DNA from: Mizuhopecten yessoensis
Lineage: Eukaryota
Reading direction: 5' to 3'
DNA length: 64,000 nt
NCBI RefSeq assembly: GCF_002113885.1
Contig: NW_018480057.1
Location: 115,208 to 179,207, forward strand
Shown: positions 1-64,000 of the stretch, piece after piece
How positions within the stretch are numbered: the stretch's first letter is position 1
Layout: each line of letters begins with the position of its first letter
Program-made: the position numbers and the translations under genes
Notes under the pieces: model-generated
Seen by the model: the letters and a program-made list of their open reading frames with translations, nothing else
The model's database searches: none
Told to the model about the DNA's origin: nothing

Positions 1-1958
1 AACTTTTTTTGAGAAGGCAATTAACGCGGAAAATTAACCTGGTAAGAATTGCAACGGTCACTGGTCTACGATCAGAGTTGTACGATGTCTATATAAAGAT
101 CTAATTGTCCGTAACATAATTTTGAAAAAGAGTTTATGAAATATTCCAGAGATCGTTTTTCACTAATTTCTGTATTTAAAAAGTAGTCACTCACTTCTCT
201 GGAAATGGTACACATATTGTTGAATTCTCGTTATTTTTAGAGGAATAGAAAATTTCACATACATCTGATTAACAGAAAGTAAAAATAGAATGTAGAACAA
301 CTTGGAACTCTTCTTCGTTTGAGAAATAACACAGTTTTCTTAGACTCTCTGCCTTAAGTTCATTTTTGTTTTTACTCCATTCTCTTATCGTTGATAGTTA
401 GCAACTTAGATTCGGGAAATCTTACTGAAGCGACGAATTTCAATTTTGTGATATAGGTTCGATCTTGTTTACCCGTACTTTTTTTGTTTCCTGAAAAATA
501 CGTTAGAAATTATCTTATTTATTATAATACATATCTATTGTAATAGTCGAAATGAAATAAATGTACATTTATACACATATGGTAATCGGATGCTGGTTAT
601 CACTTTTGTTGAGCACGTGTGAAGTTTTCGAAAGTAGTTTCCTAATTATTTTCCATTTGTATTTGTAATTGTATATGTATTATTATTCTTAAACGGAAGA
701 AATAAGTTTTATAGCATTTGGTTTGGAACGCTGGCATTGAAAGAAACGTGAGATCAACAGATAGATGTGGATTTGTCTACGGAATATACGGCGGCGGCAT
801 TTTATATTATTATAAATGTTTTTGTGTAAAATGACATTCGTTGGAATTTTATTAAGTATTGATAATACATAGTTTTAATACATATCAGGATCATTTTGAC
901 ACTATACCAACGTATGAAAATGGATCACAACGTTAGTTTGAATTTTTATAAAAACATCGACAGATTCTGTGGATCAAATCTAAGGACCGGCATGGACTTA
1001 ATGCGATTGATTTTTTTCTTCAAAAACTATTATACATAGAAACAACATATATTTATTAAAAGTACGAAAATATGACAAAAACTGAAATATTCTTGTAGGA
1101 ATATGAGCTGGTCTTACAATGATACTGTGTATGTACATGTATATATATAATTTATACATGACCATCCGTGAAGGAATACGGTATATTAGACGAATTTAAA
1201 TTGAAACGTAACAGTGTCAAAGGGATCATAATTAAAGAAATGCAATACAGTTAACTTTCAAAACGTAGTTGGTTTAAAACTTCTAAATTATATTCATATT
1301 TAATTCTGATTTTGTTTTAAATATAATTTTGTATTGCAATAGTTACACATGAAATCATACGAATACTTGTTGTCTCTGATTGATACACACGGAATAAAAT
1401 AAGATTAGGTAACTTGAAAGTAGCGAGGTCCATGTTACAGGTAGGTGAAACCATATTAAACATTTATTTAAAGTGTAGACTTGTAAGGACCAACATTTTC
1501 ATTCTGTTCATAATTTAATACAACCGTCTCTTTTATTTTCCATTTCTACAAACTCAAAAAAACACACGAAAATTTGGGGAATTGAGTGGGCGGCACCTCG
1601 ATGATACACACCATCTAATCAGTCGCATGATGCGGTGTATTGCGTAAGCTCCGCCCATTATGACAGGAGGGCTACTGTGCTGAGGTGTGATTGACGTTTC
1701 AGACCAACCAATAATTTTGGGTGATTTCACAGTGCAGGGACAGCCGGCTTGTCCGCCTCGGTAGATTTTTCAATAAACTTATGTTGATCAGTAAACTGTG
1801 ATAACATTTTATACAATGTATACTAAACGGAGACACTTATAATGATGTGTTAATTAACGTACCGGTCCTTTTCAATTATAATCTAGATTGTTTAAAGGGG
1901 AAATCGTGTAATCTAGTCAAATTAACCGACACTTGCACATCGTAAATGTTGCCCCAAT

Positions 1959-1993
1959 NNNNNNNNNNNNNNNNNNNNNNNNNNNNNNNNNNN
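1959..1993. other. Assembly gap (35 N)
   Basis: Run of N followed by a C-run. Confidence 0.99.
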
Positions 1994-2381
1994 CCCCCCC
2001 TAGTATGTGCTGGCATTTCTTTTCCGTTCGAGAGATTCAAGTAGGGCTTTCTGTCCGGTGTGCCGATTGTTACTGTGCATCTGTGGTACCGTAGACAGGA
2101 ACAGCCGCCACAGCAGACACATACATGGCCCAAAGTTTGAATAAAACTTGAACTAGTAATATACTGTATTTTCTCTGTCCAGAGTTAATCTCCATCACCC
2201 ATGAACGCGGGATAGTCGCGGAGGGCTTATCAATGTAAAGCCGGCGGATCTACCTTGATATAGCCGGCGTTTCTTCTGCGATCATCTGCGGCTACGAGCG
2301 ACAGGTATTAAAATTTGTCGCTCGGCGGGCGACTGAGTACCAAATCACCTGACGCGTACTGTACTTAATATCAGAACATAC

Positions 2382-5300
2382 CTGGAAGAGATCTAATTGT
2401 GTGCGTCCTTCTATGTTGACGACTTTGTTTTCACGCTTGCCCATCTGTTTACTCTGGAAAGTTGACTCCTTTATAACTGACTTGATGTCTCGGATACGTC
2501 CTAGGAATGTGAAGTCCTTCACTTTGAGATGATTGGCCCGATTGATAAGGTAAGGGGTGTCAAAGTTCTGGATATTATAACCAGTGATGATGTCTGGGTC
2601 CACCTCTCGTACAAATGCTGCCCATCTCTGTGATAAATAAGTGTTCAATGTTTTAAAGTTATATTCCAGCAGTGAAAAGGGACTAATAACCGAATGGTTA
2701 ATCAAGTCAAAAAATCTACTTGAAGCCAGGGCTCCAAAAGTAAAGTACTTCTATCAATGATTGGGTGTCCTTCCTATTATTTTATTGTGGTTGATACCCC
2801 TAACAAGTCCTGGGATGGACTACATATTTTTTTGAATATCCCTAAATTGAATGTGCAATAATCAAATTCATCCCACATTATAATTTATTCTGTATTCAAT
2901 TTATACTGTATCATAATGTAAATAATATCAGTACATATGAAATTTATTCTTAAATATGTTGGGACAACCTCCTTTGTCCATATTGACAGGGTACAAGAAG
3001 CAGAGTAAGAACTAGCACTAATATGTCCGCCTCCTTCATATAACACAGAATGTGAGCCTATGACTTGGGCACAGGTGTTGAGTATGACCGCTATCTACTG
3101 CATTGCCTTGTTCGTGAGACAGAGGACTCTAATCAAGACTTGCACAGATATATTCAGCATAACCTAGCTCTAACATGTTTACCTGCTTCATGTAACACTG
3201 AATCTGAGCCTACAGTATGACCAGGACACAGGTGTTGAATATGACTTACCTCTAACATGTGGGCAACCTTCATGTAACAGTAAATATAATCTGAGCCTAC
3301 AGTATGACCAGGTCACAGGTGTTAAATATGACTTAGCTCTAACATGTTTACCTGCTTCATGTAACACTGAATCTGAACCTACAGATGACCAGGACACAGG
3401 TGTTGAATATGGCTTATCTCTAACATGTGGGCAACCTTCACGTGACAGAAATCAATATCACCATCACTTTGAGTCCGCCTTAGGCTAAGCTCAAACTCAA
3501 TTTCCCAGACTCAATAGTCATACTCAGCTTGAGTCAACTCAACATGGTAGTATAAGGTCTGAGAGCAGTGTACCTATGACCTTGGTGCAGGTATCGAGTA
3601 TACCATACCTCTAACATGTCAGCTTCCTTCATGTGACACAGGACTTGTGATCCTATGACTGGAGCACAGGTGTTGAGGGTGAACACATTCCTAATAAATG
3701 GTTCATGGTCACCCTGCCTGATCACCATGTTTGCAATCTGTATTACCGGATCCTTGTTTGCCTCCGGGAAGATTCCTGTCATTAACAACATAAAATGAAT
3801 TGTAATTTACTACTTGAAATGTACCTATGTTGTCCAACTGGTTATTCTTTAATTTCTAATATATATCACATACACATTATGATATACTTCAGTGAGAAAA
3901 CAAAAAATTAAGTCACTTCTCAAGATGTGTTCTAAGATGAAAATTTAAAAAAAAATATTGTTATCGGTGCATTAAAGTTAAAACTTTCCAGATATCACAG
4001 CCAGCCGTATATCAGCCATTTTTCCAGGTACTTCTATTTAATCCTGTATTACAACTCTTTTTGCATTTCCATTCAGGCAAAATGAAATGACCAATATCAG
4101 TTGATAAAACTTGTTTCAGAATTATCTTAAAATAAATCCTAAATTAGTCATATGAGAAGAGAAAGAGCGAATGGTTTAAGTAATGAATAGGGGGCAATTA
4201 ACAGATCTAGAAACGATGCACGAAAATTCACCACTTCTGAAAAGGCCCCATTTTAGTAACTTTTAGCTACTTCATCATAGTAGAAGTGCCTAGAGTGTTT
4301 AAAAGAACATAGAATTAAAAAAATTACCAACTATCTGCAAATAAAGCGAGAAAACTGACCAAAAGTGACTTCAGATATCTAGTTTACTAAGGCCAAATAA
4401 AATTAATTACTAGGTTCTCGGGCCAATATTTTCAAAAGAGATGCAGCATAACTCCATTTTACATGGCAAAAACGATACGAGGGCCATTTTTTTTTATTGT
4501 GTAGTTTATAAAACGTTCATTGTTGGCATTACCTTGTCTTTTTATAGTTGTGTATAGACCCGTCATAGAGCAAGCCTCCGAAAATCCCCCCACGATGTTC
4601 CAGACGAGAATCACGAACCCCCCATTCCTTATTTGTACCGAAATGAGCGCCATTTGTACACAAGACTAATAAGTCATAATCATTTCAACGCTTGCCTGTA
4701 TATCAATCCTTATCTTTATTCAAATGTTTTCGGGACTAGGATGACTAACAAGTAAAAACGACATGCGGACCAATTTTCCGGATTTTTTTAAAGACAGCGG
4801 CTGGCGCATTCACATTTTTTTTTTTATTACTTTCACGATAAAATCGGCAATGCCGTGCCCTAAAAAACATGTGCCCAGGCCTGAGAACCAAGTAATCAAA
4901 TTTGTATCTAAAGGCATACCAAACTTTATGTTATATCCGGGTAATATCCGACAGTATTCTATAGCTGATCAACTTACCCTTCCTACCAGCACATTCTATG
5001 TCGTAACTGAGGATCCTTAGGGGCGCTACCTTCGACCATTCTCCATCTGGAGCATGAGATATGAAGTCTTCCCAAGACACGTCCAGCTCAACCTGGCACC
5101 GTGAAGTGTGTGGAGGGTGACGGATGTCGGAGTTTGACGAGTTCCTTCGGTCTCGCAGCTGGTATTTACTGGCAGGAACTTCAATCCAGTTACAGCCAAC
5201 CACATCACTGTCTACCATGAAGCTAGAACACAGACAGAAATCACGACTGTAAATGACCCACCATTATTTACGATCAACACAAAAACCTTTTAAAATATCT

Positions 5301-8300
5301 ATCTCTTTTTTTGGTTTGTTGAAGGTTTTATGTTTTAACAATAAATTCATACGAATGTGAATTTTCAATTGAAAAATCGTTGTTATCACTTCCAATCAGT
5401 AAGTCTCTTGTCCTATTCAAGTGAAACCTTCAAATTCTCCCTCAATACCATCTTAAAGTGTGTTGAATAATTCTTCATATTATAGGAACGGCACCCTTGT
5501 TGCATTTTATAGCAAGTTATTTCTTAATAATTTAACCCTCCCTGCAGCAACCTTACTGGTAATCCAATCAAATCAATGTTTGTAAAAGAAAGTAAAGGTG
5601 TTTATTTTGAAAACTGAGCATTAATAAGGCCTTGCGTGATTGGTCCATACTGTTAAAGATAACCAAAACATGGGTAGAAAATGGAAACATTTCGTTTGGA
5701 ACACAATGTTTTAACTGCTGACACGGCCAGTACTCTGAATATAAACCAACCATGCTGACTTTTATCCAACCGTGCTGACTTTGAAATGAAAATGCTGACT
5801 TTTAAATGATCATGCTGACTTTAAAACGACAATGCTGAGTATAACCTAACCATGGTAATTTAAAGTGAATTTCAGTAAAAAGTCAGCATGGGTGCGTTAA
5901 ACATTACCATGATATGAGGAAAGTCAGCATTTTGTTGCACTGGTGACTACAGAATTCTGAATTGCATCAGACTTGGGTAATATAACTGGACATTTCTGAA
6001 TATAACTTGACCACTCTGAATTTTTACTGCAATTCACTTTATATTACCAGTGGATAGCTTAAATTCAGGAGGGATGGCTAAAATTACATATTCTCTAATG
6101 CAGCAAGACAAAGGATTTGTAAAAGAAACTGAAGACTTAATAGTTTTGTGAAACAAACAAATTTCAAAATTCATATTAGGAATCCCAAAATCAAATATAA
6201 GTTTCGATGAATGAATATCATATTTATTTAGAAATATTTCTTTCATCACTCTTAATATAATCTTAAACTTAAATTGCCAAATAATTAACATAAAATAATT
6301 TTGTCACAGATATCCACCAATAAATTCTTACCGAACTTCAAAGTCTATGTTGCTTTCATATGACTGGTATCCATACTGTAAATAGCCTGGGCAAGTAAAT
6401 CCCTGCTCCAACAATCGCTTGGCTGGCGCAATTAAACGAGGAAGGGAAACGGTGATCTTCAGAAATGGCACTTTTCTGTTGCCATGGTACCCATAGATGC
6501 CTAAATAGATTTGAAACCCAATCAGTCAACAATCAAAGTAATTCATTCACTTACTCACCTTTTTAATTAATTTTCTAGCAACTTATGTGCAAAAGGTTTT
6601 TGCAAAATATTTTTGTGTTCATGTATTGTTGTACTAAAATACATTTTACAACATGGGTGGTGCATACAAATGAGAACAACTCACTTTCCTTGTTGACCAT
6701 GTCGACAGCCAGCACAGCATTCTGTAAACCCTCTCGGTTAGACCTCAGGTCCTTCATAACAACAGTGTCGAGTTCCTTCTGTAAACACAATGTAAAACCC
6801 TAGTAACACAGTAGTATTAAAATATTGCAATGTGTTGTGTCTGACTCTGAATTATCAATTGATTAATATAAAATATTTTTATTTTCATGCTAATAACAAA
6901 ATCTACATATTTTTATTTCTTTCCTTAAAAAAAGTATAAATGAATTGTCAGCAAATTTCTGCCAAATGTTAGTTCCATTCTTCACTTGATTATTTTTGAA
7001 AATTTAAACATCGTTTTGATGTTGAAAAAACAAACAAGCATGTCATCATTAGAAACAAGAGCCCCAATGGGCCTGCATCGCTCACCTGGTTTTAATCTCA
7101 CACTTGTAATATTGAAAGTGGACTAAAATACAGCTACAGGCAAAATATCAGTGTTTGATTCATAAGAACCAATTAAAAGATTTAAACATATGAAGCATGT
7201 GACCTTGAATGTCGAACACGGACATCAGGTTGAACAGAGTTTATAGTCTTCCATCCCAGCATGCTTCTGGCAAAATATCATTACCTTGGACATTTTGGTT
7301 ATACAGAACAAATCATTTTAAGATTTAACATATATTGACCACTGTGACATTGAGTATGGGCAAAGGTCATTCACTTGGTAGTCCTTCATCCCAGCATGTT
7401 AATGGCCAAATATCATCACCCTTGGCCTTTTGCTTATATTAAGAAGAAGTCTTTTAAAGGTTTTTTAACATATTTGACCCCTGTGACCTTAAATATATGT
7501 CAAGGTCATTCATTTGAACAAACTTGGTAGTCCTTCATCCCAGCATGTTACTGGCATTATCCTAGGCCTTTTGGTTATTGAGAAGAAGCCATTTGAAGAT
7601 GTTAAGACATTTGACCCCTGTGACCTTGAAAGTTGGTCAAGGTCATTCATTTGAACAAACTTGGTAGCCCTTCATCCCACAGGCCAAATATTAGCAGAGC
7701 TGCCAACCTTAGAGATTAAGAAATAGTAATCTGCGATCGCTTTTTTACAAACATGTATTCATTACCTTTTATTGTTTTTCTCTAAACGTCTGAATGGATA
7801 ATTTCCTTTTTTTCCTAGGAGAATTCACATTGAATTAACTCCAGCCTATCTCGAGAATCGATGCAAACGCACGAGTGTATCTGATTTGCGATTATAATAC
7901 TGAAAACGGACATCGGGACCGGATTACGGCGAAACTAACAAAAAAACAGAAAAATTCCGGATTTTAAAAAAAAAATCGTAATTTTACTTGGAAAATCGTA
8001 CTAGCGTAATTCAGACCTCAAAATCATAATAATTACGCCTAAATCGTAAGAGTTGGCAGCTCTGTATCAGTACCCTGGGTCTGTTGGTTATTGAGAAGAA
8101 GTCATTAGAAGATTTTAACATATGTTACCCCTGTGACCTTGAAAGTGGGTCAAGGTCATTCATTTGAACACACTTGGTAGCCCTTCATTCCAGCATGCTA
8201 CAGGCCCAATATCAGTACCCTGGGCCTTTCGGTTATTGAGAAGAAGTTGTTTAAAGTAAAATATTGACGTGGGACGGACGACGCACCATGGCATATATTG

Positions 8301-11300
8301 ACCACTGTGACATTGAGTATGGGCAAAGGTCATTCACTTGGTAGTCCTTCATCCCAGCATGTTAATGGCCAAATATCATCACCCTTGGCCTTTTGCTTAT
8401 ATTAAGAAGAAGTCTTTTAAAGGTTTTTTAACATATTTGACCCCTGTGACCTTGAATATATGTCAAGGTCATTCATTTGAACAAACTTGGTAGTCCTTCA
8501 TCCCAGCATGTTACTGGCATTATCCTAGGCCTTTTGGTTATTGAGAAGAAACCATTTGAAGATTTTAAGACATTTGACCCCTGTGACCTTGAAAGTTGGT
8601 CAAGGTCATTCATTTGAACAAACTTGGTAGCCCTTCATCCCATAGGCCAAATATCAGCAGAGCTGCCAACCTTAGAGATTAAGAAATAGTAATCTGCGAT
8701 CGCTTTTTTACAAACATGTATTCATTACCTTTTATTGTTTTTCTCTAAATGTCTGAATGGATAATTTCCTTTTTTTTCTAGGAGAAACGTCTTCTTGCCC
8801 GTCCAGTTTGACACGTTTTTCCGCCATTTTACTTCATCTACAAACGTCCTTTTCACATTGAATTAACTCCAGCCTATCTCGAGAATCGATGCAAACGCAC
8901 GTGTGTATCTGATTTGCGATTATAATACTGAAAACGGACATCGGGACCGGATTACGGCGAAACTAACAAAAAAACAGAAAAATTCCGGATTTTAAAAAAA
9001 AATCGTAATTTTACTTGGAAAATCGTACTAGCGTAATTCAGACCTCAAAATCATAATAATTACGCCTAAATCGTAAGAGTTGGCAGCTCTGTATCAGTAC
9101 CCTGGGTCTGTTGGTTATTGAGAAGAAGTCATTAGAAGATTTTAACATATGTTACCCCTGTGACCTTGAAAGTGGGTCAAGGTCATTCATTTGAACACAC
9201 TTGGTAGCCCTTCATTCCAGCATGCTACAGGCCCAATATCAGTACCCTGGGCCTTTCGGTTATTGAGAAGAAGTTGTTTAAAGTAAAATATTGATGTGGG
9301 ACGGACGACGCACCATGGCATAAGCTCACTTGGCCTTCTGGCAGGTGAGCTAAAAATACAATATGGTACACATGTACAGCATTATAAAAAGTTGGCTACG
9401 TATTTGTAATACATTGGAATTCAGATAGCGTGCACTAATTAGTATTTATATTGCTGTACTTATTTTGATTGGCAGTACATGTCAACAGCCCTATAAAACA
9501 CCATTTACGTGAATTTTATTCAAATCCAGATATCTGCAAGATGTTTTAACTTCAGATAGACTATCAAATATGGAACAAATAAAAAAACTTTATATCTCAC
9601 AAAACATAAATATAATGGTGACAAACAGCACCCAGTACAACAGCATTACCCTGAAAGCATCACAATCCTGACTCTTAAAGCCTGGCTGAGCAGGGACGAA
9701 GAAGTAAGGTGCATAGCCGTGCATGTGGGCAAGTACACAGTGTCCCTCCATTGTCACACCATACATCCTAATGATAGGTACTGGCCCGCTCGTACATCCA
9801 GGCATACCTGGCATGTGTTTACCTGTAAACACAAAGCTTGATTTAGCCATTTGTAGTCTCTGTACACATCATAGTTCTTAATTACTACTGAAAATATATT
9901 TTCAATGTAGATCTGCAAACATAAGGACCAAAATAAAGAGGGAATATATATTCAGATTTTTACTTTTTTGACGTGCAATAAAATATCCTGTTTAACACAA
10001 TGAGAATTTCGGTTACCATGTTTTGCTTAAAAAACAAATAAAAGACAAAAGCATGTTAATGGTAGCATACTTTTCGGTTACTGAAACAGGAAACCAAGCT
10101 CAAGATCTCTCACCAACATAATAATCCACATCCATCTGCTGAAAGGTCACACTGTCTTTTCGGGGGTCAAGAGTTGGAGCCAGAGGTCGAGACCACTTTG
10201 TACTGGTTGCCACATTGTCTGGACCATCACCTAAAACAAAACATGGAGGACTTGTAATGTTTCCAGTCAGACCTCGACTATGTAGGTGTAAACTTCTTTT
10301 ATTAGAATTTCAACAAAATAATTAGAGGTGTGTATCGCAAGGGTTATGACGATCGATACGTATCACGATACATGGGTCACGATATGATACGTATCGCGAT
10401 ACTTGTCACAACTTTCTGTACAAATATGTTACTATAGTTTTTCTTAATTTGAAACTTTTAACCTTGATATGAAATAAATATAAAGTGTTTGTATACCATG
10501 CTCAATTTATTTGTTTTGAAATGTCATCTATCTCATAAATTGTAAAGCATTTCTTTTTTTGATTATCCTACATAAACACATTCATTCAGATGATGAATTA
10601 TGTTGGGAAAACTGATCACACTAGCGCCTAATCGTTTATAATGGTAAGTTGGGTGTTGTCCCTTCGAGTAGGAGATCTGTTGACACCTGACCTGGTATGG
10701 GCAGAGCAGGTGCTGTCGGTAATATTAAATGTTGGTTTTACAAAAAATATGTTTTAAGAGAAACTTTGATCCTATTGATGGGGTACAATTTCAATTTTTC
10801 CTGAAATATACATCAGTTTTCCGAGTGTCTGCAAATCCAACTGGACCCGACAGCAATATTAGAGGAGTGAGTTTAGTTAAAGGCAGTCACTCACCAATCA
10901 GATATCAACGAGGACTGCTAACAGCTGAATTATGGCGACATAAAAACACCAAACTCTTAAGATTTCAGCTTTTCCTTCTTTTAGGAGATTGTTTTCAGTC
11001 CCTTCTAATTATCTTTTAAACTGTAATTGACATCATTGCCGATTCAAACCGTATTTATGTGTCCCTGTGAGTTCCTGCAAGTACTAAATATTTCTGAAAA
11101 TGTCTGAATTATTGCCGATAAATGGTCGCAATACAGGACTGGTAACCAGTCTAAAAGAGCGGTAACTGGCCGTATATAACGTTTTTAAAGTAACGCGATA
11201 CTATCGGCGAATGCCACGATGCATCGGCAATCAAGAAATGATACGATTCAACGATGCATCGTCGAATCGCTACACCGCTAAAAAATAATATAAAACCCAT

Positions 11301-12580
11301 TGTTCTTTTAGACTCGAAAAAAGGATTCTTAAAAAGCCAGTCAACTTAATTTGTGCCTGTTCATCAACAGCAACATTGACTGAAAGATGTCTGCATGAGG
11401 AATGTTAAATTTGTTACACCTAGAACTTTGTGACAGTGATACACTAATAAGAACGCCCAGTGTTCAAACTTAACGGTACGTCAAAAGACAGTCGCTATAG
11501 AAAATGCTGTCTATTAATTGGCATTTATTTAGTTCATAGACCAAGCTTGTAGGGATCTTGTAAATATTTAGATATATGCATCTGTGTTTTTGTTACCTAA
11601 ATTTTACAACAGCCTGTTCCTTTATGAATTGGGAAAATATAGCACTATTTGTATTAAAATCGGGAATAGATTCCTCATTTTTTTGATATTTTGAGAAAAT
11701 AAGGCACTTTTTAGCTAAGGGAAACAGCCTGTATTTGGCAGAAAAACTGTGCATCATGAGAAAATGTATTGTCACAGCTCTAAAGGAAAGATTTTTCTGA
11801 TACAACAACTATTTGTAAACTTTAACCTGCAACATCTGCCATGTCAACATCTCCCTTCATTTCATTTTCCATTTCATCAAACATTGCCAGCTCATCCTCA
11901 AAACCTGCTGGGTCCTCATCGTCAAAGTCATTTCTGAAATAGTTATATCTGTATTAGTATAATTTATTAAATCAATAATGTACAGCTCTATGCCGTCTCA
12001 GTTACATGATAAGTAAAAAAAATATGTATAGACTGTATCATCAAATGATAAAACACAGCACACATATACAAGCACAAGTCATACACATCCAAATGAAAAC
12101 TACTGAGAGAACACAGCATATATACATACAAGTCATACACAGCTAAATAAACCATATTTTCTTGATAAATTATGAACTAAGATATGTTGAGAAAAGGATA
12201 TTTTTTAATTACTTTTATTGCATAATGATTTTATTTCCTAAAATGAGTGGATGAATATTATCTGCATAATGAACTCAGTTGTGGAATTCATTAAAACAAA
12301 ATTTTGGTTCCCAATTGGGTATTTTAAATGCACAAACTGTTTCTACTGGGAATTGAACTTAAACAGTACCCAATACACTCCCGGAAGTGCCAATATTGGT
12401 TTTTAACAATTATGATTTTGGTAATTTGTCCTGATCATTTCATATTTATAAGGCAAATTCAATTTAGCTATCACTTTTGACAGATTCAACAGTTGAATTT
12501 AAAACTATTTATATACAATTAAGACATACAACAATGTACCTGGCTTTCTTTGCGGGTGGTCCCAACTTTTTAGCATCCAT
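2382..12580 (-). CDS. POLD1: DNA polymerase delta catalytic subunit, 5' part (N-terminal and 3'-5' exonuclease domains); incomplete at the 3' end
   Basis: Coding exons (minus): 12580-12540 ([14 protein letters not shown]), 11933-11827 ([12 protein letters not shown]), 10230-10114 ([14 protein letters not shown]), 9822-9650 ([22 protein letters not shown]), 6778-6685, 6500-6332 ([10 protein letters not shown]), 5222-4978 ([27 protein letters not shown], ExoI), 3775-3609 ([15 protein letters not shown]), 2627-2382 ([17 protein letters not shown], ExoII). All introns are GT-AG and phases are consistent. Confidence 0.97.
3014..3608 (-). repeat. Degenerate ~80-bp tandem repeats derived from the 3' end and donor of POLD1 exon 3775-3609
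   Basis: Units of the form ctctaacatg..ttcatgtaacac..atgac..cacaggtgttga match exon sequence 3609-3676. Confidence 0.75.
4387..4910. mobile_element. MITE with imperfect terminal inverted repeats
   Basis: aattactaggttctcgggcc (left) versus ggcctgagaaccaagtaatc (right, reverse complementary). No coding capacity. Confidence 0.5.
7695..8064. mobile_element. hAT-like MITE, copy 1 (internally deleted)
   Basis: TIR cagagctgccaac / gttggcagctctg; flanks tattag / tatcag. Confidence 0.8.
8658..9091. mobile_element. hAT-like MITE, copy 2, with 6-bp TSD
   Basis: Perfect 13-bp TIR cagagctgccaac. TSD tatcag on both sides. The empty site (aatatcagtacc) is present in neighbouring host units. Confidence 0.85.
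10323..11280. mobile_element. hAT-like non-autonomous element
   Basis: Termini tagaggtgt / acaccgcta, subterminal cgatac/gtatcg repeats, near-8-bp TSD aaaataat (one-base slip in the A-run). Confidence 0.65.
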
Positions 12581-12894
12581 TGTGTTTCTTTCTTTCCTAT
12601 GCCATGTAATATACTGTAAAGGAAGAACAAAAGGTTCCTTTAAAATTTACTAAAGAACACTTGCACATAACTGTAAACCAGATATATTAATAAGTATAAA
12701 TGTACTACAATATTAAGTATTTATACCGCACTAAAATAAGTACCGTGCATGCGCATTGTATTATATTGTTAAATACAATTGAAAAAATATATATATAAAA
12801 CATTGATTATAATTTAGTTTCATCTAAAACTACTGCCTAAAAATATTTGATATTTACGAATAAAAAATATCATGCTTTTATGGCAGGTTTTAAT

Positions 12895-13304
12895 TGTACA
12901 TAGGATTTAGGTTGCCTTAGCTTCTAGCTTCGAGTTAGAGGGAATTTCCCTTTAGCCCAGCTAGGAACCTGGAGATCGAGGGTGGAAGCACACTATTCTT
13001 TCCTGTTACAAATGGTGTCCGTGGCCCTCCCTGTGGTGACAGGGAGTTAGAATCTGGGTTGTGGTGTACGAGGACGAACACATTTAATAAAACCAATAGC
13101 TTGCAGTTTACGCCTTAGATAAAAGGGGGGGGGGGGGGGGGGGGGGGGGNTTTAATTGTACATAGGATTACCGGTAAGGTCGCCTTCTAATTTAGAGTTA
13201 GAGGGAAGTTCCCTTTAGCTCAGTGGTAGAGCGTCCAACTAGGAACCTGGAGTAATCGAGGGTTTGATTCCTGGTGGAAGCACCCTTTTCTCTTTCCTGT
13301 TACA
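12895..13304 (+). mobile_element. TRIM-like miniature LTR element with tRNA-like A/B boxes inside the LTR (Ajax-like)
   Basis: Direct repeats TGTACA..TGTTACA at 12895-13010 and 13157-13304. PBS-like aaTGGTGTCCG follows LTR1 and an A/G run (PPT-like) precedes LTR2. LTR2 contains TAGCTCAGTGGTAGAGC and GGTTTGATTCC. Confidence 0.7.
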
Positions 13305-14310
13305 CTTTAATCTTTAAAATGAATTAATTTGAGAGCATATCACACATGCAATAAATTCATAACAACACATCAACAGGTCAATGTCCCAATTTGCAATGAG
13401 TCAGCTGTATTATTGTTATTTCATTTCACACCTTTGGCTATTAAAAAGGGTCAAAGTCATAGTTTACCAAATGCAAGACACAGTTTGTGACATGCTTCTT
13501 ATGGTGAAACAAGAGCTTGTATACGTAACAGCCACCAACCCACTGTTACATACAAAAGGTCAAGACTGGATTTGAACCCACAACCTCCGAACTCAAGATG
13601 ATTGCATGTTCAAAAAATAACCAATTGAGCTACGTCACCCAGCTGAGTCCTGTTTAAAAACTCCCTCCTTTTTTAAGCCTTTGGCCCTAAGGCTGAAGAC
13701 AACGTTATTTCATTAACAACCCCAGGTTTGGGTATCCCAAAGAGGAAGAAAATGGACCAGGCTAAGATGTTAACTAAACTTCCGGGACCAATCCAAACTC
13801 ATTCTTAACCTGTTCTGAAGTGGCCTAGCTGCTTCACTCCAAAAATACAATGTCCGATTCTTTTTGGGCGAGAACTCTTTGTGTTCAGGTGTACACATAC
13901 GAAGATGTCAAACTAATGCTGGTATGTTATCAGTTTCTTCTTGCCCTGAAACATTTAAATTTACAAGCTGATATATAACGACCCCATATTTTATTTAATA
14001 TTATCTGTTTTACTATTTTTTGGTTGGATCGGACCATGACTGTGAAAATACCCACTATCCTGGGTCCTTTGCTACTACAGTTTAGTGTGTGTAAGCTAAT
14101 CATGTGCAAGCTGTACGTTGCTGAGAAATAAAGTGAAAATGAAACCTACATGTTTCTCTTTTAAATTGGACCTTTTTTTGCCTAGAAAGTCTAGATATTG
14201 TGAGGAAAACGGCAAAATATACATCATTTGATCTCAACTATCTTAATAACAAAATTACATTAGCAGCTGACTTAGTTATCCAGTATGTCAAATGAAGTAA
14301 AAATATTTTG

Positions 14311-14631
14311 CTTACCTTAGCTTTCAACTTACGTATTTTCCTGAAAACGCGGGAGTGAGAAACTCTCGTGTTGTCTCGCGTTACTATATGAATCGTTAAG
14401 TATACATTAGTACAGAGATAGAACTTTTGCATATTCTTTCATTGATTTATGAGCTAATTTTTCATAGTTGTTATATATGGCACCATTTTAACCATTTACC
14501 ACATATGTATAATATCGGGGAAAGGACAGCATTCGGGGACCTTTTACGTGTTTGAGGTCAACTTCCGGTTGTACTTTCACTTTCTAGGCAACTGAACTAT
14601 CTGTTGACGTGTGAAATATCTTGGAGCTAAA
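14311..14631. promoter_or_regulatory. Putative bidirectional promoter shared by POLD1 (non-coding first exon) and the BPL-like gene
   Basis: Minus-strand donor AAG|GTAAGC at 14316/14315 could pair with the acceptor at 12614-12615 just above the POLD1 ATG exon. The region is locally CpG-rich, with an E2F-like GCGGGA at 14349-14354 and an ETS motif ACTTCCGG at 14561-14568. The BPL-like ATG is at 14632. Confidence 0.65.
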
Positions 14632-17600
14632 ATGGCACTAGATACCTTTGATGTAGCCGAATTCCAAAAGCATTTGACTGCAAATGAATTTGGAAAGAAA
14701 TTCACATATAAAGATATAACAGAGACAACGATGGATGATGCATTGAAGGCTGCAAATGAAGGCAAATAATTTATCATTAGTCTGTTAGTATGACTCGTGT
14801 ACTGTCGCCCATATTAGTTTTGTCTTATGTGTATAGATATTTTTAACCGAAAATTGTTAGTAGATTGGCATTGCTATCATTGTCATATGGTGTGTTTTAT
14901 TATACAGCTAAGGAATTTGAGGGGGAAATACTGCCTGCTAATGTCAGGCAAGCTTAAAACATGTAGGTTTTCCAGCGATGCAGTAATTAACCCGGGGACC
15001 CGCTCACTATATAGTTCAGCAAAATCGAGTTTGGCCAGTAGCTGGATGGGTGATCAACCGCACGTACATTTGGTGGCAGCTTATAGTGACCCTGCTGTAT
15101 CATGTAAGGCCAGTTCTCAGACAGACCCAGTGGTATTGGAAGGTGCATTGGGGGGACTTCGACACAGGATTCCCCAGGCCAAGACTCAGGATGATACTTC
15201 TCTGAGTGGAAATAATGTAATAATAAAAAAGCTGAGGTAAACCAGGATTTAAACCTGGGTCAGTGGGACCTCCAAACTCTTAAGACAGATGCTCTAACCA
15301 ATCAAGCTACCTCAGCACTGAGGTCACACAATCGACCCTGTGAGTCCAATTCCACTATACACATCGATATATAGATTAATTCATTGTATATATATATATA
15401 TATAGTAGGTTTTAACAACGCTCTTATCAGCTCTTATAATATAATGCAATATACTAAAAATTTCAATTTACCGGGGTAGTATTATTTAGATCTCAAAAGC
15501 AAATTTCTACACCTGACTTATACTTCAGATGCATCTGCTTGAAAACTATTCCACATGTTAACAGTTCTTTGTGCTTTTGAAAGGTTCTGAACATTAGTGG
15601 ATGATTGAACCCAGTGTTAAATAGTCAAATGGAGTTTGACAAGGTTCATATATCTCGGAAAGGATTGGCATAGCTCTATCATGTCACCTCTTAAATCGGC
15701 TGAGGGCCATGAACGGTAAATTTAGATTCTGCTTTATTTAAAAGCTCTTGATTGAATGGACTTGAAACTTCAATGACCTAAATTAAAAGAGCTCATATGG
15801 ATCCTACATGTATTGTGAATCTTTTTCGTTAGAATATCACACACGACACTTCATCTTATGTAATTTTAAATTTAAAACAGGAGCACCTAACGGGACTGCC
15901 ATTATGGCTGAGCAACAATCTAAAGCTAGAGGAATGAAGAATCGTAAGTGGAATGCACAGTACACTGGAAACATATACATCTCCTATGTCTACCACAGAG
16001 AGGCTGTTTTTGAGGTATCATATACATATATCTTTTCTTAACAATATGTATTTTTCCAAAATTGGTTCATGTTACTTGAAAATGTCATGGATAAAAAATA
16101 ACTTGATTATAACTCATGAATCTTATAAATGGTGTTTGTAATTTTTTTTTTTTAAATCAGTCGTTAGAAATTGCTCTACAAATCTCAAATCATAGAGTTT
16201 AACAATGCATCTAAAATAACATATAAAAGTTGGTTCAAAACATTTTTATGTGTGTTGTGATACTGTGAAGAATAAAGGATTCTTAATGTTTGAAATCCTT
16301 CAGTCACGTTTTCATGTTTTAGGCTACTAGAAAAGCTGTTTTAAGGACAATATATCAATGTGTTTGAGCTATTTTTGAATAGGGAAGTTATCTGTAGAAA
16401 ATCAGACCACTTTAAACCAGAGTGGAATTTCAAAATATGGACCAATAACAAGCACCTGTGTTACCTAAAGGCCATGTCACACCGAGCCGCGAGTGCACAG
16501 CGTTGTTAAATTTCACAGAGCGCCGTGAGATCGCAGTAAAAATTGATATTTTTCATGAAGATGTCGATGTCACAGCATTCTCACGGCGACCTTGGCGTTT
16601 CTACGGAGCTCCATGGCGTTCTTCCACGTTCCTACAGAGTTCTAGGTAGCAGTGAACAGTAGAAATGGCCCGACTCTGATAAACAAGGCACATGTCGAGG
16701 AAATGTAAACACAGCGGATTTACCCTACACAACACATGTATACATGTATATATATTTGTAAACTGCATTACATTTACAATACATATAAAGTACTGAGAAG
16801 TGTATAAACCTCTTTCTTCTATGTATGTCACTTGTGTGAAAACCATGGTTACATCAAAAAATGCCAAAAATTACTATTTTTAACCCAAAATTTGACCCCG
16901 CAACTAGTAATTTTTTTCCTAAGCTCTGTCTGAAATTAAAGATTACCTTCCTGGTTGCAGAATTATCTGGGTCCCAGTAAAGTTGTAAAACTTGCTTTTT
17001 TGCAATTTTGCGTCGTGTGCTGTTGTCAAAATTGTACCTCCTGTAAAGCTAGCTTTTCATGTGTACGCACCCCTTCGTATTATGGCCAAAATTTTATTCT
17101 CGAACCAAAGAAATCTTCTTTCTTTTTTACAAATGTGAAGCTCACATAGCCCACTTCATCATGCTTATACCAATTTTAGTACAGTTTTATTTTTATATTT
17201 TTTTTACATATCATTATACAGGGGTTAGCCATTTAACAAAATTATCACCCATGGCCACAACCCTCTACTGTATACTGCTACCCTAGTTGGCGATTGTCTG
17301 CACTCTAATGGCGCTCTCACGGTGCCTCCACTGCGTGCATCAAGTTGTCACGGCGCTGTATAAGCGCAGTAGAGACGCAGTGTCATCTCAGAGAACGCCA
17401 TGCAAGCGCCACCGATAACCATTGCACTACGACCTCTGTGCGCGCCTGCAGCGATCCTGTGGCGCTGCTATGGCGACCTCACGGCAATCCCACTGCGCTC
17501 TTATCAGAACGCCAAGCGACGGCGTTTTTTTGGGCATGCTCAAAGTGCGCGCCGTCGCTCCGCGTTCTATGCGATCCCACCGCGTTCACTGGCGATGCTT

Positions 17601-20600
17601 GCGATTCCACTGCACGCAGATTGGCGTTCTGCATTTTTCTTGGACGCCCTGGCATTGCAGCCCTAGTATTACAGGGCTTTTACACACACCTGTCTGCCTT
17701 CACAGATAAGGAGATACTTTAGGAGAACACACAGTAACAAACACTTGAGCAGAGACGCTCAAACACTGCACTCCTTACTGTGTTGAATATAATGTCTTGC
17801 TAGAACAATGTTCTGGAGATTACATTGGGCACTAGAAAAAAAATCAAAATAGTATCAGGGTTAGACACAAACCTTTTTTTGCTTGTTATTCCACAGGACT
17901 AGTTAACTAGATTATTTACTAGTCCTACGTCAATGTAATGAGTCCAAGATTTCCTGATAAGGAAACATCTCGATCTACAGCACGAAACATCAAGTAATCG
18001 ACTGTAGGGGACTTAAAATAACTACTGCCATAGAAATATGGTTTAAGGAAAAAAATTAGGATTGTTTTTACAATTTTCATGAAATACATCTTATTTTAAG
18101 CAGTTTTCTAAAATTTTAAAAGGAATATCTTTATCATTATAATATTTTTCACAAGTCAAAAGGACCATTACGGTTGGGTGTTTCACTAGTCCTTGCTGAA
18201 ATCTACTAGTCCAGGACTAGTGTTAGTGTCGAATCTTGAGTATCCTTTTGACTTTTCCAGATCTATACAAATTTATAATGCTGTCCATTGACAAATGAAA
18301 TTTTGTATTTTATAGACACACAATACTTGTGAAAAATATTGTTAAAAGAAATTCTTCCATGGCAGTCCAACATGCAGATGACATGAACCTGATGTTTTCA
18401 GGATCCAAGGAAGGATGAAAATATGATGGAGGTCGCAGGAGCACTGGCTGTTTATATGACACTTGCTGACTTGGGTGTGGAGGGTATCAACATCAAATGG
18501 CTGAATGATATCTGGGTCAGAGGTCATAAGATGGCAGGAATATTGGTAGAGGATAAAGGACCTTTACCTTGTAAGTATAGGTCTACAGTGATTGTGCTTT
18601 TAGTTTGGAAGATACAGGAATGTTACAATGTAGGTACTGTATACTGGGATTTATTTACTGTCGCACTATTTACTGATGTTGCTCAGTAAGTGAAAGTTAA
18701 GTTTTTGTGATTTAAAATTTTGTGATTTTCCCGAGGTTGGAGTCTAATATATGATAACTTGATAAGTGTATAGATTTAATCTTCAAATTTACCTGGTGTC
18801 ATGAAAACTGCTCACCACCTATAAGATGTGATGTATGTATCTGTTGTGCCTTTAATCATTTAAATGACCTTGACCTACTTTCAAGGTCACAGGGGTCAAA
18901 TATGTTAAAAATTTCAAACAACAATATCATAAGAACAATTCGGACTAGAGTCATGATACTGGGGTATGTTATGTAGACCAGCAGTGCTAATCTTTTTCTT
19001 ACAGTAATGAGGTTAAATGTCAACTTTTAGTGCTAGTCGGGGGTCAAAGGTCAACATGGGTTAAAAGCTTTAACATTCCTCTTCTCAAGTTCCATAAGGC
19101 CTAGGGGCATGATATTTGGCCAGTAGGTACCTGGGATGGAATGCTATAGACTTTCCTCATTAAAATGACCTTGATCTACTTTCAAGGTCGCAGGGGTCAG
19201 ATATGTTAAAAACTTCAAATAACAATATCTTAAGAACCATTAGGTCATGATACCCGGGTATGTTATGTAGACCAGCTGTGTAAATTGTTTTCTTTATTAC
19301 AGTAATGAGGTCAAAGGTCAACGTTAAGTGCTAGCTGGAGTCAAAGGTTAACGTGGATTAAAAGCTTTAAAATTAAAATTTCACAAATTTCAAACAACAA
19401 TATCTTCAGAACCGTTGAAGAGATGTTAAAATGTCTTGTGTTCTAGTTACCAAATTTAGTCTGAAGTTACCTGTACTGCAAGTATGTTAGTTTCATGTAA
19501 CAAAAGAAAAAGGTGAGCGATACAGGCCCTCTGGGCCTCTTGTTTAATGTTTGGTTGTTTCACCATTTGCATTTTTTCTTTATGAAGCAGTTAAAAGTTT
19601 CATGCCACTTTTTGAAGAAAAGTTTACCAAAGTTTCCTTTTATTTCCCAACCAGTTGATAAAACAAAGCGTTTGTGTATCGTTGGTATTGGTGTGAATGT
19701 GAATGCTGATGTGCGTCGACACCCTGAGCTACACACGATATCTACCAGTGCCCGTAGTCAGCTGAACGGCAGTATTGTGAACCGAGAGCACTTCCTGGCA
19801 AAAATGAGCAAGTACCTAGAGGAGTGCATGTCCCTGACACAGGAGGACTTGTTCCAGAATGCCATCAAATATCAACTGTTCCAGCTCAATGAGCCAGTCA
19901 GGATTCACAGTATGTTAAATCAAAAAGTGACTGATGGAACCCTGGTGGAATTTCTCGACAACTGGTCAATCAAACTAAAAGGTATCACAGAACTTTATAT
20001 ACTAATGAAGTTATCAGTGGCTACATTGATTGAAAAGAAAAAGAAAACAAGACTTTGATGTTAAGTTGTAATTGCATAGTTAGGTGAATGCTTATTTAAG
20101 TGGAATGATGATAAGTTATGTTGGAAAATCCAAGAGTGAATACACTTAGTAAAATTGACTCTTAATGCATAAAAATGTGTACTGGGTATCAGTACTTCAA
20201 ATTCAAGTTTCAAAATACAAATGTAAACTATTAACAAGGTAAAGAAACATTAACAAGACATGATGTAATGTAATTTACATGTAAGCAACATGTTGATAAC
20301 AGTCACAGGATCACCACAGCACAAAACCAAATTACAAAATGAGGGCATTGAGAGCAAGTGTATCTATGTAAACTTCTATAACATTTTTTACCTGAATATT
20401 TTAATAAGTAATTTATTAGGCAGATCTGTACACAAACATTATGGAATTTGGCCTGTTAACTGTTTCATTTCTGTGCACTAAATTCTTTAAATATCCTTAA
20501 ATTTAAAATTGCACAGCAGCTGCAAATTAACGTTCTATCGTCTGATTGGTCAATCGGTTTCTGTGAAAAAACTGTTCATTAAATATCATCATATTTTACA

Positions 20601-23600
20601 CTTATAAAAATATCCTGGTTAAAATAAAAAGCACTGACACAATAATCAAAGAATCTGTTTACTTGCTATATGTTGTATACAGATGAGAGTGGTGAGGTAT
20701 GGACAGCAATGTCTGACCACTATTCCATCCGACCATGTGCGACCTCTACAGTGTATGTATACAACGGGAAGATGGCATGTCCCTGGAGCTCAGTAGCCAT
20801 GCTGAAGTGTCTGTCTTCCCTTGTAAACATCACTCACACAACCATCTCCCTGCTCAATGACACCAAACTGAAGGAAGGTCAGTCCAGTATGGTTTTGTAT
20901 ACATAATGGCCTCCGATTTGTTACAAGGTTTTTTGTTCAGACCACTGTAGACATATTGATGTTATTGTATTTGAACAGGAAAATTTATTCTGATCATTCT
21001 ATTTCGGTCAACCGACTGCCTCTATCAGGAGTTAAAATTGCGGGATCATCATGTGATGTACCTGTCAAATGTTTATACACGCACTGTTAATTTGTTTGTA
21101 AACAAACATTAGGCCTAGAAGTGTAAACAATACAAACTGTACATGTACAAAGAAACTATATTGTTTACATCAAGAGCCGAAAGTAGAAAATACTGAGCAA
21201 AAAAATGTGTTATTTTTCTCTCTTTCTTTGTACACCGAAACAGACTTGTATAATGTAATTAATCCTTCATTAATTATATTTTAACCACCAGGGCGATATC
21301 GATGTCAAAAATAAAAAGGTATTTTTCCCATCCCCCCCCCCCCCCCCCCCAANTAAAATTGAGGTTTATGCTGTATACCTAATACAACATTTGAAGGATA
21401 ATTAATGGAAATACCTTAACACCATTTCACTTCTCTGTTTGTGAACATTTCCTTCACACACCCCTCAAATTGCCAACTCAAATATAATGTCAAAACTTCA
21501 TTTAAAATTGGTGGCAGTATAACAAGGATTTACTGTATTATATTGAAAATATAAGGAAGTCTTTGTGGTTACAGGACTGTGGAAAAAAGATGCTGCTTTA
21601 TTGGTCATTGGAGAGGTTTCCATGGATACTCAAGATATCGACTCTGCTCATCAATCATTTACAGATATACTGAACTTCATAGAAAATGGTGGAGTAGTGA
21701 TGATGATGGGAAATGTGTCCGGATTTTTTACCTCCTACCTACAGTCTGGGTCATCTACAGGTATACTCACGTTGTTTACCTCCTACCTACAGTCTGGGTT
21801 ATCTACAGGTATACCCTTGTTGTTTACCTCCTACCTACAGTCTGGGTTATCTACAGGTATACCCTTGTTGTTTACCTCCTACCTACAGTCTGGGTTATCT
21901 ACAGGTATACCCTTGTTGTTTACCTCCTACCTACAGTCTGGGTCCTATACAGGCATACCCTCGTTGTTTACCTCCTACATACAGTCTGGGTCATCTACAG
22001 GAAAAATCTTGTTGTTTACCTCCTACCTACAGTCTTGGTCATCTACAGGTATACCCTCGTTGTTTTCCTCCTACCTACAGTCTGAGTAATCCTCAGGTAT
22101 ATCGTCGTTGTTAACCTTCTACCTACAGTCTGGGACATCTACAGGTAAAATCTTGTTGTTTACCTCCTACCTACAGTCTGGGTCATCTACAGGAAAAATC
22201 TTGTTGTTTACCTCCTACCTACAATCTGAGTAATCCTCAGGTATATCCTCGTTGTTAACCTTCTACCTACAGTCTGGGTCATCTACAGGTATACCCTCGT
22301 TGTTTTCCTCCTATCTACAGTCTGAGTAATCCTCAGGTATATCCTCGTTGTTAACCTTCTACCTACAGTCTGGGTCATCTACAGGTAAAATCTTGTTGTT
22401 TACCTCCTACCTACAATCTGAGTAATCCTCAGGTATATCCTCGTTGTTTACCTCCTACCTACAGTCTGGGTCATCTACAGATATACTCTCGTTGTTTACC
22501 TCCTATATACCTACAGTCTGGGTCATCTACAGGTATACCCTCGTTGTTTTCCTCCTACCTACAGTCTGAGTAATCCTCAGGTATATCCTCGTTGTTAACC
22601 TCCTACATACAGTCTGGGTCATCTACAGGAAAAATCTTGTTGTTTACCTCCTACCTACAGTCTGGGTATCCACAGGTATACCCTCGTTGTTTACCTCCTA
22701 TCTACAGTCTGGGTCGTCTACAGGTATACTCTCGTTGTTTACCTCCTACCTACAGTCTGGGTCGTCTACAGGTATACTCTCGTTGTTTACCTCCTACCTA
22801 CAGTCTGGGTCATCTACAGGTAAAATCTTGTTGTTTACCTCCTACCTACAGTCTTGGTCATCTACAGGTATACCCTCGTTGTTTACCTCCTACCTACAGT
22901 CGGGGTCATCTACAGGTAAAATCTTATTGTTTACCTCCTCCCTATAGTCTGGGTCATCTACAGGTAAAATCTTCTTGTTTACCTCCTACCTACAGTCTGG
23001 GTCATCTCCAGGTAAAATCTTATTGTTTACCTCCTTCCTACAGTCTGGGTCATCTACAAGTATACTCTCGTTTTTTACCTCCTACCTACAGTCTGGGTCA
23101 TGTACAGGTATACCCTTGTTGTTTACCTCCTACCTACAGTCTGGGCCATGTACAGGTATACCCTTGTTGTTTACCTCCTACCTACAGTCTTGGTCATCTA
23201 CAGGTATTCCCTCGTTGTTTACCTCCTACCTACAGTCAGGGCCATCTACAGATATACTCTCGTTGTTTACCTCCTACCTATAGTCTGGGTCATCTACCGG
23301 TAAAATCTTGTTGTTTACCTCCTACCTATAGTCTGGGTCATCTACCGGTAAAATCTTGTTGTTTACCTCCTACCTATAGTCTGGGTCATCTACATGTAAA
23401 ATCTTGTTGTTTACCTCCTACCTATAGTCTGGGTCATCTACCGGTAAAATCTTGTTGTTTACCTCCTACCTACAATCTGAGTAATCCTCAGGTATATCCT
23501 CGTTGTTAACCTCCTACATACAGTCTGGGTCATCTACAGGAAAAATCTTGTTGTTTACCTCCTACCTATAGTCTGGGTCATCTACAGGTAAAATCTTATT

Positions 23601-25128
23601 GTTTCCCTCCTACCTACAGTCTGGGTCCTCTACAGGGATACCCTCTTTGTTTACCTCCTACCGACAGTCTGGGTCATGTACAGGTATACCCTTGTTGTTT
23701 ACCTCCTACCTACAGTCTGGTCATCTACAAGTATACTCTCGTTGTTTGCCTCCTACCTACAGTCTGGGCCATCTACAGGTAAAATCTTATTGTTTCCCTC
23801 CTACCTACAGTCTGGGTCCTCTACAGGTAAAATCTTATTGTTTACCTCCTTCCTACAGTCTGGGTCATCTACAAGTATACTCTCGTTTTTTACCTCCTAC
23901 CTACAGTCTGGGTCATGTACAGGTATACCCTTGTTGTTTACCTCCTACCTACAGTCTTGGTCATCTACAGGTATTCCCTCGTTGTTTACCTCCTACCTAC
24001 AGTCAGGGCCATCTACAGATATACTCTCGTTGTTTATCTCCTATATACCTACAGTCTGGGTCATCTACAGGTATACTCTCGTTGTTTACCTCCTGCCTAC
24101 AGTCTGGGTCATCTACAGGTAAAATCTTCTTGTTTACCTCCTACCTACAGTCTGGGTCCTCTACACGTATACCCTCGTTGTTTACCTCCTACCTACACTC
24201 TGGGTCATCTACAAGTATACTCTCGTTGTTTACCTCCTACCTACAGTCTGGGTCATCTACAGGTATACTGATTCTCATTGATTAAACAACAAAGTTACAG
24301 CCAGGATTCCTTATTGACCACAAGCTTACTGTTAAGGAAATAGACTAGTATTAATATATCAATATGGTCGGCTATAAACCAGAGGCGTAGGTTCATTACC
24401 CATATACATGCAGTAACTAGTCATGAGCAAACAACCGCTTCATAAAACACAGGAAGCCCTATAGTCTTAATATATTGTCAGTAGCTAGGCATTTGCTACA
24501 AAGGTCACAAAAATAAATTTCCTTGACCTATATTCAAGCTCATGGGGGTCGAAACTGTAAAACCACAATTTGAAAATGAAATGAGTCGTGATATTTGGCC
24601 AGTAGAAAGCTGAAATGAAGTGCTATGAAGTTTGCAAAAAGAAATACCACTTAAATCAGGTGAGCTAGACAAATTGGACCTCTTGTTAAGATTATAAGCT
24701 CCAGCATTTCATCATCAAGGACAAAATTTACTGAAAATGATATCTTAATTTCAGAAACCACCTGTAGCTTGCAGCCAACGCATGGAGGATCTGCCGATAC
24801 TGCTGTGCCAGGTCGCTTGGTTAGCCTGAACTTGAAGTGTGGAGACCTTGGTCAGGTATTCGGGTACAGTATCAACAAGGAAAATATCACATTCCAGGAA
24901 ACAACAGGACAGTCCCCAGAAGTTCTTGCTTGCTATGGAAATGGTGAGGCAGCTGTGCTTGTTTCTACATATGGCAAGGGCTCCTGTGTGTTGATAGGTT
25001 TCAATGCTGAGATAACTTACACGGAAGACTGTGTTAGCTTGTCGGATGCAGAGCTGAATAGCCTGCGAGACACTGTGTTTGTAAGGGACGAACTTATGCT
25101 CTGTATCCTTAAAAGGTTTGGATTGTGA
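14632..25128 (+). CDS. Biotin-protein ligase-like protein (504 aa): BirA-like catalytic domain + SH3-like C domain + C-terminal BPL_N (GATase-like) domain
   Basis: Exons 14632-14761 (GC donor), 15881-16014, 18402-18570, 19655-19981, 20683-20877, 21575-21760 and 24755-25128 join in frame (1515 nt including TGA). BPL/BirA motifs: GAPNGTAIMAEQQSKARG..RKW, IKWLNDIWVRGHKMAGILVE, IVGIGVNVN. BPL_N-like motifs follow: VYVYNG..WKKDAALLVI..NFIENGG..EVLACY..AAVLVSTYGKGSCVLIG..ILKRFGL*. Confidence 0.88.
14962..15080 (+). mobile_element. LTR-like remnant carrying a 5S rRNA internal-control-region-like sequence (Cassandra/Helenus-like)
   Basis: 15013-15055 aligns without gaps to the 5S A-box/IE/C-box (about 29/43 against the remembered animal 5S sequence). 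It is followed by ..GTACA and a PBS-like ttTGGTGGCAGC. Confidence 0.5.
15216..15362 (-). mobile_element. tRNA-like solo-LTR-type repeat
   Basis: Minus strand reads TGTATAG..TAGCTTGATTGGTTAGAGC..GGTTTAAATCC..TTACA. Confidence 0.45.
16468..17679. mobile_element. PIF/Harbinger-like non-autonomous element with GC-rich ends
   Basis: Imperfect TIR aaggccatgtcaca / tattacagggcttt, TA-rich flanks, and CpG-rich subterminal blocks unlike the host intron. Confidence 0.45.
17856..18238. mobile_element. hAT-like MITE with 5-bp TSD
   Basis: TIR cagggttagacac / gtgtcgaatcttg. AGTAT directly flanks both ends. Subterminal ggactagt/actagtcc motifs. Confidence 0.7.
18820..19543 (-). mobile_element. HINE-like element fragment with an internal ~310-bp duplication
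   Basis: Ends in ggtgagcgatacaggccctctgggcctcttgtt, the reverse complement of the family 5' end seen at 7054 and 36157. Confidence 0.55.
21725..24268 (+). repeat. 48-bp minisatellite (~53 copies) spanning the exon-6/intron-6 boundary of the BPL-like gene
   Basis: Unit ttgtttacctcctacctacagtctgggtcatctacaggtatactctcg. The first copy is the end of exon 6. Confidence 0.97.
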
Positions 25129-26534
25129 TTGCTTTGACTATGCATCTCTTCCAAACATTCACAAAGATCGGCTTAACCAATTCTAAATTCCTATTAGTAT
25201 ATAAGAACCTTGCCTTAAAAAATCTAGTGAGTTTCAATATGAATAGCTGATGATGTTATATGATACTGCTTTGATTTGGCTTATCCGAGGACTGATATAT
25301 ATTTTTGGTGAATTGACCTTTTTATCATTCTTCACTTGATGTTTCATTTTTTTTAACAAAACATCCCAAATGCCAAGTGTACAGGTACGATCAAATCTTT
25401 TACACTGAATATATTGTCAGTGAACTTAGAAAGGTTGAGACTTAAGTTGAACGATGAACATTTATTTCAAGTTTCTTGACATTCGGATAATTTAAGTCTC
25501 TCTCTTTAGAATTTGTAGAAATAGTAACCTTGTTTTTGACCCCTGATATGGCAAACTTGTACAATAGATTATGTTTGTGAACATGTACTTAAAAGTTTCA
25601 TAACAACAGCATTAAAAGTTTAATAACAACAGCATTAAAAGTTTCATAACAACAGCATTAAAAGTTTCATAACAACAGCATTTAAACTAAAAATAAACTT
25701 TGAATGAGAACTTCTGTAGAGCAATGGCGCAGAAATTCTATTTTTACTACCAGACCTTGTTTTAAGCACAAGAAGACTGAACCACAAAATCTTACTAGAG
25801 AATTTTTTTGTTAACGCGTACAGAGTTTCCAGAGAATAGGATCTGAATTCTTTAGAGCAATGACACCAAATTCCATGTTTACAGTTGTCAGAGTGATCTT
25901 GTCTTTCACCCCGAACCTCAGAAAGCAAACCTGTGCAAGATTTGATGTTTGTGAACACATGTATTGAAGTTTCATAACATTTGGAAAAGAGATTAAGTTG
26001 TAGAGGAATGATGCAAAAACTCTGTTTATAGTAACAACAAATGAAATCTTGAGTGATGACATTATACTGTACTGTAATAATTACCTTGGTATATTAGAAA
26101 TGTATGGCGTCATCCTTTTCTTATTGTATGTTGCTACACTTACACTATCTAAAAACAGGAGGAAAACGTTCAGATTTGAAGAATTTCCTGCAGAAAATCA
26201 GTAAATTTATATCTCAAAGGAGAATTTTAAGAGACGGGCGAATTTTTTCTCCAGATAAAATTTACTAAAAAAAATCAGTTAAGTCTTTGGTTTGGTAGAT
26301 TGGTTCCTGCTTGTAGTTGTTCTACCTCAATTTAACTATAGCCTGCTTGAATTTGAAAATAAAGTGGGGGTTTTTTATCAAAATTTGGGAGATATTCCTC
26401 AATTTTACTTCATTTTTGTCTCTCAAGCAGGTTTGACTGTACCTTAATGGAAACAGTATCTTAATTTGTTTAACGTAATTATGAAAACTAGAGTACATTA
26501 ACACTGTTTGTTTTTATCTCCTGTGGTACATGCT

Positions 26535-27263
26535 TGACGGCCATCTTGGTATTTTGATCAGTCCCAAAATTAGATGTCTTCTTGTAAAATCAAAGAAAGG
26601 TCCCTCAAGCACTTTTTGAGAAATAATGCCACCTGTTGGTCTTGTTTTCATATCAATCCCAAAATTTGATATGCTAGCAACGGACCATGGGAAAACTAAT
26701 TCCTGTTAAATTTTAGGAAATTTCTTCTACTTTCTTTGAAATGCTACTAAAAAAAAAAAATTTCTCAAAATTCAAGATGGCCACCTATTGGCCATCTTGG
26801 TTTTCATAAAATGAGTCCCATAATTAATATGCGTAACAAGGGTCCATAGGAAAACTTTACATTTAATTTTAGGAAGTCCCTCAAGCACATTCTGCGAAAT
26901 AGTGCTAACAAACTTTTACTCACAAAAATTGAGATGGCCACCTGTCAGCCATCTGCATATTCATATCAGTCCCAAATTTGATATACATCATGAGGGAACA
27001 TGGGAAAACCTCATGTAAAATTTTAGGAAGTTCCCTCAAATACTTCAAAATTTCACCATCTTGGTTTCCGTTCAGTCAAATAATTTGATATGCGTGACTA
27101 GAGTCACCATGAGAAATTTCAAGAGATACTGATATTTGAAAAAGATCCCTCTAGTACTTTCTGAGAAATAGTGCTAACAAGTTGTTTAATGATGTACTGA
27201 GGAGACCACGGACGAAGGGTTGTTTGATTAATAGCCCACCATCATCAGATGGTAGGTTAAAAA
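26535..27263 (+). mobile_element. HINE-like element with degenerate ~155-bp internal units (plus orientation)
   Basis: Repeated ggccatcttgg..gatcagtcc..ccctcaagcact units; 3' hairpin aatagcccaccatcatcagatggtaggttaaaaa. Confidence 0.55.
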
Positions 27264-27382
27264 TATAAATAAGGTGCCCGTATCACTCACCTGGATATTT
27301 AATCAATCATGTCAAAATAATACTATTACAAATATTTCCCCCATTTCAGTTTCTACTTCTCAATACCAAGTGGTTAGATTCA

Positions 27383-29404
27383 TTTTAGCTCATCATCATC
27401 ATCAAATGGTGGGCTATTCAATCGCCCTTCATCCATCCTTAAACAAGTCCTTTTAATGCTTCACATGTAAGTTCCCCCTGATCCCTAGTTGTGCGTGTTA
27501 ACTTTTAAGACTGATCGAAAACACAAAATGGCCAACCAGTGGCCATCTTTGATTTTGACCGTTAAGGTTTGTTATCCCTCTTCCTCAGAAAGTACCAGAG
27601 GGATCTTTCTCTTTAATATGAAGGTTGGTATAAACCTGTGAATTTTAACTGTCGGGACCGATCAGAAAAACAAAATGGCCAACAGGCTGCCATCTTGGAT
27701 TTTGACAGGTAAGATTTGTTATCTGTATTTCTCAGAAAGTACTTGAGAGATCTTGTCTCATATTTGATATGTATGTTCCCCTTGCTAACAATTCCCCTGG
27801 CCCTTATGAGAAATTTTCCCTCATTGACAGATATTCTAATTAAGAAGGGTCAGATCCTGACAGAATGGCTCTTATTTTCTTTATGGCCAGTCATTGTATA
27901 TATGGTAATTATATGGAAATCTCAACCGATTCTATATTATCACCCAGCATCTAATTCTCGAGGCTGGGATTGGACCTAGGAGTCAACTATGGTAGCATAT
28001 ACTAGATGCGTCTTTATACCTATGTTTGTGTGCCGTTTTATATCGGGGATCAGTATTGTTTTTTTAATATCAAATTTCCTCTACATATTTGGGCCCTGCC
28101 CCTTCAGCCCCAGGGGTCACACCATATAGATGTTCATCTTGCTCTATTGACATTTCAAACAAAATACAACATGTATGGTAAAAAATACAGACTTTAGGCA
28201 CCTGGACCACTTTGGCCTCAGGGCAATAACATCCCTTGTTTACAAATGTACATGTATATGTTGAGTTTCCTTGGATCAAGAAAGTACTTTACCAGAGCTG
28301 CTGGATCTTCTAGATTTACATTTACACACATAGGGAGATATTAGCCAGGTGGCATAGTACTAGTAGTTAGTGGATAAGGCAGCTCCTGTGAATTCCTCAA
28401 AAATTGTTTTGATTTATGTATATGCTAATTGTATATCTATGTACTGTAAAGTGCTTTAGAGTGGCTTATGTTAGCTAGATAGTGAAGGGCAACTTTTGAG
28501 ACTGATCGGATAAACAACATGGCCGACAGGTAGCCATCTTGGATTTTGATAGTGAAAGTTTGTTATTAGTATTTCTCAAGAAGTACCAGAGGGACCTTTC
28601 TCAAATTTTATATGTAGGTTCCCCTTGGTCCTTAGCTGTGCAGAGCAACTTTTTAGACTGATCGGATAAACAATATGGCCGACAGGCAGCCATCTTGGAT
28701 TTTGATAGTGAAAGTTTGTTATCGCTATTTCTCAGGAAGTACGAGAGGGATCTTTCTCAAATTTTATATGTAGGTTCCCCTTGGTCCTTAGCTGTGCAGG
28801 GCAACCTTTGAGACTGATCGGATAAACAACATGGCCGACAGGCAGCCATCTTGGATTTTGATAGTGAAAGTTTGTTATCGCTATTTCTCGAGAAGTACGG
28901 GAGGGATCTTTCTCAAATTTTATATGTAGGTTCCCCTTGTTCCCTTGTTGTGCAGGGCAACCTTTGAGACTGATCGGATAAACAACATGGCCGACAGGCA
29001 GCCATCTTTGATTTTGATAGTGAAAGTTTGTTATCGCTATTTCTCNTGGGAAGTACCAAAGGGATCTTTCTCAAATTTGATATGTAAGTTCCCCTTGTTC
29101 CCTTTTTGTGCAGCAGTGCCTGAAATGGATGGATGCCTGCTCGCCAATGGAGGTTAAAGTCTTGCTCGAGCGACCAAAAGTTGTCAAAAGTGAGGTAGTC
29201 ACTGGCCCAACAAAATAGTTTGGGCGACTGTCAAAAAATTAATGAATAAAAGAAACTATAAAACCTTCCACACTAACTGGGGGGCAGTACATTTTTCTGT
29301 TGTCATTACTTCGATATGAGGAAAGAAGAGTAAAGATCGAACTGACAAAGAACTAATGAAGATGGTACAATGGTTGGCGCCAAGATCCCTCTGGAATCTC
29401 CTGT
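27383..29404 (-). mobile_element. HINE-like element with a 156-bp internal satellite array (28480-29100)
   Basis: Starts ttttagctcatc..atggtgggctatt (hairpin end). gactgatcggataaac recurs at ~28500, 28656, 28812 and 28967. The end block gcgccaagatccctctg..ctcctgtt is shared with 60290-60318. Confidence 0.7.
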
Positions 29405-30668
29405 TTTTAATTCCCCCTACTTCTACAACATTTAATCCCATTGGCTAAGGATGCTCCAGATAAACATTTTTGGTTCAAATCCCTCCATCTATGTAGAAGG
29501 GGGATTTTGAAGATGAACTTCTATTTCCCCTATTTGGTTCCACCCCTTCCATCTATACAACATTGTCTGAATTGCAATCGCCCCTGTCCAAATTTGGTTT
29601 AACCCTTTCACCCCTAGGTAACTTTAGTAGACTCTGCCATTCATTCAGCTGGATGAGTCAATTATGGTTTGCAGTGGTGGAAGGGTTAAACCCCTTTATC
29701 TGACTAACTTGTGGGGCCTTGCCATTGCTCACATGGGTGGGTGCCACACTATTTATAAAACAGAGTCCACATTGCCCTGCAACCAAATTTGGTTTAATCC
29801 CTTCATTCAAACACAAGGAGAAGGATTTTAAAAATTTACCTCTATATTTCCCCTATTGGACCATGTCCTCATGGGACCACACCTACTGCTTATGCAACAT
29901 CTCGAGTCTGGAGTAATTTTTGCCTAATAATGATCCAGGTCAAAATTTTGCTAAATCCTTTGAGGATTTTAAGGATTTATCTTGATTCCCCCTACTAAGT
30001 CCCACCTCTCTGTGACGTCAAAGTGTTACAACCCAATGTGGCCACAACTACTGACACAACATTGAGCCCCCTTGGCCCAAGGATTCTCCAGATCAAATCA
30101 ATATAGGCCTCGTCCCTCTGCCCTAGAAGTTGGGATACGCACCCTGATTATACAATGCTGAATACCCTTGGCCCAAGGATGCTCCATCATAATACAAAAG
30201 TCAAACCGAAGTTAGTGAAATTGAAATATAGGTCACAGTGACCTACATTTGCTATATCTACAAATGAAGTTTGATATGACTGCTTCGGACTAGCTACATG
30301 ATAAATACATAACTATGTTGATAGTTTTAACAATTTATTTCAGTTTAATTTGTAGTTGTGCATCAGATTTCAACAGAGTTGAACAAAGAGACAAACATAA
30401 AAATGAATAATGGAGATATTACAATGTCTCAACTCTCAAGTGTAATCACTTACAGGTTGTAGATTATACAATGATGTCAGAATGTGACATCTCCAGCCCG
30501 ACAGCTACATAAAGTAGGTCATAAAATGACATAACAGTGTGACATGTGACTATCACTAAGGTCATGTAGTAACATCACAGAATCACACTAGGATATCAAA
30601 ATGTGACAACCATTAGGTCACCTTTGGTCATCACAATTTGAAAACCTCTTAGTTCAAAGAGTGGCATC

Positions 30669-30756
30669 AACTCATTCACCCCTGAAGACGCTTTTGAACT
30701 CTTCCAATTCATAGGTTGGAATAGTTCATTATGAAATTTCAGGGTGAATGAGTTAA
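30669..30756. mobile_element. ~90-bp TTAA-associated hairpin MITE; related copies at 32424-32512 and 38345-38435, sister family at 29599-29689 and 34241-34331
   Basis: TIR (tt)aactcattcaccc(c)tgaa. The sister copies read TTAACCC..GGGTTAA, which is piggyBac-like. Confidence 0.65.
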
Positions 30757-33700
30757 AATGTGACCATATTTTAGGTTTTTGTAATAAAGCAAGAATCCAT
30801 CAGGTGACAACACTTAAATTACTCTTCTGCTTATGGTAATCCCTAGAAAACTCTTGTTACATATGTTTAAAAAAATCCTGGATTACCACAAAATTAGGAA
30901 GATGGTAACACTGCTGATTTACATGTATGAAACATTTTATGTTATGTAAAGATGAATCACAAAACCGGTTAAGTTAACAGACTTCTGAGAAGGAAGACTC
31001 TCATGCCTATTTAAAATAACTATAAAGTTTGTAATTTTGAATCGAATTTGAAACAAAAAAGCACATGTTGCAGAAAATAGGACTGAATAATTGAGTAAGA
31101 AAATGTTACCTAAACTACCGAATTATCATACTCTGATAAAATTCAAGATCTAAAAAACACATTTATTTACACGGTATACATCCCATTCAATAAATAAACC
31201 ACTCAATATACATTGTATTACCAATTATTTTACATTTTATCCTCAAGACAGTAAATCTAGAAATTACATATAGTGCATATAATCTTTCATATCAAATAAT
31301 CATATTTTAATCAATAAATATCTCATTTTAATTGTAATGATGCAAGTATGTGCTTCTATTATAAAACTGAAAATGTTTCAGTATTTGTTCATACAGCAAG
31401 TGTGATAAAATGTGGTAAAAGTTGTTGGGTTCTTGTACATGTGAAGTGTTTCAATAATGTGCATTAAAGCATACAATGTTCACTCAAGGGTGTATTACTG
31501 ACAAGATGAGAAACTCAAACAATATTGATCAACAAGCTTACGAAACATGTAACACAGAAAAACCATGTATGTTGGTCAAATACACAGAATAATGCAACCA
31601 GATTCTGTAAAACATCTTAATGAAATTAATGAATAAAACTATGAATGACATCATATTTTTTTTCCATGATAGAAATCTTAAAATTGATATATTCTTCAAG
31701 TTAAAACAAAAAAACACAAAAAAAACCCGAAAGATACCAGTTCGCTTCATGTTGAATAATCATACGGGCTATTTCTCCAGAAATAAATAAATATATTCGG
31801 GGAGCAGCGAGACTCATCCTTTTTTAACCCCCCCCCCCCATCTATTTTTACAGAGATCGTAATAAAAACACCCTTCATACTATCGATGAAACATGTTAAT
31901 GCTCCCTGCCCCTTCATATATTCATACATGTACCTGGAATAACCCTGCCATCTTTGTAGACACATTGTATGCATACCTTGTTTAAATCACCTAAGACAAA
32001 GTACCATGAAAAATATTGATACTGCTGCTACTAGAACGATCACAAAATAATCATATTTACAACAGATAAATACACTGCTGATCACTTCATATTTTAAATA
32101 TGTCTAAGATCATGCGGAAACGGGACAGATACACCTTAATTCTAACCGAAAAACTTTTAATTAATTAATTAACAAATTTGAAAATTCTAACAGAGTCACT
32201 TGCAAACAAAATAAAATGGAGTTCTGATAAATCATTAGCATCTGATCAAGTGGTTACCTGCCTAATCTTAGCATTGAAAACTTAGACAGTTCTTGAGCTC
32301 TGAACAGCTTAAAATATACTTACACATATATAACACAACACAATAATTTCACTTGGTAAACCTACAGACATGCCCATACATCTCGCTCTTGCATGCATCT
32401 TAAACACAATACACAAATAAGATTTAACTCATTCACCCCTGAAATTTTATAATGGACTATTTCAATCTTTGAATTTGAAGAGTTCAAATGCATCTTCAGG
32501 GGTGAATGAGTTGAAGCAGATTTTGTTAAGATAGGTTTCTGTTGATTTTTCAGTTACTTCAAGCATTGTCCTAGTGATTTTCTTGTCATCAACATAAAAC
32601 TGAACAATATACATATATGAAGTGGTCTCATGCATTTCAATCCACTTCAAAATGCTGCCTTGTACATTTTTTGTGGTATCGGACAGGTTTTCTTTTAAAT
32701 GAAGAGGCGTCAAGACTTACTTAGTTGTCTCAGTGTTTACAGCCAAATCCACATCTACTGAAATGTAGCTCACCTTATAATTACCGGGTTATCGCAGAAA
32801 CCAGATATTAAAAATAATAGATGGTCAGCTGATGATTTAACTATAAAATATTAAATCTTTCAAATAGTGAAACAATGTCAAATTTCTGTGGGAATTTATC
32901 TTTGTCACAATCGACATTATGACAATGGGTATTGTTTAACCACTTTTACACAATATTGATAATCAACCATTACACAAAAACCAAGATGTTTAAAATAAAT
33001 TATTTTCTGTAAAATCACAATTTGTCATCGTTTGAAGTATTCAATTTTTTTATCTCTGGATCCTCTTCCTTAATCACAACACATAGAGGACTTTGTATTG
33101 CATTAAACATTCATCTGAATACTAGATAATTCTAACATCAAAATGTTACTTGAAAGGTTAATGTCTTAAATGTTTTAAAGAACTTTGGTTCTGGATCAGA
33201 CTTTATGTGTAATGAAAGCACATGTAACACGTTCAATGGAATCAAATACCGAACTGGAATGCTTCTTACACAAGTTCAAAGTCCCAGGCTGGGGACACCC
33301 CTCTATGTTATTGTTTATAAGTAAAGCATTATAATCAACAAACATTTGGTGAATTACTCATTAAGCAGAGCATGGCATGAATGGCAATGGAGTATCTAAA
33401 TGGTATAGCAGCTAAACCATCCTTACACAAACTACTCATACAACACAGGGCGCCAGTAAGTTTGTATTTGTTAAGTTGCTAATGTGTAGACAAACCTGAT
33501 ATTGAAGAAATAATCCAGACAGTGAATGAGTAGGTCAACAAAAACAACTTTTGGCCAACATCTCAAGAATGTTTTGAAATTACTGCAAATCAAAACCTCT
33601 GAGCTATTGTCCATTGACTATCGGTGTTTTCCAATTTGACAGTTATGATGAAACTCTAAATATCTTCAAACACAGAACATAAAATTGCACTTGAAAAATG

Positions 33701-34777
33701 AACATAACAAATAAAACCAGAAAACACACAAAAAATAACAGTTGTTGTTGATCGTATTTACAAAATTTTCAATTGTACCTAAATTTCTTCTACAGCCACA
33801 TCAACATATATAGAGAGTTGACATTCACACAATCGCCCCCAAATTCTCACAGACACAGTTAGTCTGGACCCTCACGCACCACATATAACAACCCAGCACT
33901 AGAATATACTTGTCTCACAAGACCCACAACTCAGTATTATGTCAATCCTCAGCACAAATCCCAATCTTCTGAAGAAAGAACTTCTATAGATTCTGTATAC
34001 ATAGATCAATATTATAAGCAGTATTATTTTTCATAGATTTCATGGAACTATTAATCTATGAATAAAACATGGAAAAAGAACATTTCTAGTGTAACATAAC
34101 ATTATGTCCCAAGCAATTTTGAAGCCCAAAAATCAACCCTATGCACAAGTTTCTTTTATGTTAATGTCAAAATAATACCTTGAAATTATAGCTATGTACC
34201 ATATTTCTACTGATACTGTTTTGACGAAATGAAAAATCTCTTAACCCTTTCATCACTGTAGAACATAATGGACTCATCCAGATCAATGCATTGTAGAGTC
34301 TACTAAAGTTACATAGGGGTGAAAGGGTTAATAAGGACCATTCTAATATAGCTTGACCTGCAATTATGTTAGGATGGATAACATACAGGGTTACCCAAAC
34401 TACTTGCACAGATTTCAATTCAAGCACTTAATTTTGCATTTAAATAGTTAAACAAATTCAATAAATAAACAATTACTTTGTTAAGTTATAGGAAACACTG
34501 GAAATTCTTACAAACGCTTCTGCTGTCAGTAAAATTAAATGCAGTAGAGGAGAAATTCCTACTTTATCTGAAAAGATTTTGTGAGCTGGTTTAACACAAC
34601 ACTGTAAAGCCATGTGTCCAGATCATACCCAGGTGTACAGTATAAATACACCTCATCACAATTTTCTGTATTTGGTCAACATATGCTTAGTTCTAGTCAA
34701 TTCTCCTGGGCGAGTCTGCTACACTAGACTAGCTTTTGCCTGGAATTCTTGTTACATCATATGATCCGAGTTGTAGC

Positions 34778-37700
34778 TTATTTCTGCTGCGTCACTTGAT
34801 TTCCAAGCCTGGAAAGAAATCCACGAAAGCAATTATATCATGATCAACTGCAGATCAGTCACTAAATTCCAGGGCATTGAATGTATTTTGTAAATAATGC
34901 AGGTATGATTAAATTTCATTACAACAAGGTCATAGTCATCCAGATCTCCCCCCGAGGGAGTTTTAGAAAAGAGTAAGCAAAATTGAGGGTTGGTGTTAAA
35001 TGAGTTTGTATTTCAGTTTTACTGCAATTAATTTTAATCTAAATTGCCGACCTCAAACTTTGTACCTGACTTGTGTATTAGGGAATTAGACTTTGGACAA
35101 AGAATTTCAATGTAATTCTGCAGATATAATTCTGCAGTGAAAATATTTAACAAACTTCAAACACTATTAACACAAAAATGTATTAACGAAATGGGGAATT
35201 TTGGCAGTTTATGCTTTATATGTGTTTCCATGGTAAGAGAAAAAATATAGTTAATGAAAACTCCTGTATAGCAAAAGGTACTACTAGACCATTAGATCAA
35301 TACACGTATAAAGTTTTGTGAAGTTATCTGGACTATTACAGAGTAGTGCTCTAGAAACAGTTTATCTTGAAAGAACGGACAGTCGGACTAAACGTAAGCT
35401 TCAAATAATCAGGCCAGTAATTGATTCGGCCAACAACACCTTATTCTGGCATATATGTGACACAGCACCTTTAACAAGTCTGAATTCCACTCATGAAACA
35501 GTGGGAAAATATGCTCTGGAAATCTACACTTTGCATCAAAGATCAAAACATGACATGTATTTGAATGCAACCCAGCATATTCTAAGTGTTTGATCTTAAC
35601 GGCAGACCGAAAGACAATCACAATGAATTCATTGTAGGTCTGTGGGATTCATTTACTTCATATACCAAATTGTCTATGAAGTGATTTCTTAGGATTTTTA
35701 TGATAGTAGTGAGAAAAAAACTCCTCTGTTAAATAACTTATCTCCAAGTCAAAATATATAATACAGGGAGTGGGAGATCCAATGTCTGTGCAAAGAGTTC
35801 AGCAGATGGATTCCACGAGGAAACCACGAGTCCAGCCATAAAAAGAAGAGAAATCAGAAGGAATAGATGGCCATGACAACTTCGTGCTGGATATATTGAA
35901 TACTAAATATATGAGTAAAATTTTATTGGTCAAGGTCTGGTCTATCAAAATTTCAGTAGTTCAGAAATCTATACACCTAATTGTCTATGGTGTTTAGATG
36001 CTAAATACTAATGACTGTCAGTTGGCCAATATTTCGTCCAGACGCTGAGAAGGACACACACAAGACAAGGTAAAATCTTTATAAATATCCTGGACTTTGT
36101 TGAAGGTCGACTCGGGTATACAAAATAACATTCTGGTGCCAACAGAAACTGGAGAAAACAAGAGGCTCATGGGCCTAAACGGTCATCTGAGTCCTACAGT
36201 ATTAATTTTTGTTGTTGATATATGAAGTGGAGATAATGATGTCAATCATCCTTACCAAAATTTGAGTAAAAAATAGTAAAGTATAAGGTTAAGTTAAGTT
36301 TGTCACGACAATAAGTTGATCACTCCTAGACCGAGTTTCAGTTAAATAGGCCTATAAGAAATTGATCTTAAGGTTGTTGGTTTTTTTTAAATGGGCCCAG
36401 TAGATCTACACTTGACTTTAAGTTTGAAATAGTTTTTCAAAGTGGCTGCCATGGTGGCCATATTGGATTTCTGATCGACCTGAAAAATAACAACACTTTG
36501 TCAGGACTATGAGTTGATCATTCCTACCAAGTTTCAGTTTAATAGGGCCAGTAGAACTTGACTTTAAGTTTGAAATAGTTTTTCAAAATGGCCAGCCGTG
36601 GTGGCCATATTGGATTTCTGATCAGCCCGAAAAATAACAACACTTTGTCAGGACCATGAGTTTATCATTCATACCAAGATTCAGTTAAATCGTCCCAGTA
36701 GAACTTGACTTTGGTGTATAAAGTTTGAAATAGTTTTACAAAACGGCTGGCTGTGGCGGCCATATTGGATTTCTGATCGACCCAAAATAACAACACTTTG
36801 TCAGGACCATGAATTTATCATTCATACCAAGTTTCAGTTCAATCGTCCCAGTAGAACTTGACTTAAAGTTTGAAATAGTTTTTCAAAATGGTGGCCATAT
36901 TGGATTTCTGATCGGCCCGAAAAATAACAACACTTGGTCAGGGAGTAGTCAGTAACATTCCCATGAAGTATCCATGAAATCCCTTTGACAGTATTTCAGC
37001 TTAAGTTGAAAATGTAAAACGGTAACGGACGACGCACGACGGACAGACGAAGACAGATAGCAATAGGTCACTTGAGCTAAAGCTCAGGTGACCTAAAACA
37101 CCTTACAAATCAACCTACCATTCCATAGCCTCCTCCAAGCCTGTTCCCTTTAATGCAGATGTTTTGAATATTTGATATGTATGCTTGATAGCATTTAGTC
37201 CGAGTGCATTGGACACTTCTGCAGGGGTCATGGCACCCTCTATATCTTGCTTGTTTGCAAATATCAGAAAAGTCACTTTTTTTAATTCTTCTTCCTAAAA
37301 AGCAAAAGAAAAGTTTAACATGAACATAAGTCATTTGATAACTGATGCAGGATACCTTTTTAATATGAAACCTGTGTCTGATGAAAGATTAGTCATGCCT
37401 TGGGATGCACAAACACAAAGTGCATGTACAATTAGTCCATGAAGACAAAAAGTGCAATCAAGACTGTAAAGCCCAATGGTTCCGCACAACCATTGCAAAA
37501 TCATGGAAATGCTTGAATTTCAGTTTTAAAATGTTTTTCCAAAATCATTCCTGTAAGTTCCATATAAAGTCGTATTATAATGATGTACCTCTAAAGCAAC
37601 TAATAGTTTTATAACTTCAAAATGAAAAAAAATAAAAAATAAAAATAATAAATTCATCCGACACAATTGAAATCAGAGCTATTCCTATTGTTAATTAATA

Positions 37701-40700
37701 ACTGGCAGATCTGACCAAGTCTCATCAGAATCCTGTCATATTTGACTAAGTTATTGTGCATAAACCATCAACCAATCAGATAGCAGTATGCTTATAAATT
37801 ATGTGCAGGTTTTGCACACGTTTAAGGTTTAATAGCATTTGTCATTTGATAATATAAATTTTTGACCTAGCTTCATCAGAATAAGGTCAAATTTGACAAG
37901 TTATTGTGCAGAAACCATCAACCAATTAGAGCATAGTATGCTAATTAATTACATGCTGATTTTACTCAACTTTGAACTATTCATACCAAGTCTCATCAGA
38001 ATCAAGCTTCAATCTACCGACATGTTCATGCATGCAAAGTTTCATAAAAGTTTAACGATCTTGCGGAAACCGAAGTGTGGATGGATGGACACTCTCCATA
38101 CTATAACATGTCCCAACAAAATGTTTGACTAAAAAATTTGAGTTTCCATACGCGAAGGGGATACTGATGTTATAGCCATATGTGATAGCTCACAGTTACT
38201 TATAATCAGCTGGCTAAAAATGTTGATTTATTTTTATAAGAAATGATCAAGTTGAAACAGGATAAATGGAATGGACATTGATTGTGTCAATATGACTATA
38301 TACGATAAAGAAAGCATATAAACAAGGGCTTTAACAAACAAACTTTAACTCATTCATCCCTGAAATTTCATAATGAACTATTCCAACCTTTGAATTGGAT
38401 GATTTCAAATGTATCTTCAGGGGTGAATTAGTTAACACAAGTCTTAAGTTTCAGTTGTGCTCTGTGCATGTTACCTCCAGCATGGACGCAAGTTCTTGTT
38501 TGGAGATGTTTATTCTGTCTCTATCCACACTATCCACGACATAGATAATGGCATCCGTGTTGGAGTAGTAACATCGCCAGTACGGCCTGTAAGTAAAACA
38601 TATTCCAACTCATATATATTGACTCATTATGCCTTTTTGGTTTTGAAAATATGAAGAAATTTTAAATGTGGATGTACTAATAATTGCAATAAGATTAAAA
38701 TTCTATGATGATAAAATTCATGAAATTTGAATTGTTCCATTTTTATAAGAAATGATCAAGTTGAAACAGGATAAATGCTGGTAAATGATAACAAAACAAA
38801 AAACAACAAAAACACACAATATAGGGTCTATAAACATACCTAATACTTGTTTGGCCTCCTAAATCCCACACTTGAAACTTCAGGTTCTTGTAATTTACTG
38901 TTTCCACATTAAATCCAATTGCTGCAAAATACAAAACATACAAACCACATAGCATGAATACATGATAATGCTTTGTTGCAACATATTCATGTACCTTTAT
39001 TTACTTTTCTGATCATCACATGGTTTCTTTATTTACCCAAGATCTCTAATATATATAGTGTTAGTTTGATCACTAATATTGTTAACAATTCACTATTATG
39101 TAATTACAATATTGACTAATATTACCAGAAACCAAAGTTTTGGAAATGAAATAAAAAAAAATTATCCAAGTCTAAACATGTTTCATGTAGTATTGATAAT
39201 GAATTAGCAGTGTTTATGAAATTTGTTTGTAACAATTTTCAAATATGAAATTTGCTGAATTTCTCACCTTGTACAGTGGAATTCTACCGCTAGTAATTAT
39301 TATAAATCTTAAGGTCATTTCATTCTTCAAGTACGTTAACAAGTACCTTTGACGGAACCTAGAATAACACTTTATTAATCCAGTGAGCTAAAGGGATAAT
39401 CAAATTTTCTCTAGCCAAGTCATTAATAATTGATTAACACTTTATTAATCCAGTGAGCTAAAGGGATAATCAAATTTTCTCTAGCCAAGTCATTAATAAT
39501 TGATCATGAGTAGATGGTTTACCTTTGATATACCACTGTACATGTACCCCCCACACTTTTACTTCAAATTTTAATCTGCATTTCAAAGCATGTATTCACT
39601 GTCCCTCCTAACAATGTTTCTGTGCAAACGTTACATTACTTAGCCTACGTTATTTAATCATCTTCCTCTGGATTGAATACTCTGACGTACACTACTTGAT
39701 ATAGAATTCAGATTAAGATGCAACTGCAAATTCTACTAATATACATGTTTATTCTACTAATACTTAAAAATCGTATTGAGTTTCATATAACACCAGAATA
39801 ATGCTGGAGGGGGTCATTTTGGGTCCAGACCCCTTATGACTGAAACTGGCCATTTCTGTTTTAAATTTTCTTGCATAATTTAAGAACATGTACAATGGCA
39901 GGCTTGTCTCAATTTTTTTTATTGACTACAGTAATATTAGAACTATTTAAAGTTGTCAATTTCTATCATCTAAAAGTATTTTGTGTAATTAACACAACAG
40001 CACCTGCATCCAGATGTTGCATTTCCAAAATCAAAAACCATATGGGTCCGACAGACACAGTAAATGTACTTACTAGGAATAGTTGTTACAACTTCTCCTA
40101 CTTGAAGTTTATATAAAATTGTAGTTTTTCCAGCTCCATCTAATCCAAGGATTAATATTCTTCTGTCCTTTTGTGCAAACCATCCAGTAAAAAAACTCCA
40201 TACGTTTCCTGAAATTAAAAAAAATCAAAAGAATTTACCATTATTCTTGCCTCATGGTCACACTCAAAATTATGCTTCTTTATAATTTATAATTTATTAA
40301 ATGTTTTATTCTGGTAGTGCTCCATTTAGCCTGAACATAATTTAATTAAAGATATCTAAACACCAAATATTCTCGAATTTTAAATAATGCCTGAAACATT
40401 GTTTATTGAGGATCAAAGGTAAAGCATTCTTGGGATACTACAAGTCTTAATTAAATGATTCATTCAAAGATATGTATTAACAACCAATATATAAATTACA
40501 GGAGTAGCAATACAATAAATTTGTCAACACAGGTGGTCAAAATCATTAGGGTACAAACACACCAACATTTTCATGACCACCTCTCTGCAAATTTTGGTTA
40601 CTTTCCTTCAAAGGCCTATCGAAAACTTTACCTTTCCATTCATGGCACATGTTCATATGAACATGCGATGTTTTTTTCATTTACGTTTAAGAGGTTGTAG

Positions 40701-41877
40701 TTATGTATCTCTTTGTAGACACAATTTAGTGTCCAGTTTCTATTCTATTTTTCTGTTTCAGTAAACCATGTTTTTGATTGTTTTCACCTAACAGCCCTTA
40801 TATATGTGTCTGTTTAATGTTTATACCTACTGTCATCACATATTGATTAACAACAAGCCCCCACTGGACGGGGGATCCCTGATTTAATTGCTTAACCTTG
40901 TAGCTTTTCTTTATTCATTAAGATTGACCAAACTTTGTTTCTTTTCGCGAGACCGATTGAAATTCATGAGAAATTTGTCTCATGCCGTGAGGAATTTTTC
41001 TGAGTCTGACTGTCTCACACTCAAATCATTCGATATGGCATGTATGAAAGAGACGAAATTGCACTTGTAACATTGGAAAGAGAAACGCAGAATCTAGACC
41101 AGGGTTTGAACCTGTGACCCTCTAAACTCTAGTGCAGTACGTATACATAAACAATGAAGTATAATTGACTCATGAATTCATATTCATGACTCATTGAAGT
41201 GAACAATACACTAGTCTATATGATTCTTAAATAATAAATTCAAGCAACCAATTCAAAGTTTGATCCTTTTCATATTGACCAATGTTGTCAAAGGAAATTG
41301 TACAACAAAAGTCTAAGTACTCTAAAACATAAGTTAACAAAGACACCATTTGAAAATGAGCAATACCTGTATTTGTTGAAAATGTTATGAATGTGTAACA
41401 TATTTACGCTATATAATTTGTTACATATCGGTATTTTAGTTGTTATCCACATTTATAATCGATTGGGGTTTTTTTCAATTGATATCGTACATATATCAAT
41501 AAATTTGTTAAAATACTGATCCTTGATCAGATTCTAGCCTCTAAATTTAACGTTTAGTCCGCTCCTGACGATTAATAATATGTAAGAGAACATAACACTC
41601 GTCTATCAATGTATATTACATTGATATTCTACGAGCCTACACGTTTAATTCATGTCATTTGAGTTACATATGACAGGGGAATATTGGTCCAAGATTTCCA
41701 TCGGTAAAAAAAAATCGGGGGGGGGGGGGGGGTTACTGTGGTCTGCAAAACAAAACGCAGATCTGTCATTCGGTGCATGAAGGCACTAACATATTTCAAG
41801 CTGGAGAATAAATAAATGTATTGTATAAATGCGTGTCATTTGAGACGGTTTCATGTAATAATCGATAAATTACCCAT
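34778..41877 (-). CDS. ARL1: ADP-ribosylation factor-like protein 1 (ARL1-like small GTPase, 179 aa)
   Basis: Exons (minus) 41877-41874 (ATGG|gtaa), 40208-40074, 38921-38840, 38586-38475, 37294-37119, 34808-34778. Protein: [137 protein letters not shown] is ARL1-diagnostic. Confidence 0.93.
36157..37098 (+). mobile_element. HINE-like element with 135-155-bp internal tandem units in the last ARL1 intron
   Basis: 5' aacaagaggctcatgggcc. ggccatattggatttctgatc recurs four times. ggacgacg/gacggacagacg microsatellite; 3' hairpin aggtcacttgagc-taaa-gctcaggtgacct followed by aaaa. Confidence 0.75.
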
Positions 41878-41959
41878 TCTTGCGTGTGTTTTCTTCAAGC
41901 CGGTGCTTGCTGTCAGTGTGGCAAAACGCGAATATACCCAAAACGTGTACAACCCTACA

Positions 41960-41969
41960 GCGCATGCGC
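41960..41969. promoter_or_regulatory. NRF1-type palindrome GCGCATGCGC in the ARL1 promoter
   Basis: Exact motif ~85 bp upstream of the ARL1 ATG, within a CpG-containing patch. Confidence 0.55.
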
Positions 41970-42454
41970 GAGTTATTTCCTTTTCTCAAGGCTGTATGTT
42001 TTTACTGTAAACATTTCCTTAAAATCACAAATATGTTGGGGGGGGAAATAGAAAATCATATTATTTTTTAAAAATAGAAACTGCAACTATTTCATTAGGA
42101 AATGAGTATACCATTAAAGCCAAAGTTATGATACGAAACAATTGATAAATATCCGGCGCATTCGATCAACTCAGCAGTAAGGATGTCTCACACTAATTAG
42201 TAGGCCAGTAAGGATGAATGTTAAGCATTTTCAAATTATCTTTCACATATTCAAACAAGAGCACAGTATTCCAACAAGGAATTGAAAAGGGTAGGGCGCT
42301 GACCAGATTTTTTTTTTTTTTAGCGCGCAACACTTTTTATATGGCATTTGATTGCGCGTCAGAGATTTTCAGGGGCAGTCAATGTATTTATTAACTACAT
42401 AATAAAGGTCCAGTGGATCTAGTGATATTGTTTATTGATATTTTACTGTATATA

Positions 42455-42676
42455 TGTAACAGAGGTCATCATTTTGATTGCATTCGCCCGCTTTGAGTCG
42501 AACCAGGGATCTCTGGCTTAATAGTCTTAATCTTTACCGAATGAGCTTATAAATTATTCTCCCTGGCCGAGTCGGTAGAAAGCGGCTATAGTCTTTTGCC
42601 AGGGAGAAATACTCCCCTTTCCAGTGATCGTGTCAGTATTTCCCGGGTTCCTACATGGGCGCCAATGTAACAGAGG
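42455..42676 (-). mobile_element. Truncated TRIM-like element with a tRNA-like LTR
   Basis: Minus strand: ..CCTCTGTTACA, then PBS TTGGCGCCCATG, an internal part of ~57 bp, PPT GGAAAGGGGAGTA, then an LTR with AGCTCATTCGGTAAAG and GGTTCGACTC ending CCTCTGTTACA. Confidence 0.6.
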
Positions 42677-43149
42677 ATTTGAATAAGAACGAACAGGTTC
42701 AATTTGAGCATGCACGCACTACGAGGGTGCAACTGGGATATATCGACAGGTTTAAACGTAAAATAGATCAATAATTTATTACGATGTTGTAGATGCTGTA
42801 GGAAGATGATTTTGATTCAAAATAGGTGCATATACTTGTATTCAGAGAGGCTAGGCGAAAAAAGCGAGAAGTTACCTTCTCTCCTCGGCTGGAAAGGCCT
42901 TTTTGTTAGCAATAAATGCAGACAGCTGCCGCTGAAACGTACGGCTGTACAGTTGTTAAGGATTTTTCCATTACTCATTAAAAACGCCAAGAAAACATTG
43001 TCTCTTGTCAATTTCTCGACATGAGTTGTTCATCGGGAGTATCAAACTATAGAAACATGAAGAGTTTTGTGACAAGGTTATAAAAAACACTTACTTGACT
43101 AACTGAAACAGGAATACTCTTTTAAAATTAAATAAAGTATGCATTTTAC

Positions 43150-43945
43150 TTTACATTGGCTGGAGTGTGCCAGTGAAGTTTGGGATGGCTGTTCACATGC
43201 AGATGCTATCACCATCTGTAAAAGGTCCAGTTGGAAGCAACTAGGGTTATACCAGGTTTACCATCATTTGCCAGAACTGAAATTCACTATATGTAGAAAC
43301 CAATTAAGAACATATATCAATAAGAAGGAAACAAAAGAAATTAATATCATTCTACAAAATGCGAAGTAAACTAACTCCATCTTACCGTAATGACTTACTT
43401 CCTATACAGGTAGGGGAACCAACACAACACAGGCTTAGAAACAGAAACAACTACACTACCCCTCCATACAGACTGTCATGATAACAAAATCATCGTTCAT
43501 CCCATCAACTATATACGACCGTGGAATGATTTGAGTGACACTATACGTGACAAACCAACAATTAATAGTTTTAAATCATCTATGATTAATGAAAATAATA
43601 TGAATGTGCTGGCAATCTACTTTTGATACGGAAACAGAAAACTAAATGTTTTACATACAAGATTAAGACATGCCTGTAGTTCTGTAAGATACGATCTGTA
43701 TATATAGGGTAAACATTATAGAAAGTCCGTCTTGCGCACCTGGAAGTCGGTATGAAAATTAATTTCATCATTTCCCCCCAGTGTAATCAATATGAAAGAG
43801 AAAGCCGTTTATTATTACATACAATATCTGTATATGGTATTATAAACTTAGATTTGCTATTAAATGGCGGTCCAAGTTTGTCTCCTGGAGAAAACATCCA
43901 TGTATTTAAATAAGTACAGTTAGTTTATTAAAGACAGTGATAGGC
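43150..43945 (+). mobile_element. Decayed 3' end of a CR1/L2-type LINE ORF2
   Basis: Frameshifted remnants VWDGCS, SFIPSTIRPWNDL and G-like.RKLNVLHTRLRHACS, typical of CR1-group ORF2 C-termini. Confidence 0.65.
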
Positions 43946-43997
43946 TGTAAATTATCCCTCTCTTCTCTTACACTCTCTTCGTTCTTCTCTATCTCAT

Positions 43998-44240
43998 GGA
44001 GGCACGGCAGACTAGTGGTAGGACACCGGGCTCATGACCGCAGGGTTGCGGGTTCGAATCACGGCACGACACTGTGCAAGATATTTTACTCCGTTTGTTC
44101 CAGTCTACTCAGCTGTAAATGAGTACGTGGTGGGCAGCGCTAGATTTGATGAATGCTAGCTGTTAGCGCCGAAATGGCAGCTCCGGCTGTATGCAGGGAG
44201 ATGAGAAAGATATTGGCTGGTTGCAAAGGCCCTATCACTA
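43998..44240 (+). mobile_element. tRNA-derived SINE
   Basis: A box (GGCAGACTAGTGG) and B box (GGTTCGAATC), followed by a conserved-core-like ccagtctactcagctgtaaatgagtac. Confidence 0.7.
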
Positions 44241-45277
44241 TTCTTTTACGCTCCCATTGATGATTTGTGTAAATTGTATTGTTGATGTTGCACAATTTGC
44301 TCAGCACCTGTGGCTGGAGTGAATTCCATATCCTGATTTGCTTTCTTACTTATCAAAGTTAACTCACAAATGAAAAATGGCGTTTGCCATCACAACTACA
44401 CTAAAACGATTAATTTAATATATGAAGTTTGATTTGTTGGTAATTTTAAGTCTCCTAGCCTCAAGGATTTTTTTCTGTTTTAACCGTTAAAGTTAACCCA
44501 TTTCATTGTTTTGGTCCAAGATAAAGTGTGTGTTTTTTATGTACAATTAGTGTTTTGGAATACAAGGACTTAAGTGTATCTCCTTGCTCATCAAAAATAT
44601 TAAAGTTAAAGTTACATTAATAACAAAAAAAAGCGTGTGAAGATAACCAGTCATATTGATGTTTTATACTTCTACCTAGCATGTCATACGCATCCCCGAC
44701 TACTATAAACACTCTACTGAGCCTTTTTAATCTACATTTTTTTTTATATAGACTGGTATTGTAAAGAAATATTTGGTGATGAGCAAGGAGATGCACTTTA
44801 GTCCTTGTATTCCAAAACACAAGAAACATTGTTTTTTTAAGGAAAAGGGCATTGTAGGATAAGTATAAAACTTCCACAAATTAAATATCATCATATAACT
44901 ATCTCATCCTGAAATCAGCTTCAGATAACTAGGTTCGACCTTATTTCAAAAACGAACAAATCTGGTCCAACCATTTCAATCGTTTTGAATCACGAAATTT
45001 CAAGAAAGGGACGACAACTCTTGGATAGAGATCGAAATAATCATCGAATGCGCCGGAAACCTTAAAAAAGACCCGGATAAATAAAACGAAAAAAAATATA
45101 TGTAAAATAATAATAAGTAAATGAATTAAACCTTATTGAAATAAATATTATTACTCATACTGATTTGAATATTATTTTTTTTATCACTAATTTCGAGAGG
45201 ACAATCAAAAAGTGAATGAAATAATTTTGTTTCGTTTCGTCTTTTAATATCCTTTTCTGTAGAGCGTGAGAACCAAA

Positions 45278-48200
45278 ATGTCGCGACGCGAAGGGCAGCT
45301 TTTTGTTGGGCGACTCAGTAAAAGTACTAGAGTACGTGACCTAGAAGACGTGTTTGAAGCTTACGGTCGCTTGGCAAGATGTGAAGTTAAATATGGTACG
45401 TAAATATGTCATAAAGTTGGGTGGATTTCATCTTTTAAATAGGCCACAATCGGGGTTCAATGAATTTGTAACGATTTTGGAGAATTCCGCACAATGGCAA
45501 TGTCGATTAGATTAACAAGTCATCATGTGGCGACATTTTGCGCTCTTGAAAACAAAGTTATTCGACTGCTCGTCAGAGTTATTTGTACCCGTCATCGCAT
45601 TATGACTATAAGATCTTCTATTTGATCACAAAAACATGATTGAAGTACATTGTAAATTATATCGACCCAGTATGTGGACCCAAGGGAGATAACAGTAATG
45701 ACGTATTTTAATATTTTCTAAAATGTCATTATAATATGTGATTATTTTCTCCTCCTTTTAGGTGCTGAGATGGGTAAGTGAATGAAACCTGCCCTGCTGT
45801 GAAATTTTGTTGCAGAGACATCATATAATTTACACCAAAGAAGTCTTAGAGAATATAGCAGGGTCAACTAAAAATATAAACTTTAAATTTCACCTAAGAA
45901 AACTGGTGTTTTAAATACTTCATGGGTCACTTAATTGAACAATAAGCCAGGTTTTCACTGGTTCCAGTACAATTTTATGCTATGAATAATTCATACTTTC
46001 TGTGGTCAACTAAACTCCAGGGAAGCATCGCAGGCTCATCCTTAGTAAAGTATAGTTTATTTCTGAAAACTCCACATTACCATAGAACGAATGGTAAGTT
46101 TTTATATCCGGCATATTAAAGCTAAATTTTAACATACTTACAAAAAAATCATTAAAATAATAACCTTCTTAATATGGGTTATAAACATTGACAAAATTTA
46201 TTTAAAATTTGTTCAATATATAGACATTTACTAACCCTACATCAAGTTTTTTTGAAAATGACAATAGCAACGTTTTAACCCTACACAAACTTAATTTGTG
46301 GCAGAGAGAAAAAAAATGTGCATCAACATGCACGAACAAATCACATTATAAACAACCTGTAGATTATCTACATTCTACAAGTCTAATGCACCAGTTGAAA
46401 TGAGCTAAGGGAAGCTAACTACGATACTCAAACAAAATTATGCTTATTGAAAATACGGTCGTCATGGGGCAACGCCGTCACGATTGGGATGGAAAGTATG
46501 ATATTTTTGTGCTTTAAAGAATTGTTAGTTTTATATCAGCATTTGTGAGAACAATAAATAATGCCATAGTAATGAGTTCCCCAACTAACTGATTAGCTGA
46601 CATTCAATTATCTCCAAGTATTTTGTTAAACAAACCAAGGTACTGAGTCACCGTACCAAATACAACATTATCGGGGAAAGTGTCATGGCATTTTCTAACA
46701 TTATGGATGTATAAGAGTTATCTACCTTGGAGTGACAATTGGTGTTTAAGATATTTGGTGCTTATATTTTTTATTAACATATGTACATGTATTTTTTACC
46801 AATGTTGTACACTTCCTCTAATAATAATAATATAAGTTTGATAATAGTGTTAAGATCCTTATCTTAGAAATAAGCCTGACAGGAGTTTTAAATACCAAGT
46901 TATGAAGAGTAATTAAAACAGAAATTCTGAAATTCTTTTTTTCACTAAAAATGAATTCAAGTTTTATTTGCAGTCCCAGGGTGTAAGCCCTAAAATATTA
47001 ATACAAAAATAAAACTATGACATACTTTCATTTAAAAAAAATCATTTCTTTAAAACTTGAGTTGTCTTAGTCACAAGAAATTATAACAGGTCTTATGAAC
47101 ACGAGAATTTGTAAATTGACCCAGAGAAGTCTTAAGGCCATCCAAGGTGCATTGGCTTCTCCGATACAAAATTACCCCAAAATAGTATACAGGGAATCTG
47201 TACTCCATTGCTGATGGTATGAAAAGTGAATTTGCCTTGTAAAATTCATGTACAATTTGTTAACTCAATACACCCAAAATAATGGCCAGGCTGATATACC
47301 CAAAATAAAGGCCAGTGGGATACACCCAAAATAATGGCCAGTGTGGCTAAGGTCAGAATCAATATATTACATGAAACCTTATCATGTTTTTACAATGTAC
47401 TTTCTATTGTGATTCTTTGAATTTCTGTCAGTACTCGTAACATTTACCAGTAACCACCTAAACTAAAGTTATACTGGATAAAGATTATAAAGTATGAATA
47501 TAAGTCTTAAGTCAATATCTATGTGCTCCGGTGCCGTGTTTGTTGTGATCAAATCTTCTTAATATTGACTCAAATTTAAGCTCCTCGTAATAAACTTGTA
47601 AAATACACAACAGTATTATTACAAAAGAAAAAGTAAAATGTACCAATTAATGCAAACTACACCTGAATAAAAAAAACTGGTTAAAGTGTGTTTGGTCAGG
47701 TATAATTATATTATTACTTTCAAAGTTTGGTTGAACATACAAGGAGGGGGAAAAAAATCAAATTTGATTTTCAGTCTGATATTCATTGCAATAGTTAGTA
47801 AAACTTCCAATCTTGTTATGTCTGTGTGCGTTATGGTCATATCTTATGCCGCTTTATTTGCATATTCTGTGGTCTTTTGCTTTCAGCATATGCCTTTGTT
47901 GATTTTGAAGACCGAAGAGATGCAGAGGTAATAACAATATAAACATTTATATTTATTCTGAATTTCTTCACAGGACTGTACACAAAATATATTGATATGT
48001 TTCATAGTATTTATGACATTTCAAATATATTCGTTTTTAAAAAGCTTATGTTCGTAAAGTTGCTAATTCATTTCAAACAAAGTTAGTTTGGCAATATATA
48101 TCAATGTTTTGATGAGGAGTGATTGTTCCTTTCCACATTATCTCTGAACACCTTCTCCAAAAATATTTACTTCAAAAAGCACTTTGGTAATATAATGTTA

Positions 48201-51200
48201 ATTAGAGCATAATCATTTCTATCCAGTATTTCTTATGACCTGTAGTTCTATTAATTCATGGAAAATTTAAATATTCACGAAAATTTGTCAAACCATCACT
48301 GACAGCTTTTTGGCTGTTCATGATAGTCCAAAACTTTCCAATAGATAAAGTTGTTGTTGAAGAGAAATGAACAGTTGTCTATGGGCTAAGATATCTTAGA
48401 TCTAAGATACTACTTTCATTGACATAAACATAGACATCACTGTTGATGTTTCAGTAAACAAAATGGAAATATTTTACATGTAGATATGGCAGTTGGCAAA
48501 TCTCTTTTTGCAATGAAACTGGTTCTTTTGAAAATTGCAAGACAATTGATTTATGAAATTTAATCATCATTAAGAGGATTTGCAAAATATACAAAACAGA
48601 CTTTAACAAGAATTCCTTTATAGTTTTTTTTAATAGTTTTTGAAATTCGTGGCGCAAATTTTCACATGATTGAAAACAATAAAAAAAAGAATTGAAGCAA
48701 AACTATTGGAAAATGAATTTAACAATGATTGGTTTTGAAGCAAATGTTTTTAATGTGGAGGGGAGATAATTAGATCACCAGTGACATTCATTGATATTTT
48801 GAGCAGTGGTTATCAAATCTTGATGGCTGGGGGGGAAAGAATATATTGAAGGAAAACAAATAGCTTGGAGGTAAGAAATGGTGAAATTTTGAATTCTGAT
48901 TTTTATACTGAAATTAATGCACATCATTTGTGGCAAACCTTAGCAGTGAGCGAGCCCCTGCCTTGCCATGACTTGCCAATGCCTGCCAATGCCAGTACAG
49001 ATTGTGCCAAAGTCCCATTGCCTGCCAACACCCATAGGCAGACAGACTATTGAAACCTAGCCATTGGTCACAGCATTAGCCAATCAAATACCATGTACCA
49101 TACCAGTACCTCCGCCCGCCGGAGCCGGTGGGTCAGTCAGTTCAGTCACAAATCCTCTCTCCACCAACTGACCAGTTCAGTGTGCCAAGTTAATTCTTGT
49201 GTCCATCCATGTCCGACCGGTCAAATGTCCATCCCACCAAGGCTTCTATGACAGACTCCATCAGTCTGATCCATTCCATGGTATATCAACAGTAGGTCAT
49301 TTAGTACATTGTAGCCTCAGTATAATATACAGTGAAACCTGTCTGAACTGAACATCAAAGGTCTCATATATTTTATAAGTCAGAATGGACCGGTGTAAAG
49401 ATTATACCTGTTATAATTCCATAAAAAGTACAACGGGACCTGTATGAGGTCTACACGGTTTATAGGTTATGCTGGGTTCGGTTACGACAGGTTACATTGT
49501 ACATGTATTGTCATGATGTTACTTGATGTGTTAATGGTGATTCTTGATTGTCTATTTTCCAGACTTGTATTTACTTGACAAATTGCAATGATCATGATAT
49601 ATGAATAATCTAAATTTGAAAATATTGCTTTAATTACACTTTCCAAATTCCCTTTTCAAAGTCAAATTCATATTACACATTGTATATATTACACCCTGAT
49701 CCTTACTGTGCTGTTGCTTTTATTTTCAGGATGCTATTAAGTATGAAAATGGACGTGAAATATCAGGTTCTGGTATTGTAGTGGAGTGGGCTAAGGGTAA
49801 TCGTAGAGGCGGTACTGTTTCCAGAGGGGTAAGTATTAATATTTAGGTTCTAAATACTGTAAGGGGGATAATTATCTTGATCTAGCAATTCCGTCTTTGC
49901 GTATTGCAGAGTTTTCTTCTCTTGAGAGCAGGTATTGATTGTTACGTCATTGGTTTGTGTGAGAAAATTACGTCGTTTTCTCAAAAATTGATGACGTTAC
50001 TTTCAAAAACAAATGATGTAACAATCAATACCTGCTCTCAAGAGAAGATAACTCTGCACTGAAATGAGAATAAGTATCCAGATACCGCAATTGTTCTGTT
50101 GTATACACAGTTGTCAGTGGAATAAGTTTCTAGATCTAGCAAAAGATACTAAATTTCTTAAACAGATATCAGTAGAATAGATTGTTAGATCTAGGGCTTA
50201 CATTTTACAGCCAGGAGATTTTGCATCATGCCATTACATACATTACATAAGGTATCAAAAGTGTATAACTTTAATAGATCATATTGGCATTCTTCTACCC
50301 CCAAAATATCACTTCAACAGTCTCCAATGGCTGACAGCTCAATGCAGGTTTGATACGATTTATAGTTGTTTTAAAAACATGGGTAGTAAATTGTATTGAA
50401 AGCTCAGTTAAGTGTTTTAAGATCACCTGGTCCCTGGGAAGTAGTTGAGATCCCCGGCATATAACCATATACAGTATACAATTGGTGGGCATGAAAATAT
50501 AAAACAATGATATCAGAATTGACCGTGTTATCAGAATTGATCCTACCCTCATGATTTGTTCCCTAGGTGATAACATGGAATTGGTTGAGATCCAAACACT
50601 TTATCTAAGGCCAAAAAACCCATTACTTGTGTCTCCCCTATCATCCAGTAAAATTTAGGGTGGGTAGGTAGGCAATTATTTTTATTTGACCCAATTGTTA
50701 GGTACAGTGAAGACACAAATGAATTTGACCCTTGAGACTTAGTGCTATGTTTATAACTATGATACATCACTATGATTCTCAGTTTTCTCTGCACCCTTAT
50801 TTCATGTCATGTCATAGCATTAAGCTATCCAATTGATATGCGATATAAAAACCTTACCAATCGCATTGGTGATATCAGTCCTTTGAAGATTACAGAAAAG
50901 TTTCACCTAACTTCAAAGCCTGTAAACTTTGCTTATTCACTGCGGTGTGATTCCTTTCATCTTCACCAAGTGCTTCAGACAAGGCTATTTATATCTTTCA
51001 CAAAAGGTTGCATAAAGAGCCTTCGATTTTGTGATGACATATTCTAAGGTTTAAGAGAAGAGGTGTATATCAAGTGGAAGAGCAGAACCTTTCAAACTCA
51101 AAGATGGTATGAAGTCAGAGACAACCACTATCAAGCTATGAGTTATAGCCCTGGGGTCTCACCCTACCCTTGGAGACTTACTTCTTATACCTTGCATTTG

Positions 51201-52271
51201 TTATGAGAAAATATTGCCATGATTGCTCAAGTATCTATTTGAGTGATACATACATTCTGCACTTCTTGTATTAACCAGTTTATACTGGTTTCTGGTTCAG
51301 ATTTAGTGGAAATCCCACAAGTTTGTTGTACAATAGTGAAATCAGATAAGAAAAAAATTGATGGAATAATATTTTGGCTAAAATTAAGTAATGATTAGTT
51401 ATACTAATTGTAATTATACTTTATTATGTACTAATGTTCAAATAAGGAATATTGTAAATTAAAATGCATCTATTTTATATTTTTCAGCAGGGCTTTGATG
51501 ACTGTTATAGATGTCATCGTTCTGGACACTGGGCTAGAGATTGTCCTGATGACCGCAACTATGGCTTCAGGCGTCAGCAGACTAGCGGAAGATACAGATC
51601 ACCATCCCCAAGGAGGAAAAGGAGGCAAGAACATTATTAGCGTAGTAGTAACATTTGTGGAATGTACAATTAAGACATGTACAGGAACATATTATGTACA
51701 ATAGCACACGCGAAACATTGTTTGTACAATAACACATATTTCAAACATTGCACAATTAATGCATACACAAAAACAATTAATGCATACACAAAAACAATTA
51801 ATGCATACACAAAAACATTGTGCATGTATTAACAATTAACACATGAAAAGTGATTTAACCATGTAATACAATGTAATTGATTAATGGTTTATTATATAAA
51901 TAAATCCTACATTCAGTGACAATTTCTGTTTTTGTAGGTCGAGGTCCAGGAGTGACTCCAGAGATCGGGATAGGAGGAAGAGGAAAAGGTCAAGGTCACG
52001 TTCAAGGAGCAGGAGTCGCAGTCACGACCGTAGAAGAAGGTCTAGGTCACTCAGTGGAAACAGAAAGAGGAGCAGTCGTCGTAGGAGTCATTCTGGGAGC
52101 AGGTCAAAGTCCAAATCACGCAGTCGCTCAAAAAGCAAGAGTAAATCTGTCGCCTCCAAATCTAGGAGTCGTTCTCGCAGTGCAAGTCCAGCAGCAGTTA
52201 ATGGAGAAAACAAGAGTGATCGTTCAGCATCCCGATCACCAGCCCGGTCTGATACAAGCGCATCTGAATGA
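45278..52271 (+). CDS. Serine/arginine-rich splicing factor with RRM + one CCHC zinc knuckle + RS domain (SRSF7-like architecture, 246 aa)
   Basis: Exons 45278-45395, 45762-45773 (12 nt), 47887-47927, 49730-49828, 51488-51624 (NAGNAG acceptor, GC donor), 51938-52271. RNP2 LFVGRL, RNP1 AYAFVDFEDRRDAEDA, knuckle CYRCHRSGHWARDC, then a long RS tract ending in TGA. Confidence 0.92.
49330..49499. mobile_element. Tc1/mariner (pogo/Tigger-like) MITE
   Basis: TA|cagtgaaacctgtc .. gacaggttacattg|TA. Confidence 0.6.
49905..50058. repeat. Palindromic element with ~50-bp arms
   Basis: tgcagagttttcttctcttgagagcaggtattgattgttac pairs with gtaacaatcaatacctgctctcaagagaagataactctgca. Confidence 0.85.
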
Positions 52272-53366
52272 TATCTTAGAATGAGACTTTGTCAAATTCT
52301 GCTGTTTTTCATTTTTCATCAGGAATTTATTATTTTTTGTGATCACATATCCTCATCATTCGATCATGTATGGCAGACTTGACATTAGATGTGGACTTTC
52401 ATTATTCCTAACAATTCTATATGTATTCAAGAAAGCTTCAGATAGACGTGCTATTTACCATCATGATACATTTCTTAAACATAGTGAACCTTTTTTTTTT
52501 GGTTATTGTCACTATTTTATGAGGTGTAAATTAGAATTAAAATTTATATTACAAATGTACAAAGAATTGTGTGCTTTTTAGCTCATCTGTGGTCAGAGGA
52601 ATCAATGTGAGCTTAATTATGGCATTCATCTGTTTCTCTACAATATCTTCAAACAACTTCTTCTGAACCCCTAATACATCCATTATTCAAATGAAAAGGC
52701 AATTTGGCAATATTGTTTTATAAGACTTCTCAGAAACAAAGTGATGGATATCAACCATACTTGGAAACATTCTAAGGTATTAGGGACTCTGAATTGTACC
52801 ATTGTAAGGGCAGGGACAAAGAAGGATAATTTGGCCACATTGCTTTCAATGACTTTTTCTCTAGAACTATAAGGCGGATATCAACCATATTTTGTAATAT
52901 ATGCAGGTTTTATAATACAGGTATGCTATTCATTTGCTGAACTGGTTATGTGATCAAAAAAATCAGTTGTGTTAATTGTACAGCCACTTAATTGAAAATG
53001 AGATCACAACCAAATTTGTTAAATTTTGCAAGGCCAAATGTTGCATAGTACTGGAGGTGCTGCTTCAATGGGCAGAATTAAGCTCAGTCCAAGTCACATT
53101 TGATGCAGGATTTTAGGCCAACTATCATTATAATGTTTATTTAATTTTTTTATAAATCAAAATCAAATATACCTGGTAAATTATAATAAGGTAGACCATG
53201 CTCTACCTACTAATGTGTGAGGGCATCTTAAGGAACATTTATGTTCGGCAAAGTTCCTAATTCATGTTTCATTTTTTGGTGATCATGAACGATACACCAC
53301 TTGTTATCAACACTATGTTATAATCGTCATCATTATATTAAATTATCCAGAAACGGTATTTTTCAC

Positions 53367-53537
53367 TAAATAAATATATAATGATAAAATTCAGATTTTA
53401 AATTGACACTGATCAAATATATAATGATAAAATTCAGATTTTAAATTGACACTGATTAAATATATGATGATAAAATTCAGATTTTAAATTGACACTGATT
53501 AAATATATAATGATAAAATTCAGATTATAAATTGACA
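53367..53537 (+). repeat. ~44-bp tandem repeat, about 4 copies
   Basis: aaatatataatgataaaattcagattttaaattgacactgat repeated. Confidence 0.85.
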
Positions 53538-54892
53538 AACTGCCCAAGACTGCATAAGCAGTCTGTAACGGCTAATCTATAACACATGGGAGGCTGGGAG
53601 GCCGACTTACTGGGGTGCTGGGGGGAAAGGAGTTGAACCTAGAGCACAGGAGGAAATTTACTTTAATAGACTTGTGAATGCACCAAATACTCTCAAGTAT
53701 TGAGATACATAGTTGATGAGTTGTAAGTCGTGAAATGCAGGCTGGGGAAGACGTAAAGGGACTCCCAATTACACAATGTTGAGCGAAGCACAAACAAAAA
53801 CAGGAAGGACGTGTTCTGCTAGTACCATGTTGGATAAAGCATGTATGTTTGTAACCATCCATCCTTGCATTTGGTCTGCTATCATAAAATTTATCTTAAG
53901 ATGCTTGTCTCGAGTGAATAAAAAAATTCTGAAAATCTTGCTAGTACGATGTTGGATGAAGGAGAAAGTATGAGGGAATTAAGGAGTTAATCCTGTGTTT
54001 GAAGATAGAGGAATGACTTCCCCATTTTCATATTTCTGCAGTGGAACAAGGCGAACATCCAAGAAAAAGTACAGATGGTACAGAAAAAAATCAGAAGGAT
54101 TGTGTATTAAAAGTGACGGGGCAAAATCGTTGGAACTCGACAAGGATTGAGTGTGGACCATGTGGAACCTCCTAGGCAGGACAGTGGCTTTGGGTAAACT
54201 CTTGAGGAAGGAGTCCAATTTGGATTTCCATCTTGTCGGCCATAAGCATCACCAATGAGCCTGAGAAGGACCAAACAGCTGTATGAATCCTGTATTTCAT
54301 TTTTGGCATGCTGTATCTATTAAAACAAAAACAATGCCGTCACATGTGTTTAAAAATATGTTCATCTTTCAAGAGTATTGCACACACACCACATCAACAC
54401 ACCCATGCGATAACACAACATCATCATTCAAACAACTTGGTTCATCTGAAAGACAAATTGCTGAAGAAAGACAAGACAGTTGATTTACCAATTATACCAT
54501 GTAACGGTTACAACCATACACAGATGTACATAGTTCAAGTCTGCACACGTAACGTTTACGTCACGAGAAAGCTGGCAAATGGTCGTTAAGATGTTTTAGT
54601 AAATTGCTATCAGATAGAAGTACATGGGATTACAGGGACCCGATATTTTGTTACAGCTATATTTGGAACTAAACTAGGGTGTTCAGAGTAATATAGTATA
54701 ATCATTGGGGTGAATGTTTTTACCGAAAGTCGATCTAAATATAGGTGTAATTAATTCTCAGGTCCCTGTGCAAGGGATTAGTATATACTGTTAAATATTA
54801 ATTACTATGTCGAAAAAAGGTCCACGGGAAAAGATGTTAACATTGTTCGAACGTGTCTTCATCGAGAGCTTATATATATATATTGTTACAGG

Positions 54893-56220
54893 CAGGGACG
54901 TATAGTGAAGGGATTAGCAACTCCCTCTCTGCCTAACCAATTTTATGACACGTCAATCTAGACTTACCTCCCCCTGATTCCGGAGCAGCTCGCGAGCGCC
55001 ACCTATCTCAATTTTGACAAAGCAAGATGGCGTCGAACCGCTTCGTTAGATGCAGAAGTTGGTGTGAAAACAAACCAATCTCGATAAGTGTTTTTACGTC
55101 TTTTGTTTATCCCATTGTGATAAGCTGATTGTATTACTTTTAATTGATAAAATCTGTGGTATCATAGTAATTGATGTCTCGTTTTTGGGGTATATTTTTC
55201 TATTTTAAAACGCGATGTAACGCGTGGTTCAGAGTATTGTGGTGGGCGTCGACAGACAAAAATGCGGGATAAAACAAAACCCACATATATCTGAACCACC
55301 TCACTCCAAAAGTATTTGACCGATCTTTTTTAAATTAGCAGCAATAGAAAGCTGAATAAATTTTATAACGACCCAACCCATTTTAATTGCAAATAACATA
55401 TTTAACTTGTGTTATTTTTGTGTCAAAAAGACTAAATTATTAAGCATTATTTTTCACTGGAACGTAAATCATTATTGCGAAAGTAGTTGGTGACTGCTCA
55501 CTGTTTTGATTAAATTTTATAACTATCGATTATATTTTTTAAAACAATTAATATCAATAAACAGCTGAGTAATTTCTATGTTAAGTAGGCCTGATTTGAT
55601 ATGCGTTACTTGGAACGATAGCGATGTCACAGATGAAATTACTCGTCTGATAACAAAGGACACGTGTGGTTCAAAACCGTAAACAACCGGAAATGTTAAA
55701 CGCAACAAAAAAGTATCGCCTGCATTCGAGGATCAGCTCATTTAAAAAATACTTCGTTTTGAAATTTACAGCGATAGAAAGTTGAATAATTTTTTGATAT
55801 GTAGTACTAATTTTTATGGCAAAAAATAACAAATAACTTGTGCTGTTTTTGTGTCAAAAAGTGTCAATATTAGCATTATTTTCACTGGAACGTGCCTTAC
55901 GAAATGTGATTTGTTGTAACAGCCATCAACACAGCCGAAAGGCTAGACATAGTGGCAACGATAGCCCTGTCCCTGGAATAAAAAGAAGACCTACAAATAC
56001 ACAGTCCCAATTAGGGCTAACCGTTATCAAAACACTTCGATCTCGGCGAGATTGTTGACATGACACCGAAAGCAGGTGCGTGCTTAATTTTAACGCTAGT
56101 GCGCATGCGCGGGCTGATCGAGAGGGGCTCTCGATGACTTCGCGGTTCGGTGAACCAACACAAAAGCAACGTGCTATATAATCTTGACTGGGCCAATCCC
56201 CTCTATATATACTGTCCCTG
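54893..56220. mobile_element. 1.33-kb non-autonomous DNA transposon with 7-bp TSD, inserted in a ~105-bp tandem repeat
   Basis: TIR cagggac(a)gtata..gggatt(a/g)gc. ttacagg flanks both ends. The reconstructed empty site tgttacaggggacttgtc matches the adjacent uninterrupted unit tgttaaagggtacttgtc. Confidence 0.75.
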
Positions 56221-57541
56221 TTACAGGGGACTTGTCTTTGTCGATAGGGGAAACCGGGGAATAGGGCAAAAATGTCTGTATTTGAAGAATTATCCGAACA
56301 TGACTTCATCGAGAGCATATATAGTGTTAAAGGGTACTTGTCTTTGTCGATAGGGGAAACCGGGGAAAAGGGCATAAATGTCCGTATTTGAAGAATTATA
56401 ACACTTTTCTATCGGAGGTTCGGACAGGCAGTCTGGGGTAAATTAAGACGTCATAAAACGTGACACGTCAGATGTTCCCGCCAATTTCACAATTTTCCGT
56501 GTGATTGTATGGGCCGAGCCTTCCTACTACCGACAATTTAATAAGTTCGTATATATATACTTATTATTAACAGCAATACGAAAGGCAATACAATGCTATG
56601 CTACCATCATGAGAAGCTGTCCGTGTGTTACACGTATGACATAAATTATCTTTCTTTCCCCAAACAGTAACTTTCTCCTTTTTAGTAATTTAAAAAAATG
56701 AGATCATTTCCTCGACATTATTACTTGGGAATGTCCCTCCCAGTCATATGATGTACTTAGATACTCAAGTTTGTAAATAATTGCTCAAGACCAAAACTAG
56801 CAGGGGTGTCGGACTTAATCCGGGGCCGAACTTACCCCGCGGTCTCCCCCATAAGTGCCGAAAACCAACTGGTAGAAGTCAAGCTAAGTCTAGACCTTGT
56901 CTTCGCATCTGACTTGAAAAGGATGCAACAACAACTACCGAACATCATAGTCCTATTTGAGGGAGCGATCGTTGTATCCTAGAAATTATAATCGGTGTTA
57001 TCTCTAGAAAGTAGACAATTATTAAAAACGATCCCGGGAAAGAAACCATGAGATTTACATTCATAGTTTTAAGGTAGTACACGGGGACACGAGGGTTAAC
57101 TTAAGTTTATATAGGCTAAAAACACAATGTCTAAAATGTAAAATGAGAGGAAAGCTATCGAATTAAAAAAAATGATTACACCAATTTTACTTGCTGCCAA
57201 CATATATATCTTGAAGTCAATCATGAGTTGACGTTGCTAACAGACGACCGAGAGACTTCCCAGCTTACTATTGCTGACGTAATGCCGGGAAATCTAGATA
57301 TATATGCAATAATAAGTGTAGTTACCCTATCCAGAGACGTATAATATATTATACACGATATCATACGTCTCTGACCTATCATACGGTTGCTTTAATTTTG
57401 CGTTAGTCGAGTCGTTTACACATCTCAATTGACGCATTATCCAGAGCTGATTGAAATGTTGAATTGCACACGGTTAATCGGATTCAGAGGATTTCCCCTA
57501 ACTCCAATGTGTCAGGCGCCATAGTTCATTCAAAAAAATGT

Positions 57542-57674
57542 TGTAGGAGCGGGAAAATGCACGGCCAGACCGGGGGTTCAAACCTGGAACCCTCTTAACT
57601 ATAGACGGACGCTCTACCAACTGATCGAGCTACCTCGTCGCCCACGATCGACTCTGTCTAGATCCAAATTCACA
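57542..57674 (-). mobile_element. tRNA-like solo LTR
   Basis: Minus strand TGTGAA..TAGCTCGATCAGTTGGTAGAGCG..GGTTTGAACCC..CCTACA. A PBS-like TGGCGCCTGA lies ~20 bp beyond its end. Confidence 0.55.
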
Positions 57675-58495
57675 GGGATTGGGCACAAGTTCTTACTACC
57701 AACTATAGGCTCTCTCCATCAAGTACAAATATCACATGACAAAAAGTTGAACATAAATTATGCATTTAATCACGGACTTAGATAACAATCTAATCTAATT
57801 CCGTGATATAATATATATATCATTACATCACATGACCGTAAAATATGAGATTATGAAAAATCGTGGCCAAAACCCTTTACTAAAAGTAATACTTGAAATA
57901 TTTTTAAAATAGAATTTTTAATGTAGGTTTTATCACGGACTTGGATAGCATCTAACCGTGGTTTTATGTAAAAAAAAAAAAAAAAAAAAAAAAAAAGGCT
58001 GTTACGAAAAGATCCAGGGATTATGAAAGGATATTTTGATTTTGCAAAAATAACTACTGATTTGTTCAGTCATGTGCGAAATATGTTGTATACATAGTTT
58101 AATTAGAAAAGAAATTTGATAATATTGCGTGACGTGGTCGTTCAACGGGAGATAACTCGTACGTTTCGTGTATTTTACTGCGTCGTTGACTGGAATGCAT
58201 TGTTTCTTGCGTGCTGTTCTTGTGTCAGCTCACATATTTTAGATCAAATAATCGTGATGAGAGATGTCATGCGTTAGAACTCCAAACAATCTTTCATGGA
58301 TTCCCATTCCCTAATTTGTGATTATCTTATCACGTTATATATAAACTACAATATCCGTTAAACGCTTGTAAGTCATAAACTGGGTTGTTGCGAGTCGACT
58401 ACGAACCCGTTAAGATAACACGGGTATCATTCTTTGACCGTGTGGTTTTACAGGCGTTGACATCTATCACAGACGGCTGACAACACACAGCAGCA

Positions 58496-61400
58496 ATGGC
58501 GAGCTACAGTGAGGTAATTCGTGTTGTAAATGAACAATCCAGTAGGATTAAATGAATGATCCGTTTGTGATCGTCCGCGCGCTTTCCTTTTTTTAGGGTA
58601 GTTTGTTTCATGTGGGATTGTGAAAAGATTTCAAGGATAGTGTAAGGGTCGTTTCAGATTCATTGGCGGTCTGCTATGTTGTAATTTCCGATTTAAATAA
58701 ACATGAAATGTATTCTAATCACTGAAAGTAGAGTTGAAATAAGATAGTGAACCAAACTGTTCTGGTGTCGAAACTGGTTCAACCAAAAAAATGTAGGATG
58801 TTCTTAGTAGTGGGGATTATAGAAATATCAAAGATGCAGGAGGAGGCATTTGTATTATCTATAGGTTTTCGACCTCCTTCTACCATTTGGAAAAAAATAA
58901 CATTATGCTCGGTAGAAAATTTGCCTTAGCACAAGGGGTTATTTCTGAGGGCTTCAATTTTGGCGATATTTAACCCAAAATTAAATTTTCACAAATCAAA
59001 TATTATAGATATGAAGGAACTGGATTTTCCTGGTGTTTTAGCACATAGAAAGGACTCGCCATGTGATGTGTCACAAAGTCAAATAAATAGGCTTTATGCA
59101 TATATATTGAGCACTGATAAGTATATTTTGTTAAACCACAAAATTAGATTAGATTTGTTATCCAAGTCTGTGGTTAAACCGATCATTATCGAAACTATAT
59201 AAAGATATGTGATATAATCATTTTTCAAGCATCATATTCTTTATGTATATGAATTGTCACATTTTCCATAAGCATGCTATTTCATGACTTCATTATGGTA
59301 ATTAGCAGGAGCTCCGAGGCTTTGCCGAGGGTCTTCTGCTCAACATTTCATCCCGAGGGTTTGAATCACCTTATCCATATACCTCACATCCGGGATGGAT
59401 TCTATTTCAACAGCTGTTCTTCTTCGAAAGACAGCCATCTTGGATTTTGACAGTGAAGATTTGTTATGGCTGCTTCTCAGGAAGTACCTGAGGGAACGTT
59501 CTCAAATTTTATATGTAGGTTTCCCTTTGTCCGTAGTTGTACAGGGCAACTTTTGAGACTGATCAGTTAAACAACATGGCCGACAGGCAGCCATCTTGGA
59601 TTTTGACAGTGAAGGTTTGTTATGGCTATTACTCAGGAAGTACTGGAGAGATCTTTCTTAGTATTTTTGTGTAGTTTCCCCTTGGTATGAAGTTATACAT
59701 ATTTTTGTATGAGACTGATCGAATAAAAAAATCTTTGATTTTGACAGTTAAGGTTTGTTGGTGCTATTTCCCAGGAAATACTGGAGGGTTCTTTCTCAAA
59801 TTCTATATGCAGGTTCCCCATTTTCCTTTATAGTTCATGTTTACTTTTGAAACTGATCAGTTAAACAAAATGGCCTATCGACAGCCATCTTCGATTTTTG
59901 ACATTGACGGTTTGTTAGTACTATTTCTCAGGAATAACTTGAGGGATCTTTCTCAAATTTGATATGTATAGGTTCCCCTTGATCCCTCGTTGTACATGTT
60001 ATATTTTGAGACTGATCATAAAAACAAAATGGCGAAAGGAAGAACTAAACAGATCTTTCTCATATTGCAATGATCGATTCTATTTGTTTCACATTAAGTA
60101 CTACTAGTAAATATGTGAAATGACAAACTCACTTGGAAGGTTGGCTTTCATACACATCAGTATTAAGTTTAAATCAAAAGTTACTTCAAGGTGCATTTAC
60201 TGTTAACATGACTCGATCAAACAGATAAGAAGGAAAGAAGAGAAAAGATCGAACTGACAAAGAACTTAAATGAAAATTTAAAATGGTGGGCGCCAAGATC
60301 CCTCTGAAATCTCTTGTTTCTGTACTTACAGCATCACCAAGGTTTATTCAATACAAATCACAATAACAATCAATAGCAATAACCCAAAAACAGATTGATG
60401 GTAAATAAAGAATTAGGTATTGTTTATTCAGAGGCGATGTGATGATAAAAACAGGTCTCCTTACACAACTCTGAGGATGGGTTTGACAATAGAAACATGG
60501 TTTCAGACCATCTGAGCATAGGTTTGACAATGGTTACATGGTTTCAGATCATCTGAGCATGGGTTTGACAATGGTTACATGGTTTCAGACCATTTGAGGA
60601 TGGTTTTCACAATGGTTACATGGTTTCATGCCATCTGAACATGCGTTTGACAATGGTTGCATGGTTTCAGACCATCTGAGAATTGGTTTGACAATGGTTT
60701 CATGGTTTCAGACCATCTGTGGATGGGTTTGACAATGGTTATATGGTTTCAGATCATCTGAGGATGGGTTTGACAATGATTACATGGTTTCAGACCATCT
60801 GAACATGTGTTTGACAATGGTTACATTGTTTCATGCCATCTGGGGATTGGTTTGATAATGGTTACATGGTTTCTGACCATCTGAGGATGGGGTTGACAAT
60901 GGTTACATGGGTTCAGACCATCTGAGGATTGCTTTGACAATGGTTACATGGGTTCAGACCATCTGAGGACTGGTTTGACAATGGTTACATTGTTTCATGC
61001 CATCTGGGGATTAGTTTTACAATGGTTACATGGTTCCAGACTATCTGAACATGCGTTTGACAATGGTTACATGGTTTCAGATCATCTGAGCATGGGTTTG
61101 ACAATGGTTATCTGGTTTCAGATCATCTGAGGATGGGTTTGACAATGGTTAAATGGTTTCAGACCATCTGTGGATGGGTTTGACAATGGTTACATGGTTT
61201 CAGACCATCTGAGCATGGGTTTGACAATGGTTATCTGGTTTCAGATCATCTGAGCATGGGTCTGACAATGGTTACATGGTTTCAGACCATCTGTGGATGG
61301 GTTTGACAATGGTTACATGGTTTCAGACCATCTGAGGATGGTTTACACAATGGTTACATGGTTTCGTGCCATCTGAACATGCGTTTGACAATGGTTACAT

Positions 61401-64000
61401 GGTTTCAGACTATCTGAACATGCGTTTGACAATGGTTACATGGTTTCAGACCATCTGAACATGTGTTTGACAATGGTTACATGGTTCCAGACTATCTGAA
61501 CATGCGTTTGACAATGGTTACATGGTTTCAGACTATCTGAACATGCGTTTGACAATGGTTACATGGTTTCAGACCATCTGAGCATGGGTTTGACGATGGT
61601 AACATGGTTTCAGACCATCTGAGGATGGGTTTGACAATGGTAACATGGTTTCAGACCATCTGAGGATGGGTTTGACGATGGTAACATGGTTTCAGACCAT
61701 CTGAGCATGGATTTCACAATGGTTACATGGTTTTAGGCCTTATTTATGAAGATGCAATAGTTCATTGTAACATATTATCTGAGGTTAATTGTCTGTTTTT
61801 ACTTTGTGTACACAGATCATCACTTCCATGCGCACAGTTTTTCATACTGGCAAAACCAAGACGTATCAATGGAGGAAGCAGCAGTTAAACTCCCTAGTCC
61901 GGTTCCTGGATGAAAACAAAGACAAGCTTTCAGAAGCTCTCAACAAGGATTTGAAAAAGGTTTAAAACATGAGCATCATTATGTAATATTTCAAATCAAT
62001 CTTTAGGTTTAAAAACTTATCTTTATATATGCAGCTAACTTGGTGTCTGTTTTGTACTGTTTTTGGAAGTTTCATGCATTAAGAATGCAAAAGTATACTA
62101 CAATGTACAACAATTATTTGTTGTTGAGTGTATATATAGGTATAAGGGCTTCCTCGAAACGGGACTATTGTTATAAATAATGATTGCATTCATTCTTTTT
62201 GAAGAAACATGTAAATAATGTATAAACTAATAAAACATTTGATATCTTAATGATCTACCTATGAGAAAATATTACGAACTTGTCACAAATTTTCAATCGC
62301 CTCTCACTTCCTACGTGGAGTTGTTACAATCCTTGGTTGTGAACAGTAAAACGTATACTAAGAAACTATTGCCAAGTCGACTTTCGCTGTAACTGGTAGA
62401 GTCTGTTTTTGTGCAGTGTAAATTTCACCCTTCCCATGTCATGTCCTGTATTTTTGTCTGAAGGCTGCCATACAAGCTCCATACTTCATCTAATTTTATA
62501 TCATTTTCAGCCCAAAATGGAATCCATTGTTTTTGAGATAGACTACTGTAAAAACGATCTGGTTGAGACCTTGAACAACTTGGATGAATGGATGAAACCT
62601 GAAAAGGTTGGTAACTATCATCGGAAGATTACGTATCTTTACTTAACATTTATGTATCATCATTAAGGTGCATGTATCATCATACGTGCTTACACATTTG
62701 TCCATGCCTGCATCATCTCATGTATGTGTGTCCATACAATTTTGTGAGGACTATATCTTCCAATGGTGGAACTTTTCTTAATCTTCAAATTTTACAGCTT
62801 AAATTATTAATCGTTACTAGATGATTTGTACTTTCACACACGCAGCTCTGTAACCTGAAGGTCATGGTCAAGGCAAGGTGTCAAAGGTCAAATTATTGTA
62901 AAGCTTGGTCAGACAATATCTTCTAAATTGATGAACCCTTCTGTATATGTTAGACAGAGTGTTGCCTAGCACCTCGGGTCTGTATCCTTATGGCCAAAGT
63001 ATATGTAATGACAAGGGATCGTAGATAATATCATTGTAACATTTGCCCAGGGATCAAAGGTAAAAACAATTTTAAGCCATGAATTACAAAGGTCAAAGCT
63101 AATCTTGAGCATTTATTAGAGTGGGTCAAAGGTCAACATTGGCCATATTGTGTTAAAAGCTTGGCAATTGGGTACTTTGTATGGAGTGCTGTATCTTTTC
63201 TTCATATAAATGACATATTGCTTTACTTTCAAGGTCACAAGGTCAATAAGGTCAAACTTATTAAAAACAGATTCTTTAACAAAAAGTTGAACATCAAATC
63301 GGACTTATTGTTGCTGAGAATATTACAACTAACAAGCTTGACCAACATGCAGCTTACAGGTCACAAGAATTGTATAATAATTATAAGGTTATCCAGTCTG
63401 CTTAGCTTACACGATTTGGGTGCACAAAAGCTCTACAAACCCATTGGGCCTCTTGTTTTCTTTTCTTTTGAATACAAAAAAGTGTTATTCTGCTTGGTTT
63501 TAGGTGAAGAAAGGTCTAATGAACATGATGGACAAAGCTTATATCAAACGAGAGCCATTTGGTGTAGCCTTGATCATAGGAGCATGGAACTACCCCATAC
63601 AGATCACTCTGTTGCCCCTGGTGGGAGCACTAGCAGCAGGTAAACTCTGTTGTGTTTATGGCCATTGACACTAAAGGAAAAAGCAGGTCTCACATTTTAC
63701 CACTCTTTAGTTTATATAAACTGTTGTATAAAGTTTTGTAAAGTTTCTTAAATAACTTTTCTCTCGATTTTGTACTTTGTTTCAGGATGTATGTCAATGG
63801 CTGAGCAAGTTCGGTTTACTGGCTGAAATACCCAGAAAAAATGATCACCAATATGACCAGTAATTTAGATGCCATAGTCGATACATTGATATGTTAGTAT
63901 TATCAATAAATCTGTTATGAGCTTTCAAAAGATATACATATACAATTTCTTTATTGTAGCGCTTTTTTTCTGTTTTAGGAAATTGTGCAATTGTGAAACC
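58496..64000 (+). CDS. Aldehyde dehydrogenase family 3 (ALDH3A2/ALDH3B-like), 5' part; runs off the window
   Basis: Exons 58496-58513 (MASYSE), 61816-61959 ([21 protein letters not shown]), 62511-62606 ([10 protein letters not shown]), 63504-63639 ([26 protein letters not shown]), 63979-64000 (NCAIVKP). The [15 protein letters not shown] and AAGNxxxxKP motifs are typical of ALDH3. Confidence 0.93.
59430..60318 (-). mobile_element. HINE-like element of the same family as 27383-29404, in ALDH3 intron 1
   Basis: Same ~156-bp units (cagccatcttggattttgacagtgaag..gagactgatc) and the same terminal block. Confidence 0.7.
60470..61733 (+). repeat. 41-bp minisatellite (~31 copies) in ALDH3 intron 1
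   Basis: Unit ccatctgaggatgggtttgacaatggttacatggtttcaga. Confidence 0.95.

What the first reader, a model, noticed from the sequence alone, without database searches (positions are those of the whole stretch)
14632..25128. Biotin-ligase-like protein with reversed (permuted) domain order: BirA-like catalytic + SH3-like + C-terminal BPL_N
Seen: seven exons join into one 504-aa ORF. The N-terminal portion carries BPL catalytic motifs and the SH3-like C domain. The C-terminal ~230 aa (STVYVYNG..LWKKDAALLVI..FIENGG..GKGSCVLIG..LNSLRDTVFVRDELMLCILKRFGL*) resembles the BPL_N/class-I-GATase-like region. The domain junction lies inside one exon (20683-20877), so this is not two genes stitched together. 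Established: in animal HLCS and fungal Bpl1 the BPL_N region precedes the catalytic domain, which sits at the C-terminus. Inference: this is a second, rearranged BPL paralog rather than the canonical HLCS. The catalytic motifs look more like bacterial BirA (GAPxGT..AEQQ, KMAGILVE, GIGVNVN, TS..VNRE.FLA) than HLCS, so it may be a chimera or an independent fusion with a different function.
Basis: partly seen in the sequence, partly recalled or inferred. Interest (0 to 1): 0.9.

Follow-up and report, generated by a model that had tools for sequence, protein, structure and literature searches.

The report
Mollusc biotin ligase with reversed domains
Scallops, clams and snails carry an undescribed biotin-ligase-like gene whose two domains are joined in the opposite order to the usual animal enzyme; it was probably built from a bacterial ligase, which suggests evolution paired these two domains twice.

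Summary
Confirmed. Seven exons encode a 504-aa protein identical to Yesso scallop LOC110443006 X1 ('uncharacterized'). Residues 1-272 are a minimal (class I) biotin protein ligase with SH3-like cap (Z 29.6 to Pyrococcus BPL); 273-504 are a BPL_N/class-I GATase fold (Pfam above cut-off, Z 16.6). Described eukaryotic ligases put BPL_N first. Two junctions, including the one into the boundary exon, have RNA reads; related scallops give full-length intron-free contigs. The gene spans bivalves and gastropods, with shared introns, POLD1 synteny and dN/dS 0.07-0.2. It looks like an independent fusion, not a permuted HLCS: the catalytic half lacks the eukaryotic PDGNS end and groups with Tepidiformales BirA (98/97; no eukaryotic ligase in the tree). 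An unidentified animal has an ancestral-like copy with intact GRGRxG loop and Cys-His-Glu triad; the scallop type lost the triad and the loop's R118 but kept all adenylation residues. Best reading: a second, probably active biotin ligase with a non-catalytic partner-binding domain. Activity, target and a separate scallop HLCS are untested. No paper found. This scan's only related notes are on this same DNA.

The parts
14632..14761 (+). exon 1, aa 1-44; start of ligase domain incl. T32-T33-M34 (E. coli S89-T90-N91 position); GC donor
   Evidence: same intron position with GT donor in Patella, Ostrea, Mercenaria
15881..16014 (+). exon 2, aa 44-88
   Evidence: (BirA models E 4e-6)
15916..15951 (+). 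biotin-binding loop Q56-W67; A59 at E. coli G115, M62 at R118, N64 at G120; Q56, R60, G61, W67 kept
   Evidence: (alignment to Aquifex, Klebsiella BirA)
18402..18570 (+). exon 3, aa 89-145; KWLND motif (18495-18509) and catalytic Lys131 (18528-18530)
   Evidence: E 9e-11; junction to exon 4
19655..19981 (+). exon 4, aa 145-254; GIGxNVN strand (19684-19704), adenylate loop, start of SH3-like cap
20683..20877 (+). exon 5, aa 254-319; end of cap (R270-P271 at ~20730-20735) runs directly into strand 1 of BPL_N
   Evidence: (junction 19981>20683 in 4 studies)
21575..21760 (+). exon 6, aa 319-381; GATase-fold core; Gly364 (21709-21711) at the nucleophile-Cys position
24755..25128 (+). exon 7, aa 381-504 + stop; Asn464/Glu466 (25003-25011) at the His-x-Glu position
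21727..24269 (+). 48-bp minisatellite (~53 copies) filling intron 6; unit = end of exon 6 plus its donor
   Evidence: sequence
2292..12580 (-). POLD1 (DNA polymerase delta) exons, head-to-head with the gene; same arrangement in Aplysia; 5' end inferred from sequence

Best explanation
An ancient molluscan gene made by fusing a bacterial-type class I biotin ligase (closest sampled kin: Tepidiformales, Chloroflexota) to a BPL_N/GATase-fold domain placed at its C-terminus, independently of the BPL_N-first fusion in HLCS/Bpl1. [quoted passage not shown] No targeting peptide is evident, so cytosolic. Shown: exon structure, both folds and their order, conservation, purifying selection, motif states. 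Inferred: bacterial origin, activity, substrate, location, role of the second domain.
For: Fold: class I BPL, Z 29.6; BPL_N TM 0.71-0.75; GATase Z 16.6. K120, N123, D124, K131, G134, E138, G157, N159, T33 invariant in 23/23 mollusc rows. dN/dS 0.07-0.12 ligase, 0.13-0.20 BPL_N. Careful tree: animal clade 100/96, animal + Tepidiformales 98/97. Shared with Tepidiformales: T-M at 33-34 (10/10 vs 20/198 other prokaryotes) and cap ending in RP (8 of 9 rows that reach it vs 8/180); no PDGN in any mollusc row, whereas animal and plant BPLs end so (PMC3199775 file 9). Ancestral-like copy with the same order and introns, intact loop and triad. Whole-protein pTM 0.89 suggests fixed domain packing. Natural ligases with Ala at G115 (Sulfolobales, Methanobrevibacter) or Gln/Ser at R118 (Bacteroidetes, Campylobacter) exist, so the changed loop is compatible with ligation.
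Against: No eukaryotic BPL sequence could be fetched, so the tree cannot exclude a eukaryotic source and is unrooted. R118 is replaced in 23/23 and G120 in 22/23 scallop-type proteins, a motif called essential for biotin binding (PMC12582158). No acceptor is known; organisms usually need only one BPL (PMC3199775). Expression is low. No BPL_N gene was found beside any of 162 prokaryotic birA loci, so the source of the second domain is open.
Confidence: 0.55

Rival explanations
1. Neofunctionalised adenylating enzyme: the rewritten loop either leaks biotinyl-AMP (a natural BioID-like proximity labeller aimed by the C-terminal domain) or accepts a different carboxylic acid or acceptor.
For: Both E. 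coli positions known to weaken adenylate retention (G115, R118; PMC9120650) are changed family-wide: Ala 21/23, never Arg; Ser, as in TurboID, occurs in three members; the change followed the fusion (type A intact) and coincides with loss of the GATase triad and gain of an invariant D-x-R-R after the GxGxNxN strand.
Against: Ordinary prokaryotic ligases carry each substitution singly; T33, Q56, W67 and the glycine-rich strand that contact biotin/adenine are kept; constant leakage would be costly.
Confidence: 0.2
2. Biotin or biotinyl-AMP binding sensor/scaffold that no longer transfers biotin to proteins.
For: Loop degeneration and dead GATase triad; low expression.
Against: Catalytic Lys, KWxND and cap are invariant over bivalves and gastropods and the ligase half is the more constrained.
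Confidence: 0.1
3. True permutation of a duplicated host HLCS (domains swapped), with later divergence.
For: Best structural matches of the C-terminal half include fungal Bpl1 and chordate HLCS clusters (TM 0.75, 0.74, against 0.71 for bacterial BPL_N); T-T-M also occurs in vertebrate HLCS.
Against: Catalytic half has prokaryotic GIGxNVN and cap end, lacks PDGNS; every non-mollusc hit was prokaryotic; Tepidiformales grouping. The BPL_N half alone may still be HLCS-derived.
Confidence: 0.08
4. It is the molluscs' only (replacement) holocarboxylase synthetase.
For: Single conserved gene on a housekeeping-type head-to-head locus with POLD1; no canonical HLCS was seen in any search here.
Against: Searches were not built to find HLCS; fast divergence and a degenerate loop are unlike an essential sole ligase; from my own knowledge molluscan proteomes carry ordinary 'biotin--protein ligase' entries (not verified).
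Confidence: 0.07

Closest known systems
Class III BPL (human HLCS, yeast Bpl1)
   Same: Contains the same two modules: BPL catalytic + cap and a GATase-fold BPL_N domain.
   Different: Order reversed; ~500 aa instead of 650-770; no long linker or extra folded region; prokaryote-type catalytic half without PDGNS; loop and triad degenerate in the scallop type (yeast keeps GRGRxG and C89/H215/E217).
Class I BPL (Pyrococcus, Aquifex, M. tuberculosis; Tepidiforma BirA)
   Same: Catalytic domain + cap superpose over their full length (Z 29.6); no DNA-binding domain; catalytic residues kept.
   Different: Extra 230-aa C-terminal BPL_N; GRGRxG replaced by ARGx(K/R)(D/N); seven-exon animal gene.
Stand-alone BPL_N proteins (bacteria; Trichoplax rickettsia-derived copies, PMC3641634)
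   Same: Same fold and family; precedent for bacterial BPL_N entering an animal genome and gaining introns.
   Different: Those carry no ligase domain; here BPL_N is fused behind one.
Engineered promiscuous ligases BioID (R118G), BioID2 (Aquifex R40G), TurboID (R118S)
   Same: Arg at the same loop position is absent (one search aligns M62 with Aquifex R40).
   Different: Natural, long-conserved change with other residues; leakage not shown.

Membership tests
Biotin protein ligase (BPL/BirA) | BPL_LplA_LipB catalytic fold plus SH3-like cap | tested here: met
   (Pfam BPL_C itself did not hit)
Biotin protein ligase (BPL/BirA) | Catalytic Lys, KWPND, loop Trp, GxGxN strand | tested here: met
   scallop has KWLND
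Biotin protein ligase (BPL/BirA) | GRGRxG biotin-binding loop | tested here: not met
   A-R-G-M-K-N in scallop, never Arg at R118 in 23 rows; met in the type A copy
Biotin protein ligase (BPL/BirA) | Forms biotinyl-AMP and biotinylates BCCP | not testable with these tools
   needs assay
Class III BPL / HLCS | BPL_N domain N-terminal to the catalytic domain | tested here: not met
   BPL_N at 276+ after catalytic 32-159
Class III BPL / HLCS | Eukaryotic cap signature (H/Q)PDGNS | tested here: not met
Class III BPL / HLCS | Phylogenetic placement with eukaryotic BPLs | not testable with these tools
   no eukaryotic BPL sequence could be fetched by reference
Class II BirA | N-terminal winged-helix DNA-binding domain | tested here: not met
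   ligase fold starts at residue ~1-9; no HTH_11
BPL_N (PF09825) | Profile match and class I GATase fold | tested here: met
   26.1 bits vs cut-off 24.2; Potamilus 1e-10; type A 3e-31
Active class I glutamine amidotransferase | Cys-His-Glu triad | tested here: not met
   Cys 0/17, His 1/17, Glu 13/17 in scallop type; intact in type A
Lipoate ligase (LplA/LipB) | LplA/LipB profile or structure as best match | tested here: not met
   lipoate ligases E 0.27-0.6 vs BPL 1e-21

The most novel reading that the evidence does not exclude
Molluscs turned a horizontally acquired bacterial biotin ligase into a new protein-modifying enzyme: a natural proximity-labelling (adenylate-leaking) or non-biotin acyl ligase aimed at non-carboxylase targets by a GATase-fold domain.
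Probability: 0.2. Interest if true: 0.92.

Novelty: new variant of a known kind. Interest (0 to 1): 0.72.

Why it matters
The accepted scheme has three BPL architectures, all ending in the catalytic domain and cap (PMC12582158), and usually one ligase per organism (PMC3199775). This is a fourth architecture, conserved since the bivalve-gastropod split. If the fusion is independent, BPL_N and the ligase were joined twice in opposite orders, which argues for a real functional link and gives a compact, well-modelled system, with natural triad-intact and triad-dead versions, to test the open question of what the GATase-like domain of HLCS does (it carries biotin-unresponsive disease mutations). 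The natural loop variants are also candidates for proximity-labelling enzymes, and the gene is a candidate ancient bacterium-to-mollusc transfer.

Tried and rejected
Annotation artefact or two stitched genes: rejected. Contamination: rejected (conserved introns, synteny). Pseudogene: rejected. C-terminal half as GH42 trimerisation/ThuA/DUF1355 domain: same fold class, but BPL_N is the best profile and Atlas match and type A is unambiguous. Lipoate ligase: rejected. Operon origin: no BPL_N neighbour in 162 prokaryotic loci. C-terminal profile found only molluscs; it was too variable for a genome scan; type A BPL_N exon found nothing in plasmids or viral contigs. Single exons 1, 5, 6 gave no useful family hit. 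Ten paper searches found no description, and gene ids are absent from the library. The host of type A could not be identified.

Full report
Observation. The seven exons named in 'parts' give 504 codons and a stop; intron 1 has a GC donor. Exon by exon, exons 2-7 are 100% identical to Mizuhopecten yessoensis LOC110443006 isoform X2, and the 504-aa isoform X1 (P0046) chains exactly onto all seven. The gene is thus annotated, but only as 'uncharacterized' or 'BirA'. RNA reads from four studies support junctions 3>4 and 4>5 and cover exons 5 and 6 at depth 1-4. Five intron-free assemblies from related scallops hold the complete 494-501-aa frame.

Method note. I searched the window's model exon by exon by reference and left out the step of joining exons myself. 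Whole-protein searches and folding used the database record P0046 and other tool-returned proteins by id. Type A exons were not joined either; its single-exon called proteins went into the tree. The N at 21353 was left as is.

Anatomy. The AlphaFold2 model (pLDDT 89, pTM 0.89) superposes residues 9-272 on the whole of Pyrococcus BPL (Z 29.6, rmsd 1.9; TMt 0.87): catalytic domain and cap, no DNA-binding domain. Residues 272-504, folded alone, are a class I GATase fold (Z 16.6 to TM1158). Their nearest Atlas models are BPL_N proteins: fungal Bpl1 0.75, chordate HLCS 0.74, bacterial stand-alone 0.71. Pfam passes both cut-offs in this order. The linker is essentially absent and lies in exon 5.

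Family. Relatives with the same order occur in scallops, oysters, Solemya, Mercenaria, Potamilus, limpets, abalone, Gigantopelta, Pomacea, Aplysia, Elysia and pulmonates; Tegillarca and Pinctada have truncated models. Six intron positions and phases are shared by scallop, Patella, Ostrea and Mercenaria (the sixth in a poorly aligned stretch), and POLD1 lies head-to-head in scallop and Aplysia. dN/dS is 0.07-0.12 (ligase) and 0.13-0.20 (BPL_N). No named non-mollusc animal was found, but the searches were lossy (one search missed members of its own alignment), so the range is a minimum.

Motifs. All adenylation residues are invariant in 23 mollusc rows; the loop is rewritten: Ala at G115 (21/23; Gly in 207/208 prokaryotes), never Arg at R118 (173/208), Asp/Asn at G120 (register). 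These are the positions whose mutation leaks the adenylate in E. coli (PMC9120650). However, a published alignment shows ordinary ligases with Ala at 115 or Gln/Ser at 118 (PMC3199775 file 9), so the loop alone does not show a new activity. The GATase Cys is absent in 17/17 and His in 16/17.

An ancestral-like copy. Three intron-rich animal contigs in two metagenome assemblies (L168-L170, host unidentified) encode the same order with introns at matching positions (intron 3 absent), but an intact GRGRQG loop and a canonical BPL_N with Cys and His-x-Glu. Its last exon aligns to the scallop-type C-terminus (E 1e-5). In the tree it is sister to all scallop-type proteins (100/96). So the fusion came first and both degenerations later; whether type A is a retained paralog or the ortholog in another lineage is open.

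Origin. All non-mollusc hits are prokaryotic, at about 25-35% identity. The animal clade groups with a clade whose neighbouring genes are Tepidiforma (98/97) and shares two signatures with it (T-M; cap ending in RP), while lacking the PDGNS end of animal and plant ligases. Rows left out: most of the weaker prokaryotic hits and near-duplicates; no eukaryotic BPL could be included and the tree is unrooted, so transfer from Chloroflexota is an inference, not a tested donor. The source of BPL_N (host HLCS or bacterial) is unresolved.

Mechanism and comparison. [quoted passage not shown] It works like a BPL and contains BPL_N, but fails the defining order of class III and the canonical loop, so it is filed as a new variant. 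Rivals are listed with odds. No paper in the library describes it.

Verdict. Real, conserved, apparently undescribed fourth BPL architecture; function inferred, not shown. Interest 0.72.

Noticed in passing
window 21727-24269: 48-bp (16-codon) minisatellite, ~53 copies, made of the exon-6 end and its splice donor; offers many in-frame alternative donors. RNA use not tested.
   Followed up: partly
window 14330-14632: Probable ~200-300-bp bidirectional promoter between POLD1 (likely non-coding first exon ending near 14333 on the minus strand) and this gene, with an ETS-type ACTTCCGG near 14560; inferred from sequence.
   Followed up: no
L166 1-4184 (-) and 10001-19816 (+): Ostrea edulis has two divergently oriented copies, both 490 aa.
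   Followed up: no
L168-L170: Type A gene occurs on two contigs of one sample and one of another (about 85-96% DNA identity): alleles, paralogs or close species; it lacks intron 3.
   Followed up: partly
P0046/P0028/P0047: RefSeq lists isoforms of 504, 453 (starting at Met52, lacking exon 1) and 409 aa.
   Followed up: no
window 16640-17430, 18820-19610: Intronic dispersed repeats attract hundreds of RNA reads from other loci; not expression of this gene.
   Followed up: no
prokaryotic loci: About 35 bacterial BirA sequences naturally have Thr, Ala or Ser at the R118 position.
   Followed up: partly
window 60470-61733: 41-bp tandem array, about 31 copies.
   Followed up: no

What the first reader, a model, noticed from the sequence alone, without database searches (positions are those of the whole stretch)
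21725..24268. About 53 tandem copies of a splice donor: an in-frame 48-bp minisatellite built from the exon-6 end
Seen: each unit is the last ~36 nt of exon 6 plus the first ~12 nt of the intron (ACAG|GTATAC or ACAG|GTAAAA). The unit is 16 codons, and the frame stays open to TAA at 22087-22089. Same-phase GT donors follow 21760, 21808, 21856, 21904 and 22048, and a GC donor follows 21952. Each unit also contains an acceptor-like ttgtttacctcctacctacAG. Inference: donor choice could add 0-6 copies of a 16-aa repeat (GIPLLFTSYLQSGxST) inside the BPL_N domain. Donors beyond the stop would give NMD targets, so array length could tune isoforms and expression or support recursive splicing.
Basis: partly seen in the sequence, partly recalled or inferred. 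Interest (0 to 1): 0.7.

Follow-up and report, generated by a model that had tools for sequence, protein, structure and literature searches.

The report
Repeated splice donor in scallop gene
In a scallop biotin-ligase-like gene, the end of exon 6 and its splice signal are repeated 52 more times into the next intron, yet most assembled transcripts use the first signal, so this is likely a tolerated repeat of a kind already known from human and lancelet genes, with a weak hint that one sample's RNA keeps an extra copy.

Summary
The array is real: 53 units of 48 bp (21727-24269); 44 of 53 unit ends keep GT, and the frame is open to TAA 22087-22089. The host is a 7-exon, 504-aa BirA-like gene identical to a Yesso scallop RefSeq protein. 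A DNA run covers the unit about 40-fold deeper than flanks, against an assembly artefact. In 5 of 6 spliced runs laid, one contig carries a single copy into exon 7; three show the 21760 join directly. No recursive or micro-exon joint appeared, and no known protein carries the repeat. This matches human F7, CBS, 6-16, LMNB2 and PDGF boundary minisatellites and amphioxus 'mirages', where the first donor dominates (PMC1557585, PMC3087553). One run (X9) has a low-depth contig with one extra unit not contiguous in this assembly: later-donor use from another allele, or unspliced RNA. Contigs hide rare isoforms, so minor use stays open. The scan's notes list 45 findings under these words, and two similar arrays in this genome. 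Verdict: new member of a known kind; tuning and recursion unsupported.

The parts
21727..24269 (+). 48-bp minisatellite, 53 units, first unit spanning the exon 6 / intron 6 boundary
   Evidence: DNA run X6 depth about 37-43 times flank
21575..21760 (+). exon 6 (186 nt); its last 34 nt are the repeat core
   Evidence: RNA contigs of X1, X5, X9, X15 join 20877 to 21575
21758..21766 (+). authentic donor CAG|GTATAC (6 of 9 matches to the recalled consensus, no +5 G)
   Evidence: unbroken contigs in X1, X5, X15 leave the genome at 21760 and continue with exon 7
21761..22048 (+). six in-frame, stop-free units; GT pseudo-donors after 21808, 21856, 21904, 22048; GC after 21952
22087..22089 (+). first in-frame stop (TAA) in unit 7
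24215..24262 (+). last full unit; equals the array's majority unit and has a core identical to the exon-6 end
24270..24754 (+). non-array 3' part of intron 6 with the acceptor AG at 24753-24754; holds a high-copy repeat fragment near 24585-24640
24755..25128 (+). coding part of last exon (exon 7)
14632..14761 (+). coding exon 1 (GC donor)
   Evidence: joined model identical to RefSeq X1 protein
15881..16014 (+). exon 2
18402..18570 (+). exon 3 (biotin-ligase catalytic motifs)
19655..19981 (+). exon 4
20683..20877 (+). exon 5

Best explanation
This is a 48-bp minisatellite whose unit copies the exon 6 end and donor of a scallop BirA-like gene; the main transcript uses the first donor and removes the other 52 copies with the intron, and the copies are likely neutral, silent pseudo-donors. 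Shown: the array, its boundary-spanning unit, first-donor splicing in the dominant contigs, an uninserted 504-aa protein. Inferred: a short duplication across the boundary seeded the array, slippage or unequal exchange expanded it, and the spliceosome takes the first usable donor downstream of exon 6's acceptor (exon definition or oriented scanning, as tested on human F7). Occasional use of a second or later donor, perhaps allele-dependent, is likely possible as in CBS and 6-16 but is not shown.
For: X1, X5, X15: one contig spans exons 4-6, ends on the genome at 21760 and goes on into exon 7; depth in bin 21735-21790 equals 26/56 of contig depth, so nothing lies beyond 21760. X10, X13: the exon-7 contig matches only the 34-nt core and accounts for all depth on the last unit; 1181 and 1175 nt lie upstream of the junction against 1181 in X5. 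The 21760 model is identical to RefSeq X1, and X2, X3 are suffixes of it; 3 of 3 cluster members lack an insertion; among the proteins fetched only these 3 carry the core peptide, once each. Donor positions decay like other columns (GT lost in 9 of 53; mean identity to the majority unit 91%). Long exact internal repeats (134 nt at 815 spacing, 123 nt at 767) fit block duplication. No unit has +5 G (0 of 53); in F7 only perfect-consensus downstream sites competed (PMC1557585, passages and Discussion).
Against: X9 has a 74-nt contig (word depth 3.85) that runs on past 21760, and its graph is broken at the core, so X9 does not itself prove which donor is used. All runs are contigs, which drop rare variants; no raw reads were offered. 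16 of 53 donors match the recalled consensus at 7 of 9 positions against 6 of 9 for the real one. The scanning mechanism was tested in mammalian cells, not in molluscs. Neutrality is inferred from one allele.
Confidence: 0.8

Rival explanations
1. Leaky or allele-dependent donor choice: in some alleles the second or a later in-frame donor is used often enough to give proteins with 16-aa insertions after Thr380, without this being regulated.
For: X9's four contigs account for all depth on the unit (predicted 6.60, 15.19, 20.34, 0.741; observed 6.6, 15.2, 20.3, 0.74). The extra contig is core + linker + core, about 40% of non-loop passes by word depth, with no cover of 24307-24490. In the window 15 of its 44 31-mers are single-copy while 79 other 31-mers of multiplicity 4 or more left no contig, which argues against random unspliced RNA from a window-like allele. 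Human CBS and 6-16 use two pseudo-sites besides the real one (PMC1557585 Introduction passage). The insertion site lies in a stretch of 24-57 residues among 16 homologues against 42 here.
Against: 1 of 6 runs, at a depth of a handful of reads; X10 from the same study shows no loop. The loop equals the majority unit (inferred from the 99+% class), so low-level unspliced RNA from an allele rich in such units would give the same contig. No inserted protein.
Confidence: 0.14
2. One reading: array length is a selected dial for isoforms and NMD, or the units act as recursive splice sites.
For: Unit length is a multiple of 3; six units are open; AG|GT in 35 of 53 units; YAG in 47 of 53.
Against: One unit length in three is in frame by chance; open run P about 0.10; the YAG motif also sits unused inside exon 6; no joint into the array; intron is only 2,994 nt, whereas recursive splicing is mostly described for very long introns (recalled); 4 orthologous proteins show no insertion.
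Confidence: 0.04
3. The array is inflated or made by the assembly.
For: The genome is fragmented (82,659 contigs); the X9 unit arrangement is not contiguous in the window.
Against: DNA run X6: summed word depth 213.4 on one unit against 4.9-5.8 on flanks, ratio 37-43; 36 distinct sequences among 48 full-length units; an X6 contig runs from the last unit into the unique intron. X6 may be the source of the assembly, so it supports existence, not polymorphism.
Confidence: 0.02

Closest known systems
Human F7 intron 7 37-bp VNTR (Borensztajn et al. 2006, PMC1557585; abstract, outline, passages and the Discussion read)
   Same: First unit spans the exon/intron boundary; identical donor copies follow; the most upstream donor is used.
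   Different: 53 units against 5-9; unit mostly exonic (34 of 48 nt) against 4 of 37; in frame with six open units; pseudo-donor competence not tested here.
Human CBS intron 13 VNTR (15-20 units) and interferon-inducible 6-16 intron 2 minisatellite (25 pseudo-sites), as described in the Introduction of PMC1557585; primary papers not read
   Same: Donor-reiterating arrays; there two pseudo-sites are used besides the real one, which is what the X9 contig could reflect.
   Different: Later-donor use is shown in those genes and only hinted in 1 of 6 runs here.
Human LMNB2 (100 bp x 10-15) and PDGF intron 4 (81 bp x 16-18), as described in PMC1557585
   Same: Array fills much of an intron (84% here); only the authentic donor used.
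   Different: Shorter unit, more copies, a mollusc.
Amphioxus 'mirage' minisatellites (Adh3, BflGb6, BflGb9; PMC3087553, passages read)
   Same: Tandem duplications of an exon/intron boundary in a marine invertebrate that do not disturb regular splicing; many units keep splice signals.
   Different: Length instability is shown for mirages and only inferred here; different phylum.

Membership tests
Exon/intron-boundary minisatellite (F7-type, 'mirage') | Tandem array with a unit in the minisatellite range | tested here: met
   48 bp x 52.9
Exon/intron-boundary minisatellite (F7-type, 'mirage') | First unit spans a real, used exon/intron boundary | tested here: met
   RNA contigs splice at 21760, inside the array; protein identical to RefSeq
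Exon/intron-boundary minisatellite (F7-type, 'mirage') | Splice signal reiterated in downstream units | tested here: met
   GT in 44 of 53, identical 9-mer in 17 of 53
Exon/intron-boundary minisatellite (F7-type, 'mirage') | Regular splicing at the first donor dominates | tested here: met
   5 of 6 spliced runs, single-core contig only; contigs, not read counts
VNTR (polymorphic array) | Copy number or unit order differs between alleles | tested here: inconclusive
   X9's 74-nt arrangement is absent as a contiguous stretch from the window, suggesting another allele; no lengths measured
F7-type oriented scanning | Pseudo-donors are functional when the upstream donor is inactivated | not testable with these tools
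   needs a minigene
CBS / 6-16-type leaky array | Second or third donor used in mRNA | tested here: inconclusive
   X9 loop only
Recursive splicing site | Intermediates or lariats joined at internal AG|GT | tested here: inconclusive
Biotin protein ligase (PF03099) with BPL_N-like domain (PF09825) | Both domains above the Pfam cut-off | tested here: met
   29.4 bits (cut-off 21) at 32-159; 26.1 bits (cut-off 24.2) at 276-361; fold matches solved ligases at E about 1e-16

The most novel reading that the evidence does not exclude
Array alleles set how often a downstream in-frame donor is used, so individual scallops make biotin-ligase-like proteins with one or more 16-aa insertions in a length-variable region: a natural splice-donor ladder that gives protein-length polymorphism without changing the exon. 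The X9 contig would be its trace.
Probability: 0.15. Interest if true: 0.45.

Novelty: new member of a known kind. Interest (0 to 1): 0.17.

Why it matters
As it stands, it is one more example that the first of many identical donors wins, here in a mollusc. Its modest value is as a natural test: four downstream GT donors are sequence-identical and in frame, so products would escape decay and could be counted, which makes it a clean place to ask whether first-donor selection in invertebrates is strict or leaky. If the X9 hint held, it would be an allele-dependent protein-length polymorphism made by splicing.

Tried and rejected
Assembly artefact: rejected on X6 depth and unit diversity. Selection for an open frame: P about 0.10 by shuffling. 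Selection on donor GT, for or against: loss rate like other columns. A dispersed repeat or transposon origin: one DNA search found the unit only here. Inserted isoforms in protein databases: none in 13 hits or the cluster lists. X9 loop as random unspliced RNA from a window-like allele: does not fit k-mer multiplicities, but fits an allele rich in majority units. Absence of RNA cover at 24307-24490 is weak, as contigs show presence only. The structure model is uninformative at the insertion site (pLDDT under 50 at 375-447, 8 sequences), so it is not used as evidence of a loop. In one search a high-copy fragment near 24589-24634 filled the loose-end and piece tables (52 and 391 rows not shown), so X9's loop there was read from depth arithmetic, not from a listed row. 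Orthologous introns could not be read: no related genomes are held. The 6-16 primary paper was not held. Paper searches without hits.

Full report
Observation. Tandem Repeats Finder reports a 48-bp array at 21727-24269 with 52.9 copies and 86% matches. Splitting it gave 53 unit ends. 44 of 53 are followed by GT, 35 of 53 read AG|GT, and 17 of 53 have the same nine bases as the first donor. Each unit is a 34-nt core identical or close to the end of exon 6, plus a 14-nt linker whose first 7 bases match the flank after the last unit. First and last cores are identical. GT follows 21760, 21808, 21856, 21904 and 22048, GC follows 21952 and GA follows 22000. The frame stays open to TAA at 22087-22089. 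A search of the genome with three units found them only at this locus (a lower bound).

Host gene. Seven coding exons (14632-25128) give 504 aa with the 21760 donor. This is identical to RefSeq isoform X1 of LOC110443006 of Mizuhopecten yessoensis, and isoforms X2 and X3 are suffixes of it. Pfam finds BPL_LplA_LipB at 32-159 and BPL_N at 276-361, both above cut-off. The N-terminal half of the model matches solved biotin protein ligases at E about 1e-16. The junction falls after Thr380, just past the stretch that Pfam aligns, within the C-terminal BPL_N-like half. Four orthologues of 494-504 aa align through the junction with no insertion. RefSeq models are predictions guided by RNA, so they are only partly independent evidence.

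Is the array real? In DNA run X6 the summed word depth on one unit is 213.4, against 4.9-5.8 on single-copy flanks, a ratio of 37-43. The tool warns that this is no copy number and that X6 may be the source of the assembly. It still shows tens of copies in reads. 36 of 48 full-length units are distinct, mean identity to the majority unit is 91%, and there are exact internal repeats of 123-134 nt at spacings of 767-815, as expected from block duplication.

Which donor is used? 19 runs were listed, all as contigs; I laid 7, of which 6 show spliced contigs, from 5 studies. In X1, X5 and X15 one contig runs through exons 4-6, leaves the genome at 21760 and continues with the first bases of exon 7; depth in the last bin is exactly what a stop at 21760 predicts. 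In X10 and X13 the exon-7 contig matches only the 34-nt core, explains all depth on the last unit, and has the same upstream length as X5's within 6 nt. So 5 of 6 runs show a single-core transcript only, three of them directly. Contigs drop rare variants, so this shows the dominant form, not exclusivity.

The exception. In X9 the graph is broken at the core: upstream contig 4.6, core 13.2, exon-7 contig 7.34, and a 74-nt contig at 3.85 that runs past 21760 with one difference. These four account for all depth in four bins of two calls. The 74-mer is read as core end, linker, core start, with the linker of the majority unit; that is inferred from the 99+% class and depth, not from printed letters. 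It is not contiguous in the window; 15 of its 44 31-mers are single-copy there, while 79 other 31-mers of multiplicity 4 or more left no contig. So X9 likely carries a different allele, and some of its RNA holds at least one extra unit. This may be use of a later donor, or a little unspliced RNA from an allele rich in majority units. A depth of 3.85 is a handful of reads, and X10 of the same study shows nothing similar.

Signs of function. None found. 16 of 52 units stop or shift the frame, and shuffled order leaves the first six open 9.5% of the time. GT is lost in 9 of 53 units, in line with other columns. The intron is 2,994 nt. Donors 22096 and 22144 lie 7 and 55 nt past the stop, so not all post-stop donors would be decay targets under the 50-55 nt rule (recalled, mammalian; untested in scallop). 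The junction region is 24-57 residues long among 16 homologues against 42 here, so one extra unit might be tolerated; the structure model is too weak there to say.

Mechanism. Shown: boundary-spanning array and first-donor splicing as the dominant form. Inferred: a short duplication across the boundary, expansion by slippage or unequal exchange, and selection of the first usable donor. For human F7, minigenes showed that identical downstream donors are functional but unused, and that only perfect-consensus sites compete (PMC1557585; abstract, passages, Discussion). Here no unit has +5 G; 16 of 53 score 7 of 9 against the recalled consensus versus 6 of 9 for the real donor, and all 16 lie past the stop.

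Comparison and novelty. The Introduction of PMC1557585 lists F7, CBS, 6-16, LMNB2 and PDGF as genes with such arrays; CBS and 6-16 use two pseudo-sites, LMNB2 and PDGF only the authentic one (primary papers not read). Amphioxus 'mirages' are the invertebrate equivalent and do not disturb regular splicing (PMC3087553, passages). I found no paper on this scallop array, within the held library only; supplements were not read. The scan's own notes hold 45 findings with these words in at least 23 genomes and two similar arrays in this genome; these are unchecked AI notes and were not tested here. Verdict: a new member of a known kind, interest 0.17. The open point is the X9 contig.

Noticed in passing
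window 14632-25128 (+): The host gene has a BirA-type catalytic domain followed by a C-terminal BPL_N-like domain, the reverse of the order the Pfam name implies. Full-length relatives are named from bivalves, gastropods and Lingula. A separate PF03099 gene with a holocarboxylase-synthetase-like motif (recalled) lies at G000:C130, so this looks like a second biotin-ligase-like family in molluscs and brachiopods. One paper search found nothing on it. Its origin was not tested by a tree.
   Followed up: partly
window 14759-14767: Intron 1 begins with GC (AAG|GCAAAT); the model using it is identical to RefSeq X1. Not covered by the RNA lays.
   Followed up: partly
window about 1800-14400 (-): Exons on the minus strand look like DNA polymerase delta catalytic subunit (recalled from motifs); it would be head to head with the biotin-ligase-like gene, with starts a few hundred bases apart.
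   Followed up: no
window 60470-61733: A second minisatellite, 41 bp x 30.8, ends about 85 nt before a likely exon at about 61818 of an aldehyde-dehydrogenase-like gene (recalled from motifs); it does not appear to include the splice site.
   Followed up: partly
L011 about 1720-2480: A tandem array with an 11-codon period lies next to an exon of the other PF03099 gene.
   Followed up: no
window 24585-24645: Short fragment of a very high-copy repeat in the unique part of intron 6 (summed depth 47,878 in X6; also abundant in RNA runs). A similar short hit lies at 21506-21546.
   Followed up: no
window 20742, 24307, 25424, 25443, 25444, 25491: Allelic differences in the runs: a substitution in exon 5 (X9), a 4-nt insertion in intron 6 (X6) and four substitutions in the 3' UTR.
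   Followed up: no
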